IMG/VR virus record: IMGVR_UViG_3300005613_000021
Coordinates: 1-64,000 of that record
DNA length: 64,000 nt
Source of the DNA: a virus
Reading direction: 5' to 3' (one strand)
Each line of letters begins with the position of its first letter. Positions within the stretch are counted from its first letter, which is position 1. The position numbers were made by a program, and so were the translations under genes. Positions 1 through 64,000 of this stretch are shown piece by piece. A model generated the notes under the pieces. It saw nothing but the letters and a program-made list of their open reading frames with translations. It did not search any database and was not told the origin of the DNA.

Positions 1-7685: not shown

Positions 7686-7812
7686 TCTTTTTCTCCTTTG
7701 GGTTACTTTCTATATCGACATTATACCAAACCAAACTTGAGCAGTCAACAATATTTTTGGAATTTTTATGTCAAGAGATTTTGACACAATTTTTTCTCAT
7801 TTTCTGCAGATT

Positions 7813-7828
7813 TGGCACGGTTTTCGCT
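7813..7828 (+). promoter_or_regulatory. Sigma54-like site TGGCAC-GGTTT-TCGCT
   Basis: One mismatch to consensus. Confidence 0.5.
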
Positions 7829-7937
7829 GGCTGTTTCCATAATTCGACCGGCTAGTTTAGCCGGTACAATTGAGGGAGACAACCCCCCATTGGTGGGGTA
7901 TGGAGCGCTTCACCCCCTTTTTTGGGGGGGTAATGCC

Positions 7938-8129
7938 TCACTTGGGGGGATAGCTACCAATCCAGAGCAGATTGTCACGATACACCCTCGCAAGAGGGGT
8001 GCCATGCCTCTTTCGGATGAGCCTGAGTTGAGCAGCAAGCGTACCCCTGTGTTGAGGGGATGGCCCACACTGAACCCATTCGCCAGCCCACCTATTCAAT
8101 CGTTCATCACTTGAGTAGAAGCCTTGCAT
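7938..8129 (-). CDS. Hypothetical protein (start uncertain)
   Basis: ORF track frame; follows 8147-8359. Confidence 0.6.
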   Translation of the reverse strand: MQGFYSSDERLNRWAGEWVQCGPSPQHRGTLAAQLRLIRKRHGTPLARVYRDNLLWIGSYPPK

Positions 8130-8146
8130 AGTGAACACCCTTTCAG

Positions 8147-8359
8147 TTATTCCCAATTCCTGTAACGCAACCGCAACACACCAGCGGCAGCACGAATACC
8201 ATTTTCGACAGACTCACGATCAACCCCCTCAAGGGTGGGGAGATGCTGTTGAGCAACACGAAGCCAAGTCTGAACTGTAAAATCGTTCAGCTTGTGAAAC
8301 TGATTTTGCAATTCGACAACACTAGGGACACGGCCAATTTCCAAAACGCTCATTTTCAT
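8147..8359 (-). CDS. Hypothetical protein
   Basis: AAGGA RBS; sigma70 promoter at 8379-8406. Confidence 0.7.
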   Translation of the reverse strand: MKMSVLEIGRVPSVVELQNQFHKLNDFTVQTWLRVAQQHLPTLEGVDRESVENGIRAAAGVLRLRYRNWE

Positions 8360-8412
8360 TTTCCTTTCAAGTGAAACTAGTCTACCAAAACTTTCCCACG
8401 TGTCAACCCCCA

Positions 8413-8601
8413 CTATTGGGGTACTGTCATCCAACCACCAAGAATGGCTTTGATGTTGGCCTCGCAAAGCCTAATCATTTTCGGATCGTCGAAAGTGTAG
8501 CCTGTAGACTTTCGAACCACTTTCAGAACCTTCACCCCGCCATTGGGGAGGGTGACGTATTCTGCTGAAATTCCGACGATAGGTGAAATCTTTTTGATCA
8601 T
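8413..8601 (-). CDS. Hypothetical protein
   Basis: AAGGA RBS; dual promoter at 8632-8671. Confidence 0.7.
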   Translation of the reverse strand: MIKKISPIVGISAEYVTLPNGGVKVLKVVRKSTGYTFDDPKMIRLCEANIKAILGGWMTVPQ

Positions 8602-8677
8602 TTTCGTTTTCCTTTTCTCTTGTGTTGCTGAAGTATACTCTACTGATCGTCACTTGTCAAGTTTTTCTTGAAAATTT

Positions 8678-9205
8678 TTATGCCATAGCAAACCCCCCAT
8701 TAGCATCCCACTCGATGGTGGGGATATGCTGGTGAATCATAGACTTTCCGAAACCGATACTATATCCGTCAACCCCCCTGTTGGGGGAGCAGTTTGAGAT
8801 CCATCGTTTGATATCGCGAACACTAGCAGTTTTCACGACAACCCCCCTAGTTGGGTGGACGAAAGCGAAAAACAGAATGTCGAACAATTCTGGCTTGATT
8901 CGGTGAAACTTATACCGCCCAGTTGAGGGGGCCGACAGACTACTCTTGCACTCCACCCGAATGGGGGAGCCATCGACTATAATGGCAAGATCGAAGCTAT
9001 TTTGAGAACCCCCCAGATGGGTGGTCTGTACTCCGATTTTCTGCAATCGCTTTGCTATTAGATTTTCGATTGCAACCCCCCTATCGGGGCATGTCTGGAG
9101 AGAGAGCATATAGCTTGACTCGTTCTTTTGGGGGGTATAAACCGCCTCCCCCCTATTTTGGGTGATTGTGGCGAGCGATTCAAGAATATCGGCGGTGGTG
9201 AACAT
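8678..9205 (-). CDS. PD-(D/E)xK restriction-endonuclease-fold protein
   Basis: RGVAIENL...SFDL...RVECKS motif order. Confidence 0.65.
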   Translation of the reverse strand: MFTTADILESLATITQNRGEAVYTPQKNESSYMLSLQTCPDRGVAIENLIAKRLQKIGVQTTHLGGSQNSFDLAIIVDGSPIRVECKSSLSAPSTGRYKFHRIKPELFDILFFAFVHPTRGVVVKTASVRDIKRWISNCSPNRGVDGYSIGFGKSMIHQHIPTIEWDANGGFAMA

Positions 9206-9282
9206 GCTAGGTTTCCTTGTGGTGAACTATTCAAGTATACCAAAACTTTCCAGACTGCTAACCCCCATTATGGGGGGATCGA

Positions 9283-9474
9283 TCAATTTTTCCATTCCCG
9301 AAATACTAGTTGGATATGCTTGCCATACTTGCTTTGAGCATATCGCAAAGCGGTATATCGACTGTTGTCCGTTGAACCAACGGCACCCAATAGCTTCCCG
9401 CTATCGTCAAAGACATTCCAAATCTTTCGACCACGAGTGTTCATTTCAGCGAGGATATCGTAATTTTTTTCCAT
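9283..9474 (-). CDS. Hypothetical protein (start uncertain)
   Basis: ORF track frame; start trimmed to MEKNY. Confidence 0.6.
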   Translation of the reverse strand: MEKNYDILAEMNTRGRKIWNVFDDSGKLLGAVGSTDNSRYTALRYAQSKYGKHIQLVFREWKN

Positions 9475-9535
9475 TTTTCCAAACTTTCCTAAGGGTGAAA
9501 ACTTTCCTAAACTACCAAACTTGCCAGACCCCCCA

Positions 9536-9745
9536 CTAGAGGTAGAGGGTTTCTGACCAATCCCCACAATGGGGGCATATCACCAACTCCCCCTCTTTGG
9601 GGTAGTCCTCAAGGGGGGCATAGCAACAATCTGAACAGGCGAACAGATCGTAGTCATTTTGGGGGGTAGTTTCTTCCACGTTTACTTTTGCAATGAAATC
9701 TGCCATTTTGGCATCCTCTCGATTGTGGGTGTCATTTCTCTTCAT
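9536..9745 (-). CDS. Small Zn-ribbon protein (CSDC...CPHC); start at 9745 (leaderless) or 9706
   Basis: First gene after the dual promoter at 9752-9792. Confidence 0.7.
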   Translation of the reverse strand: MKRNDTHNREDAKMADFIAKVNVEETTPQNDYDLFACSDCCYAPLEDYPKEGELVICPHCGDWSETLYL

Positions 9746-9810
9746 GCCATCATTATACCTTATTCATCGGCAATGGTCAACCCCTAGCATGAAAAAAAAT
9801 CAGATTTTTT

Positions 9811-9839
9811 TGTAAGTCTTTATATCCCAATGGGTTACG
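9811..9839. repeat. 29-bp palindrome, site f
   Basis: TGTAAGT-CT-TT-ATATCCC-AA-TG-GGTTACG. Confidence 0.65.
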
Positions 9840-9914
9840 TTCAAAAAAAAATCTTCCGTCGCCATTGGACACCTAGTATCGTGAGAATAGGTGAACAACG
9901 TACACTAGTTTGCA

Positions 9915-9988
9915 ACCCCCCATCCGAGGGTGTTCAGCCGTTCACCCCCCATCCGAGGGTGTTCAGCCGTTCACCCCCCATCCGAGGG
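9915..9988. repeat. 2.5 tandem copies of the 29-bp unit ACCCCCCATCCGAGGGTGTTCAGCCGTTC
   Basis: Exact repeats starting at 9915, 9944 and 9973 (partial). Confidence 0.95.
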
Positions 9989-10126
9989 GTTTTTTCATTC
10001 CCCCCATAAGGGGGGTTGTTCCGCCAAAATGGCGGGGGTGGTCTAAACACAATCCAGAACACATATTTAAAATGTAATACCTAAACTATAAAGATTGCCC
10101 CACTATGATACTTCCATCGATAAAAC

Positions 10127-10155
10127 TTGACCCTTTGGTGTATAGATTCTATAAT
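10127..10155 (+). promoter_or_regulatory. Sigma70 promoter TTGACC-N17-TATAAT with an embedded GTGTATA late-type motif
   Basis: Direct motif reading. Confidence 0.75.
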
Positions 10156-10184
10156 AGCATTATAATACTATTGCAGGAGAAACT

Positions 10185-10358
10185 ATGACACATATTTTTG
10201 CAGCATCATCGTTAGTAGTAACAGGAAATCCAGATAATCAACCATCATTAGACGAGCTGAAACTTGTTGATGGTAAAAGCATAGCGGAGTTAATACATGC
10301 CACAGAAAACCAAGGAAAAGATGATTCTAGGAAAAGTGAGCGAAAAACACTTTCTTGA
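10185..10358 (+). CDS. 57-aa hypothetical protein (MTHIFAASSL...)
   Basis: AGGAGA RBS directly after the promoter; not in the ORF track. Confidence 0.55.
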   Translation: MTHIFAASSLVVTGNPDNQPSLDELKLVDGKSIAELIHATENQGKDDSRKSERKTLS

Positions 10359-10920
10359 AACGATAGACAAAATTTGCTACAAGCTGCTTCACAAGTTTAA
10401 ATTTGGCTATCATGACATAGAAGACATGAAACAACAAGCATATATTTTTGCCCTACAAGGACTAGAAAACTATGACACTAGCAAACCCCTAGAAAATTTC
10501 TTATGGACCCACATACGAAATCGACTTTTCAATTTCAAAAGAGACAAATACCAAAGACCAGATCGCCCATGTAATACTTGCGAGTTCTATGACAAAGACT
10601 ATGCCAAAAGCACCAGTCAATGCACACAGTTCAACTGCAAAATCAATTGCCCCTTATACAATAATTGGTATGTAAAAAACAACAATAAAAAGAATCTTAT
10701 GCAAGTAAGTCGCACCGAAGGGGCCGAAAACATTAAAAATAGAGAATTAGATTTTGTTAAAACCTTACAGAATCAAGAGATTCTCAACAAGATAGACCCA
10801 CACATTAAAGTAGAACTTCGCAAATATTATCTTATGGTCCTTTACGGCCAAAAAATTCCCAAAAAATATAACACCCTACTTCTGCAAAACATAAAAGAAA
10901 TACTATCAAGTCATGAGTAA
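10297..10920 (+). CDS. Phage RNA polymerase sigma factor (sigma70 region 2) with a Cys-rich insert
   Basis: DIEDMKQQAYIFALQGLENYD...LENFLWTHIRNRLFNFKR fits region 2.2-2.4. Confidence 0.75.
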   Translation: MPQKTKEKMILGKVSEKHFLETIDKICYKLLHKFKFGYHDIEDMKQQAYIFALQGLENYDTSKPLENFLWTHIRNRLFNFKRDKYQRPDRPCNTCEFYDKDYAKSTSQCTQFNCKINCPLYNNWYVKNNNKKNLMQVSRTEGAENIKNRELDFVKTLQNQEILNKIDPHIKVELRKYYLMVLYGQKIPKKYNTLLLQNIKEILSSHE

Positions 10921-11734
10921 AAAAAGAGGCCAGCTAAGTCTTAGCGAACAAAAACACATACGAGATCATTTTAAAACAGACAGTGTAGAAGACATAGCAG
11001 AATATCTAAATCGCAGCACTGCTCCTATAACAAGATTTATAGAAGAAAACCATCTACTAGCAGGAGATGAAGCTGATGAAGATAGTGACTATCTAAGGCA
11101 CAAACTTCACAAAAAAACTTTCTGGAAAGAAATAGAACGTCAGTTTGATGCTGATACCGGAGAATTAAAATATTTTGAGGACACATGGATAGGCCTTATT
11201 AAACAATTCCGTGAAGATGTGTTGCCCGCTGAGGAACTACAAATTAAACAATTTATCACTATTGACATTCTTATCAATCGATCTATGAAAGAACGCAAAC
11301 GCCACATAGCAGATACTGAACGAATCCAAAGAACGGTTGATGCTGAATACGCAAAACAAGAAGAAGACCGCGATAATGCATACTTAACCAATTTAGAAAC
11401 CCAGTTAAGTTTTGCCCGCAACAGCATCACATCATACACAAACGAATATACCAAACTTCTTGCAGAACAACAAAAAATAAGTAAAGATCTTAAAGCAACA
11501 AGAGAACAAAGAATCAAAAGAATCGAGGACGGCAAATCGTCTTGGACTGGTCTGCTGAGAATGTTGGAGGACGAAAAGATACGAGAGATCGAAGGTCGCC
11601 AAATGGAAATTATTAACATGAGTGTAAAAAAACATATTGATCACTTAGAACAAGTTCATATTTACCAAGATAAAAGTTCCGATATGCCCTTTTTAACACC
11701 AGAGGCGGTAGAAGCAAATGGCCAGACAGATTGA
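10913..11734 (+). CDS. HTH + coiled-coil protein, terminase small subunit candidate
   Basis: N-terminal SVEDIAEYLNRS HTH-like segment; lies upstream of TerL. Confidence 0.45.
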   Translation: MSKKRGQLSLSEQKHIRDHFKTDSVEDIAEYLNRSTAPITRFIEENHLLAGDEADEDSDYLRHKLHKKTFWKEIERQFDADTGELKYFEDTWIGLIKQFREDVLPAEELQIKQFITIDILINRSMKERKRHIADTERIQRTVDAEYAKQEEDRDNAYLTNLETQLSFARNSITSYTNEYTKLLAEQQKISKDLKATREQRIKRIEDGKSSWTGLLRMLEDEKIREIEGRQMEIINMSVKKHIDHLEQVHIYQDKSSDMPFLTPEAVEANGQTD

Positions 11735-11981
11735 TAATAATTATAAGCAATGGCGCAATCAAGTATACAAAAGAGATCAGTATACATGTCAGTGGCCAAA
11801 ATGCGGAACTAAAAAATATTTGAATGCTCACCATATAAAAAGGTGGAGTGATTATCCCGGTTTAAGATTTAATCCTAATAATGGAATTACATTGTGTCGT
11901 AGACATCATAATTTTATTCATGGAAATGAGGATGGTTATGCTCCTTTGTTTTTTAAAATAGTGGCGGCCAAACAATCATGA
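11718..11981 (+). CDS. Small HNH endonuclease (packaging-associated type)
   Basis: RDQYTCQ..CG...AHHI...NGITLCRRHH. Confidence 0.85.
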   Translation: MARQIDNNYKQWRNQVYKRDQYTCQWPKCGTKKYLNAHHIKRWSDYPGLRFNPNNGITLCRRHHNFIHGNEDGYAPLFFKIVAAKQS

Positions 11982-12445
11982 AAAATAAATACTTTGATAT
12001 TATCATAGATACCAGGGAGCAAAAACCTTGGGACTTTAACGATAATTTTAATATAACAAAGGCTAAATTAGACACGGGCGATTATAGCATCGCGGGCCTT
12101 GAAAATATTTTATGCATAGAGAGAAAAAGCAGCGTTAATGAGGTATCAAACAATATAACCGAAAAAAGATTCAAAGACGTACTAGATCGAATGGCAGGAT
12201 ATCCACATAAACACATACTATTTGAATTCGACCTGTATGACATATTACAATTTCCCCGTAACAGTGGCATACCTCCAAAATTATGGAAAAACCTTCGTAT
12301 AACGCCCCTATATCTGCTAAAATACATAACCGAAATAAACACAATATATGGTATACACACCCATTTTTGTGGCAATAGAGAAAGCGCAATGGCATTAGCA
12401 ATTAGCATAATGAAAAGAGTAAATGAGCAGCAAAATAGAAAATAA
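11978..12445 (+). CDS. ERCC4/XPF-family nuclease domain protein
   Basis: IIIDTREQ...LDTGDYS...IERKS signature. Confidence 0.8.
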   Translation: MKNKYFDIIIDTREQKPWDFNDNFNITKAKLDTGDYSIAGLENILCIERKSSVNEVSNNITEKRFKDVLDRMAGYPHKHILFEFDLYDILQFPRNSGIPPKLWKNLRITPLYLLKYITEINTIYGIHTHFCGNRESAMALAISIMKRVNEQQNRK

Positions 12446-14456
12446 AAAATTTGACGAAGCCTGGCTGGGCTTAGGAGATATTAGCAAGATTAAAATAGAT
12501 CGCAACTTAATGGTTGGGCGATCAAAATATGATATTGAACATCCTGATGCTCATCTTTTAAGAATAATGACAGATCCTACATACTTTGGATTTACTGTCA
12601 AGAGTTTGTTCGGAATAGAGCTACATCCTATACAAATAGCAATTCTACAGGAGTTTTGGAATCGTCCTTTTCCAATGTTTATTGCAAGTCGCGGTTTTGG
12701 TAAATCATTTATTCTAGGAATGTATGCTATGCTTAAATGCATGTTTGTTCCTGGAAGTAAAATTGTTATTGTGGGCAGTGCATTTCGACAAAGTAAAATT
12801 ATATTTGAATATATGGAAAATTTGTGGCGTAACAGCGACATTATTAGAAGTATATTCAGTGGGGCTAGTGATGGTCCTAGACGAGATGTAGATCGTTGCA
12901 CGATGCGTCTGGGCGAAAGTTGGGCAGTTGCTATTCCATTAGGAACTGGTGATAAAATTAGAGGTCTTCGTGCCCATATTATTATTGCAGATGAATTTGC
13001 ATCAATAAGTCCTGACATCTACGAAACAGTTGTGTCAGGCTTCGCTGCTGTTAGTGCTAGCCCCATACAAAACGTGAAGGCAGAGGCCAAGAAAAAGGCC
13101 ATGAAAGAAGCGGGCATATGGACGCCAGAGATGGATGAGTTAATGGTTAAGAAAAGTAACCAGGCTATTATTAGTGGAACTGCTGATTATAGCTTTAAGC
13201 ATTTTGCTCAGTATTGGAGAAGATATAAAGCTATAGTAGAAAGCAAGGGTGATACTAGAGAACTAGAAGAAATTTTTGGTGGTCCTGTGCCTGAAAATTT
13301 TAATTGGAAAGATTATAGTGTTATCAGAATTCCATACGAAATGATACCTAAGGGCTTTATGGATGATAAGCAAGTTGCTAGGGCGAAAGCAACTATTCAT
13401 AATGGTATTTATCAGATGGAGTATGCAGCTTGTTTCACTAGCGATAGCGAAGGTTTCTTCAAACGTAGCCTCATAGAGAGTTGCACTTGTAATGAGAAAA
13501 AACCTATAATTGGAATTGAAGGAGAAATTAATTTTGATCCTATTATCAAAGGAGATCCAAATAAACAATATATTATTGGCGTTGATCCTGCTAGTGAAAA
13601 AGATAATTTTAGCATCACAGTAATAGAACTAAACAAAGATCATAGAAGATTAGTATATTGCTGGACTACTAATAGAGGCAACTTTAGAGAAAGACAAAAA
13701 ACAGGACTTACTGAAGACCATGATTTCTATAGTTTCTGCGCTAGAAAAATAAGAAACTTAATGAAAGCCTTTAATGTTATTAGTATAGGTGTTGATGCTC
13801 AGGGTGGCGGTGTTGCTATTGAAGAAGCTTTACACGACCCTAAAAATTTACAAGAAGGAGAAAGCTTAATTTGGCCAAAGATAGATTATGATAAGCCTAA
13901 AGCTACCGATACTCAAGTTGGTTTACACATTATTGAATTAATACAATTTGCAAAGTTTGATTGGCTTGCAGGAGCTAATCATGGATTAAGAAAAGACTTT
14001 GAAGATAAAAAATTAATATTTCCTAGATTCGATTCACTAAGTATTGGTTTGGCTTTAGAAAAAGAGGGTAGAAATATTTTAGATGCAGACCTTAATCCTT
14101 TATACGATAGTTTAAGCGAATGTATTGTTGAGATAGAAGAGTTAAAAAATGAGCTTACAACCATAGTTATGACTCAAACTAGTAGTGGGGTAGGGGCTAG
14201 AGATAGGTGGGATACCCCAGAGGTTAAAGGTTCACATGGTAAAAAAGGAAAATTAAGAAAAGATAGATATAGTTCTCTTTTAATTTCTAACATGATAGCT
14301 AGACAATTAGATTTACAATTATTAGATCCTGAATATAATGTAATAGGTGGAGATAGTAGAAGTATTGTTGCTTCAAAAGATTCTGAAATGTACAAAGGAC
14401 CAGAATGGTTTACAAATGCAGCTAATGACGATATTTATATAGGAATTAACAAATAA
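12423..14456 (+). CDS. terL: Terminase large subunit
   Basis: Q motif LHPIQ, Walker A ASRGFGKS, Walker B IIIADE, nuclease IGVDPA. Confidence 0.92.
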   Translation: MSSKIENKKFDEAWLGLGDISKIKIDRNLMVGRSKYDIEHPDAHLLRIMTDPTYFGFTVKSLFGIELHPIQIAILQEFWNRPFPMFIASRGFGKSFILGMYAMLKCMFVPGSKIVIVGSAFRQSKIIFEYMENLWRNSDIIRSIFSGASDGPRRDVDRCTMRLGESWAVAIPLGTGDKIRGLRAHIIIADEFASISPDIYETVVSGFAAVSASPIQNVKAEAKKKAMKEAGIWTPEMDELMVKKSNQAIISGTADYSFKHFAQYWRRYKAIVESKGDTRELEEIFGGPVPENFNWKDYSVIRIPYEMIPKGFMDDKQVARAKATIHNGIYQMEYAACFTSDSEGFFKRSLIESCTCNEKKPIIGIEGEINFDPIIKGDPNKQYIIGVDPASEKDNFSITVIELNKDHRRLVYCWTTNRGNFRERQKTGLTEDHDFYSFCARKIRNLMKAFNVISIGVDAQGGGVAIEEALHDPKNLQEGESLIWPKIDYDKPKATDTQVGLHIIELIQFAKFDWLAGANHGLRKDFEDKKLIFPRFDSLSIGLALEKEGRNILDADLNPLYDSLSECIVEIEELKNELTTIVMTQTSSGVGARDRWDTPEVKGSHGKKGKLRKDRYSSLLISNMIARQLDLQLLDPEYNVIGGDSRSIVASKDSEMYKGPEWFTNAANDDIYIGINK

Positions 14457-14504
14457 GGTGTAAATGTTCATAAACCAATCACATTGCAATAGTATTGAGA
14501 GAAA

Positions 14505-16622
14505 ATGAAACAACACAACAATAATGAGTTAGAAACCCCTTTTGTTTTTTGGGGAGATAATAAGGATAGTCAAAAGGAGGCCCTAAACGCTTCTGCCGGT
14601 TCTTTAGAAGAATATATAGGTATTCAGCATCACTCTAAAGCAGCTTATGGTAGAACAACTACTAGACAAGATCTTTCAAATATACTACCAAATATTTCTA
14701 GTAAACCAGGCTTAACAAAGTCTGATTATGACTACTATCGTCCTTACGAAGCGGTTCCAAATCAGATATACAATATATTAAACAGAGCGGAATTTATTTA
14801 TCAGAGAGTAGGATTAGTAAAAAATGTAATAGATTTAATGGGGGACTTTGCTGCTCAAGGTATCACTGTTTCTCATCCCAATAAAAGAATAGAAAGATTT
14901 TATAGGAACTGGTTTAAGAAAGTTAATGGGAAAGATCGTAGCGAAAGATTCTTAAACAATCTTTATCGCATAGGGAATGTTGTAATGACAAGAAGAACAG
15001 CTAAGCTTTCTAACAAATCAATTAAAGATATGTATAAAGCTAATGCTGCAGATTTTACAGATCGAGACATTAAACAACAAATAACGACTCTTGGGGCAAA
15101 AGAAATTCCTTGGAAATATACATTTATTGATCCTCTATATATTGAAATCGCTGCTGGTCCGCTAGCTTCTTTTGTTGGCGGGAAAAAGGCATATGGTTTA
15201 AAGCTTCCTGCTCATCTTCGTAAGATCATTAATTCTCCCAAAAATGATGCAGAAAAGTTTATGGTTTCTAAATTGCCTCCAGAGGTAATTGAAGCTGCTA
15301 AAACTAGAAAACCATATTATCTAGATCCTGATAAGGTCATTGTTAATCATTACAAAAAGGATGATTGGCAGACTTGGGCATTTCCAATGATGTATTCCAT
15401 CATGGACGATATCACAGTCCTGGAAAAATTGAAGCTGGCGGATATGGCAGCATTAGATGGTGCTATTTCAAATACTAGAATTTTTAAACTTGGTAATTTA
15501 GACCATAAGATTGCACCAACTAAAGCAGCTGCATCCAAGTTGGCTTCTATATTACAAAACAATGTTGGTGGTGGCACTATGGATATTGTATGGGGTCCGG
15601 ATATTGAGCTGATTGAAAGTAAAACTAATGTTCATCAATTTCTTGGAGAGGCTAAATATACTCCTCATCTTAATAATGTATATGCTGGATTAGGAATCCC
15701 TCCAACTCTCACAGGAACCTATGGGGCGGCTGGTACAACAAACAATTTTATTAGTCTCAAGACTTTAACGCAGAGACTACAATACGGTAGAGATGTTTTA
15801 AAAAGATTTTGGCAAGAAGAATTAGACATGATTCAAAAAGTTATGGGCTTCAGATATTCTGCGAAAATAGAATTTGACAATATGGATCTTAGCGACGAAA
15901 CAGCAGAGAAGGCTCTTATTATTCAATTGGCAGACAGAAATATTGTTTCTAACGAATTTGTGCAAAAGAGATTTGGTGCTGATTCTGAGTTAGAAAATGT
16001 TAGAGTACAAAGAGAAAATAAAGAAGAAACTAAGCTTGGACCATATGTTACTAATGATTATAATTTAAGAAAAGTTGCACTACAATTAGGTATTGCTACT
16101 CCTAGTCAAGTTGGACTAGAACTTGATCCCAATAATAACAATGAGAAAACAATGTTAGAACTGAAAAGTCAATTTGCTCCCAAAAAAGATATCCAGGGCG
16201 TTTCTGGTCAAGGTAGACCCAAAACATCCAAAGATAGCCAACCAAGAAAACAAAAAGAGTTCGTTCCACAAACAGGAGCATCTCTTATAATGAAAGCATT
16301 AGGCTTACAAGATCACATATCTGAAATTGTTAATCCTGTGTTTCTGGAATTCTTTAGCAAAAAAAATATGAGAAGTTTGTCTCAATCAGAATATGAAATT
16401 GCTGATAATATAAAAACTTCAATACTATTTAGTATTAATCCTAAAGATAAAATTACTTCAGATTTAATTAAAGAAAAAATAAAAGCTTCTCAGAATAATC
16501 AAAATATTACTAATAAATATTCTGAATTCTCTAAACAAATCAAATCTCAAATAGATAAAGACTTAACAACAGAAGATTATAAACAATTAAAAGCATATTT
16601 TTACTCTATGGTGTATGCTTGA
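14505..16622 (+). CDS. Portal protein
   Basis: Position after TerL, size, LGIPPTL clip-like motif. Confidence 0.8.
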   Translation: MKQHNNNELETPFVFWGDNKDSQKEALNASAGSLEEYIGIQHHSKAAYGRTTTRQDLSNILPNISSKPGLTKSDYDYYRPYEAVPNQIYNILNRAEFIYQRVGLVKNVIDLMGDFAAQGITVSHPNKRIERFYRNWFKKVNGKDRSERFLNNLYRIGNVVMTRRTAKLSNKSIKDMYKANAADFTDRDIKQQITTLGAKEIPWKYTFIDPLYIEIAAGPLASFVGGKKAYGLKLPAHLRKIINSPKNDAEKFMVSKLPPEVIEAAKTRKPYYLDPDKVIVNHYKKDDWQTWAFPMMYSIMDDITVLEKLKLADMAALDGAISNTRIFKLGNLDHKIAPTKAAASKLASILQNNVGGGTMDIVWGPDIELIESKTNVHQFLGEAKYTPHLNNVYAGLGIPPTLTGTYGAAGTTNNFISLKTLTQRLQYGRDVLKRFWQEELDMIQKVMGFRYSAKIEFDNMDLSDETAEKALIIQLADRNIVSNEFVQKRFGADSELENVRVQRENKEETKLGPYVTNDYNLRKVALQLGIATPSQVGLELDPNNNNEKTMLELKSQFAPKKDIQGVSGQGRPKTSKDSQPRKQKEFVPQTGASLIMKALGLQDHISEIVNPVFLEFFSKKNMRSLSQSEYEIADNIKTSILFSINPKDKITSDLIKEKIKASQNNQNITNKYSEFSKQIKSQIDKDLTTEDYKQLKAYFYSMVYA

Positions 16623-16636
16623 ATTTGGAGGCTAAA

Positions 16637-18199
16637 ATGCAATTATTTCAACAAGAATATGATGATGGTATAGCAGAACAAATTATGGGTAATAAATCCC
16701 TGTCGTTTGCTTCTGTAGCTGAGCCATTATGTATAGATGCTGTTTTTAAGCAAATGAAAGCGCTTGCTTCTATTCAAGACACTGATATGTATTACGTTCA
16801 GTCGATCTTGGTTTCTTCTAACTGGAACAAAAACGATGATATTTTTGAACCAGAAGAGATATGGAAAGCAAAAGAAACCCCAGAACATAAACCAACTAAT
16901 TTAAATCATGACGAAAAAATTATTGTAGGACATATTATATCTAATTATCCTATTACAGAAGACGGGATTTTAATAGATAAAAATACTCCAGTAGAAAATC
17001 TACCTAAAAATTTTCACATATTAACTGGTTCAGTAATTTATAAGGCTTATACAGATCCATCGCTTAAGGATAGAACTAGAGATCTTATTGCTTCTATTGA
17101 AGAAGGAAAAAAATATGTTAGCATGGAATGTTATTTTGATAATTTTGATTATGGAATCACTGATACTGCAACTGGCTCATATAAAGTTGTAGCAAGAGAT
17201 AACGATAGTTCTTATTTAACAAAATATCTTAGAGCATATGGCGGAACTGGAGAAAAAGATAACTATAAAATTGGTAGAGTATTAAGAAACATTACTTTTA
17301 GTGGTAAGGGATATGTTGACAAACCGGCGAACGTTAATAGTATAATATTACAAACTAAGCTGGAAAATTTTGATGATATGAAAAAAGATAAAATAAAAAA
17401 CTTTATTTTTGAAAATAAAGGTGTATCATTAGATAACATAGAAACTCATACTGTGGAGGCTTGTATAATGAGCAAACAAGAAGAACTAGAAACTATGATA
17501 AATAAAGAAATTGCAGAAGAGCAAGTTGTTGCTTGTGATTCTGAAAGTACAGAAAACTTTGATGCTTCTGTCGAAGCTCAAGAAGTTACTGTTGCAGAAA
17601 TGCAAATTAAACTACAAGAAGCTGAAGCAGCTATGAAAAAATACATGGCAGAAAAAGAAGAAGACAAAAAGAAAACGAAAGAGGCTGAAGCTACCATGAA
17701 AAAGAAAATGGAAGAAGAAGCCGTTATGAAGAAAAAGCTTGAAGAGAGCGAAGCCGCTATGAAGAAGATGGAAGAAGAAGTAAAGAGCATGAAGAAAAAA
17801 GAATTAATGGCAAAAAGAACAGCCTCCTTAATAGACTGTGGTTTTGAAGATTCCGAAATTCAAGAATCTTTAGCTGCATATGACGCTCTTGATGATGAAG
17901 CTTTTGATTCAGTTATTGCCATGATGAAAAAGAAAATGGCAAAGAAAGAAGAAAATAAAGAAGCTGAAGCTGCTATGCCCCCAGCACTTAAAGAAGCCTT
18001 AGACAAGAAAAAAGAAAAAGAATCAAAGGCAGAAAATGAATTTGATACAACAGATGAGATTTTAGAAGAGGTTGAAGAGACTGAAGCTCTAGATCTTACT
18101 GTTGGTGGTGAAGACGATTCTGAAGCCAACACAACTAGCGCGGCTTTAATTGATTTTGTTTATTCTAGACTCGGCAAAAAACTAAATAAGGGAGAATAA
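16637..18199 (+). CDS. Prohead protease fused to a coiled-coil scaffold
   Basis: NKNDDIF, NLNH, VSMEC and V.KPA motifs; GGAGG RBS gives start 16637; E/K/A/M-rich C-terminal half. Confidence 0.75.
   Translation: MQLFQQEYDDGIAEQIMGNKSLSFASVAEPLCIDAVFKQMKALASIQDTDMYYVQSILVSSNWNKNDDIFEPEEIWKAKETPEHKPTNLNHDEKIIVGHIISNYPITEDGILIDKNTPVENLPKNFHILTGSVIYKAYTDPSLKDRTRDLIASIEEGKKYVSMECYFDNFDYGITDTATGSYKVVARDNDSSYLTKYLRAYGGTGEKDNYKIGRVLRNITFSGKGYVDKPANVNSIILQTKLENFDDMKKDKIKNFIFENKGVSLDNIETHTVEACIMSKQEELETMINKEIAEEQVVACDSESTENFDASVEAQEVTVAEMQIKLQEAEAAMKKYMAEKEEDKKKTKEAEATMKKKMEEEAVMKKKLEESEAAMKKMEEEVKSMKKKELMAKRTASLIDCGFEDSEIQESLAAYDALDDEAFDSVIAMMKKKMAKKEENKEAEAAMPPALKEALDKKKEKESKAENEFDTTDEILEEVEETEALDLTVGGEDDSEANTTSAALIDFVYSRLGKKLNKGE
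17468..18199 (+). CDS. Nested in-frame scaffold protein (MSKQEELE...)
   Basis: Internal GTGTA motif at 17421 and GGAGG RBS at 17455-17459. Confidence 0.6.
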   Translation: MSKQEELETMINKEIAEEQVVACDSESTENFDASVEAQEVTVAEMQIKLQEAEAAMKKYMAEKEEDKKKTKEAEATMKKKMEEEAVMKKKLEESEAAMKKMEEEVKSMKKKELMAKRTASLIDCGFEDSEIQESLAAYDALDDEAFDSVIAMMKKKMAKKEENKEAEAAMPPALKEALDKKKEKESKAENEFDTTDEILEEVEETEALDLTVGGEDDSEANTTSAALIDFVYSRLGKKLNKGE

Positions 18200-18200
18200 A

Positions 18201-18656
18201 ATGGCTCTAAAACCTGATCGTATCGAATTACTAACTGATGTCTCATTTTTCATGAGCACAACTGCTACTAGAGGCGGTGTTGTATCTGTATCCACAGCTT
18301 CCACTGGTGTTGGAGTTGCTATGGACGATGCTAATGCTGTTGTTTCTTATGCAAGCAATCCAAGTGGCGCATATCCAGTCGGAGTATTACTTAATGATGT
18401 TGTAGATCTTGATCTAACTAGACAGCACATTAATTGGCACAAAGACGAAGTGCAAAAGGGTGGTAAGGTTACTATCCTAAGAAATGGTCAAGTCACAACT
18501 AATAACATTGACGGCAATCCAGCTGCTGGCCAAGTCGCTTATGTTCATAGTGGTGGTAATGTTAGTGCTACTCAAGAAACTGGCGCAGTTGCTGTCGGTC
18601 AGTTCCTCAGCGCTAAAGATTCCGATGGTTATGCTAAAGTTTCAATCAACGTCTAA
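18201..18656 (+). CDS. Head decoration/cement-like protein
   Basis: 151-aa beta-rich protein between scaffold and MCP. Confidence 0.6.
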   Translation: MALKPDRIELLTDVSFFMSTTATRGGVVSVSTASTGVGVAMDDANAVVSYASNPSGAYPVGVLLNDVVDLDLTRQHINWHKDEVQKGGKVTILRNGQVTTNNIDGNPAAGQVAYVHSGGNVSATQETGAVAVGQFLSAKDSDGYAKVSINV

Positions 18657-18675
18657 ATAAATGGGAGAAAAAACA

Positions 18676-19689
18676 ATGTCAGCATCTTACGATAAATTCG
18701 AGCCTTCTCAAGAATTAACTGATCTTCTAATGCGCTCTGGCTCAGCAGAGAAGAATCAGTCTTTAGAGGCCAACGCACAGTTTGCCAAAGCTTTAGAACT
18801 CCCATTAAGACAAGGTGTTCTCAATGGTGATATTCTAGACGGCATTTTCGAGCCAGTTAGATTATCAGAAAGTGCCACTCCAGAATTTCCATTGGATTTT
18901 CTTGCCCCAGGCACTGAAAAAGATTTTGTTGCTTATACCATCCCAAATCATGGTTATATTCCAGAGCGTCATGTTGAAGGCGATTATGTCATGGTTCCAA
19001 CCTATGACATTGGTGCCAGCATCGACTATCTCTTAAAATATGCTCGTGATGCTCGTTGGGATGTTGTTGGTCGTGCTATGGAAGTTATGGAAGCCCAGTT
19101 TGTCAAGAAGATGAACGATGACGGTTGGCATACTTTACTAGCAGCTGGTGTTGATCGCAATATCGTTGTTTATGACGGCGATGCTGAAAACGGTCAGTTT
19201 ACCAAGCGTCTGGTAAGTCTTATGAAGACCGTTATGCGTCGTAATGGCGGTGGTAATAGCACCTCTAATAACAGAGGAGCTTTAACAGACCTGTATGTTT
19301 CTCCAGAAGCAATGGAAGACATTCGTAACTGGGGTGTTGATCAAGTTGACGAAGTTACTCGTCGCGAGATCTACACAGCTGCAGATGGTAGTGTCAATAG
19401 AATCTTTGGCGTTAATCTACATGACCTAGATGAACTAGGTAGTGGCCAGGAGTATCAACTATTCTACTCCAATGAGCTAAGTGGCACCATGCCAACTGGC
19501 CACAATACCGAAGTTGTCGTTGGTCTAGACTTACGCAAGAGAGATTCTTTTGTGATGCCAGTTCGTCAAGAGGTCCAGATCTTCGAAGACGATTCGCTTC
19601 ATAGACAAAAGAGAGCTGGTTTTTATGGATGGGCAGAGCAAGGCTTTGCTGTTCTAGACAACCGCAGAGTTATCCTCGGATCTCTCTAA
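18676..19689 (+). CDS. Major capsid protein
   Basis: Synteny, size, biased codon use, strong terminator downstream; GGAGA RBS gives start 18676. Confidence 0.8.
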   Translation: MSASYDKFEPSQELTDLLMRSGSAEKNQSLEANAQFAKALELPLRQGVLNGDILDGIFEPVRLSESATPEFPLDFLAPGTEKDFVAYTIPNHGYIPERHVEGDYVMVPTYDIGASIDYLLKYARDARWDVVGRAMEVMEAQFVKKMNDDGWHTLLAAGVDRNIVVYDGDAENGQFTKRLVSLMKTVMRRNGGGNSTSNNRGALTDLYVSPEAMEDIRNWGVDQVDEVTRREIYTAADGSVNRIFGVNLHDLDELGSGQEYQLFYSNELSGTMPTGHNTEVVVGLDLRKRDSFVMPVRQEVQIFEDDSLHRQKRAGFYGWAEQGFAVLDNRRVILGSL

Positions 19690-19714
19690 TTGTTCTATAA
19701 CTACTTCCAAGTAG

Positions 19715-19745
19715 AAAAGGGCTGGCACCTGCTAGCCCTTTTTTT
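19715..19745 (+). terminator. Rho-independent terminator after MCP (bidirectional-type)
   Basis: AAAA-GGGCTGGC-ACCT-GCTAGCCC-T7. Confidence 0.9.
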
Positions 19746-19796
19746 ATAGGATTGTGTATATATTAGTATAAAACTAAATCACTTCAAAGGAGAGAT

Positions 19797-20207
19797 ATGA
19801 TGGCAGCTAGCCAGTATGATTTTAATATAGAGCAGGGCTCTTCCTTTAGGATGACAGTAGTATATAAAGACGCCAACAATAACCCGATAGATATTAGGGG
19901 ATGGTGTGCTAGAATTATTTGGACCACAAATACTGGTGAAGTATCAACTTTTACTACAGAAAACTCAGACCCTTCACTGTATAATTTTATTATTTTAGAT
20001 GATAATTCTGGAACTATTAAATTTGAGCTACCGGCCAATGTAACAAATAGTTATAATTTTTCTAGTGCTAAATATGATTTTGAGTTGCAGTCAGATGATG
20101 ACCATTATACTGATGGTGGCAAGTATATTATTAGAATCCTTTATGGTAATATTACAATCTTAAAAAGATATAGTAAATCAAGCACATTATTAGAGTGTAC
20201 AGTTTAA
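19797..20207 (+). CDS. BppU-like Ig-fold virion protein
   Basis: IEQGSSF...PIDI.G...AKYDFEL...ILYGNITI pattern; similar to 27672-28109. Confidence 0.55.
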   Translation: MMAASQYDFNIEQGSSFRMTVVYKDANNNPIDIRGWCARIIWTTNTGEVSTFTTENSDPSLYNFIILDDNSGTIKFELPANVTNSYNFSSAKYDFELQSDDDHYTDGGKYIIRILYGNITILKRYSKSSTLLECTV

Positions 20208-20208
20208 T

Positions 20209-21000
20209 ATGGCAACCTTTAAAATAGAGGTTTTAGAGTCCGAAACATATATTATTGATGTTAATACTAGTACTTCTGATAGTGTGACTAGTACCTCTTC
20301 ACAAGATAAATTTTTTTTGGAAATAGAACAGGATATTGATGGGACAACTGAGACCGCCAAAAATATTATTGAGATAGTTACATCTTTAGATGCTGATTCT
20401 GATCCATCTAGACTTACTGTAGATCAAAACAATGTTATTAATTTAGTTATTAGTACAGATTTTACAGTCAGTCACCCAACAATCTCTGCAGCATCTTCTG
20501 TAGATAACAATGGTAATTTATTTATTCAAGATATTTTTCTTGATCAGTATGGCCATATTACTGGAATAAATTCCGCGTATGCTACAGGAACTGGTATCGG
20601 AGGAACTCCATCCACGTTTCTAGACCTAGAAGACACACCTGCAAGTTATAGTGGTTATGATAATTATCTACTATCGGTAAATTCATCATTATCTGCAATA
20701 GAGTTTGTTTCTAGCAGATCAAAAAGACAGCACAGAACCATATCTTCTGACGATGTATTAAACTTTGATGATGATATAATTTTGCTTGACTCTTCTTCGC
20801 AACAGCTACAAGTCACTATGCCATATGCTACGGGATTGGAAGGATATACAATAACGATAAAAAAAATTGCTGGAAATAATAATTGTATTATAAATCCACA
20901 ATCAGGAGAAACTATAGATTCTAGAAATTTATTTAACATACACTATATTAATGAATCTGTGTCGTTATTTTCAAACGGCAATGATTGGTATATAGTATAG
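20209..21000 (+). CDS. Virion fibre/appendage protein
   Basis: DQYGHITG fibre motif; C-terminal SNGNDWYIV domain. Confidence 0.55.
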   Translation: MATFKIEVLESETYIIDVNTSTSDSVTSTSSQDKFFLEIEQDIDGTTETAKNIIEIVTSLDADSDPSRLTVDQNNVINLVISTDFTVSHPTISAASSVDNNGNLFIQDIFLDQYGHITGINSAYATGTGIGGTPSTFLDLEDTPASYSGYDNYLLSVNSSLSAIEFVSSRSKRQHRTISSDDVLNFDDDIILLDSSSQQLQVTMPYATGLEGYTITIKKIAGNNNCIINPQSGETIDSRNLFNIHYINESVSLFSNGNDWYIV

Positions 21001-21048
21001 TGTATATTATTGTAGTATTGTCGCCACTATTTAAATACGGAGAAAAAA

Positions 21049-22551
21049 ATGTCATACCATCCAAGCAGAGTTAACCAAGGAGCAGGAGCCGAAATACCAA
21101 GTGGTATTGTTTATTATGGGCACTCTCCTAGTGGTCAAGTTTATGAAGCCGATTCAGCTTTTACAATTGGTGGAGGTTTTTTAAATGCTAGCAATATCAA
21201 AATACAAAATAATGGAACTATAGGAGTATCTAATTTACCTGGAGCTATTACAATTGGTTCTGACGGTACTGTAAGCGTTCTTGGGGATTTGACAGTTAAT
21301 GGAACAACAACCACTGTTAATTCTACAACGGTTACTGTTCAAGATCCAATTATTAGATTAGGAGCAAGTGGAACAGGAAATCCCACTATTGATGATAATA
21401 AAGATAGAGGTGTTTCTTTTGCTTATTATACCGATGTTGCTAAAACTGGTTTTTTTGGTTTTGATGATAGTACTGGCAAATTCATGTTTGTGCCACAGGC
21501 TACTATTAGTGGAGAAGTAGTTGTTAGTGGAGATAGTGGTACTATAGTTGCTGATTTACAGGGTAATGCCGATACTGCTACTAGATGGACATCTACTTTG
21601 ACTTTACAGTTAGGAGATGAGTTATCTGGTAATGTTATTTTCGATGGAGATGAAGGAAATGCCACATTAAATGCATCATTAACTAATGCTGCTATAACAG
21701 GCTTGACAGCCCTAACCACAGCTTTGGATTCTACTAATGACTATATCATGATTTATGATGATGATGCTGGCAGTCTAAAAAAGATAAATAGAAATACGTT
21801 TGTTAGTGGTCTTGGTGCAATGAGCAGTTTTATAGTTTCCGATGGCACTACTAATGAAACTGTAAACGATGGAGAAACTATTACGTTTTCAGGTGGGGTT
21901 GGTGCTGAATTTGTAGTTACAGGTATTGGGGGTGTCCCCACTATTACTGTGAATAGTGTGGATAGTGAAATTTTTCATGATAATCTTAGTGGATATGTAG
22001 CTAATGAACACATTAACCATACAGGAGTGGTTTTTACTGCTGGTAGTGGTCTTACTGGTGGTGGAGATATCTCTTCAAGCAGAACTTTTAATGTTGGTGC
22101 TGGTACTGGTATTGGTGTTGATGCTGATACCGTGAATCTTACCAATACCACAGTTTCTGCTGGAAGCTATGGTTCTGCTAGCGGAGTTGCTACTTTCACT
22201 GTAGATTCTCAAGGTAGACTTACCGCTGCTAATACTGTTAATATTCAAGTTGATAGTTCACAAATCGTTAAGAGCATCGAAACTATTAGCTCTAGCAAAA
22301 CTCTAGATAAAGATATTACATTAGTTAATGCTACTGGGGCTAGTGTTACTGTTACTTTACCAGAGAATGCAACAGCAGGAACAATTAAGGTTGTTAAAAG
22401 AATCGATGGCAATGCTGAATCCGGCCCCTATGATGTGTTGATATCTAGGGCTGGTTCCGATAATATAGACGGATCCAATATTTTCCAGCTTTATTATCAA
22501 TATGAAACTCTTACATTTGTTAGCAATGGTTCAGACTGGTATATAATTTAA
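21049..22551 (+). CDS. Fibre protein
   Basis: GDLTVNGTTTTVNS, LQGNADTA, AGSGLTGGG and TVDSQGRLTAA fibre motifs. Confidence 0.7.
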   Translation: MSYHPSRVNQGAGAEIPSGIVYYGHSPSGQVYEADSAFTIGGGFLNASNIKIQNNGTIGVSNLPGAITIGSDGTVSVLGDLTVNGTTTTVNSTTVTVQDPIIRLGASGTGNPTIDDNKDRGVSFAYYTDVAKTGFFGFDDSTGKFMFVPQATISGEVVVSGDSGTIVADLQGNADTATRWTSTLTLQLGDELSGNVIFDGDEGNATLNASLTNAAITGLTALTTALDSTNDYIMIYDDDAGSLKKINRNTFVSGLGAMSSFIVSDGTTNETVNDGETITFSGGVGAEFVVTGIGGVPTITVNSVDSEIFHDNLSGYVANEHINHTGVVFTAGSGLTGGGDISSSRTFNVGAGTGIGVDADTVNLTNTTVSAGSYGSASGVATFTVDSQGRLTAANTVNIQVDSSQIVKSIETISSSKTLDKDITLVNATGASVTVTLPENATAGTIKVVKRIDGNAESGPYDVLISRAGSDNIDGSNIFQLYYQYETLTFVSNGSDWYII

Positions 22552-22552
22552 T

Positions 22553-25057
22553 ATGTATAGTTTAACTTTACAAAATGCTGCTGGCGATAGTACTATTACT
22601 AGTGGAGATATATTAGGTAGAATTAATTTTGCTGTGCCTTCTGAATCAGATGGCGCAGCTGCTACTTATATTGTATCTCAAATTTATTCTCAAGCAGAAG
22701 GATCTTTTACAAGTGCGTCTAATCCCGCATCTATAGTTTTATCCACATCATCAGCAGACTCTACTCCTGCTACTGGAAGACTAAAAATTAATAGTGATGG
22801 ACATTTCATTCCACTGTCTAGCGGAACTTATGATCTAGGTTCATCATCATTCCCATTTAGGAATCTTTATATTGACGGAGGTTATGTAACTGCTCCCACT
22901 GGAGTATTTGACGTAATATCTTTCAATACAGAGGATGAGTCAATACTAACAAAGGGACAGCTTAGTTGGGATGATACTGAGGGTAGTCTTGATATTGGTT
23001 TAACTGATAATACTACTATTCATATTGGCGAACATAGGTATTTCCGAATTCGCAATGAAACTGGCGGCACTTTGTATAAGGGTCAAGTAGTTTATGCCAC
23101 AGGGGTTCATAGTAATGGTTTGATCACGCCAGATAAATATGTTGCTGACGGATCTATCCGTGAAGTTCGCTTTATGGGCGCTGTGCTTGAGGATGTTAAT
23201 AACAATAATAACGGTTATGTTGTTGATTTTGGTCACTTGCACGATATGGATCTGGACGGCTCTGCCTCTAACTATGCCGTAGGCGATGAAACTTGGGCTG
23301 CTGGAGATATTCTTTATGTTCATCCTACGGTTGCTGGTAAACTTACCAAAAACGAACCTAAGCACAGTATTAGTGTTGCGATAGTTCTTGATCCGGGTAA
23401 TGGAAATGGTAATGGTAAGATGTTTGTGCGACCGGCTAGTTACGGTCACATTAACGATAATCATGACGTTGACGTTAGCGGTTTGCTTGATAATCAATTT
23501 TTGATCTATAACAGTGGCTTAGATTACTGGCAACCAAGTTCTGGATTGTATTATGTTGATGGGGATCTTGGGATTGGAACGGCTACGCCATCTTCTAAAT
23601 TAGAATTACTGGGAGATGGAGGCACATCTGATACAGGCATCTTGACAGTAAATGATCCAAGCACTGGAGGTACAACTTCTTGGATTAAACTTTACGCTGA
23701 AGATAGCTCTGGTTTTGACCCACCTCTTACTTGGCATATTGCCTATGGAGATCTTATTTTCTTTAGAGATTTAGAATTTAGGACTTCTTTTAGTTCTGTT
23801 CCAGAAGTCACTATTCAACCAAGTGGAGCCTTCCATGTTGTTGGAGACGGCTCAGTTCATACCCCCAGATATAAGGCTTATGACTTAGCTACAGATTATA
23901 ATACGGCGGCTAAACCGGCCTTTACTTGGGTCAACGATGATGATAATGGTATGCTGCGTCCATCATCTAACAATATTGCTTTTAGTACAGCCGGTCTAGA
24001 AAGATTAAGAATTGATAGTGCTGGTAAAGTTGGGATTGGAGTGCAAGTGCCATCACAAAAACTTGACGTTGATGGTTCTATTAGAACAATAGATGGTGGC
24101 GTTGGCCATCACGACAATGGCTGTTATGTTGCATATCCCGGAGGAGGAACTTACAGATCGGCTGTATCAGAAACGGGCTATTTGAAAATAACACTTCCAG
24201 TTAGCTGGACAAATACCATAATATCTTTTGATATAGATATTTATGAATATACTACTCAAAAAATTAAAAAATTTAGAGTTGGCGGATACACATATAGCGT
24301 TACTACGCAATGGATTCATGAATCTGCAATGATGGATAGTGATAACGATTTTGCCAAATATAAAGTTCATTTTGGTCATGATGGAACTAATTGTGCCGTT
24401 TATATTTCAAGAATTAGCAGCCTAAATGCTGATCTTGGAGCAGCTACAGATTGGAATGTCCCGCAAATATCTATTAGTAATTTATTTGCTGGATATGGTA
24501 GCCTTACTATGACTGATTGGGCTGATGGATGGACTGTTGGATTTACAACTACCCTTGGAACTACTACTGGAAGCATTACTGTTAGTAGGCCGTATAGACA
24601 GCATGATACTAATTGCTCATTTAATGGAACAATAGATGCCGCAAATATTGGTGCTGGCGTAGACAATAGTGTTGTAATTCTTGATAGCGACGGCAAGCTC
24701 AGAACTGACGAAATAGATAGCAGGGTTTGGGGAACTAGTCTTGTTGATGGTGCGGGTACTTCAAATTATGTCAGCAAATGGAGTGATAGCAATACATTAA
24801 CTAATAGTATAATTTATGATAATGGAACTAATGTTGGAATAGGGACGGATACGCCGTCCTACAAACTAGATATCAACGGAACATTCAGTGCTAATAGTAT
24901 CAACATTAACGACCAGTTTACTTTCCCCACAACAGATGGTTCCGCTGATCAAGTATTAGTAACCAATGGTAACGGTGTATTATCTTGGCAAAACCAAACA
25001 GGTTCTGGGACACCAACATCGTCTTCGTCTTATGCAATGATTCACGTTTTCGGATAA
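22553..25057 (+). CDS. Tail fibre / receptor-binding protein
   Basis: Three (V/L)GIG...PS.KL repeats; DGSADQVL.TNGNG.LSW motif. Confidence 0.7.
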   Translation: MYSLTLQNAAGDSTITSGDILGRINFAVPSESDGAAATYIVSQIYSQAEGSFTSASNPASIVLSTSSADSTPATGRLKINSDGHFIPLSSGTYDLGSSSFPFRNLYIDGGYVTAPTGVFDVISFNTEDESILTKGQLSWDDTEGSLDIGLTDNTTIHIGEHRYFRIRNETGGTLYKGQVVYATGVHSNGLITPDKYVADGSIREVRFMGAVLEDVNNNNNGYVVDFGHLHDMDLDGSASNYAVGDETWAAGDILYVHPTVAGKLTKNEPKHSISVAIVLDPGNGNGNGKMFVRPASYGHINDNHDVDVSGLLDNQFLIYNSGLDYWQPSSGLYYVDGDLGIGTATPSSKLELLGDGGTSDTGILTVNDPSTGGTTSWIKLYAEDSSGFDPPLTWHIAYGDLIFFRDLEFRTSFSSVPEVTIQPSGAFHVVGDGSVHTPRYKAYDLATDYNTAAKPAFTWVNDDDNGMLRPSSNNIAFSTAGLERLRIDSAGKVGIGVQVPSQKLDVDGSIRTIDGGVGHHDNGCYVAYPGGGTYRSAVSETGYLKITLPVSWTNTIISFDIDIYEYTTQKIKKFRVGGYTYSVTTQWIHESAMMDSDNDFAKYKVHFGHDGTNCAVYISRISSLNADLGAATDWNVPQISISNLFAGYGSLTMTDWADGWTVGFTTTLGTTTGSITVSRPYRQHDTNCSFNGTIDAANIGAGVDNSVVILDSDGKLRTDEIDSRVWGTSLVDGAGTSNYVSKWSDSNTLTNSIIYDNGTNVGIGTDTPSYKLDINGTFSANSININDQFTFPTTDGSADQVLVTNGNGVLSWQNQTGSGTPTSSSSYAMIHVFG

Positions 25058-25069
25058 AGGATAAAAATA

Positions 25070-25447
25070 ATGGCTAATCCAGATATTAAAAACCCTACTT
25101 CTATTTATGGCAAAACAACATATATTACTCCTAGTGGAACAGCCGAAGAAAATCTGTTAACAAACAGTAGTGGTAGCAATAAGATATTAAAAACAACCAC
25201 CCTTATTGCTTGTAATATTGATGGAAACAATAATACTGACTGTTCTGTTACATTATATGATAACGCTACGGCTGGATCTGGAACGGGTTATCCGATTATT
25301 AGTACTGTTACTATACCCTTTGACAGCACCGTTGCTTTGCTAGATAAAAACTCACCAATATGGATAGAAGAAGATCATAGAATAGATGTTAATATCAGCG
25401 CCGGTGGAACTATTAATTTTATACTTAGCTATGAGGAATTGAACTAA
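25070..25447 (+). CDS. Small fibre-associated virion protein
   Basis: Follows the fibre gene; MANP...YGKT...SYEE pattern. Confidence 0.55.
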   Translation: MANPDIKNPTSIYGKTTYITPSGTAEENLLTNSSGSNKILKTTTLIACNIDGNNNTDCSVTLYDNATAGSGTGYPIISTVTIPFDSTVALLDKNSPIWIEEDHRIDVNISAGGTINFILSYEELN

Positions 25448-26163
25448 TGACTTACCCCAGCACATCAAACGCGAATGGTATCTGGACATTAAGAGACGTA
25501 TTTCTTGCGAGGAAAGGTGACATTTGGCCCTTTAATACTTTGTATGATGAATACTTTGGTGATGTCGCGTTGTTACTCCAAGATTCTGAATCCGATGAAT
25601 CAGCCAATCAAATTACATTAACCTATACAAATGCATCGGTTACAGCTGTAGCGTCGAAGGTTGGCACGAAAAGCATTTATCTCACTGACACTTCTTCTAG
25701 GGTTGTTTTCCCAAGAAGCCCCGCTTGGTTTCAAGGAAGAGATTTCACAATCGAATGTTGGGCCATGTTTCCCAATTACAGCAGTTCTGCGAGTTATCAA
25801 TTGTTTCGTGGCGGAACTACTGGTCCATTCTTTTTAGTCTTATCCGACAAAATACGAGTCTCTCGCACTAATGCTGTAATTGCAACCTCCGCAACACTTA
25901 ATCTAGCAGCAAACACATGGTATCACTTTGCTCTCACTCGTAGAGATAACGGTAGTGGCAACAGTGATTATTACGAGGCTTTTGTGGATGGTGTATCTGT
26001 TGTAACCGGCACACGAGTCGAATCATTTACTAACACTCTGAATGGGTATTTTGGAGAACAGGAGATGTACATAGACGCATACCGAATCACAGACGGTACA
26101 GCCCGTTACACCCAAAACTTCACCCCACCGACTGAAACCTTCCCCACTTCTAACTCGACATAA
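25447..26163 (+). CDS. LamG/concanavalin-A-like lectin domain protein
   Basis: DFTIECW, NTWYHFALTR, YIDAYRIT.G.ARY..NFTPPT. Confidence 0.8.
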   Translation: MTYPSTSNANGIWTLRDVFLARKGDIWPFNTLYDEYFGDVALLLQDSESDESANQITLTYTNASVTAVASKVGTKSIYLTDTSSRVVFPRSPAWFQGRDFTIECWAMFPNYSSSASYQLFRGGTTGPFFLVLSDKIRVSRTNAVIATSATLNLAANTWYHFALTRRDNGSGNSDYYEAFVDGVSVVTGTRVESFTNTLNGYFGEQEMYIDAYRITDGTARYTQNFTPPTETFPTSNST

Positions 26164-26183
26164 AAATAAGGTATTAAACACAA

Positions 26184-26726
26184 ATGAGCAGCTCAAAGGA
26201 TTATTATGGTGAACCACCTTACTACAGACATAGATCTAGTGGTAATATCGTTAAATTGTCTCCAAGAATTAGACTCAAAGATGGCAGTACAAGAACTGAT
26301 CATTCAAAATATGTTCTTGACCCATTAGTTCTAGAGGAATTAAACATTGAACCCACAATATTAACAGATAGAGATATAGAAATTGCTCAAGATTTTTTTG
26401 AACATAGAAAAAAACAAAACAAAATAAAACATATTGAACAAAACCTACAGCAGAAAATAAATGCTGGTTTTGTTGTTCCTAAAAACCTTTATCCTGCCGG
26501 TGTGATTCTTGGACTTTCCGATCAAGACGTTACATTATTAACCGGCGCTTACATACTTTTAAAAGAAAGCGTAGAAAATAATACTGCAAATTCAACATAC
26601 ATAACTGATAAAAGTGGCAAAATTTACTGTCTTAGCTTGGAACAAATGACTCCATTGATGTTAGCGTATGGAAATTATAGAAGTAAATTAACTATAGATT
26701 ACAATCAACAAATTAATAACTTATAA
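26184..26726 (+). CDS. Hypothetical protein, possible fibre assembly chaperone
   Basis: Position after the lectin gene. Confidence 0.45.
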   Translation: MSSSKDYYGEPPYYRHRSSGNIVKLSPRIRLKDGSTRTDHSKYVLDPLVLEELNIEPTILTDRDIEIAQDFFEHRKKQNKIKHIEQNLQQKINAGFVVPKNLYPAGVILGLSDQDVTLLTGAYILLKESVENNTANSTYITDKSGKIYCLSLEQMTPLMLAYGNYRSKLTIDYNQQINNL

Positions 26727-26736
26727 GGAGAATAAT

Positions 26737-27048
26737 ATGGCAGATTTACCAATATTAAACGCAGTAGAACCAACAGTAATTCCGGCCAAAACCTATGATC
26801 GGGTTTGGGTGGAAGAAATAGTAATTCGCGCTCCAGATCCTAATGGTGACGTTACGGGCGAAGTTAAACTCCACAAATACGGGATGTTTGACGGCGTTGC
26901 TGAATTAGAACCCGGAAACGGCCAGTGGATAAGGGTTGAAAATATGTTGGCTAAATCTGCTGAAGATACCGACCTACAAACTGCTATGACCGCACTTTTG
27001 GCATATGTTGGCAAGGTTGGGGTTGAGAATAATATTATTCAACAATAA
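26737..27048 (+). CDS. Hypothetical protein
   Basis: AAGGAG RBS. Confidence 0.75.
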   Translation: MADLPILNAVEPTVIPAKTYDRVWVEEIVIRAPDPNGDVTGEVKLHKYGMFDGVAELEPGNGQWIRVENMLAKSAEDTDLQTAMTALLAYVGKVGVENNIIQQ

Positions 27049-27126
27049 TAATTTATTAATGTAATTCCATTATAGTCATATGGTGTATAATGTTATTAGA
27101 GTTTTAAATTTAAGAAGGATATAAAT

Positions 27127-27663
27127 ATGTCATGGCAGCTAGAAATTCCTATTATTACTAGGGTTTGGATTAATGACCTTGACCCTAATCCAACATATTC
27201 AGACGCTCGAATTAAACAAGTGGTGGTGGTTGCAGCAATGAATGTTAATAGGGAAGTTTCTTTTACCGAAACATATTCTGTTGATATTGTTAATGAGACC
27301 ATTAGCCCAGACCCTACTGTTGAATCCAGTTTAGATAATGATTTTACGGCCTTGGTAGCTTTGAAGGCTGCTTGTATTTTGGATCAAAGCACATACAGAA
27401 CCAAAGCTATTAACGAGGGAATAAAAACTAGTCTTGCTTCTGCAAGCCTTCATACCGCAGGTAATCTAAAAGGATATAAAGATTTACTAGATGTTGGTCC
27501 ATGTGGAATGTATGAGAAATTAAGACAAGAATTTGAAATAGGTAATCCCAATATGGTGCAAGCTGTGTTGAGTCCTTTTGCTGGTAATAAATTTGATCCC
27601 ACAAGCATGAATATACATTATGGAGATGCTAGATATGGTGGTCCAAATAATTTTTACAGTTAG
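27127..27663 (+). CDS. Head-tail adaptor candidate
   Basis: Helical protein, first gene of the neck block; late motif at 27083. Confidence 0.4.
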   Translation: MSWQLEIPIITRVWINDLDPNPTYSDARIKQVVVVAAMNVNREVSFTETYSVDIVNETISPDPTVESSLDNDFTALVALKAACILDQSTYRTKAINEGIKTSLASASLHTAGNLKGYKDLLDVGPCGMYEKLRQEFEIGNPNMVQAVLSPFAGNKFDPTSMNIHYGDARYGGPNNFYS

Positions 27664-27671
27664 GTGAGAAT

Positions 27672-28109
27672 ATGGCATTTTGTATAGATAACATAAATGT
27701 TATTAGTATTCCAGATAATGATCCTGGCGCTGGATGTCTAGTAGCTACGACCAATAATATCAGTATTACTAGAGGTCAAACGTTTAATATGTTGTTTGAT
27801 TTAGAGTTTCAGACAGTCGCAGAAGACGGAACCGTTTCTTCCTCCCCTGCTGATATAGACGGTTATTCTGTTAATATGTCTATAAAACAATCTTCTACAA
27901 GCACCAGTGGATTATTATTTGCGTCCACACAAAATAGAATGATTGATATAAACTATACCACTGCCAGAGTTTCAGTAAATATTCCTGTCAAACACACCTT
28001 AAGATTACCTTTAGGTAGCCTATATTATTTAATAAGACTTATTGCTTCTGATGGAAATACACAAATAATTATTCAGGGCATAGTAACAGTATCGGATAGT
28101 TCTGCATGA
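27672..28109 (+). CDS. BppU-like Ig-fold virion protein
   Basis: ITRGQTF...DIDGY...IIQGIVTV. Confidence 0.5.
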   Translation: MAFCIDNINVISIPDNDPGAGCLVATTNNISITRGQTFNMLFDLEFQTVAEDGTVSSSPADIDGYSVNMSIKQSSTSTSGLLFASTQNRMIDINYTTARVSVNIPVKHTLRLPLGSLYYLIRLIASDGNTQIIIQGIVTVSDSSA

Positions 28110-28612
28110 TCAACTCTACTTTTAATCAAATTTTTGTAGACCAGATTCACAGAATGTTTGGAGAGAATGGGCTTTCTAGACCTTGTAAGCTTGTATCTAA
28201 AGATAGTAAGAAAACTTTGTGTCCTAATTGTCAGATAGATCCTATTAATGGTAAGTCTAGCGGTAGATACAAACCTGGAGGCCCTGTTAATTTTCCATAC
28301 GGTCAGTTGTGTCCTATCTGTAATGGTGTGGGTTTTGTGTTTGATACTACCGGTAATGAGGTGGTTATTGATCTTCTGGTGATATACGACTATAAGAAGT
28401 TTTTTAGCTTTAATACCAATGTAAACATTCCTGAAGGTACTATACAGATAATTGCTAAGTTCCAAGATCTTAAAAAATTACAAAAAGCTAATACATTGAT
28501 TGTAGATACCGATGGTGGATATATACCCAATAATGAATACGAACCTCTTTCACAACCTCAACCAATAGGTCTTGGAGACAGTGATTTTCTGTTCATGTAC
28601 TGGAGAAACTAA
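28106..28612 (+). CDS. Head closure/neck protein candidate with Zn finger
   Basis: CPNC...CPICNGVG; synteny. Confidence 0.4.
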   Translation: MINSTFNQIFVDQIHRMFGENGLSRPCKLVSKDSKKTLCPNCQIDPINGKSSGRYKPGGPVNFPYGQLCPICNGVGFVFDTTGNEVVIDLLVIYDYKKFFSFNTNVNIPEGTIQIIAKFQDLKKLQKANTLIVDTDGGYIPNNEYEPLSQPQPIGLGDSDFLFMYWRN

Positions 28613-28615
28613 CTA

Positions 28616-29263
28616 ATGAGCGACATTAAAATTTTTGGAAAATTATTAGGCAATATTAATCAGTTCAAAAAGTTTATATTGCAGAGTATGTCTGATAATC
28701 TTAACAAATATTTGTTTACTAAAATAAATTCAGTAGAAAAAAAGATAAGAAATATAGTAATACAGAGTATTAAAAATCAACCAGAATACACTTCTTTAAA
28801 ATCAGGCACTCTTCGTAATCAACTAGGTATACCTAATACTGCTGCTATTGATTCGGTGATTTCAGCGTTAGATGATATACAGGTTAAAATCATTAAACCT
28901 TCGGTAAAAGGGGATGGTGTTGAGGCTAAAATAGTTATTAATATGATAAAAGACAATTATTTAGAAATTTTATCTGATAGCGGAGCTTCTTACATAACAG
29001 AAAAAGGCACACAAATAGAATGGTTGAGATGGCTACTCTTAGAAGGTAATAATAGTGTAATTATAGGGTATAGATATATGCCTATTACTCATCCTAATTC
29101 TAGGACAGGTAAGGGCATTATGACTCAATTTAAATCTGGCATATTCAGAGTCCCTCCAGAATTTGCTGGTACGTTTGGAAACAATTGGATTACTAGAGGA
29201 TTAGACGCCGCATTGCCGCAGGTAGAATCATACTTTAATAATATGGTGAAACAAGCATTATGA
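28616..29263 (+). CDS. Neck/tail completion protein candidate
   Basis: Synteny. Confidence 0.35.
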   Translation: MSDIKIFGKLLGNINQFKKFILQSMSDNLNKYLFTKINSVEKKIRNIVIQSIKNQPEYTSLKSGTLRNQLGIPNTAAIDSVISALDDIQVKIIKPSVKGDGVEAKIVINMIKDNYLEILSDSGASYITEKGTQIEWLRWLLLEGNNSVIIGYRYMPITHPNSRTGKGIMTQFKSGIFRVPPEFAGTFGNNWITRGLDAALPQVESYFNNMVKQAL

Positions 29264-30234
29264 GTTTTATAGGTATAGATAAATACAGTGCGAATAGCAT
29301 GACTGCCCAGTTAGAAAACAATATGGTTTCTTTCTTGGACAATGGTCTGTTAAAAATAGGCGCTTTTGGAAATGTCTCTTCATCTGTTTCCAATATTTAT
29401 GGCTCAGACATGAGCGAATTAAGGCCTGTAGAAAATGCTAGTTATGATAGTTATACTTTATGGCAGTCTCCTAGGAAAAACTGGGTTTATGAAAATATTT
29501 CTGGTGTGGATTATAGTCCCATAGCGGTTAGTGGAATTACAGCAAGCGGAGTCATTGGATCTCCTGTATTCTATCCTGGCCCAACTGGAAATAGCACATT
29601 AGGATATACTATAAATTACGAAGAAGGTTCTGTATTATTTGATAGAGAAGTTAGTCGAGCAGCTAAAGTAAATGTCTCATATAGTTATAAACTCTTTGAT
29701 GTAGAAGTAGCTAGTAAATCTCAATTATGGAAAACTTTACAAGAAAATTCTTTTGATCCTAATAATTTTAGCAGCAGAACTTACTATGCCACCGGAGATT
29801 ACAATATTCCTTCTGAACACCGAACACAATTACCTACTATTGTGGTAGAAACTGTAAATCGCAGCAAAAATGAACCTTGGAGATTAGGAGATTATAGTCT
29901 TGTTTCTGAGCAAAAAATGCTTTTGCATGTAATTGCAGAAAATAAAGCGGATAGAGATAAAATTAATGATATTATGAATAGACAAACTACTAGAACCATT
30001 AAACTCTACGACCTGAATAAACTAGTACAATCTGGCACCTATCCTTTAAATTTTGATGGAAGTGTTAATCCTAGCGGTTTAGAATACGACGAAATTTTAG
30101 ATAATAGTGATTATTTTTGGATGAATTGTAGATTTAAAAACATTACCGTATCTGATATGCAGTTTTATGGTATTGATCTATATGGTTCTACAATAGAAAT
30201 TACAAATGAATTAATTTTATATCAAAATTCATAA
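29260..30234 (+). CDS. Tail terminator-like protein candidate
   Basis: QLPTIVVE...LHVIAE...RDKI.D pattern just before the tube gene. Confidence 0.4.
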   Translation: MSFIGIDKYSANSMTAQLENNMVSFLDNGLLKIGAFGNVSSSVSNIYGSDMSELRPVENASYDSYTLWQSPRKNWVYENISGVDYSPIAVSGITASGVIGSPVFYPGPTGNSTLGYTINYEEGSVLFDREVSRAAKVNVSYSYKLFDVEVASKSQLWKTLQENSFDPNNFSSRTYYATGDYNIPSEHRTQLPTIVVETVNRSKNEPWRLGDYSLVSEQKMLLHVIAENKADRDKINDIMNRQTTRTIKLYDLNKLVQSGTYPLNFDGSVNPSGLEYDEILDNSDYFWMNCRFKNITVSDMQFYGIDLYGSTIEITNELILYQNS

Positions 30235-30284
30235 TTTAGTGTAATATACAATAACGTTCACCCTTTTATAACGGAGAAAATACT

Positions 30285-31166
30285 ATGGCAGCAAATAGAG
30301 TTTATTTCGCTTCTCACGGTTTAGCTATTGACGGATCAACTGTTCAAGGTGCTCAAAGCGTAGGGATTAGCATGACATTTAACACCTTACAGGCTTTCCA
30401 GCTAGGTACTTTAAGTATTTACGACAATATCGTAACAGATGGAGAGGTTACTATTAGTGCTACTAAAAACTTAGATGGTAGTGCTCTTATGTTTGCTGGT
30501 GGTAATGTTGGTGATTATGGTACAACCACCTATGAGATTACAGTTGCCAGTCAAGATGATGAAGAAGGTCTTGATGGTACTGGAGCTACTAGTACTACTA
30601 TTACAGGCGCTTTTCTTTCTAGTCTCGGTTACAACTTTCCACTCGATGGCTGGTGTACCGAAGAAATTAGTTGGATTGCAGACAATAAACAGGTTGGAAC
30701 TAGCGGTATTTCTGCCCCATCCTCCACTACAGGTACTGCTGCTTTCCGACACCATGTAAGTTGGGATGGTGTTCACTCTGGTGATAATGTTACAAATATT
30801 AGCGTAAATACAGATTTTGCTCGTGAAGCACTATTCAAGTTAGGTCAGTTTAATCCTTATTATCGTTTTGCTAATTTTCCAATTGAAATTACTGTAGAAT
30901 TTACAGTTAACAATTACGAAATTGATCAAACATCACTTGATCTAACACAAGAAAGTTGTACTGGTACCAATTTTGGTAAAACAGATATTAGTGTTTATGT
31001 GTGTGATGCTAACGATAGTTCTGCTACTGCTAAGTATACAGTTACTGCTAGTGGTTGCGTATTAAGTTCAGTAAATCAAGAAGGTGGTGGTACTGATGGT
31101 GGTAATGCTACAACCACATACACCTATACTACCTACAACGATTTGTTTGTTACTACAGCTGCTTAA
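30285..31166 (+). CDS. Major tail tube protein (internally duplicated)
   Basis: T/G/S-rich beta protein with its own late motif and RBS; two similar halves. Confidence 0.65.
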   Translation: MAANRVYFASHGLAIDGSTVQGAQSVGISMTFNTLQAFQLGTLSIYDNIVTDGEVTISATKNLDGSALMFAGGNVGDYGTTTYEITVASQDDEEGLDGTGATSTTITGAFLSSLGYNFPLDGWCTEEISWIADNKQVGTSGISAPSSTTGTAAFRHHVSWDGVHSGDNVTNISVNTDFAREALFKLGQFNPYYRFANFPIEITVEFTVNNYEIDQTSLDLTQESCTGTNFGKTDISVYVCDANDSSATAKYTVTASGCVLSSVNQEGGGTDGGNATTTYTYTTYNDLFVTTAA

Positions 31167-31172
31167 TATCAA

Positions 31173-31967
31173 ATGAGCTTTGTCTATCAGTTTGATAATG
31201 TTGGAGTAAAAATTGATGGAGCAGTACAGAAACTAGTTCAAAAGGTGTCGGTGAAAGCCGACACCGGACTAGAATTTGTAACATTACCAGATAGTGGAAC
31301 ACAGGAAGTATATAGTAAAAACAAAAATATTACTATTGATATTGAATATTTACATGACGGCACTTTTATAGATCCTACCATACCTCCTCTTTCTGATAGC
31401 TTAGGTTTTATAAATATTACCAGAAGTAGTATTCAAGATATTAGGTTTTCTGGATGTGTCTTAGTAGGTACAGCTAGTAGAATAGATGCCAATTCTAATT
31501 CTTGGGGAAAAAAAACGTATACATATATGGCTTTGTCTTATGATCATATAGACTCAACATTTAGTAGTACTACACCTATAACAGGAAGCGCAGAAGCAAG
31601 CAGGGCATGTTACACAGATGTTCTTGAAGAACAACAAATATCATTTGAGTCTTCTTGTTCTATAGAAAGAGAACTTGTATATTCTCCAACAAAAAAAAGA
31701 CCTTCTCACATTATTATAAAATATCCTATCGTATCTACTTCTAGTGTTAGTTTTTATGAAACAGGAGTAGACCTAAAATCAACAGGAGCTTTGAATTGTG
31801 ATACAGGAACATTGTCAACAGATGGTGCGGCAGGTATACCTAACGCATATTTGGACAATATAAGTGTAGAAGGAGCAACAGTAGATGGAGACCCTAAAAT
31901 TATCACCTATAGTTACAAATCGACACAAATAACAGGAGAATTAACTAGGATTATCGAAGTAACATAA
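31173..31967 (+). CDS. Tail tube paralog
   Basis: Both ends resemble 30285-31166. Confidence 0.5.
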   Translation: MSFVYQFDNVGVKIDGAVQKLVQKVSVKADTGLEFVTLPDSGTQEVYSKNKNITIDIEYLHDGTFIDPTIPPLSDSLGFINITRSSIQDIRFSGCVLVGTASRIDANSNSWGKKTYTYMALSYDHIDSTFSSTTPITGSAEASRACYTDVLEEQQISFESSCSIERELVYSPTKKRPSHIIIKYPIVSTSSVSFYETGVDLKSTGALNCDTGTLSTDGAAGIPNAYLDNISVEGATVDGDPKIITYSYKSTQITGELTRIIEVT

Positions 31968-31978
31968 AGGAATCAGTA

Positions 31979-33028
31979 GTGGAAAATTTCTTATACGATC
32001 TTAAATTTTATCGTATTATTAATGGATATTTTGAAATACAGATTAAAGATCAAAAATATAAAATAGTATATCCAGATAATAATAAAAAATACGAAGCAGA
32101 AAAACTATACGTATCTATACTGCAAGACTCTAGATTTGACACAGAATATCTGAATGATGTACAGCTACAAAAAATATTGCAGTACAATAATGTCTGGAAT
32201 TCTGATAAACAGGAAAAGATAAAAGAGATAGAACAAGCTATAGATAAGCTTAAAATTATTTTATATAAGGAATACTCTAAAAAAGATATAAGAGAAAGAA
32301 CCAAGGAAGAATTAGAAATCCTTAGAAAATATCAGAATGACTTATTATTAAAAAAACACAGCTTAGATTATCTAACTTTAAAATTTTTTGCCAATAATAT
32401 TAAAAATCAATATTTAATTTCTCAATGTGTTTTAACTCTTGATGATCAACCGGTTTTTGGTAATGATTATCAGAATATGGATCTTTCATTATTGAGACCC
32501 ATAGTGTCGGAAGTAGAAAAAAATCAAATTACAGCTTCTGATTTAAGGGCTATATGCACAGGAGACTTATGGAGAAGATATTTGTGTAGTAAAGATATTT
32601 TTGGTCCATCTATACATCTTAACGATGACCAAATAAACCTACTATCTCTGCAAAAAATGTATGATAATGTTAGAGGTCATCCAGACTGTCCAGAAGAAGA
32701 TGTCATTATGGATTCTGATGCTTTAGACGGATGGTTTTTAAATCAAAAAGATAAAGTTAAAGAAAGAAAGAAAAAAAACGAAGCTTTAAGCAAGGTTCGG
32801 GGTAAAGTAGGTAGTCATGATTTTATATACATTATGACTAATGGAGATAAGGAACAGATACAGGCTGTGGAAAGTATGAATGATTTGAGAGGAAAATCTC
32901 TTGTTAAATCAGTAAAAGAAACTGCTAAATCGGATAAAAAAACCAATTGGCGAGATGTTCCATACATTAAGCAAGAATTAAAATCTCAAGCATTCAAGAA
33001 TCAAAAACAAGGAGTACCTAACCAATGA
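31979..33028 (+). CDS. Hypothetical protein in the tail chaperone region
   Basis: GTG start; HPDCPEEDVI.D.DALDGW motif. Confidence 0.6.
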   Translation: MENFLYDLKFYRIINGYFEIQIKDQKYKIVYPDNNKKYEAEKLYVSILQDSRFDTEYLNDVQLQKILQYNNVWNSDKQEKIKEIEQAIDKLKIILYKEYSKKDIRERTKEELEILRKYQNDLLLKKHSLDYLTLKFFANNIKNQYLISQCVLTLDDQPVFGNDYQNMDLSLLRPIVSEVEKNQITASDLRAICTGDLWRRYLCSKDIFGPSIHLNDDQINLLSLQKMYDNVRGHPDCPEEDVIMDSDALDGWFLNQKDKVKERKKKNEALSKVRGKVGSHDFIYIMTNGDKEQIQAVESMNDLRGKSLVKSVKETAKSDKKTNWRDVPYIKQELKSQAFKNQKQGVPNQ

Positions 33029-33348
33029 AACAGGAAAGAGTTGTAGAATTAATAAAAGCTATAGAAAAAAGATTTCAAACAACAATGATAGGTTCTTTAG
33101 CCAGGATAGAAGATCATTTCGGTTTTATTTGGGGACATGATAAAGAAATGATATCTATAGAACAATCAGACAATAGAAATGTATGGCAAGATTTAAGAGA
33201 AGATATTTTAGATCACTGTAACTATCAAATGCGATCAACATTGACAGATTTAAGAAAATTTCTACAAGAAGAAAATAAAGATCAAGTTAAACTGACCAAA
33301 TCTTGTAAAATTGACACACAGTTAAGCAATAGTAACCAAGGAGAATAA
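33025..33348 (+). CDS. Hypothetical protein
   Basis: AGGAG RBS, ATGA overlap. Confidence 0.7.
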   Translation: MKQERVVELIKAIEKRFQTTMIGSLARIEDHFGFIWGHDKEMISIEQSDNRNVWQDLREDILDHCNYQMRSTLTDLRKFLQEENKDQVKLTKSCKIDTQLSNSNQGE

Positions 33349-33350
33349 TA

Positions 33351-34214
33351 ATGAGTGAAGATTCTTTTGTAATGGAAATTAATGACAAGAAGGTTGAATT
33401 TTTAGTAAAGTCACCATCTTTTAAAGACCAAAGAGAGGCACAGAAAGTTTATAATCAAGCATTCTCAGACGCCGTAAAATCTGGATGTATTGTTCGAGGA
33501 AGACTTGAAGATCTCTTAAAAGAGCAAGGTTTGTGGGACGATAAGAAGGAAATGAGACTTAATACTATTCAGCATGAATTATTAGGCCATGAACAAACTT
33601 TGTCTAAAGGCGGTATCAGCTTACAAAGAGCAAGAGGAATTGCTCTAGAAATGAGAAAATTACGAGATGATTTAAGAGAGCTAATTAGTTCTAGAACTAA
33701 TTTAGATAATAATACTGCAGAAGGACAAGCTGATAATGCTAGATTTAATTACTTAGTATCTGTGTGTTTGGTGTATTCAGAGAATAAGAAACCTTATTTT
33801 GTTAGTTATGAAGAATACTTAAATAAATCAGCAGATCCTGTTGCTATTAAAGCAGCACAAATTTTGGCATCTAGATTATATGGACTAGATGATAGTTATG
33901 AGAAAAATTTACCAGAAAATAAATTTCTTACAGAATATAAATTTGTTGATGAAAATTTAAGATTTATTAATAAGCAGGGTAGACTAACAGATTCGGAAGG
34001 TAGGCTTGTTGATGAAAATGGTAGATATATCAACGAAGATGGTGAATTTGTTGATAAAGACGGCAAAAGGGTAGATAGGTCTGGAGAATATGTCGTTGAA
34101 TTTAAACCATTCTTGGATGAGGATGGAAAACCTGTAAAGCTGGAAACAAAGAAAGTTGAAAATGAACAATCTGAAAAACCTAAAAAACAGGAGATACAAG
34201 ATACAGCAGAATAG
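33351..34214 (+). CDS. Tail assembly chaperone candidate with C-terminal (D/N)xxG repeats
   Basis: Immediately upstream of the TMP. Confidence 0.45.
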   Translation: MSEDSFVMEINDKKVEFLVKSPSFKDQREAQKVYNQAFSDAVKSGCIVRGRLEDLLKEQGLWDDKKEMRLNTIQHELLGHEQTLSKGGISLQRARGIALEMRKLRDDLRELISSRTNLDNNTAEGQADNARFNYLVSVCLVYSENKKPYFVSYEEYLNKSADPVAIKAAQILASRLYGLDDSYEKNLPENKFLTEYKFVDENLRFINKQGRLTDSEGRLVDENGRYINEDGEFVDKDGKRVDRSGEYVVEFKPFLDEDGKPVKLETKKVENEQSEKPKKQEIQDTAE

Positions 34215-34242
34215 TATTGGTTTTGGAACCATGGTATTTTCG

Positions 34243-34285
34243 AAAAGAGACACTATATTCTTTACAGGGTATAGTGTCTTTTCTT
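34243..34285 (+). terminator. Terminator/attenuator-like hairpin before the TMP
   Basis: AGACACTATA/TATAGTGTCT stem followed by TTTCTT. Confidence 0.65.
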
Positions 34286-34303
34286 ATTAGGAGATAAAAC
34301 AAT

Positions 34304-37300
34304 ATGGCACAAGGCTATAATCTAACAGTACAATTGAATATTCAAGGTCCTAAAAACCTAAATAGCGTTGTTAATAACATTAACCAGAAACTACAAAATA
34401 TACAAGCTACTGTTAATGTTAAAACTTCCCCTCAAACAACGCAAGCCTTGAAAAACATAGCCAATGCTTCTAAAGGAGTTAAAAATAATGCCGATGATGC
34501 TGCTAATAGTATGGAAAAATTTGGCAAATCTGCTGGCCTCGCGATTAGGCGTTTTGGTGCCTTTACTGCTGCTACCGCTGGCTTCTATGCGGTTACTAGG
34601 GCTACGACACAATCGCTAGAAAAATTTATTGAGTATGATAGACAACTTACTAGAATTGCTCAGGTGACTGGAACAGCTAAAGAAAGCTTAGGCAATCTCT
34701 CTAATACTATTACTCAGCTTTCTACTAGTTTAGGTGCTAGTAGTTCTGAATTGGCTAGGGTTTCGGTAATTCTTTCACAAGCTGGACTTTCAGCTGAACA
34801 AACAAGACAGGCTTTGGAGGCGTTAGCTTTAACTACTTTGGCCCCAACTTTTAGCGATATTAATCAAACTGTCGAAGGTAGTATCGCTTTGATGAAACAG
34901 TTTGATATTAGCACCAAACAATTAGAAGCTTCTTTAGGCAGTATCAATGCTGTCGCTGGTCAGTTTGCTGTAGAAGCTGGTGATATTATTACAGCTATTC
35001 AGAGAACTGGTGGTGTATTTGCTGCTGCTAGTAATGGTGTGAGTCAGGGAGTAGATGCTCTTAACGAGTTTATTGCTGTTTTTACTAGCGTCAGAGCTAC
35101 TACTCGTGAAAGTGCTGAAACAATTGCTACTGGCTTAAGAACTATTTTTACCCGTATTCAAAGAGAAGATACTCTTGATGCTCTTAAGGCTTTTGGAATA
35201 GAACTGACTGATCTAGAAGGAAAATTTGTTGGGCCATTTCAAGCTATACAAAGATTATCAGAAGGGTTAAGAAGTTTAGATCCTAGAGATGTAAAGTTTA
35301 GTGGTCTAGTAGAAGAACTTGGTGGTTTCAGACAAGTTGGCAAAGTCATTCCTCTTATTCAACAATTTACCACAGCTCAACAAGCCCTTAATGCTGCACA
35401 ACAAGGGTCTGGATCTCTGGCTCAAGACGCCGCCATAGGTCAACAGTCTTTAGGTGTTCAAATATCTAAAGTACAACAAGAATTTGATGCTCTTATCAGG
35501 AGTATTGGTCAAACAGCAGAGTTTAGACAATTTATTCAACTTAGTCTTGATCTGGCTAGTGCATTAATACAAATAACAGATGCTGTTAAACCATTAATTC
35601 CAGCTCTTACTGCTTTAGGTGCGGTTGGACTTGCTAGAGGTATTCCTTCTATTGCTAGAGGATTCAAGAAGAGTATTGGAGCTACTGGATATAACAATGG
35701 AGGTGTTGTTACTGGTAGCTCTTTAAATTTTGCTGGTTCCTACAATAGTGGCGGTTTAATTGGAGGAAAGCCAGGAATTGATAAAAATATTATTCGTGCT
35801 TCTAAGGGTGAATACGTTATTCAAAAACCTGCAGTTGATGCTTTAGGAACGTCTTTTCTTGATAATTTACAAAAAAACAAACAAGTACCAGGGTATGTAA
35901 CAGGAGGCTTAGTAGACTATCCCTCATCAAGAAGATTTGTAAGAAGTAGTAACTTTACCTATGAGAAACCTCCAGGAGTTAGCATAACAGAATCCTTGCA
36001 AAACGAAACCCCATTAGCTTTTCAAAGATTTGATGCTGTTGATGTTGATATTAAAAATCAGGGATTTAATGGCAAGGCACTAGCTGAAAAAGTATCTAAC
36101 AAAAATTCTGGTAAAACATATTTGAGAGCATTAGAGAGTGGGGACTATAGAACCAGAGGTATTGCTTTTGAAAATGTATTATACGACACTAAACAAGTTT
36201 CTTATAAGCCAGAAGGACGTAATGCCACCTCAAGAATAGACAATATGAGAGGTTCAAATTTTGTAGAAATTAAAAGCGTACAAGAAAGAGTTCCTAATGA
36301 GGCAATATTAGATAAAACTATTGGTGCTATTTTTGCTTCTAGAGGTGGTATAGATGAAATGGTAATGCAAAGAGCTTCTAGGTCTGCAGTTACTAGTAAG
36401 AAAGATATTTTAGATGTTGGACAGGTTTCTGTGTTCTATGACACAACATCATTAAGAGACATTCAAAAAACAAAAAAAAACAAAGAGTTGACCTCATCTT
36501 TAAAATCTACAGCTGTTTCTAAAATTGGTAATATTAAATCTAGAAAATTGCCAAGAGCGTATACCGGAGGTAACCAAAAAGAAGGAGACATTAGAGTTAC
36601 CAGAGGTGAATATGTAATCAACAAACAGGCTGCAGAACAAATAGGAATAAATAGATTAAACGAACTTAACAACGCTCATAGAAACAATATGGCTGAAGAC
36701 CTACCTAAATTTCATACTGGTGGAGCAATTGGTTCTATTCCTGGATATAATACAGGTACTACAGTTGATAATGTTAGTCGGGATAGAGGTATCGGCAGTA
36801 CTATCGGCCTAGTGTTTGCGTTACAAGGTGCTGCTAGTCTATTCTCCACAAGTATAGAAGAGGCAGCTTCTCAAGGGGCCGCAGAAATGGGGGCTGGTAT
36901 ACAGGGTGCTGTTTCTGGTATTAATCTTGGTATTGTTGGTGGAGAAATTGCAGGCTTTATTCCAGGCTTGTCCAAATTTTCTGGAGGGATAGGATTAGCT
37001 ACCGCTGCTGTTGCTGGAACAGCTTCGGCATTTATACAATCTAAAAATGCTGCTATTGATTTTGCAAATAAATTATCTAAACAGAGAATAGAAGATGCAA
37101 CACAGAAAGTATCTTCTGCTCTTGACAAGCTAAGTAAAGAAGCAAATAATTTTAATGCTTTTAGACAAGCTGTTTCTGGAATAAGACAGTCCACTCAAGA
37201 AATTAGTTCTGTAAGAAGTAGACAAATTGAAAGTAATAGATTGGGTTTTGCTAATATCCCAGAATACTTATTGGGAACTACAGCCACAGGAGAAAGAACT

Positions 37301-40300
37301 CAAGAACAAATAGCTGTCGGAACATCCCAAGAGACGCTCTCTGCACAAAGATCATTAGTATTAGAAATGAGAGGATTTAATGCTTATTTAAGCACTTTGG
37401 GAGGATATTTAGGAGATAATCAACAAGCACAAGAAAATCTCGCTAATGCAATTAGAGGCATTAATGAAGTAAGAGCACAAGAAAGTGCTAGAGAGTTTGC
37501 GGGAGTGGCAGATTCAATTACTCAACTTGTAGAACAAAGACTAAAAGCAGGTATTGGTATTGATCAGATAATAGACAGTCAACAATTTAAATCTTTCAGC
37601 GAGGCTTTGGCAAGAGCAAATCCGCAAGTCGAAAAATTTATTTTAAATACACAAGCAAATACATCATTATCAGCAGAAGAAAAAAAACAAAGAATAGATA
37701 GAGTAGTAGCTCAAAGAGCAGAAATAGAAATTATACAAAGAACTGCAGCTTTTAGACAACAAATAGAGATAGATAATGCCGAAAAAATTGGTAGAAATTT
37801 AGAAACTATTTTGAGTAGAGTGTTCAATAGTTTTGAACAAATATTTAATCGTACTGCTTTAGATATAGGAAGATCTTTTGATATAATAAATACAGACATT
37901 GCTGCGTTGTCTGGTAACGCCTCTATAGGTCTTGGACAAGATAGAGGCTCTAATATTCTTTCTAATCCTTCAGCATATAGTAAACGAGAATTCAATTTGG
38001 TTGTCAGCGGACTTAAGCCCATACTGGGAGACCAGGCAGAAACAATAGCTGGCTTGGCTAGGGGTTCTGTTTCATTAGAAGCAGGAATAATATCTGCAAT
38101 AAATAGAGTTGTAAAAGAAAATCCACAAGCTACTGATACTGCTGTTGCAAGATTGGTAGGTCAAGAAATATCAAATCTGGTTACTGAATTAAATCTACCT
38201 CCAGATGTAGCAAGGACTTTATCAGATCAAATTAGCGCAGGTCTACAGAAATTAAGAAGTAAGGGTAAAGACCAAATAGGATTAGATTCCCAAGATGTCA
38301 GAGAAAGCGTATCTGGTTTCGCCAGCACAATAGACGCACTAAAGGGATCACTGAACACACTATTATCTGCACAAAAAATATATCAGTCAGGATTAGAACA
38401 ATATACCAAGGTATTAAATAATATTACAGGAATTTTAGCACAAAGAAATCAGTATGTTTCAAAGAGTTTGGAAATTCTTGCTCAGGGAGCCATTAATCTG
38501 GACGAAGCTTTTGGTAGGATATATAGTGCTAGAGATATTAGCATACAACAAGAGAAAAGCATAGAAAGACAAACATTTGGTCTGTCAGATCCTGATGAAA
38601 TTTTTAACAAAATTATAGATTTAAATTCTAGAAGACAATTATTACAAACTAATTTACAGTCAGCACAAGATCAGGGGCCAGCTAGTTTTGCTCAGTTTAG
38701 AGACCTTAGTGTTGAGTTAGTTAACACCAATGTCGAATTAAATAATATGCAGCAGGCTTTACAAACTCTTGCTGACAGTTCTAATGTAGCTCAAGCAGCA
38801 CTTTCTGAAATATCTAGAGTTCAACAACAAAGACAGCAGCAAGCTGGATTTTTGGAAAGTTTGGTTTCTTCTACTCCAGAACAGATAACAGCTCTTAATC
38901 AGGCATATGCTGACTTACAAAGACTTCTTTCTGGCCAAAGTAATACTATTTATACAAGCATAGAAGCTCAAAGAACATACGCCCAAACATTGAGACAAAC
39001 AAGAAGTACATTCCAAGCCCAAGAAGCTGCACAGGGAGTATTAGCACAAGAAAGAGGCAACGTAACGTCTTTAGTTAAAGAATTAGCTCCATTTCTTGGT
39101 TCTTCACAAGAAGCGAATAATTTAAGGGCAGAAGTTTTAGCAAGGCAAGTCAATCAATTGGGAATGTTAACTCCACAATTTTCTAGAATAATTGAGTCTA
39201 TTAGAAATCCTGAAGGAGATCCACAGCTACAAGAAGCTATTAGAGTTTATAGAGAGGCCGTTACTGAGCAGTCTAGGGCAAATCAATTACTTGGGCAGAT
39301 TCAAGCTATTAATGCTAGGATGGCTGAGCAAAATAGCGCACAAGCAGTGGTAAATGGTCTTGCTAAAACAGTTCTTACTGTGAACGTTAATAATGCTGGA
39401 GACATAGCAGCGGCCATTCAACCTGCTGTATTACCTCAACCAATAGTTCCTCAAGGAAGAGCTAGTGGCGGTGTTATATACGCAGCTGCTGGACAACAAG
39501 TAGAAATGAAGTCCAGAGGGACAGATACAGTACCGGCGATGTTAACACCTGGAGAATTTGTTGTTAATAGACAGGCAACAGCAAAGAACAGAGGATTATT
39601 AGAAAGTATTAATAGCGGCAAAACACAATACTATCAATATGGAGGTTTTGTAAGCAATCTGTTTGATGCAAATCAACCCAGAGGAAAAACAGAAAAAGTT
39701 CCTGCCCTAGAACAATGGCAACAATTAGCTCAGGGAGTCAGAACCGCACCTAAACTTTTTACTGCTAGTAGTTTTGTTAATTTTGACAGAGCCCAAAACA
39801 TTACAGTTGAAGACACTCTTCCTCAAACACAGGGCAATTCAACCTTAAATGATATACAAGACTTAAAAACTTTTATATATAAACAATTTAAAAATGATTC
39901 AAATATTCTTCCAGGACGCGTTTCTGATATAGTGGTAGAAAAAGCAGGAAAATTTGATGCTAACTTACCTAGTACTGTCGCTGATTTTGGTACAGCTAGC
40001 AAAATTGCAAAAGCAGCCATAGAAATAAATCCAAATATAAAAAGCATAAAGGATTTTCCTGACTTTGGTTTCGGCATAGAAAGAAAAGTAGACACAGCTT
40101 CTCCTTTAGTTAGGCAAATATCTCAAAAAACAAATATTCCTATACAAAATATTCTTGATTATATTGGGACCAGAAGTACAAGATATCCATATCTTGATAG
40201 CTTGATGCTTGGGGCCAGTCCAGAAGATTATATCAATATATATCCACAATCTAAAGGAGCCGCATCAGCAACAGAAGTGAGTGCTATTAGGAGGGGTTTG

Positions 40301-43300
40301 TATGGTGTTGATACAAGAAACACCAATCTTTCACCATCACAAAACTTAAACGAACAGACATATCCAGAATACAATAAAAAATTTAACAGCTTTAGATTGG
40401 TGAAACCTAATTTGAATGGTATTGATATAAATTCTTCTCCACCTACTAATGCGTTTGCAGATTCTTGGAATATTACTGGCAAGAACTATGGTCTATATTC
40501 ATCTATAGGTCCGATACAAGCGGAACCATTTGGACCAAAGGTGACCTCTAAACCAAGAGATTTTATTAGACGTGGAAGCATAAGTATTAGCGGTAATGGT
40601 TCTAGCGGTGAAGTATTTGAAGGAACAAGAGTGATTGGAGATGATTTATTAAAAAGAAGTAAAAATATCTACGATAGATATATTGACACCAAAGAAATAT
40701 TAAAAAATGGAGTCGCAGAAGATCCTGAAGTAGAATCATTTATAAAAGAGTTAGAGTCCTTGTATAGTGGAGAAACACCATTTTCACCATTAAATGCTAA
40801 ATTTTTTAATGATAAAAGAACTCCTATTATGGGTTTAAGTTCCTCTGTCTATAGAAGTTTTAACAGATTGGCGCAAGAAGACAAATTATCGGCTGCGATT
40901 CGTTGGCCTCTTGGTTTGAATGGTAATTTTAAAACACTTGGCTTAATAAGAAACGAAGAACAAATAGATCGCTTGAAATCTCAAACAGATTTAATTAAAA
41001 AAGAGATAGCCGATGAAGAAAAGTCTAAATTTTCTATAGTCAATAAAACTGCTAAAATACCTTTTAAGGCTGTTACCCCAATAGATAAAAGACTGGCTAA
41101 TTTTCCTGCTTTTACAAATATTGATTTTAGCGTTCCATATAAAGAATATTCCGGTAATCTGTATGACGAAATACAAGGTTTATATGACGATAAAAAAAAT
41201 AAAGCGATAATTCCTAATTATGAAAATTATAGAAGTTTCTTAAAGGGTGACTCCAATAATGATCTGCTATATGGAAATTTACAGGCTTACTTAGGCAATA
41301 TATTTAATAACTTAAATAATAATAGATCCGAAATCTCAGAATATTTATTTTCAGATAATGCCAAGCTAAATACTAAATTGTTTAGGCTTGCCTCTGTAGG
41401 ATATAAAGGATCATCTAAGCCTAACATTTATTCTTTTGGTACAAAAGGATTATTTACTAGAGACTTTGCTGCTACAGATAATTTAGCTAGAGACATCGAT
41501 AAAAAGAAAGACAAATTATTAAAACCAGCACCATTTGAAAAACCTATAGAACAGAAAGCTGAAGACGAATTTGCGGTAAAACAATATAATGATATGTTTA
41601 CAGATACTAGGGGTTATTTTGGTAGAGCCCCAAGTTTCAGGCAATATGTTAGAACTGGTGGAGCAGGTATAGCTAGAGATATCCAAGAAGCAAAAAAATA
41701 TTCTCAAGGTCTATCTGGACAATTCTTAGTTAGTACAAATAATGGCAATCTTGCATTGCCAATTAGAGCTATGTCATCAGGTTTTTCTGAAGCATTTGCT
41801 AGTGTTGGAACAGGCAAACTTTCTCCTTGGACTGATAGAATTGGAAGAGTAAATACGGCAGCTGCTGCTGCAAGCTTTGGTCAGTCATATTGGCTGCAGA
41901 ATTTTGCTGGTGCTGAGGGCGTTGACCTAGAACAACAATCAGACCCTAATGTTGTGGAAAGAGCACAGAGGGCTATCGAAGGAAATCCTAAAACTCCAAC
42001 TACTATCAAAGAGTGGTTTGATTTGTATATGGATCCATATCTGAAATATAACCAAAGAGGCATTAGAACTAAAGGATTATCTAATATATATCGCAGCATG
42101 GTGGATCAGTCATATTATGAAAAGAAGAGGAGAGGACCCGTCCCTAGTGCTCAAGAAGCGGCAGCATATTTTACTAATCTTGGATCATGGTATGATGGAA
42201 TCAGAAGGTGGCCTGGACAAGATGGAATAGTTGAAGATCTTGATGGAGAAAAAGATATCAAAGAAAGAGCAAGATATCTTTATAGGAATAGTAAAAACTT
42301 TACAGGGGGTCTTTATAATACAGCAAATAGATCACATTTAAGTTTGGGTGGAGGTATTTATGGGGGTTTGCCTACATTCAACCAGATATCGCTGATTAAT
42401 GGAGTTAATCCACGAATAATGCAGCAGGTGATGAATGAGGGTGTTGCTGCACAGGCACAGTTACTATCGCGGGGAGGAGAAGTTGACCCACTATATCTTG
42501 CAGAAGGTGGGCCGGTATTACTTGATAAGGCATTAAAACAACAGGCCATATCTCAACAGAAACAAACATATAACCCATTTGCTGGTCCGTCTTCTGAAGA
42601 CAGATATAGAGAAGAATTACTACTCCAAAGACAAAGACGAGAAGAACAAATAGCAGAGTTAAGAGCATCTACTCCATTTACTAAAGCAATACAAAGAGCA
42701 CCTAAAGATGCATTTGGCAACACAACAATAGCACCAAATGCTACTATTAATGATAGTATTAGAAATATACCGGGATTTGGTTTAGACATTCTAGGAACGT
42801 TTCCAGGAATTGTAGGATCATTGGTTACTGGACCAGGAGCAGCAGCAGAACAACTTTCTAATGCTGTAACTGGTGGAGATAGTCAGTTTATGTCTGACAT
42901 GTTTAGATATAATTTAAGCACAGGTACTGCACTAGGACCAAGATTAGCATCTGGTATTTATTCTGAAGATATGATGTCAATGCCAGGATCTTATATTGCT
43001 GGAGGTAGTCAAGAAGATATAGTATCTCAAATGCAGCCAGCATCAAGGGTGGCGGCTACCGCTTTAGACTTTGTAAGTCCAGATATTGGGGATATCCCTA
43101 GAGGTATTAAAACTGCTAGTGCTTTAGGTTCTCTTTTAGGTTTTGTAAAGAAAGCGCCGATACCCAAAATTACTATGCCAGACAGACTTGGTGGATATGT
43201 TGCTGATTTAGAATCTGTCTTAAAAACCAATAAAGGCTTATCATTAGAAGATCAGACTTCTTTGGCTCAAGATATATTTACTCTTAGAAGTAAAATGAAA

Positions 43301-46174
43301 ACAAGAGGTAGAGAGGGAGCCAGGGGGGCTGATCCAGAAATAGATGCTATTTTAAAGAAATATGAAACAAAGCCAGAAATTGAAGCTGGAGATGTTGGAG
43401 GGGCTGGAAAAACACCAGCTATTGATCCACAAGAACTTACTTCAACAGGCAGATACAAGTTAGACACAACAATAGCAGCCCCCAAAAAAGAAATGGCAGC
43501 TCAAACTGGCAAAGCAGAACCACCAGCAGAAATTAAAGAAATTCTTGATCAAGGTAGGCAATTTTACGAATCAAGGAATACAACACCCACAAAAGACACA
43601 TCATTAAACGATGCCATTGTAACACAAAGGGCTGAGGCAATGAGTCCTGAGCTAGAAGAATCAATGCGTCTCGGCCAAGAATTTGCCAAAGAAAGGGCAG
43701 CAAGGCAAACTGAGAATGCTAGCATAGTAGCCGAGGATGCGAATAAAGCAGCCGCACTTAAACAGCAAAGAGAGGAACAAGCTGCACTGAAACAGAAACA
43801 AGATGCGTCAGCAGCTGCACTTAAACAACAAACAGACAGGGAACTATTGCAGTTTGCTAAAGAGCAAAAAATTAACCCTAGAATTCCTCCTGGAGTTGAT
43901 AAAAGAAGATTTGATACTTGGTACAGAGACAGAAATAATCCAGCATATAAAGACGTTAAGAATGCTGTCATTAATGATGTCCTGGCTAGAGCAGAGTTCA
44001 GACAAGCACAAATGGGCGAAGTGCCGAATAGAATACCTGGAGTAGATAGAGATTTATTTGAATATGACTTTGGTGATGTTGTTAAAATAGGTCCTGAACG
44101 TACTGGAACTGTAGGTCTTCAAGCTAGTGCAAATGAGAAAGAATATGCAAAAATTGCTAAAATAATAGCTGAAAAGCAGGGTAGGCCTTTTACTATTATT
44201 CAAGCTAGAGATATGATTGCTGAATCGGTAGGTTTATTGCATTCTGATATGCCTGATTTAGAGCAGTTAGCGAAAAGGGGATTATTCCCATCAAGAGCAG
44301 AAGTTGGAACAACATTGGCTCCTAACCAAGAGCTAGGCAAGCCATTACCATCAAGTCCGCTAGAGGTGTTTGAGCAGATGTTTCCTGAATATAAAGCCAC
44401 AGGAGGAATAGTACAACAACCAAAATATTTAGCTACAGGTGGATCTACCAGTGTGGCTATGACACCAAGAGGAACCGACACTGTTCCAGCGATGCTTACT
44501 CCTGGCGAGTTTGTGGTGAATAGAGAATCCGCCAAAAATAACATGGGTCTGCTTAAGGCTATTAATCGTAGAAAGGGTGGTATAACTCCTACTTATTTAC
44601 AACAGGGTGGAGAATTAACAAAAGATCAGCAAAATTTAGTAAATATGATGGGAATTCCACAATTTAGACTAGCAGACGGAATTAATCCTAGACTACCAGA
44701 AGAAGTAGCTATGGCCAAAAACATAGCTAGCAATACACTCAAACAAGAAAATACTCAAAGAGAAATGATGGGAGATACCCGTTTAGCTGCTCCTCAAATA
44801 GAAGAAATAGTTAGTAATTTCTTTAATAACGCAAACTTATCTCCAAACAACGAATACGGAGAAGTTGGTTTAGACAGCTTAATTGGTGGTTCTAGATCTG
44901 CTATTGGTAGAGAACTAGATATGCAAACAGTATTTAAATACGGAATAAGTAATCTTAGCGATGCCCTATCTACAAGTAGAGGTAGTCCTTTAGGAGAAGT
45001 ATTATCTGATCAAGACAGATTCACAAGAGATCAGATTCAAGCTTTGTTGGAACGTACAGGAATTATGAAAAAATATGTTGCTCCAACATTTAATCTAAAA
45101 AATGGAGGAAAGGTAGAATATTTAAAAGGCGGAGGACAGCTAGTAGATTACAGTCCTAAGGGTACTGATACTGTTCCTGCTATGCTAACTCCTGGCGAGT
45201 TTGTTGTTAATCGTGAAGCAACTCAAAAGAATCTTGGACTATTAAAAGCTATCAATAAAAGTAGTGGTGGTGTGGTTCGTAACGGTGTGTTATATGCTGC
45301 TAACGGAGGTCCAACAATAGATGATACTCGTGCTGAAATTGCTGGACAAAGAGCTTTTGATAATTTGTGGAGCGCTATAACTTCATTAGCTTCGGATATT
45401 GCAGGATTAATGATACCATCTACAGAAGTAACACCAGCCGCCACGGCCACCTCAAGAACAGAAGAGATGATCAGACCATCTGTACAATCTACAGACAATG
45501 ATTGTTGTGATAGGATCATATCAGCTTTAAGAGAAGGTTCTGTGTCAGATATTCAGCCCCCACCTATGGATTTTGGTATGGTTAATCAACCACAGACACC
45601 TATGACAGACGATGGCACTTCTACCAGTATGTCATCTATTGCTTCTGATATTTTTTCAGCAATAAGAGAGAGTTTTTCTCAAACTTCAATCTCAACATCA
45701 ACACCAACAACACCAGTCGAATCTGCTACAAAAGCAGATGCTCCCAGTATTGATTTTAGTCCATTTACCCAAAGTGTAGCAGATTTTAGCAGTGCATCCG
45801 CACCACTAACTTCTGCTATACAAACACTGTCACAAGTCGATTTTGGTGTAATAAACAATGGAGCAGCTAGCCTATTATCTAGTTCTATAGCTCTTGGAGG
45901 ATCTTTTGGTAGATTTAACGAGTCTGTCAATCAATTTTCGCAAAAAACTAATGATTTAATTTCGGCTATAAATGGAATGAGCTTAGATGGTACTATTACT
46001 GTGGGAGGCAATATTTCTGTGCAACCAATGACTGTAAACATTGCTGGATTAGAAGCAATCGAAGCAAGATTACAGGGTTTTGGTGAGTATATAAGCCAAG
46101 CCTTGGCAGCAGGCTTAGCTCAAGCTAATCCAGGATTTGATACGTCCGCAATTACAGTGAGCACTAGTATTTAA
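34304..46174 (+). CDS. Giant tape measure protein (3956 aa) with repeated GEFV/GEYV modules and cargo segments
   Basis: N-terminal TP901-type TMP core (RESAETIATGLRTIFTRI), TM segments, position after tube and chaperones. Confidence 0.9.
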   Translation: MAQGYNLTVQLNIQGPKNLNSVVNNINQKLQNIQATVNVKTSPQTTQALKNIANASKGVKNNADDAANSMEKFGKSAGLAIRRFGAFTAATAGFYAVTRATTQSLEKFIEYDRQLTRIAQVTGTAKESLGNLSNTITQLSTSLGASSSELARVSVILSQAGLSAEQTRQALEALALTTLAPTFSDINQTVEGSIALMKQFDISTKQLEASLGSINAVAGQFAVEAGDIITAIQRTGGVFAAASNGVSQGVDALNEFIAVFTSVRATTRESAETIATGLRTIFTRIQREDTLDALKAFGIELTDLEGKFVGPFQAIQRLSEGLRSLDPRDVKFSGLVEELGGFRQVGKVIPLIQQFTTAQQALNAAQQGSGSLAQDAAIGQQSLGVQISKVQQEFDALIRSIGQTAEFRQFIQLSLDLASALIQITDAVKPLIPALTALGAVGLARGIPSIARGFKKSIGATGYNNGGVVTGSSLNFAGSYNSGGLIGGKPGIDKNIIRASKGEYVIQKPAVDALGTSFLDNLQKNKQVPGYVTGGLVDYPSSRRFVRSSNFTYEKPPGVSITESLQNETPLAFQRFDAVDVDIKNQGFNGKALAEKVSNKNSGKTYLRALESGDYRTRGIAFENVLYDTKQVSYKPEGRNATSRIDNMRGSNFVEIKSVQERVPNEAILDKTIGAIFASRGGIDEMVMQRASRSAVTSKKDILDVGQVSVFYDTTSLRDIQKTKKNKELTSSLKSTAVSKIGNIKSRKLPRAYTGGNQKEGDIRVTRGEYVINKQAAEQIGINRLNELNNAHRNNMAEDLPKFHTGGAIGSIPGYNTGTTVDNVSRDRGIGSTIGLVFALQGAASLFSTSIEEAASQGAAEMGAGIQGAVSGINLGIVGGEIAGFIPGLSKFSGGIGLATAAVAGTASAFIQSKNAAIDFANKLSKQRIEDATQKVSSALDKLSKEANNFNAFRQAVSGIRQSTQEISSVRSRQIESNRLGFANIPEYLLGTTATGERTQEQIAVGTSQETLSAQRSLVLEMRGFNAYLSTLGGYLGDNQQAQENLANAIRGINEVRAQESAREFAGVADSITQLVEQRLKAGIGIDQIIDSQQFKSFSEALARANPQVEKFILNTQANTSLSAEEKKQRIDRVVAQRAEIEIIQRTAAFRQQIEIDNAEKIGRNLETILSRVFNSFEQIFNRTALDIGRSFDIINTDIAALSGNASIGLGQDRGSNILSNPSAYSKREFNLVVSGLKPILGDQAETIAGLARGSVSLEAGIISAINRVVKENPQATDTAVARLVGQEISNLVTELNLPPDVARTLSDQISAGLQKLRSKGKDQIGLDSQDVRESVSGFASTIDALKGSLNTLLSAQKIYQSGLEQYTKVLNNITGILAQRNQYVSKSLEILAQGAINLDEAFGRIYSARDISIQQEKSIERQTFGLSDPDEIFNKIIDLNSRRQLLQTNLQSAQDQGPASFAQFRDLSVELVNTNVELNNMQQALQTLADSSNVAQAALSEISRVQQQRQQQAGFLESLVSSTPEQITALNQAYADLQRLLSGQSNTIYTSIEAQRTYAQTLRQTRSTFQAQEAAQGVLAQERGNVTSLVKELAPFLGSSQEANNLRAEVLARQVNQLGMLTPQFSRIIESIRNPEGDPQLQEAIRVYREAVTEQSRANQLLGQIQAINARMAEQNSAQAVVNGLAKTVLTVNVNNAGDIAAAIQPAVLPQPIVPQGRASGGVIYAAAGQQVEMKSRGTDTVPAMLTPGEFVVNRQATAKNRGLLESINSGKTQYYQYGGFVSNLFDANQPRGKTEKVPALEQWQQLAQGVRTAPKLFTASSFVNFDRAQNITVEDTLPQTQGNSTLNDIQDLKTFIYKQFKNDSNILPGRVSDIVVEKAGKFDANLPSTVADFGTASKIAKAAIEINPNIKSIKDFPDFGFGIERKVDTASPLVRQISQKTNIPIQNILDYIGTRSTRYPYLDSLMLGASPEDYINIYPQSKGAASATEVSAIRRGLYGVDTRNTNLSPSQNLNEQTYPEYNKKFNSFRLVKPNLNGIDINSSPPTNAFADSWNITGKNYGLYSSIGPIQAEPFGPKVTSKPRDFIRRGSISISGNGSSGEVFEGTRVIGDDLLKRSKNIYDRYIDTKEILKNGVAEDPEVESFIKELESLYSGETPFSPLNAKFFNDKRTPIMGLSSSVYRSFNRLAQEDKLSAAIRWPLGLNGNFKTLGLIRNEEQIDRLKSQTDLIKKEIADEEKSKFSIVNKTAKIPFKAVTPIDKRLANFPAFTNIDFSVPYKEYSGNLYDEIQGLYDDKKNKAIIPNYENYRSFLKGDSNNDLLYGNLQAYLGNIFNNLNNNRSEISEYLFSDNAKLNTKLFRLASVGYKGSSKPNIYSFGTKGLFTRDFAATDNLARDIDKKKDKLLKPAPFEKPIEQKAEDEFAVKQYNDMFTDTRGYFGRAPSFRQYVRTGGAGIARDIQEAKKYSQGLSGQFLVSTNNGNLALPIRAMSSGFSEAFASVGTGKLSPWTDRIGRVNTAAAAASFGQSYWLQNFAGAEGVDLEQQSDPNVVERAQRAIEGNPKTPTTIKEWFDLYMDPYLKYNQRGIRTKGLSNIYRSMVDQSYYEKKRRGPVPSAQEAAAYFTNLGSWYDGIRRWPGQDGIVEDLDGEKDIKERARYLYRNSKNFTGGLYNTANRSHLSLGGGIYGGLPTFNQISLINGVNPRIMQQVMNEGVAAQAQLLSRGGEVDPLYLAEGGPVLLDKALKQQAISQQKQTYNPFAGPSSEDRYREELLLQRQRREEQIAELRASTPFTKAIQRAPKDAFGNTTIAPNATINDSIRNIPGFGLDILGTFPGIVGSLVTGPGAAAEQLSNAVTGGDSQFMSDMFRYNLSTGTALGPRLASGIYSEDMMSMPGSYIAGGSQEDIVSQMQPASRVAATALDFVSPDIGDIPRGIKTASALGSLLGFVKKAPIPKITMPDRLGGYVADLESVLKTNKGLSLEDQTSLAQDIFTLRSKMKTRGREGARGADPEIDAILKKYETKPEIEAGDVGGAGKTPAIDPQELTSTGRYKLDTTIAAPKKEMAAQTGKAEPPAEIKEILDQGRQFYESRNTTPTKDTSLNDAIVTQRAEAMSPELEESMRLGQEFAKERAARQTENASIVAEDANKAAALKQQREEQAALKQKQDASAAALKQQTDRELLQFAKEQKINPRIPPGVDKRRFDTWYRDRNNPAYKDVKNAVINDVLARAEFRQAQMGEVPNRIPGVDRDLFEYDFGDVVKIGPERTGTVGLQASANEKEYAKIAKIIAEKQGRPFTIIQARDMIAESVGLLHSDMPDLEQLAKRGLFPSRAEVGTTLAPNQELGKPLPSSPLEVFEQMFPEYKATGGIVQQPKYLATGGSTSVAMTPRGTDTVPAMLTPGEFVVNRESAKNNMGLLKAINRRKGGITPTYLQQGGELTKDQQNLVNMMGIPQFRLADGINPRLPEEVAMAKNIASNTLKQENTQREMMGDTRLAAPQIEEIVSNFFNNANLSPNNEYGEVGLDSLIGGSRSAIGRELDMQTVFKYGISNLSDALSTSRGSPLGEVLSDQDRFTRDQIQALLERTGIMKKYVAPTFNLKNGGKVEYLKGGGQLVDYSPKGTDTVPAMLTPGEFVVNREATQKNLGLLKAINKSSGGVVRNGVLYAANGGPTIDDTRAEIAGQRAFDNLWSAITSLASDIAGLMIPSTEVTPAATATSRTEEMIRPSVQSTDNDCCDRIISALREGSVSDIQPPPMDFGMVNQPQTPMTDDGTSTSMSSIASDIFSAIRESFSQTSISTSTPTTPVESATKADAPSIDFSPFTQSVADFSSASAPLTSAIQTLSQVDFGVINNGAASLLSSSIALGGSFGRFNESVNQFSQKTNDLISAINGMSLDGTITVGGNISVQPMTVNIAGLEAIEARLQGFGEYISQALAAGLAQANPGFDTSAITVSTSI

Positions 46175-46197
46175 CACTATCATAGTAGGTCTTAATT

Positions 46198-49100
46198 ATG
46201 TCTAATAAATTTTTTAATTACAGATACAGAGCAACTGCACCAGCAGCAGCATATGGTACAGCAAATTTCAATGTAAATGATAGTGCTGGTTATAATACCA
46301 TCCATTCTCTGGTTGGCACCACCGCTGGATCTCAACAAAGATTCACTTATAGTTTGACAGTAGCGAATCAGTCTAGCGTATATGAATACGGAATTGGATA
46401 TTTGACCAGTCTTGGTGGAGGGTTATATCAATTTACAAGAGAGCAATCTGTTTCTTCTAGTCAAGGAGACAATAGTAAAATAAATATTTCGTTAGCATAC
46501 GGAAATGTAACAATCGATGTTATTGCACCAAATCCTAGCTATACGAATTATAAAAGATTAAATAGTAATTCAACACTATCAAATATAAATAGCACTTATT
46601 TTGTTGATGCTACTGGAGACATTACTTTATCTTTACCAGCTATTGATATTGATTCTGTAATTATTGGCATAGCCTTAACTTCTTTGAGTGGATCGGAAAA
46701 CGAAAGAACAGATGCTGTTACTCTTGATGCTAATGGATCAAATACTATAAATGGCGGAGCTACCTATGCCTTAAGTAAGAAAAATGATTTTGTAAGAATT
46801 ATATCTGATATAGACAACAATAATTGGATAGTATTAGACCCTATACAAGATACAGCTTCTTCGAGCGGTCCAAATGGGGCTATTCAATTATCTGACAATG
46901 GTGTTCTTGGTCATAATAATGGATTTTTCTTTAATGACGATGCATTATTCGTGGGTGGAGATGATGCAGTATCGGCTGTTGTTCAAGTTGGTGGAGAATT
47001 AATGAACACAATCTTTAATCTTCAGTCTGGAGACCTAGATTTTACAATCAATACCAACGGTATCGGCAATACTTTTTTTGTTGATGGGTCAACTAATAAT
47101 GTCGGAATTAATACTAACACCCCATTAGATTTGCTCAACATAAATACCGAAGGAGTGGAAGGTATTACTATTAGTACTTCTACTAGTGGATCTATTCCTA
47201 CTATTGCTTTTGTTAATAATGATCCAGATTTTACTGAAGGTTTGGACATTGGCAGAATTGATTTTGTAGGTTCTAATACGGCAGAAGAAAATATTACTTA
47301 CGCTAGAGTCATAGCAGAAGCATCAGATGAGACCGATGGTTCAGAGCAAGGATTACTAAAATTTTTAGTAGATAACAACGGGACTTTACAGAATGTTGCT
47401 CTATTAAGCTATGAAGATATTCAAATTGGTCCAAATAATTCTATATCTGGTGGTATTGTTATAGGTTCTAATACTACCAATAAAGGAGATAATGTATGTA
47501 TTGGTTATTACAATACTAATTGTGGTGTTAGTAGTATTAATATTGGACATCAAAATACTATAGAAAGCGGTTCGTATGCTGGTGCTATCGGATCAGCTCA
47601 TACAGTAACAGGTTCTCATGTTTGGTTATTTGGTGGTTCTGGAGCAGACATTACTGGCAATAATAGTACTTTTTTATTGTCTAACGATAATAATTATATA
47701 CAAGTTAAACATGATCAGCAAAAAAGAGTAGGAATCTATGTGGATTCTACAGGAACCGATTTCAGTATTGTTAATACCAGAATATCTTCAACAGGGACAC
47801 AGCATCTGCAAAACTTCTTGTTTAGAAACAATGCTGGAGATCAAATTACAGGAATTTCTCAAGGTATCATTGTTGATGATCCTTCACAGTCTGGTGAATA
47901 TACAAGCTTTTTTTTAAAGGTTTTAGAGTCCGGCAACTTAGTTGATGTATTAGATATATCTGCTGATTATGTTAGTATTTCAAATGTATCTGGTTTATCA
48001 AACACTGTGTTTATAGGAAGACTATTAGAGATAAGCGGTACAGGAGCAAATAATACTATTATTGGTGTTTCTAATGTTCTTTCTGATAATAGTGGTAACA
48101 ATACTATTGTGGGATATAACAATGAGTTAGCGACTTCTGGTAATCATCATGTTGTTACTTTAGGAAGCAATAATACTTCTGATGATAACTATACTACAAC
48201 TGTTGGTGTTTCTAATCGAAACAGCGGATTGTATTCTGCTGTTGTTGGATATAATAATGGTGTTTATGGGGAAAATATTTCTATTGTTGGTGTTAATAAC
48301 GATGTGTCTGGAAATAATTCTGCTGTTCTTGGTTATCAAAATAATATAGATAATATAAATTGTTATGTATTTGGACAGGGCAATTCTTCTGTATATTCAG
48401 GAGTTACAATATTAGGAAACGACATTACTGCAACAGGACACGAACATACATACATAAAAAATACCACTGTTGTTATTACAGGAGACTATATAGCTCTTGA
48501 TGCTACATCAGACATAAACTTTAAGTCTAGACCTATTTTGGAAGGTAGTGGTTATGTTTTGGTTAGTGGAGATAGTGTTAGCTATTTAGTCAATGATTCT
48601 AATTATGTTTCTAGTGGAGATAATATTAGCGAATTAGTTAACGATTCAGGATATATTAATAGTCAGGCCAACGTAACCGGCATTTCTTATACTTCAGGAA
48701 TTTCGTCTGGAATATTAGTCCTAAGCCATCACACAGGAACAGTAACCGGCATATTAAGTGGCGTTGCCCATAGTGGTCAAAATATTAGTATTTTTGCTAA
48801 TGATGTGGGATATATTACTGGAGAAGCATATGTTACTGGTATTAATTATGATGGTTCAGGAGAGTTGGTTTTAAGTCATCATAGTGGAACTGTTACTGGA
48901 ATTTTAATAGATGTTGTACATAGTGGGGACAACATTACTAATTTAAATAATGATGCTCTGTATATTACAAGTAGTGATTTTGCTAAACCTAAATTAAAAT
49001 TCGATGTTTCTGCAACAGGAGATAATACTTTTATATTCAGTGGTGCTGGCACCGATGGTGTTGGAAACGACGAAAACCCAACTCTGTATTTGTACAAAGG

Positions 49101-49311
49101 ATTTAATTATGATTTTGACATAAACGTATCGAGTTCTCATGCTTTGGAAATAAAATTAGGATCTTCGTTATATACTAGTGGATTAACAAATAATACTGGT
49201 GTTAATAGTGGTATTGTGTCTTGGAGCGTTAGACATGATACTATTAATAGTGGAATTTATTATATTTGCTCTAATCATGCTGCTATGAGTGGAGATATTA
49301 GAATAGTTTAA
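46198..49311 (+). CDS. Tail fibre/spike with beta-helix repeats and a cupredoxin-like C-terminus
   Basis: (V/I)G..N repeats, S.L.ND.GY repeats, YYICSNHAAMSG. Confidence 0.65.
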   Translation: MSNKFFNYRYRATAPAAAYGTANFNVNDSAGYNTIHSLVGTTAGSQQRFTYSLTVANQSSVYEYGIGYLTSLGGGLYQFTREQSVSSSQGDNSKINISLAYGNVTIDVIAPNPSYTNYKRLNSNSTLSNINSTYFVDATGDITLSLPAIDIDSVIIGIALTSLSGSENERTDAVTLDANGSNTINGGATYALSKKNDFVRIISDIDNNNWIVLDPIQDTASSSGPNGAIQLSDNGVLGHNNGFFFNDDALFVGGDDAVSAVVQVGGELMNTIFNLQSGDLDFTINTNGIGNTFFVDGSTNNVGINTNTPLDLLNINTEGVEGITISTSTSGSIPTIAFVNNDPDFTEGLDIGRIDFVGSNTAEENITYARVIAEASDETDGSEQGLLKFLVDNNGTLQNVALLSYEDIQIGPNNSISGGIVIGSNTTNKGDNVCIGYYNTNCGVSSINIGHQNTIESGSYAGAIGSAHTVTGSHVWLFGGSGADITGNNSTFLLSNDNNYIQVKHDQQKRVGIYVDSTGTDFSIVNTRISSTGTQHLQNFLFRNNAGDQITGISQGIIVDDPSQSGEYTSFFLKVLESGNLVDVLDISADYVSISNVSGLSNTVFIGRLLEISGTGANNTIIGVSNVLSDNSGNNTIVGYNNELATSGNHHVVTLGSNNTSDDNYTTTVGVSNRNSGLYSAVVGYNNGVYGENISIVGVNNDVSGNNSAVLGYQNNIDNINCYVFGQGNSSVYSGVTILGNDITATGHEHTYIKNTTVVITGDYIALDATSDINFKSRPILEGSGYVLVSGDSVSYLVNDSNYVSSGDNISELVNDSGYINSQANVTGISYTSGISSGILVLSHHTGTVTGILSGVAHSGQNISIFANDVGYITGEAYVTGINYDGSGELVLSHHSGTVTGILIDVVHSGDNITNLNNDALYITSSDFAKPKLKFDVSATGDNTFIFSGAGTDGVGNDENPTLYLYKGFNYDFDINVSSSHALEIKLGSSLYTSGLTNNTGVNSGIVSWSVRHDTINSGIYYICSNHAAMSGDIRIV

Positions 49312-49324
49312 TAAGGATTTTTAA

Positions 49325-50815
49325 ATGTCAATATCTGTAGAAGGAATAAATTTTACGAGACCCTCTGTGAATTTTTCCACAGAATTTAGAAAAGATTCTG
49401 ATGGAAATAATATAGGGCAAAGAGATACCATTACTATACAAGATGTTGTTTTAAGTAGTGATAATAATGATTTAGCTGGATTTTATAGCAATCTTGTAGA
49501 CAAGCTTACTGATACAGAAATGGTAACTGTTGACTATCCCGGTAATAGTGGGTCAGTAGGTAGGATTAAAAATCTTAGTTTAGATAATGATTCTGATTTT
49601 GTTAATAAGCTTTCTTATTCCGTTACTTTAGAAGCTATACCTCAAAGAAGTTTATATAGTCTTTATGAGTTAGGTGATCTTAGTGGGGTTGTCAATTCAT
49701 TGACAGAAAGCGAGAGTTGGGATGTTCCTTATGATCTTTATGTCTTAGCAATTCCTACAGGTCAGGGCACGGGTTTTTTTTATAACAAACCTATCACTTA
49801 TGAATATAATTTAAATTTTTCTTGTGGTTATCATCCTAGCGGCTCAGGAATAACGTCAAGCTTAGATGCTGCCAATAAAATATTAACAACTTTAGGAAAA
49901 ACTTCCCCAAGTAGCGGATTAGTTTCTGGTATAGACTCAAGGTATATCAATTGTGGCGTATCTTCTGTGCAATTAAATAGAGGTACTGATGGAACAACAA
50001 CACTGAATATTAAGTCCTTGTTTCTACCTAGCGGAACAGGTGCCAATCCTGGTAATTTTACAGCTTCTTTAAATAGAAATGAATCCAAAGATGAGATACA
50101 ATATTATTCTAATAGAGATATTAAAGTAACTATTAATGCACTTCCTGTTGGTGTTGGCTATACTTCTAGTGGAAATACTCCCTGGAGTATTACTGGGGTG
50201 CCTACTGGATTAGCAGAAAGCGCTTATGGTGTTATTGAATCCATAAAAGATGCTCTTATAGACACTAGTGGAATGATAGAAATAGAAGAAACTATGCCAG
50301 GAAAAAAACAGAGTTGCAGCCTGCCGCATACAGCCTTAACTTCTACAGGGTGTTGGAGCACAAAATTATTTAGCATGACTAAGGACTACTCAAATAACAG
50401 CGCTACTTTGAATATTGAACAGACTACACAAAATATTGGTATGTGTGATTATAGTGCTAGCGGATACAAGATTAATTATGAGATTATTAAACATAGCCCT
50501 AGAGACAAACAGAAAGTTTATGCAGAACCAAGAGGCTGGTCTAGTCCAGATTATTGGGTGCAAGATATGAACACATTTAAAGATGAATATTATGAATACA
50601 GCATAAACGTGGCATCAACATTAGCTTGTTCTAGAGGAGATACTGGAATCACTGGTATAGCTAATACTGTTTTTACTGGTATAGATTTACTTTCTGGATC
50701 TGGCATTATTACCAGTAAAGTAATTAGTGTGAGTAAAGACACATGCTCATTAAAAATTGTACAATATTCGGGTGAAAATTTATCTGAAACAGGCATAGGT
50801 TATTCAAATCCCTAA
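49325..50815 (+). CDS. Tail tip/baseplate protein candidate
   Basis: Beta-rich, after the TMP; similar layout to the next gene. Confidence 0.45.
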   Translation: MSISVEGINFTRPSVNFSTEFRKDSDGNNIGQRDTITIQDVVLSSDNNDLAGFYSNLVDKLTDTEMVTVDYPGNSGSVGRIKNLSLDNDSDFVNKLSYSVTLEAIPQRSLYSLYELGDLSGVVNSLTESESWDVPYDLYVLAIPTGQGTGFFYNKPITYEYNLNFSCGYHPSGSGITSSLDAANKILTTLGKTSPSSGLVSGIDSRYINCGVSSVQLNRGTDGTTTLNIKSLFLPSGTGANPGNFTASLNRNESKDEIQYYSNRDIKVTINALPVGVGYTSSGNTPWSITGVPTGLAESAYGVIESIKDALIDTSGMIEIEETMPGKKQSCSLPHTALTSTGCWSTKLFSMTKDYSNNSATLNIEQTTQNIGMCDYSASGYKINYEIIKHSPRDKQKVYAEPRGWSSPDYWVQDMNTFKDEYYEYSINVASTLACSRGDTGITGIANTVFTGIDLLSGSGIITSKVISVSKDTCSLKIVQYSGENLSETGIGYSNP

Positions 50816-50829
50816 AAGGAATAAAAGAC

Positions 50830-52332
50830 ATGATATCTGGTATAGGAGGCATATCTTTTGTGCCTCATGCAATGATAGATATTTCTCCTCAGTATTTTTA
50901 TTATGGCGATGATGTTATAGGAGGATTTTTAAACTTAGAAATACAGGGTACACATCATGCTGAAGATAGTGATTCATATACTTCTTTTATAGAATCTGTT
51001 GTTGGTCTTATCGATAGTTGTGCCACTATTAATATGTCAAATGAATGTACTCCTGAAAGCACTATAGATAAATTAGATAATTCTGTTGGAGTTGTGAGAG
51101 ATGCTAGAGTTAGTCCTGTTGGGGGATTAGATATAAATTACAACATAATTGTAGAATGTTCAAAGGATAGTGACAAAAACAAATTAATAGTGAATAATAG
51201 TGATATCGATTTTGAAACCATACTTGGAAATGATATGATAGTTAGAGCATATTCTGAATCAATAGTGGTCAATTATGCTGATACTAGCACTTTCTCTATT
51301 AATGATAAAAAACTAGTCAAAAATGCTGGCAAGTTTACTATACAAATAGAAGTGTCTGCTTATGATAATGATCAGTGCGATACTAATGATTTAAATTTTG
51401 AATTACTTATGCAATTTTTAGAAAATAGAGTAGATACTATTGTTACTAGTCCTAGTGAGGTTAATATTAATATACCTTCTACTTTTGTTACTTGTGCTAC
51501 GAATATAAAAAAAACAACAAAGAAAACTAGCGCTAGTATCGATTTTGACTTACATATACTTCCTCAAAACGATACCAAGGCTATTGTAGAATTTAGTGAA
51601 ACTTTTGAATCTGATCAGCTAAAAGGAGGTAAAAGTATTACAAAAATAAAAGGATCTATATTAGGAGTTGATAGTAGCCAGACTGTTTTATATCCAAACT
51701 ATGATGGTTATGATAATGCTTCAGCCGCTTATAATGATATTAGGGAATATTTTGTTAGTGGTATTACAGATCTTTTTGTATCTAATTGTTCCAATGGTAG
51801 TGGAACAGGTATGCCCAATATAGGAGATACATGCTATCAATTGACCAGTACTAGGTTGTCTGAATTTCCATCAGCCAATAAAATAGATTTTGAAATGACC
51901 TATAAAGATACAGAGACTTGTGATTTATTGGGTTATAAAATATCTAGTCAATATGAAGAAAGACCTTCCGTAAGTGGTAGGGCAGAACATTTTGCTCCTG
52001 GTAGACAGGCTAGTTATAAACCTTTAGTATATGCTAGTCAAGCTACATCAGCCCCTAAATATAAATTAACAATAAAAGGAGAATTGCCTAGCAGTTGTTT
52101 ACAACAATCTGTTGGTAAAAGCAATACAGTGCTTAAAAATAATAGTTTGTTTGCTAATAGTGTCAACATGGACAGTCTTATTACAGAATTAAAGTCAGCT
52201 GTTAGCGGAGAGCTTTCTGATCAAAAAGATATTTGGTCATTAACTGGTGGAAATATAATGCAAATTAATAAAGTAGAAACAGAAGGTAGATACACATATA
52301 GTATTACAGAGGAATACATAGAATGTCAATAG
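50830..52332 (+). CDS. Tail tip/baseplate protein candidate
   Basis: Same size as the previous gene; shared C...GYKI motif. Confidence 0.45.
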   Translation: MISGIGGISFVPHAMIDISPQYFYYGDDVIGGFLNLEIQGTHHAEDSDSYTSFIESVVGLIDSCATINMSNECTPESTIDKLDNSVGVVRDARVSPVGGLDINYNIIVECSKDSDKNKLIVNNSDIDFETILGNDMIVRAYSESIVVNYADTSTFSINDKKLVKNAGKFTIQIEVSAYDNDQCDTNDLNFELLMQFLENRVDTIVTSPSEVNINIPSTFVTCATNIKKTTKKTSASIDFDLHILPQNDTKAIVEFSETFESDQLKGGKSITKIKGSILGVDSSQTVLYPNYDGYDNASAAYNDIREYFVSGITDLFVSNCSNGSGTGMPNIGDTCYQLTSTRLSEFPSANKIDFEMTYKDTETCDLLGYKISSQYEERPSVSGRAEHFAPGRQASYKPLVYASQATSAPKYKLTIKGELPSSCLQQSVGKSNTVLKNNSLFANSVNMDSLITELKSAVSGELSDQKDIWSLTGGNIMQINKVETEGRYTYSITEEYIECQ

Positions 52333-55300
52333 ATAAAAGTAAAGAACTATACGACAAAATATTAAGTGAATTAGAGTTATTTTCTGATGAATTAAGTTTT
52401 GATGCTATGGCTACAAAACCAGCCATAATAAATCAGTATAATTTACTTTCTAATATTCCAGTAAACCTTAGTGTATCAAGTGGGAATCATGTTGTTTTAG
52501 GTCATAGAATTCCCATGAGCTATATTGATATAAATAGTGTTAGTGATTGTGATTCTGATTGTAATATACTTAGTTTTTCTGGTATTAACGCTAGTGGAGA
52601 TATAACATACGCAACAGATAATATTATATCAATTAAAATAGAAAAGGATATTAGTTCATTCGCTGCCGGATCTACTATCAGTGGTAGTGATGAAATTAGT
52701 TTTACTAGCACAGGAGTAACTCCCGGTTCTTGTTCGGGATTTTCTGATTACAGCATATCTGATCAAATATCGGTGGATAATGCTTTAATTTCTTTCGTAA
52801 CAGGAATAGGTTCAGAAATACCTTTTAGTGGAGGTAGCGGTAATGTTGAATCATCTTATTTTGAAAGATTGGGTTCTGGAACATTTATTATAGCCCCACC
52901 ATTATCATCACAAGATGATTATTTTTATATCTATACAACTGGAACTTCATCATATCGTGGTGTTGCTCATCCTTCAGAAACTGGAATAAAACAAGTAGTA
53001 GGAGGATCGTCAGAATGGAGTGCATTATCAAATAATTTTATTTTATGTCTTTATAATTCTGATCCTTCTTCTATTTTTAAATATAATGTAGAACAAGATA
53101 ATTGGACTGCTATAAATCCTTTTAATACTGGCATTAATACTGAACTTACTAATATTATAAAACTAGAGAATGATGCAGGCTATTATTTAGTATTAGGCAC
53201 TGGTACTGGTGAATATGTTTTATATAATAGTATCTTTGATTTTGCAACAGGCATACTAGATTCGACCGATGAAGGATACAAAATACTACCTGCAAACATA
53301 GCTTTGATTCCTAGTTATGTAACTACTGGATGTCAATGGCAGGTTGATAGTTCTCAAGACATGAGACTAGGTGACAGTGAATATCATATATTTCTTACTG
53401 ACTATGATTATAGTGGTAACTTAACCTATCCATTAAAACTAAAAAATATTAATTTTTCTCCGATAATAGAAAATGGTGATTTTGTATTGTCTGGAAATAT
53501 TGTCAGCGGAACTACTTATCTTAGTAATTATTTAAATTATCGTACAGATATTATTAATGTAGCAGATAAACTTGTAATATCTCTTTCTAGCACAGGTACT
53601 AATAATAGTCAACTTGTTATATGGGACAATAGCACACTAACAACAGACAGCATCTATTCTTCTGAGAAAAAAAATAGATTGGTCAGATTAGTGAATGACC
53701 AAATACTATGGTGCTCATCTAGTAATAGTGGTATTTCGACAGTAATAGATCCGTATGAGATAAAAGAGTACCCGTTTCCTGTTCCACTAACAGGCAATAT
53801 TAGTGTTGCTACTAGCTGTCCATTAGAATTTAGAACATTGATGCTGGATGCTGCTGGCACAAACGCATATATTGTTAATGATTTAGACAGAACTTACGAA
53901 ACCCTATCTTTTACAGGCTCTTTGTCTATGGGTAGGTATCATGATATTATTGTGCTAGATCAGCTACCAAACAGCTCTGATCATTCTCATAACTTTTATT
54001 TGATGCCTGATGAAACTTATTCTAATGATTTTCCTAAAGCAAACCTTATTACCATATCTACAACAACCACCTCTTTTACCGGCATCACTATTGATGGTGA
54101 TTTTACTATAGATGAAACAACTACTACTGGCTTAATTGAGATAGGTAGATTTTTTGTTCCATCAGGAGCGGATGATGAATTTGTTGGGACTTATACTTTT
54201 GGTATGGACGATGCTTTGGGCAATAGTTCTATTTTTGATTTAACCTTTAACAATGGTAGTGGTATTATTTATGTAAAATCTGGAATATATTTAGATTATG
54301 AAGATCAAAATTTTTATTATGGATATATAACTGGAGTAGACCTTTATGTTGATAGGGGTAATTCTAATAATAATTTTACCCTAAGATTACTACCAGTTAA
54401 TGAAGCCCCTACAGGAATAGTATTTGATCCCCCAAATAGTGGTGGTTACAATATTAATATTCCTGTTGATGAAGATAAACTTGTTGCAACTTTTGATGTA
54501 AAAGATCCAGATACTGTATTTACCGGTATTTTTGACAGATTAAAACAATTTAATAATGTTATAGGTGTTTCAGGTGTGGACGCTGATATCTTTAATGTTA
54601 ATTTTAATGATATTTTACAAGAAGGTAGTATATTTGTAAAGAATGGGACAGCTTTTGATATTGATAGCAAAGACTTGTATGAATTAACTTTATACGCTGG
54701 TCAGAGTGGGTCTGGCTTTAGCACATCTGGAAATTGGACTCTATACCTAACAGACAATCCGCCAATATCTATAGATATAACACCATCTCAAACTGGTCTT
54801 CCAGAAAATTTTATTCCTCCACAGACAGGTTTTAAGCTATCTGATTTTATTGTTCAAGATAATGATACTAACAGAAATAATTTTGTAAGTCTTATTGGTA
54901 ATGACGCCAGCTATTTTAGTATCGATTACGATTTTGCTAGTGGCACAGGCTCTTTAGTATTAGAGCCAGACGTTGTACTAGATTATGAGACAAAACCTAC
55001 AGTTACTGCAACTTTAGTGGCAGGAAATCTACCTGGTATATATTCTGCAACTAGAACATTTACAATTAATGTACAAGATGTGGAATTTGAAATATCAGGA
55101 ATTACAGCAACACCAGATATATTTTATCTTTATGAAGACGTAGACACTTCTACTGGTAGTATTAAACTTTGTGACTTAAAATGGACAGATCCTGATTTAG
55201 ATCTTAATCCTGGTGCCGATATGGTTGTTTTTGATTTGAGATATACTGGAACTAATTTTGGTAGTGCTTTGGATAAATTTACAGTGGTGGATAATAGTAC

Positions 55301-58145
55301 TAAATATCCAAAAATATACTTAAAACAAGGAGCCGTATTGGATTATGAAGTAGCAACTAGATATGACATATTCGTTTACGCCAGGCCAGATTTTAATCAG
55401 GATTCATATGGAACTCAAATCACTTTAGTCGTAAGAGATATTAACGACCCACCCAATGTAACATTTGATCCAACGGGGATACTTTTAGCAGAAACGACAC
55501 CCTCCAATGCTGGCTCCTTTAAAGTTTGTGATATTGTTGTAGCGGACGAGGAACTATCTTCTGTTAATTTTGCTTTGACTGGACAGGATAGTTCTTATTT
55601 TACAATGCAGATTAAAGAAGGAATACCAAATAGTTTGTCTGGCGAAAATGTTGGTAGTATATATTTTAATAGCGGCATCAATTTGAATATAGACAGTAAA
55701 AATAGCTATACTGCAACAGTTTTAGCTACCGATTCAAGTGGATTAGTTGGAACGGGTAATTTTACAATAGAGATAACCGACGATCCATTTTGTGAATACA
55801 GAATAAACCTAGTTTCTCTTGTTAACAATAATTGTGCAAATCAAGAGAACGGTAGGATAGTGCTTGATATTTTATACACGGGAGAAGATAACAATAGTTG
55901 CACAATCAATAGCCCTCTTTCTGTTTCATGGATTAATTTACCATCTGGAGTAAGCTCTTCTTTTGGAGGTAGAAATCTTAATAATTTACCGACAGGAAAT
56001 TACAGTGGCTTTATTTATGGTGGAGAAATACCTTTAGAGGAAATTTCATACACTATAAGTTCCACTTCTGATTTAGAATTCTTACAAGCAACTAAAATTT
56101 ACAATAGTTGTGAGACAACAGGAATATTACAAGTTGTATGGCAAGGAGGAGTTCCTCCTTATTATGTGTCTTATGGTACTGCAAGAGCAGTAGTTTCTTC
56201 TGGTTTTAAAGCTAACTTAAACGTGATAAATAATACGGTAAATATCAGTCCAACAGTGCTTGATTCATTAGGCTGTGAGGTTTCTTCTGAAGAAGATATA
56301 TCTTTTGAGTTTCCTGGGGTTTCTTTTGTAGAATATCAATCTCAAAGCCCTCCTATTATATATGATGACACTATAGAAAGTTTTAAATTAAATGTCTCTA
56401 ATGGCGATGGTCCAAATCAAGTTGAAATATATCATACTACAACAGGCGAAAGAGATAGTCTATTTGCTTCTTTTGATATGTTTGATACAACGATATTAGA
56501 AAGTATAGATAAGTCAAACAATATATATTATTACAATTTCAAAAATACTTTATATCCAGGCTATTATATTTTTGATTTTATAAATTCAGATGGTTGTTCT
56601 GTGTCTTCTTCATTGTTATTAGCTCAGAACATAACACCAATGTCTTTAAATGTAGACATACAACATGACGCCCCTTCAGATAATGGTTCTTTTACTATTT
56701 CTCAACCAATATTAGAAACATTATTTGTTCCATATAAAATGATACTAAATAATAGTAATGTACTATCTTATATTAATGGTATTACAGAAAAAACAGATAT
56801 AAAATTTGAAATAAATGGAAAAATTTATAAAAGAAAATCCCTTAATGGAGTAGTCAACTGTGATGATTATTCGATATTGAATATCAAGTTTTTAGGCATA
56901 AAAGACACAGATTGGTATTATACTATTAGTTTTTTTCAAGGGTTTGATCTTACAGATGCTGAATTAAATATTCTGAGCTCTGATATTTATTTAGTGCTGC
57001 CTAATGAAGAAAAGATTAAAATTGTAACAGAATTAAACAACAATATCAATACTATTAAATTATTGAAAGGTTCTATTATTACTGGAACTTCCAGAATAGC
57101 ACAATATTCTTATAATAGAGAATTAGGGTTATATTATTTTGAACAAAACTACATACCTTTGGAAGCTAAGTCTTTTGTTTTTGACACATTAACCTTAACT
57201 AATAAATATATACCAGGAACTGTTACTAGAATAAGCTTTTTGGAACATCCTGATATCTCAGATAATTTAAGATCAGATCTTCTTGAATCAATATCTTTTT
57301 CTGGTACTGATACCCAATCAAGGATTTTAAATAATAGAAAATTTTTACTGGCTTTAAATAATTTTGGAAAATCTACAATTATGTATAGTAAAACAGAGAA
57401 TTATTATACTCATGACGGGTCTATCGTTAATAGTATTACTGGAGGTTATGGGGAATATAATATCAATTATTATTATTACAATAAGGAAACAAAGTGCTTG
57501 AATTTATTAAAATATAATAATGAAACATTAACAGAAGCAGAGGCACAACCTATACCTCATGGATCATATGTAGTTAAAATTAGAGACATATATGGAAATA
57601 AAATAAAATCTGTAAACAATATTGCATATGATACTGTTTACACAAATTATCTAGATTATATCTTAAATACCTTAGACACTACTACAGAAAACATGAACTT
57701 TGAATATGGAGATATTTTGGTTAATATAGTTGATACAACCAGACAAGACATACCCGATGATGGAGGACTACCAGGCTCTGAACCAGAGACACCAACCCCG
57801 GTGCCTCCTGCTACTCCTTCAAATAGGGTTACCGAAACAACATATCGGGTATCGCCCAACACCGATTATAAAAATTCTGTTACTATACAAACTTCTCCAA
57901 TTAAAGTGTCATTTATAGTTACCGGTCCATATGGGTATAGTAAAAAATTCCACGACACATCAATACTAACACAATTGCCTCCTGGTGTATATTACATAGA
58001 AGGAGACAAAACAGATCTAAGGAATAAGTATCTATATCAAGACAAAAAGAGTTTTGCTATAAATAAAAATACAAATATTTTTGTACAACTAAGATTTAAT
58101 TCATATCGGGATACAATACAGATAGAAGATACTTGTGAATTATAA
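52323..58145 (+). CDS. Large virion adhesin with cadherin-like and SprB-like repeats
   Basis: LDYE x3, VNEAP, VRDINDPP, ATDSSG; GGVPPY and NNLPTGNY. Confidence 0.7.
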   Translation: MSIDKSKELYDKILSELELFSDELSFDAMATKPAIINQYNLLSNIPVNLSVSSGNHVVLGHRIPMSYIDINSVSDCDSDCNILSFSGINASGDITYATDNIISIKIEKDISSFAAGSTISGSDEISFTSTGVTPGSCSGFSDYSISDQISVDNALISFVTGIGSEIPFSGGSGNVESSYFERLGSGTFIIAPPLSSQDDYFYIYTTGTSSYRGVAHPSETGIKQVVGGSSEWSALSNNFILCLYNSDPSSIFKYNVEQDNWTAINPFNTGINTELTNIIKLENDAGYYLVLGTGTGEYVLYNSIFDFATGILDSTDEGYKILPANIALIPSYVTTGCQWQVDSSQDMRLGDSEYHIFLTDYDYSGNLTYPLKLKNINFSPIIENGDFVLSGNIVSGTTYLSNYLNYRTDIINVADKLVISLSSTGTNNSQLVIWDNSTLTTDSIYSSEKKNRLVRLVNDQILWCSSSNSGISTVIDPYEIKEYPFPVPLTGNISVATSCPLEFRTLMLDAAGTNAYIVNDLDRTYETLSFTGSLSMGRYHDIIVLDQLPNSSDHSHNFYLMPDETYSNDFPKANLITISTTTTSFTGITIDGDFTIDETTTTGLIEIGRFFVPSGADDEFVGTYTFGMDDALGNSSIFDLTFNNGSGIIYVKSGIYLDYEDQNFYYGYITGVDLYVDRGNSNNNFTLRLLPVNEAPTGIVFDPPNSGGYNINIPVDEDKLVATFDVKDPDTVFTGIFDRLKQFNNVIGVSGVDADIFNVNFNDILQEGSIFVKNGTAFDIDSKDLYELTLYAGQSGSGFSTSGNWTLYLTDNPPISIDITPSQTGLPENFIPPQTGFKLSDFIVQDNDTNRNNFVSLIGNDASYFSIDYDFASGTGSLVLEPDVVLDYETKPTVTATLVAGNLPGIYSATRTFTINVQDVEFEISGITATPDIFYLYEDVDTSTGSIKLCDLKWTDPDLDLNPGADMVVFDLRYTGTNFGSALDKFTVVDNSTKYPKIYLKQGAVLDYEVATRYDIFVYARPDFNQDSYGTQITLVVRDINDPPNVTFDPTGILLAETTPSNAGSFKVCDIVVADEELSSVNFALTGQDSSYFTMQIKEGIPNSLSGENVGSIYFNSGINLNIDSKNSYTATVLATDSSGLVGTGNFTIEITDDPFCEYRINLVSLVNNNCANQENGRIVLDILYTGEDNNSCTINSPLSVSWINLPSGVSSSFGGRNLNNLPTGNYSGFIYGGEIPLEEISYTISSTSDLEFLQATKIYNSCETTGILQVVWQGGVPPYYVSYGTARAVVSSGFKANLNVINNTVNISPTVLDSLGCEVSSEEDISFEFPGVSFVEYQSQSPPIIYDDTIESFKLNVSNGDGPNQVEIYHTTTGERDSLFASFDMFDTTILESIDKSNNIYYYNFKNTLYPGYYIFDFINSDGCSVSSSLLLAQNITPMSLNVDIQHDAPSDNGSFTISQPILETLFVPYKMILNNSNVLSYINGITEKTDIKFEINGKIYKRKSLNGVVNCDDYSILNIKFLGIKDTDWYYTISFFQGFDLTDAELNILSSDIYLVLPNEEKIKIVTELNNNINTIKLLKGSIITGTSRIAQYSYNRELGLYYFEQNYIPLEAKSFVFDTLTLTNKYIPGTVTRISFLEHPDISDNLRSDLLESISFSGTDTQSRILNNRKFLLALNNFGKSTIMYSKTENYYTHDGSIVNSITGGYGEYNINYYYYNKETKCLNLLKYNNETLTEAEAQPIPHGSYVVKIRDIYGNKIKSVNNIAYDTVYTNYLDYILNTLDTTTENMNFEYGDILVNIVDTTRQDIPDDGGLPGSEPETPTPVPPATPSNRVTETTYRVSPNTDYKNSVTIQTSPIKVSFIVTGPYGYSKKFHDTSILTQLPPGVYYIEGDKTDLRNKYLYQDKKSFAINKNTNIFVQLRFNSYRDTIQIEDTCEL

Positions 58146-58172
58146 GAACAAACCCAACAACAGGATAAAGTT

Positions 58173-61100
58173 ATGACTTGTCAAGATATTAATCCAACAT
58201 GCACCTTTAAATATTTAGAAGCAGTTAGTGTATGGGGTCAGGTTCCTCCACCAGAACAGTTAAAAAATGTATTAGGAGACGCAACTGGTGAAGATGATCC
58301 TATGAAAAAGATTCTAGGATTTACTTGCACATTGGGAATGGGTACTTCATCAAGCACCCTTACTATTGATCTTTCTGGTTTTCATGCAGATGCTGAGGAC
58401 ACTGTTGGCAGAGTAGCTATATTTAAATGTGATGAGTTTGGTTTCGGGGGAGTAATTAAAAGCGTAGTTCATTCAGAAAATAGTAATGGGCAAAAAACCA
58501 AAATAGAGATGACAGATTGTAAAGAATTACTGGTTCGTTATGATCTTTTTCTTAATGAGTGGCACGATACAACTAATAGTGTTAGTAAATCAGGTGGTTT
58601 CGTTAATATTAATTACAGGGGTTGGAATTGCACAAATGTTCACAGGGCCATAGAAGGAGATAGCTGGGGGGATTATATTGCTAGTAACTACGGAGGAAAA
58701 CAGGTTGGAATAAATAATTACGGTACGGCTCTTCCTGATGCTGGCCAGGACTGCGCGAAGTTTGGTACTAGTACAGATGGAAAGGTATCTCAAGGAAATA
58801 CTACATATTACAAAATATGTCAAGCATTAACAACCTTATCAATTCGTTGGTTTAATACCAAATCTTATCCTTTAAAAATTTGGATTGATGCAGTAAGAAA
58901 TATAGCAAGTGAAATACCGTATGTAGCAACATCTGCAAAGTCTATGACACTTTTAGATCTTATCAACAATGTTTGCGAAGAGGCTGGTTACGATTGGACT
59001 TTTCACACTCCAGATGGTAATAGTATTTATATGAGATTTATAGATAAGAAACAAGAAGTTGCATTTGGAGAAGTAAAAAATAGAATATTGAATGCCAAAA
59101 ATAGCGGAACAAATAAGCTGTTAAACTATTCGATAGGTGCTGAGTTTAAAAACGAAAAGACCAGAAGAGTAGTATTAGGTTCTAAAGTTAATTATATTAA
59201 AGAATTATATTTCCCAAGCAATAATCAAAGTGGAGGTATTGAAAATAATGGTCGGGCACACAAAGTTGCAGCAGTTTTAGGTTTTACAAATGACGGTAAA
59301 GCAATTTATGCAACAGATTCTGCCGGTCAACCAACTACTTACGCTTGGGACCTAAATATTAATACTAGTACACTTAATGTAGCATTATCAACAGTGGGTT
59401 TTCCTGGATTTGGAACATCTACTATATTAGGCGAAATAGAAATGATGGCCACTTCAAATTTAGCAACATGGAAACTATTTGGAATTTTAAATCCAGCCAG
59501 CATTTCTGCTAAATGTATGAATCATCTTGGAATTGATAGAGCAACTGCTTTTAGTAAGGTTTCTACGGCTGCTGCCGATACTCATAGTCAAGCACAGGCT
59601 GCTGTAGAGGCTGTAAAATTTTCTACAAGAAAAAATGTTGGAGAATTAGTATACGAAGAAGTATGTTATTCTTGGATTAAAAATTTTTATGATCGATATT
59701 ACGGTAAATACTATCTTTGCATATTGCCCAAAAAAATGTGTTACAATGATCCAACAGGATATATGCAGGCAAATGACATATTTCTTGGGCCAGGATCTGC
59801 AGCTTTTATGATGGACGAACCTACTGATAGCGGATGGGGAGATTTTACTAACAATACTATTGGTCTTAACGACTGGACTAGATTCAAAGACAATAGTGGC
59901 AAGACTAAATGTTTCTGTAGAATAGACGGCACAGACAATTTGGTAAGAAACGTTTTCAATTCACAAAGAAGCTTTTTTACAGATCCTTCAAGAATACAGT
60001 CAGATTTTGCTGTACAAGGCAATTACATATATTCTGACGCAGAAGTGGATGGGCGGGTATTTTTTGTAGATGATGGAACTGGCAATAGTTCTATGGGAAT
60101 ACTAGTAAAATTACCTAATATTATTCCCCAAGTATGGAATGATACTAGCAACAAGGGATTAAATAGTCATGGTTTAAGACTATTAGATCTCTTCAGTGGT
60201 AGTACAAGTTTTATAAATGGGGCTTCACAATATGGGGGAACTACTGATTTTAGTTATGCAAATGTTTTTAAGGCGGCAGACTTGGCTGCTAGAATAGATT
60301 CTGCTGCTATTCCACTCAAAAGTAAAATAGTAAATTATGGACCATGGCTTTCTCATGATAGAAGTAGCGACTGGGATGACGGAGGAGTGGAACTAAGACA
60401 TGTTGAAGACCTGAATCCTTGGACATATGGTGGATATGCCAATATGAATACGGCTGGAAGTAAGTTGGCTACAGATGGTTTAAAAAATAGGGTGAGATAT
60501 GAATCTGGTAGTATAACTATAGCTGAAACACCACAACAAAATATGGAAGGAGGAGGAACCAGTAAAACAGATCCTGTTATAGCTAGTATAGTTTGTAAAC
60601 TTGATGCTGGTGGAGCTACTACAACATATAATTATCAAACATATGTACAAAAATTTGGACAAAGTGCTGAAGCCTTTAATAATTATACTAAATTACAAAT
60701 CAGTAACAGAAGATCAAATGCCAATATCTTAAAAGATATGAATCTAGAAATTAGTAGGGCATTTTCAAGTGCAATGAGATCTTTTGGGAATATCAGAGAA
60801 AGGTTTTTTGAACAAATGTCTGTTCCTTTGAGCACATCCTCTAGTAGTTTGAATAATGTTTTGATTTTGAGCTATCCTGATACTCTGACATATCCAGGAA
60901 GAATAGAGGCTGGTATTGATAAAAAATATACATCTGATTATTTTCAAGATCAAAATAATTACAGCAAATATGCTATTGTTAGTTTAGATATGATTTTTAG
61001 TCCTTTTTCTACTACTATTGGTCCCGGCCCTGCTATGCCAGGTTTTACTGCAGCTTTAGGTAGTAGTGACTATCCTGCAAACGCCACAAAGCCCAGAGTT

Positions 61101-61991
61101 CCACCAACTAGCTCAACACAAATAATACCAATTTATAATCTATCATTAAATCCTTACAGCACAAGTGCTATGATGGGTAATTTTAACGGAGCTGGTAGTG
61201 GTCGCGGATTCTATACAGAATATATTGCTTTCGGCAGTGTTCCGGCCAATACTTTTGCAGCCAACGCTACGCAAGAAAGTTTTAGAGACAGTCAAACAAA
61301 TCTTCGTGGTGCTGCACTTAGAGGCCCATTAGTTTTGCACTCTTGGGGATATGATACCAATGGGCAGCCCGTACCAGGTAGTCCCACTACTTTTAATAGC
61401 GGATGGCTAGGAAACCCCAGTAGCTGGCCTATTGGACCAATTGATTTAAGATGGGACAGAAGGAGAGGCGTCTGGGTATCTCCTCCTTCCGCTTCTTTGG
61501 TAGTAGCAGAATTAACATCTGATCTGACTATATATAGTTCTGCAAGTGCTAGTATTATTAATGTTCCTAATTTATATAGCACAAGTATAAATGGGTCAAT
61601 TACTGTTTATGACTTTATAGGACAAGGCATTAGTGCAGGGTGTAGGGTATTGGCATATCATTTTGGTCCTGGGGCAGATTATATGGTTGTTAATGCTGGC
61701 ATGTGTTTAGTTAAGGCTGATGCTCATGGCTGCGAACCTTCTACTAATGTTGGACAACCAATGATTCCGCAAGATAAGCATCTTTATGGCTTTGGTCCTA
61801 ATGGTAGACCAGCTATGTACAGCATAGAAGAATTATTTAGTCAGCCCAATCTTACAGGTGGAAGTTTAAAGGTTCTTGGCTACGAAGAACTCAATGATAA
61901 TGGACACCCTTGCATGGTAGACATTAGTGTTATTGATTGTAGCGGTAATTCATTAGGAGGGGGAGGAATAATAGAAAATGAGATTGATTAA
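58173..61991 (+). CDS. Tail tip hub / central tail protein candidate
   Basis: MTLLDLINNVCEEAGYDW hub-like motif; last plus-strand gene. Confidence 0.5.
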   Translation: MTCQDINPTCTFKYLEAVSVWGQVPPPEQLKNVLGDATGEDDPMKKILGFTCTLGMGTSSSTLTIDLSGFHADAEDTVGRVAIFKCDEFGFGGVIKSVVHSENSNGQKTKIEMTDCKELLVRYDLFLNEWHDTTNSVSKSGGFVNINYRGWNCTNVHRAIEGDSWGDYIASNYGGKQVGINNYGTALPDAGQDCAKFGTSTDGKVSQGNTTYYKICQALTTLSIRWFNTKSYPLKIWIDAVRNIASEIPYVATSAKSMTLLDLINNVCEEAGYDWTFHTPDGNSIYMRFIDKKQEVAFGEVKNRILNAKNSGTNKLLNYSIGAEFKNEKTRRVVLGSKVNYIKELYFPSNNQSGGIENNGRAHKVAAVLGFTNDGKAIYATDSAGQPTTYAWDLNINTSTLNVALSTVGFPGFGTSTILGEIEMMATSNLATWKLFGILNPASISAKCMNHLGIDRATAFSKVSTAAADTHSQAQAAVEAVKFSTRKNVGELVYEEVCYSWIKNFYDRYYGKYYLCILPKKMCYNDPTGYMQANDIFLGPGSAAFMMDEPTDSGWGDFTNNTIGLNDWTRFKDNSGKTKCFCRIDGTDNLVRNVFNSQRSFFTDPSRIQSDFAVQGNYIYSDAEVDGRVFFVDDGTGNSSMGILVKLPNIIPQVWNDTSNKGLNSHGLRLLDLFSGSTSFINGASQYGGTTDFSYANVFKAADLAARIDSAAIPLKSKIVNYGPWLSHDRSSDWDDGGVELRHVEDLNPWTYGGYANMNTAGSKLATDGLKNRVRYESGSITIAETPQQNMEGGGTSKTDPVIASIVCKLDAGGATTTYNYQTYVQKFGQSAEAFNNYTKLQISNRRSNANILKDMNLEISRAFSSAMRSFGNIRERFFEQMSVPLSTSSSSLNNVLILSYPDTLTYPGRIEAGIDKKYTSDYFQDQNNYSKYAIVSLDMIFSPFSTTIGPGPAMPGFTAALGSSDYPANATKPRVPPTSSTQIIPIYNLSLNPYSTSAMMGNFNGAGSGRGFYTEYIAFGSVPANTFAANATQESFRDSQTNLRGAALRGPLVLHSWGYDTNGQPVPGSPTTFNSGWLGNPSSWPIGPIDLRWDRRRGVWVSPPSASLVVAELTSDLTIYSSASASIINVPNLYSTSINGSITVYDFIGQGISAGCRVLAYHFGPGADYMVVNAGMCLVKADAHGCEPSTNVGQPMIPQDKHLYGFGPNGRPAMYSIEELFSQPNLTGGSLKVLGYEELNDNGHPCMVDISVIDCSGNSLGGGGIIENEID

Positions 61992-62710
61992 CAATAGTTA
62001 TCAATTATTTTTATAGACCTATTTTCTGTGTATGGTTCGGTTGTGGTGTATGCCAGATAATTTTTATGTATAGAACATTTATACAAACCACTTAAAATAT
62101 TCTGTTCTTTTTTTAAATTTTCATCCAATATAATAGAATTATTACCTTTTCTTGAACAGTATGTGACGACAAATTTATTAGAATCAAAAATTTTAGATAT
62201 TCTTATAATACTTGCATTATCAATAATTTGATTAGTGCTAATTTTTTTTCTACTAACAATATCAATAATGTCTATATTTTTACCTCTATTTTCGGAAGAG
62301 GTGCAATATAACAAACCGTTGTGTAACACTCCATTAAAAGATCTGTGTAGTACTTTAATGTTTTTATATTCAGCATCAATACTAACTACATAGTAATATA
62401 CAGCAGACTGGGGGTTTTTTTTAAATCCACAAGTATATGTCAAAAGAGAACTGTCCGAATAAACACAAGGATTGCATTCAACTAAGACATAACCATAGCC
62501 TTTGACATATTTAGGTAAATTTATTTTTGATGCAATTTTATTATTCTTTATATCTTCAATTAGGTGTATTTTCCAAGGTTTGATGGAATAAATCTGTTTA
62601 CTAAATTGATCAAATATAGTTTTTTTTGCATAACAGCACAACATATTTATAGTTCCATTACTGTCATAAAGATATGGTTGACTATAATTTTGTAACTCTA
62701 TAGTATTCAT
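61988..62710 (-). CDS. Hypothetical protein (possible beta-propeller/TolB-like)
   Basis: 240-aa ORF coupled to the upstream gene. Confidence 0.6.
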   Translation of the reverse strand: MNTIELQNYSQPYLYDSNGTINMLCCYAKKTIFDQFSKQIYSIKPWKIHLIEDIKNNKIASKINLPKYVKGYGYVLVECNPCVYSDSSLLTYTCGFKKNPQSAVYYYVVSIDAEYKNIKVLHRSFNGVLHNGLLYCTSSENRGKNIDIIDIVSRKKISTNQIIDNASIIRISKIFDSNKFVVTYCSRKGNNSIILDENLKKEQNILSGLYKCSIHKNYLAYTTTEPYTENRSIKIIDNYC

Positions 62711-63768
62711 TACTCAAAATCTAGATCGTCTATATTGATAGACAGAGGATATCCTGGCGGAGGATATCCTGGCGACGGAGGCTTGGTAGTGGTAGTGGTT
62801 GGGCCAGGTGTTGTAGTTGTAGTTGTAGGGGGACAATAACATTGGTAATCAACAATACAATATATTTGTCTAGTATTGGTTGGAATACCATCGCAGTAAC
62901 ACTGGACTATGACCACACCCCATAATCGCTGGGGATAGCACCCCGAAGGGCATTGTGGTATTGTGACTGGTGGGCATTGGGCGCAATAGTAACTTCCCTG
63001 ACAGCCGTCCCCTGGAGGCGGCGGCTCTCCGGGTCCTGGCTCTGGAGGGGGAGCACACACCCAATCCACTATACACCAATGCACTCGACCACAATTGTCC
63101 TCAAAAAGCCGATAAATAGGATATAGTATATTCGGTGGCGGACAATCTGGTGGTGGTGGGACTGGTGGACATGGATATATGGGTATACAAGGTTCTCGCG
63201 TAGTTGTAGTACCTGTTGGTGGTGGTAACGTTGTTGGTGGTGGTGGTAACGTTGTTGTTGTACAGCAAGGGGGTAATGGTGGATATATTTTACCAGTACC
63301 TGAAGGACAGCATGTTTGGTCATACCCATCACAATTAAAACAGTGTTCTGGTTCTCCATATTGAGTTACCCATGAATCTAATGTTCTCCAATCATCTGGT
63401 GTTGCTTCTGGTTTTAGAGGATTTTCACACCTAACTTGAAGCTCCATATATCCTGGATAAAGTTCGTATGGTGGAGTAAAGCAGCAAGCTCCAGCCCCAC
63501 CCATACCAAAAAATATGTAACTAGGATCCCCAGTTCCTAAAGGTGGTGCTGGTTCTTCGTCATCTCTTACTACCACAGGTCCAGAAAGAAAAAGAAATGG
63601 ATAGCTTGTTTCTATTATTCTCCATTCTACTGGAAGAAGACATGCGCAACAGCAATAAAAACCTTCTAAACCTTCTTCAGATCCTAGTAAGGTTGGTTCC
63701 CAGCTATCGCTTTTTAAGCTGAAACCACTACCATCTTGACCTGCCGACCCTAGTAAGACGAATGACAT
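62710..63768 (-). CDS. Cys/Pro/Thr-rich low-complexity protein
   Basis: 29 Cys; poly-P and poly-T linkers. Confidence 0.7.
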   Translation of the reverse strand: MSFVLLGSAGQDGSGFSLKSDSWEPTLLGSEEGLEGFYCCCACLLPVEWRIIETSYPFLFLSGPVVVRDDEEPAPPLGTGDPSYIFFGMGGAGACCFTPPYELYPGYMELQVRCENPLKPEATPDDWRTLDSWVTQYGEPEHCFNCDGYDQTCCPSGTGKIYPPLPPCCTTTTLPPPPTTLPPPTGTTTTREPCIPIYPCPPVPPPPDCPPPNILYPIYRLFEDNCGRVHWCIVDWVCAPPPEPGPGEPPPPGDGCQGSYYCAQCPPVTIPQCPSGCYPQRLWGVVIVQCYCDGIPTNTRQIYCIVDYQCYCPPTTTTTTPGPTTTTTKPPSPGYPPPGYPLSINIDDLDFE

Positions 63769-63773
63769 TGGTT

Positions 63774-64000
63774 TTAACTACCTTGCCATTTATACCATCC
63801 TCTATTTGGCATGTAGTCACCCTTTTCATCTTTTCTTTTTGGGAAGAGAGTTCCTCCCTTTTTATGTTGACCAAACGCGAGAGTGGCACCACACTTCGTG
63901 CATTTTAGCTCATAATACTCATTGTCTTCTACTGTTCTTACGGCAAATCTAATGTTCGTATTTTTACACATACCACATTCTGACTCGCCAAAAATTTCTT
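63774..64000 (-). CDS. Zn-ribbon protein, 5' end beyond the window
   Basis: Frame open to the edge: EIFGESECGMC...LKCTKCG. Confidence 0.75.
   Translation of the reverse strand, partial: EIFGESECGMCKNTNIRFAVRTVEDNEYYELKCTKCGATLAFGQHKKGGTLFPKRKDEKGDYMPNRGWYKWQGS

Follow-up and report, generated by a model that had tools for sequence, protein, structure and literature searches.

Tape measure proteins (TMPs) of phages are usually treated as rulers, sometimes with a cell-wall hydrolase. In phage lambda, the TMP gpH undergoes a single established cleavage into gpH* and gpHC, and the protein is ejected and forms a trans-envelope conduit; both the cut site and its catalyst are still unmapped (PMC12617516). 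T5 pb2 is likewise cut into pb2* and pb2C, at a site disputed between two reports (PMC10038345, PMC11937520), and cleavage of the JBD30 TMP was predicted rather than measured in its paper. TM4 gp17 contains the Mt3 peptidoglycan hydrolase motif, a dispensable cargo that aids infection and adds to tail length, and deletion of a 114-aa embedded motif from the TM4 TMP yields tails about 20 nm shorter (PMC1796659). P23-45 has an extremely long tail and a 5,002-aa TMP, gp96, that includes a fused, active virion RNA polymerase; the enzyme is thought to pass through the tail and act early in infection (PMC10770324).

The TMP described here, P0001, is encoded in a 64,000-nucleotide window (positions 1 to 64,000 of IMG/VR record IMGVR_UViG_3300005613_000021), in which the ORF at 34304..46174 on the plus strand is one uninterrupted frame of 3,956 aa. 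PhageMin_Tail (PF10145) matches aa 134-328 with 78.6 bits against a gathering cut-off of 33.2, and 11 PHROG TMP families match the N-terminus, down to E 1e-33. Hydrophobic windows lie at aa 410-452 and aa 828-914, and the composition of aa 936-1711 favours helix. P0001 is a genuine single-chain TMP of an uncultured phage. Upstream, two ORFs (30285-31166 and 31173-31967) give weak, sub-threshold Hcp/TssD matches and are weak Hcp-like tube candidates; the ORFs at 31979-34214, also upstream, are chaperone candidates. Downstream lie large fibre- or hub-like genes, and a 1,037-aa ORF there has its match in a PHROG of baseplate or fibre connectors. No gene for a sheath was recognised, which is not proof of absence, and the phage probably has a long non-contractile tail. 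None of 50,697 phage records contained a cultured relative of the TMP core, and the host clue consists of only three MAG contigs with inconsistent taxonomies. Five copies of a conserved element, hereafter the joint, and one half joint, together spanning aa 456-3674, divide P0001 as follows:

34304..46174, plus strand: whole TMP gene, P0001 (single ORF, PF10145 and PHROG TMP matches)
34304..35668, plus strand: segment A, aa 1-455, conserved TMP core ending in the hydrophobic stretch aa 410-452 (PhageMin_Tail at aa 134-328)
35669..35923, plus strand: joint m1, aa 456-540, degenerate, with YNNGG, YNSGG, GEYV and YVTGG (motifs)
35924..36535, plus strand: segment B, aa 541-744, PD-(D/E)xK nuclease-like cassette by weak resemblance (motif, AF2 model)
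36536..36739, plus strand: joint m2, aa 745-812, degenerate, with YTGG, GEYV and FHTGG (motifs)
36740..39436, plus strand: segment C, aa 813-1711, Gly-rich hydrophobic aa 828-914, then about 780 helix-rich aa (composition, conservation)
39437..39661, plus strand: joint m3, aa 1712-1786, canonical, RASGG .. GTDTVPAMLTPGEFVVNR .. YQYGG (motifs, profiles)
39662..42451, plus strand: segment D, aa 1787-2716, orphan, aromatic-rich, non-ruler-like cassette (conservation, composition)
42452..42523, plus strand: half joint, aa 2717-2740, LSRGG..YLAEGG, lacking the GEFV core between its outer GG motifs
42524..44374, plus strand: segment E, aa 2741-3357, orphan, with a hydrophobic stretch at aa 2822-2848 and charged, low-complexity parts (hydrophobicity)
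44375..44626, plus strand: joint m4, aa 3358-3441, canonical (motifs)
44627..45076, plus strand: segment F, aa 3442-3591, small variable cassette (conservation)
45077..45325, plus strand: joint m5, aa 3592-3674, canonical (motifs)
45326..46171, plus strand: segment G, aa 3675-3956, C-terminal piece (cluster 4 of C-terminal segments)

The sequence-only reading had described repeated GEFV modules, bracketed by xxGG motifs, that cut the protein into segments. Three exact copies of the 18-aa GTDTVPAMLTPGEFVVNR indeed occur at aa 1739, 3390 and 3620 (nt 39518-39571, 44471-44524 and 45161-45214), together with degenerate GEYV copies at aa 502 (nt 35807) and aa 768 (nt 36605); every xxGG motif that it had listed was found where it placed them, and its segment sizes are correct. 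DNA identity among the three GTDTVPAMLTPGEFVVNR copies is just 76-82%, with 31 of the 35 pairwise differences at third codon positions. The joint is therefore under selection, as the peptides are identical and the divergence is synonymous. P0001 contains 18 motifs of the form [YF]x1-3GG, against 5.0 +/- 2.3 expected from 1,000 shuffles (maximum 13); a GE[FY]V is found no more than 40 aa away from 12 of them. The complete joint extends over 60-80 aa and takes the form GG..[YF]AxxG..DTVPAMLTPGEFVVN[KR]xA..L..IN..[YF]SxGGxV..YxAxGGxV, in which D, T, V, P, A, L, P, G, E, F and V are each at least 90% conserved across 125 joint copies. As for the LSRGG/YLAEGG pair (aa 2721-2736), described there as module-free, the equivalent position in the relative P0004 is a complete module; from this comparison, the pair reads as a joint with its GEFV core deleted.

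Structure prediction of the roughly 50-aa module, which the sequence-only reading had put forward as a check, was run with AF2 on the joint monomer and the 125-sequence alignment and returned a single helix at pLDDT 62 with no compact fold, and the idea of a compact autoprotease was rejected on this ground. A likeness of DTVPAMLTPGEFVV to the LexA/S24 motif GDSMxP..GD, seen by eye only, was dropped because its Asp and Thr positions are not kept in lambda, m1 and m2. The joint is not represented in Pfam, where Tape_meas_lam_C covers gpH 627-701 only; NCBIfam TIGR01541 spans the joint in lambda and has no match to P0001. A literature search found no description of the joint or of multi-joint TMPs.

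Lambda gpH does carry a FATGG..GEFV..YATGG module, as the sequence-only reading had stated and a check of the gpH sequence confirmed (gpH 731-785; the GEFV Glu is E755), and the module of P0001 matches this same element. Against PDB sequences, profile A2 hits lambda gpH 732-789 with E 3e-6 and Douge gp16 twice with E 2e-13; for joint m3, profiles A1 and A2 match Douge gp16 and lambda gpH; and a single-target search of gpH with the module HMM gives E 8.9e-10. The region of joint m1 matches TMP PHROGs at their own joint positions. TM4 gp17 has one joint, which occupies 702-766 and immediately precedes the Mt3 region, Douge gp16 has two, and Gordonia phage Nymphadora gp17 has 3-4, of which three are strong and one weak. 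The whole 2,142 aa of Nymphadora gp17 would correspond to a predicted tail of about 320-340 nm. A tblastn search with the joint matched 124 phage records, and among the 40 matches listed the annotated feature is a TMP with three exceptions: two records lack annotation, and in one the feature is a 'D-alanyl-D-alanine carboxypeptidase family protein'. Judged by these matches, the joint is an old TMP element that was multiplied in the giant family described below to 2-8 or more copies. The virion maps of lambda and Douge do not resolve the joint region (PMC12617516, PMC13033339).

P0001 shares with lambda gpH the joint itself (FATGG..PAxxxxxGEFV..helix..YATGG, aa 731-789) and a hydrophobic or glycine-rich stretch adjoining it. 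Distinct from P0001, gpH is 853 aa long, lacks cassettes and belongs to core family TMP_2; the lambda-type joint is single and lies about 70-120 aa from the C-terminus, whereas the five and a half joints of P0001 run from aa 456 to 3674, and lambda cleavage is established, whereas any cleavage of P0001 is hypothetical. TM4 gp17, Douge gp16 and Nymphadora gp17 resemble P0001 in placing joints within the TMP beside inserted non-ruler sequence, but these actinobacteriophage TMPs are 1,200-2,150 aa long with 1-4 joints and other core families, and their known cargo is a cell-wall hydrolase, without hypervariable multi-kilobase cargo. P23-45 gp96 is also a giant TMP with an active enzyme; however, its enzyme is N-terminal, no swappable cassettes have been described in it and the module HMM finds no GEFV joint, so the likeness is best taken as a functional analogy only. 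T5 pb2 has a comparable order of hydrophobic stretch, cleavage zone and C-terminal piece kept in the tip, and the sequence around its proposed cut sites (..PR/AEGG..GTEV/VTP.., slashes marking the cuts) resembles the start of a joint by eye. Homology of T5 pb2C to the joint was nevertheless rejected, and pb2C is not used as evidence, because the HMM gives no match and hhalign a probability of 0.3%.

The multi-joint architecture characterises a whole family. It recurs in at least 978 proteins of 2,175-6,900 aa from independent sources (JGI, ENA, Logan and NCBI), on contigs up to 240 kb; each of 120 giant relatives (2,500-6,800 aa) and each of 80 IMG/VR loci contains 2-8 joints, and in complete family members of about 1,900-2,150 aa there are 1-3 joints and no distal cargo. 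The proposal that the phage has multiplied its module thus extends from five copies and a half copy in P0001 to the whole family, in which longer TMPs have more joints (r = 0.48). The 713 inter-joint segments fall into 102 clusters, with 53 singletons, and 52% of long-HSP boundaries lie within joints +/-15 aa versus 15% expected. An alignment of relatives had been suggested to reveal whether segments are swapped while modules are kept, and this is the pattern obtained. On the conservation map, the core and the roughly 900-aa helical segment are shared, and aa 1800-3300 are nearly unique. The larger relatives have a conserved segment of ~1,000 aa, cluster 1.

Specifically, segment A is present in 120 of 120 relatives at about 50-78% identity, and segment C, with 48% AELQKR, 8% P+G and a weak SMC-like coiled-coil match, is conserved in about 117 of 120 and is likely the ruler. 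Segment D is common to only 1-7 of the 120 relatives and has 10.8% aromatic residues; it gave no Pfam, PHROG or Atlas lead and has no relatives outside giant TMPs, HMMER against 1.84 billion representatives returning only another giant TMP and two fragments. Segment E is common to 0-2 of the 120 and has no family match in Pfam or PHROG, and segment F is common to about 25. Segment G falls in cluster 4 of the C-terminal segments, common to the closest relatives, and is presumed to be the tail-tip-binding end by analogy with the solved TMP C-termini of lambda, T5, Douge and JBD30 (PMC12617516, PMC10038345, PMC13033339, PMC11445458).

Segment B, present in about 14 of the 120 relatives, had been called a nuclease of about 215 aa. 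In a 15-sequence alignment of aa 536-752 built from full-length relatives, E623, D646, E655 and K657 are invariant in the order E..D..ExK. The AF2 model (pLDDT 73.8, pTM 0.66) has an alpha/beta core, and its top VIA-align rows are mostly PD-(D/E)xK nucleases (FAN1 VRR_NUC, Card1, CdiA-CT, FokI and Hjc), all weak at Z <=4.0. Foldseek of the model against the PDB returned nothing, segment B has no Pfam or PHROG match, and no stand-alone relatives were found. The nuclease call accordingly stands as to the invariant motif and the fold class that dominates the structural matches, less so as to the strength of those matches, and segment B can be described as nuclease-like, with a model that weakly resembles PD-(D/E)xK nucleases.

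We propose that P0001 combines a tail ruler with cargo cassettes whose borders are marked by a conserved junction element, a reading to which we give a probability of roughly 0.55. It would consist of an ordinary TMP scaffold, comprising the PhageMin_Tail core, the hydrophobic stretches, the ~900-aa helical ruler and the C-terminal tip-binding end, which exchangeable cassettes interrupt, each bounded by a 60-80-aa joint. We infer that the whole chain is loaded in the tail lumen, largely unfolded or extended, and that it would be expelled C-terminus first, before the DNA. The cassettes, including the predicted and probably active PD-(D/E)xK nuclease, would next fold and exert their activity in the envelope or cytoplasm of the host, either tethered to or freed from the conduit-forming scaffold. 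The joints themselves may be insertion-tolerant junction or docking elements; post-assembly cutting at some of them, as in lambda, is possible, and no evidence requires cutting at every joint. By precedent, the entire chain probably counts in tail length, which would be about 0.6 um here; the implication of the sequence-only reading that only the core sets tail length runs contrary to TM4 (PMC1796659) and P23-45 (PMC10770324).

The five joints separate a conserved scaffold from swappable inserts, so that finished proteins may travel in the tail and enter the host. Insertions of cargo are marked by the same junction element in lambda, in TM4 and on up to an uncultured family of very large size, in whose giant members kilobases of hypervariable sequence would ride inside the tail. 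This suggests that phages may quite generally use the tail lumen to deliver proteins that act early, nucleases among them. Cultured systems for the joint are available in lambda, TM4 and Gordonia phage Nymphadora.

A true polyprotein, in which every joint served as a processing unit and either cut itself at its xxGG motifs or was cut there by a protease of phage or host, once the tail was assembled or on ejection, would yield seven polypeptides of about 50, 23, 100, 105, 68, 17 and 30 kDa acting as independent effectors in the cell. The lambda joint (aa 731-789) directly follows the glycine-rich zone where gpH is cut, and a cut at about aa 720-737 gives a gpH* of 78.5-80 kDa, agreeing with the reported ~79 kDa (PMC12617516), which makes the joint a concrete candidate for the gpH maturation site. 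Additionally, both proposed T5 cut sites (R1127 and V1148) lie in the joint-like stretch noticed by eye (PMC10038345, PMC11937520), TM4 gp17 is reported to be probably processed (PMC1796659), joints delimit independently swapped units, and the half joint retains its GG motifs despite the loss of its core. However, no phage, lambda included (PMC12617516), has a cleavage mapped to a joint, and the T5 region has no joint homology detectable by HMM or hhalign. A unit of 60-80 aa with four GG motifs and an invariant 17-aa core far exceeds the needs of a protease site, and its AF2 model has no autoprotease-like fold. No protease gene was recognised in the ORFs near the TMP, and no JAB or NlpC/P60 (lambda-K-like) domain in the 96.5-kb record, which is 66% complete. 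Moreover, gpHC of lambda is retained in the tail tip and does not act as an effector (PMC12617516), and the TMP gene is split at a joint in none of the 80 loci. Processing at every joint is thus rather unlikely. If joints were truly processed, such phages would fire a programmable train of separate proteins (nuclease, effectors) before their DNA, and the same element would explain the 50-year-old unmapped cleavage of gpH to gpH*.

We consider it quite unlikely that all 3,956 aa only set a tail of about 0.6 um and have no cargo function, with the inserts as freely drifting spacer and the joints as repeated structural or chaperone-docking sites that keep a long trimer or hexamer in register. Such a plain ruler is consistent with the scaling of tail length by the whole TMP, embedded domains included, in TM4 (PMC1796659) and P23-45 (PMC10770324), with the rise of joint number with length and with the orphan segments D and E, which have no recognisable domain. 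Yet those embedded domains of TM4 and P23-45 are active enzymes, the catalytic-type E..D..ExK of segment B is invariant in 15 diverged homologues, and its model is a predicted alpha/beta domain, not a helix. SNase, EF-hand and SHD1 domains occur in relatives, segment D is aromatic-rich, unlike a helical ruler, and a spacer is not expected to swap as discrete blocks bounded at joints.

Fusion of several genes by misassembly or an ORF miscall, raised solely for the extreme length and with nothing else in its support, is highly improbable given the uninterrupted frame and the recurrence of the architecture in the at least 978 proteins and 80 IMG/VR loci. At the level of DNA, a 39-nt stretch in the core of joint m5 is 97% identical to a marine single-virus genome.

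A single uninterrupted frame (34304-46174, plus strand) encodes the tape measure protein (TMP) of 3,956 aa, in a linear IMG/VR record of 96.5 kb with an estimated completeness of 66%. An 18-aa peptide, GTDTVPAMLTPGEFVVNR, occurs in three exact copies that start at aa 1739, 3390 and 3620 and agree in nucleotide position with the sequence-only reading, and two degenerate GEYV copies lie at aa 502 and aa 768. The DNA of the three exact copies shows a mutual identity of only 76-82%, with 31 of the 35 pairwise differences in third codon positions; such diverged codons under identical peptides therefore indicate that selection maintains the peptide and that the copies did not arise by recent duplication. 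Additionally, the TMP contains 18 [YF]x1-3GG motifs, compared with 5.0 ± 2.3 in shuffled sequence, 12 of them within 40 aa of GE[FY]V, and every xxGG motif listed in that reading is present where it was placed. The five copies (m1-m5) align as one element of 60-80 aa, hereafter the joint. The supposed module-free pair at aa 2721-2736 aligns with a full joint of a relative (P0004) and is, by this alignment, a joint with its outer GG motifs kept and its core lost. A 39-nt stretch inside the core of m5 (window 45167-45205) shows a 97% match to 'Marine virus AG-345-O18' (MH319758), a single amplified seawater virus, and a megablast of the full TMP gene against the phage collection gave no other match; near-identical joint DNA thus occurs in a record that is otherwise unrelated.

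The joint consensus, drawn from 125 copies in 80 related loci, reads in order GGx[IV], [YF]Ax(x)G, about 10 residues, DTVPAMLTPGEFV[VI]N[KR]xA, L..[ILM]N, [YF][SNA]xGGxV and Y[FLY]AxGGxV, and among these copies conservation reaches 90% or more at each of the positions D, T, V, P, A, L, P, G, E, F and V. Against all PDB chain sequences, the joint profile matches only two proteins, TMP gp16 of mycobacteriophage Douge (two copies, E 2e-13) and lambda gpH at residues 732-789 (E 3e-6). The lambda module named in the sequence-only reading is indeed present in the gene H sequence, with FATGG, PAGIVHRGEFV, a helix and YATGG at aa 731-785. Pfam has no model for the joint; its Tape_meas_lam_C is confined to gpH 627-701, and the lambda-specific NCBIfam TIGR01541, which spans the joint in lambda, does not match this TMP. 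A tblastn search with the joint matches 124 records in a set of 50,697 from phages, among them those of Gordonia, Brevundimonas, Nodularia, Ralstonia and Burkholderia. In the 40 matches listed, the annotated feature at the matched position is a TMP in all but three: one is a 'D-alanyl-D-alanine carboxypeptidase family protein', and two records carry no annotation. Neither the lambda nor the Douge virion map resolves the joint-bearing part of the TMP (PMC12617516, PMC13033339), and the AF2 joint monomer (125-sequence alignment, pLDDT 62) has its sole helix over RQATAKNRGLLESIN; the joint therefore does not stand out as a self-contained domain.

The joints divide the TMP into segments A to G, the first four of which are as follows.

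Segments A to D of the TMP
aa 1-455, segment A: PF10145 core with a hydrophobic stretch at its end
aa 536-752, segment B: nuclease-like, alpha/beta AF2 model
aa 813-1711, segment C: Gly-rich hydrophobic start, then helix-favouring sequence
aa 1787-2716, segment D: aromatic-rich, ruler-unlike orphan

Segment B, previously called a nuclease of about 215 aa, has no Pfam or PHROG match, and a search for stand-alone relatives found none. E623, D646, E655 and K657 are invariant in a 15-sequence alignment, and the AF2 model (pLDDT 73.8, pTM 0.66) yields a VIA-align list of mostly PD-(D/E)xK nucleases (FAN1 VRR_NUC, Card1, CdiA-CT, FokI, Hjc and cap-snatching endonucleases), yet with Z of at most 4.0 and with no Foldseek match. 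Taken together, these results make a PD-(D/E)xK-like nuclease likely but not secure. For segment D, a HMMER search of 1.84 billion representatives yields no matches beyond one further giant TMP and two fragments, and the Atlas gave no lead; segments E, F and G have no Pfam or PHROG family matches. SNase, EF-hand or SHD1 domains are found in some relatives.

A whole-length search recovers at least 978 proteins of 2,175-6,900 aa. In the best 120 of these (2,512-6,832 aa; JGI, ENA, Logan and NCBI, contigs up to 240 kb), joints are present in 120 of 120, at 2-8 per protein with a mean of 5, and the multi-joint pattern is repeated in 80 IMG/VR loci. Conservation along the TMP is uneven.

TMP regions and the number of the best 120 relatives that share them
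aa 1-500: all
aa 540-800: about 30
aa 850-1780: about 117
aa 1800-3300: 0-7
aa 3450-3600: about 25
C-terminus: about 15

Cut at their joints, the proteins give 713 segments that fall into 102 clusters, 53 of them singletons, in many different orders. For HSPs spanning 150 aa or more, the block boundaries lie inside joints ±15 aa in 52% of cases versus 15% expected, in a nominal test on relatives that are not independent. This segment mosaicism and the core-less joint therefore bear out the proposal that segments are swapped while modules are kept, and uniformly helical, collinear segments were not seen among the relatives. Shorter complete members (about 1,900-2,150 aa, contigs of 96-160 kb; P0139, P0190, P0210, P0212 and similar) carry 1-3 joints near the N-terminal core, after which roughly 1,000-1,500 aa up to the C-terminus are free of joints. 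The giants therefore appear to have gained joint-bounded segments tip-proximal of the ruler, and the shorter members resemble a simple precursor that was extended into the giants by distal cassettes, that is, exchangeable segments. The best-supported reading is that the TMP is both ruler and carrier, a conserved scaffold with exchangeable cassettes between old junction elements.

Cultured phages have the same element. TM4 gp17 (2185-5874 of its record) contains a full joint at 702-766, immediately ahead of the Mt3 hydrolase motif region (W853), and a second, partial joint at 876-901. Gordonia phage Nymphadora gp17 (1064-7492 of its record; 2,142 aa) contains three strong joints at about 949-1014, 1622-1683 and 1949-2027 and a weak fourth at 1264-1319, with GEEV or GEFM as the core instead of GEFV. 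Both multi-joint TMPs are usable as test systems.

Lambda represents a known kind of TMP maturation, in which gpH, once the tail is assembled, loses some 14 kDa of its C-terminus 'from the glycine-rich region', the cut being placed no more precisely than that, and gpHC (about 690-853, with 690-817 not resolved) remains in the tip together with gpI (PMC12617516). Cutting anywhere at about aa 720-737, up to the joint's first GG, would give a gpH* of 78.5-80 kDa, a value that fits the reported size without proving the site. The cut in T5 pb2 has been placed after R1127 (PMC10038345) or, alternatively, after V1148 ± 1 (Boulanger 2008, cited via PMC11937520); the two sites fall within ..PR|AEGGMMYPG..GTEV|VTPMVP.., which is joint-like by eye. 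At the pb2 C-terminus (17125-17484 of the T5 record), the reported 'zinc carboxypeptidase' pattern PGVSYQMGEHGTEVVTPMVPMKA overlaps a stretch that by eye resembles the joint's GG..GTDTVPAML portion and includes both disputed cut positions; we rejected this region as a joint homologue, the similarity being by eye only and not statistically significant. Cleavage of the JBD30 TMP is a prediction only. Full polyprotein processing at the joints is an improbable account of the present TMP: no protease is found among the ORFs neighbouring it and no JAB or NlpC/P60 domain in the 66% complete record, the TMP gene is split at a joint in 0 of 80 loci, and the joint, with its four GG motifs and invariant core, far exceeds what a protease site needs. 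This size suggests, from sequence, that the joint may instead bind a conserved partner or form an inter-chain structure.

As a ruler and carrier, the TMP would be a variant of the known TMPs with embedded enzymes, TM4 (Mt3 motif) and P23-45 gp96. In TM4, tails measure 180 nm instead of 200 nm once the embedded 114-aa Mt3 region is deleted, the shortening that a ruler predicts, and the phage remains viable but is less effective at infecting stationary-phase cells (PMC1796659). P23-45 gp96 (5,002 aa) contains an active virion RNA polymerase, and the phage has an extremely long tail (PMC10770324); the module HMM finds no joints in gp96. Judged by TM4 and P23-45, the cassettes here are probably located in the tail lumen and count towards tail length. 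At a rise of roughly 1.5-1.6 Å per residue, the predicted tail would be about 0.6 μm if the cassettes count and about 0.2-0.26 μm if only A, C and G do. The scaffold with its cassettes would be expelled C-terminus first, before the DNA.

Upstream of the TMP, two adjacent ORFs (30285-31166, 293 aa; 31173-31967, 264 aa) each have a weak, sub-threshold Hcp/TssD match and may be paralogous tail tube proteins. Downstream, a 1,940-aa protein (52323-58145) with a cadherin-domain match of 34.9 bits (cut-off 28.8) is probably a fibre or adhesin. Window positions 1-10000 differ from the structural module, with a GC content of 40-47% and negative skew versus 30-38% and positive skew further on, and with numerous short minus-strand ORFs; tRNA-Met and tRNA-Glu lie at 502-770 on the minus strand.
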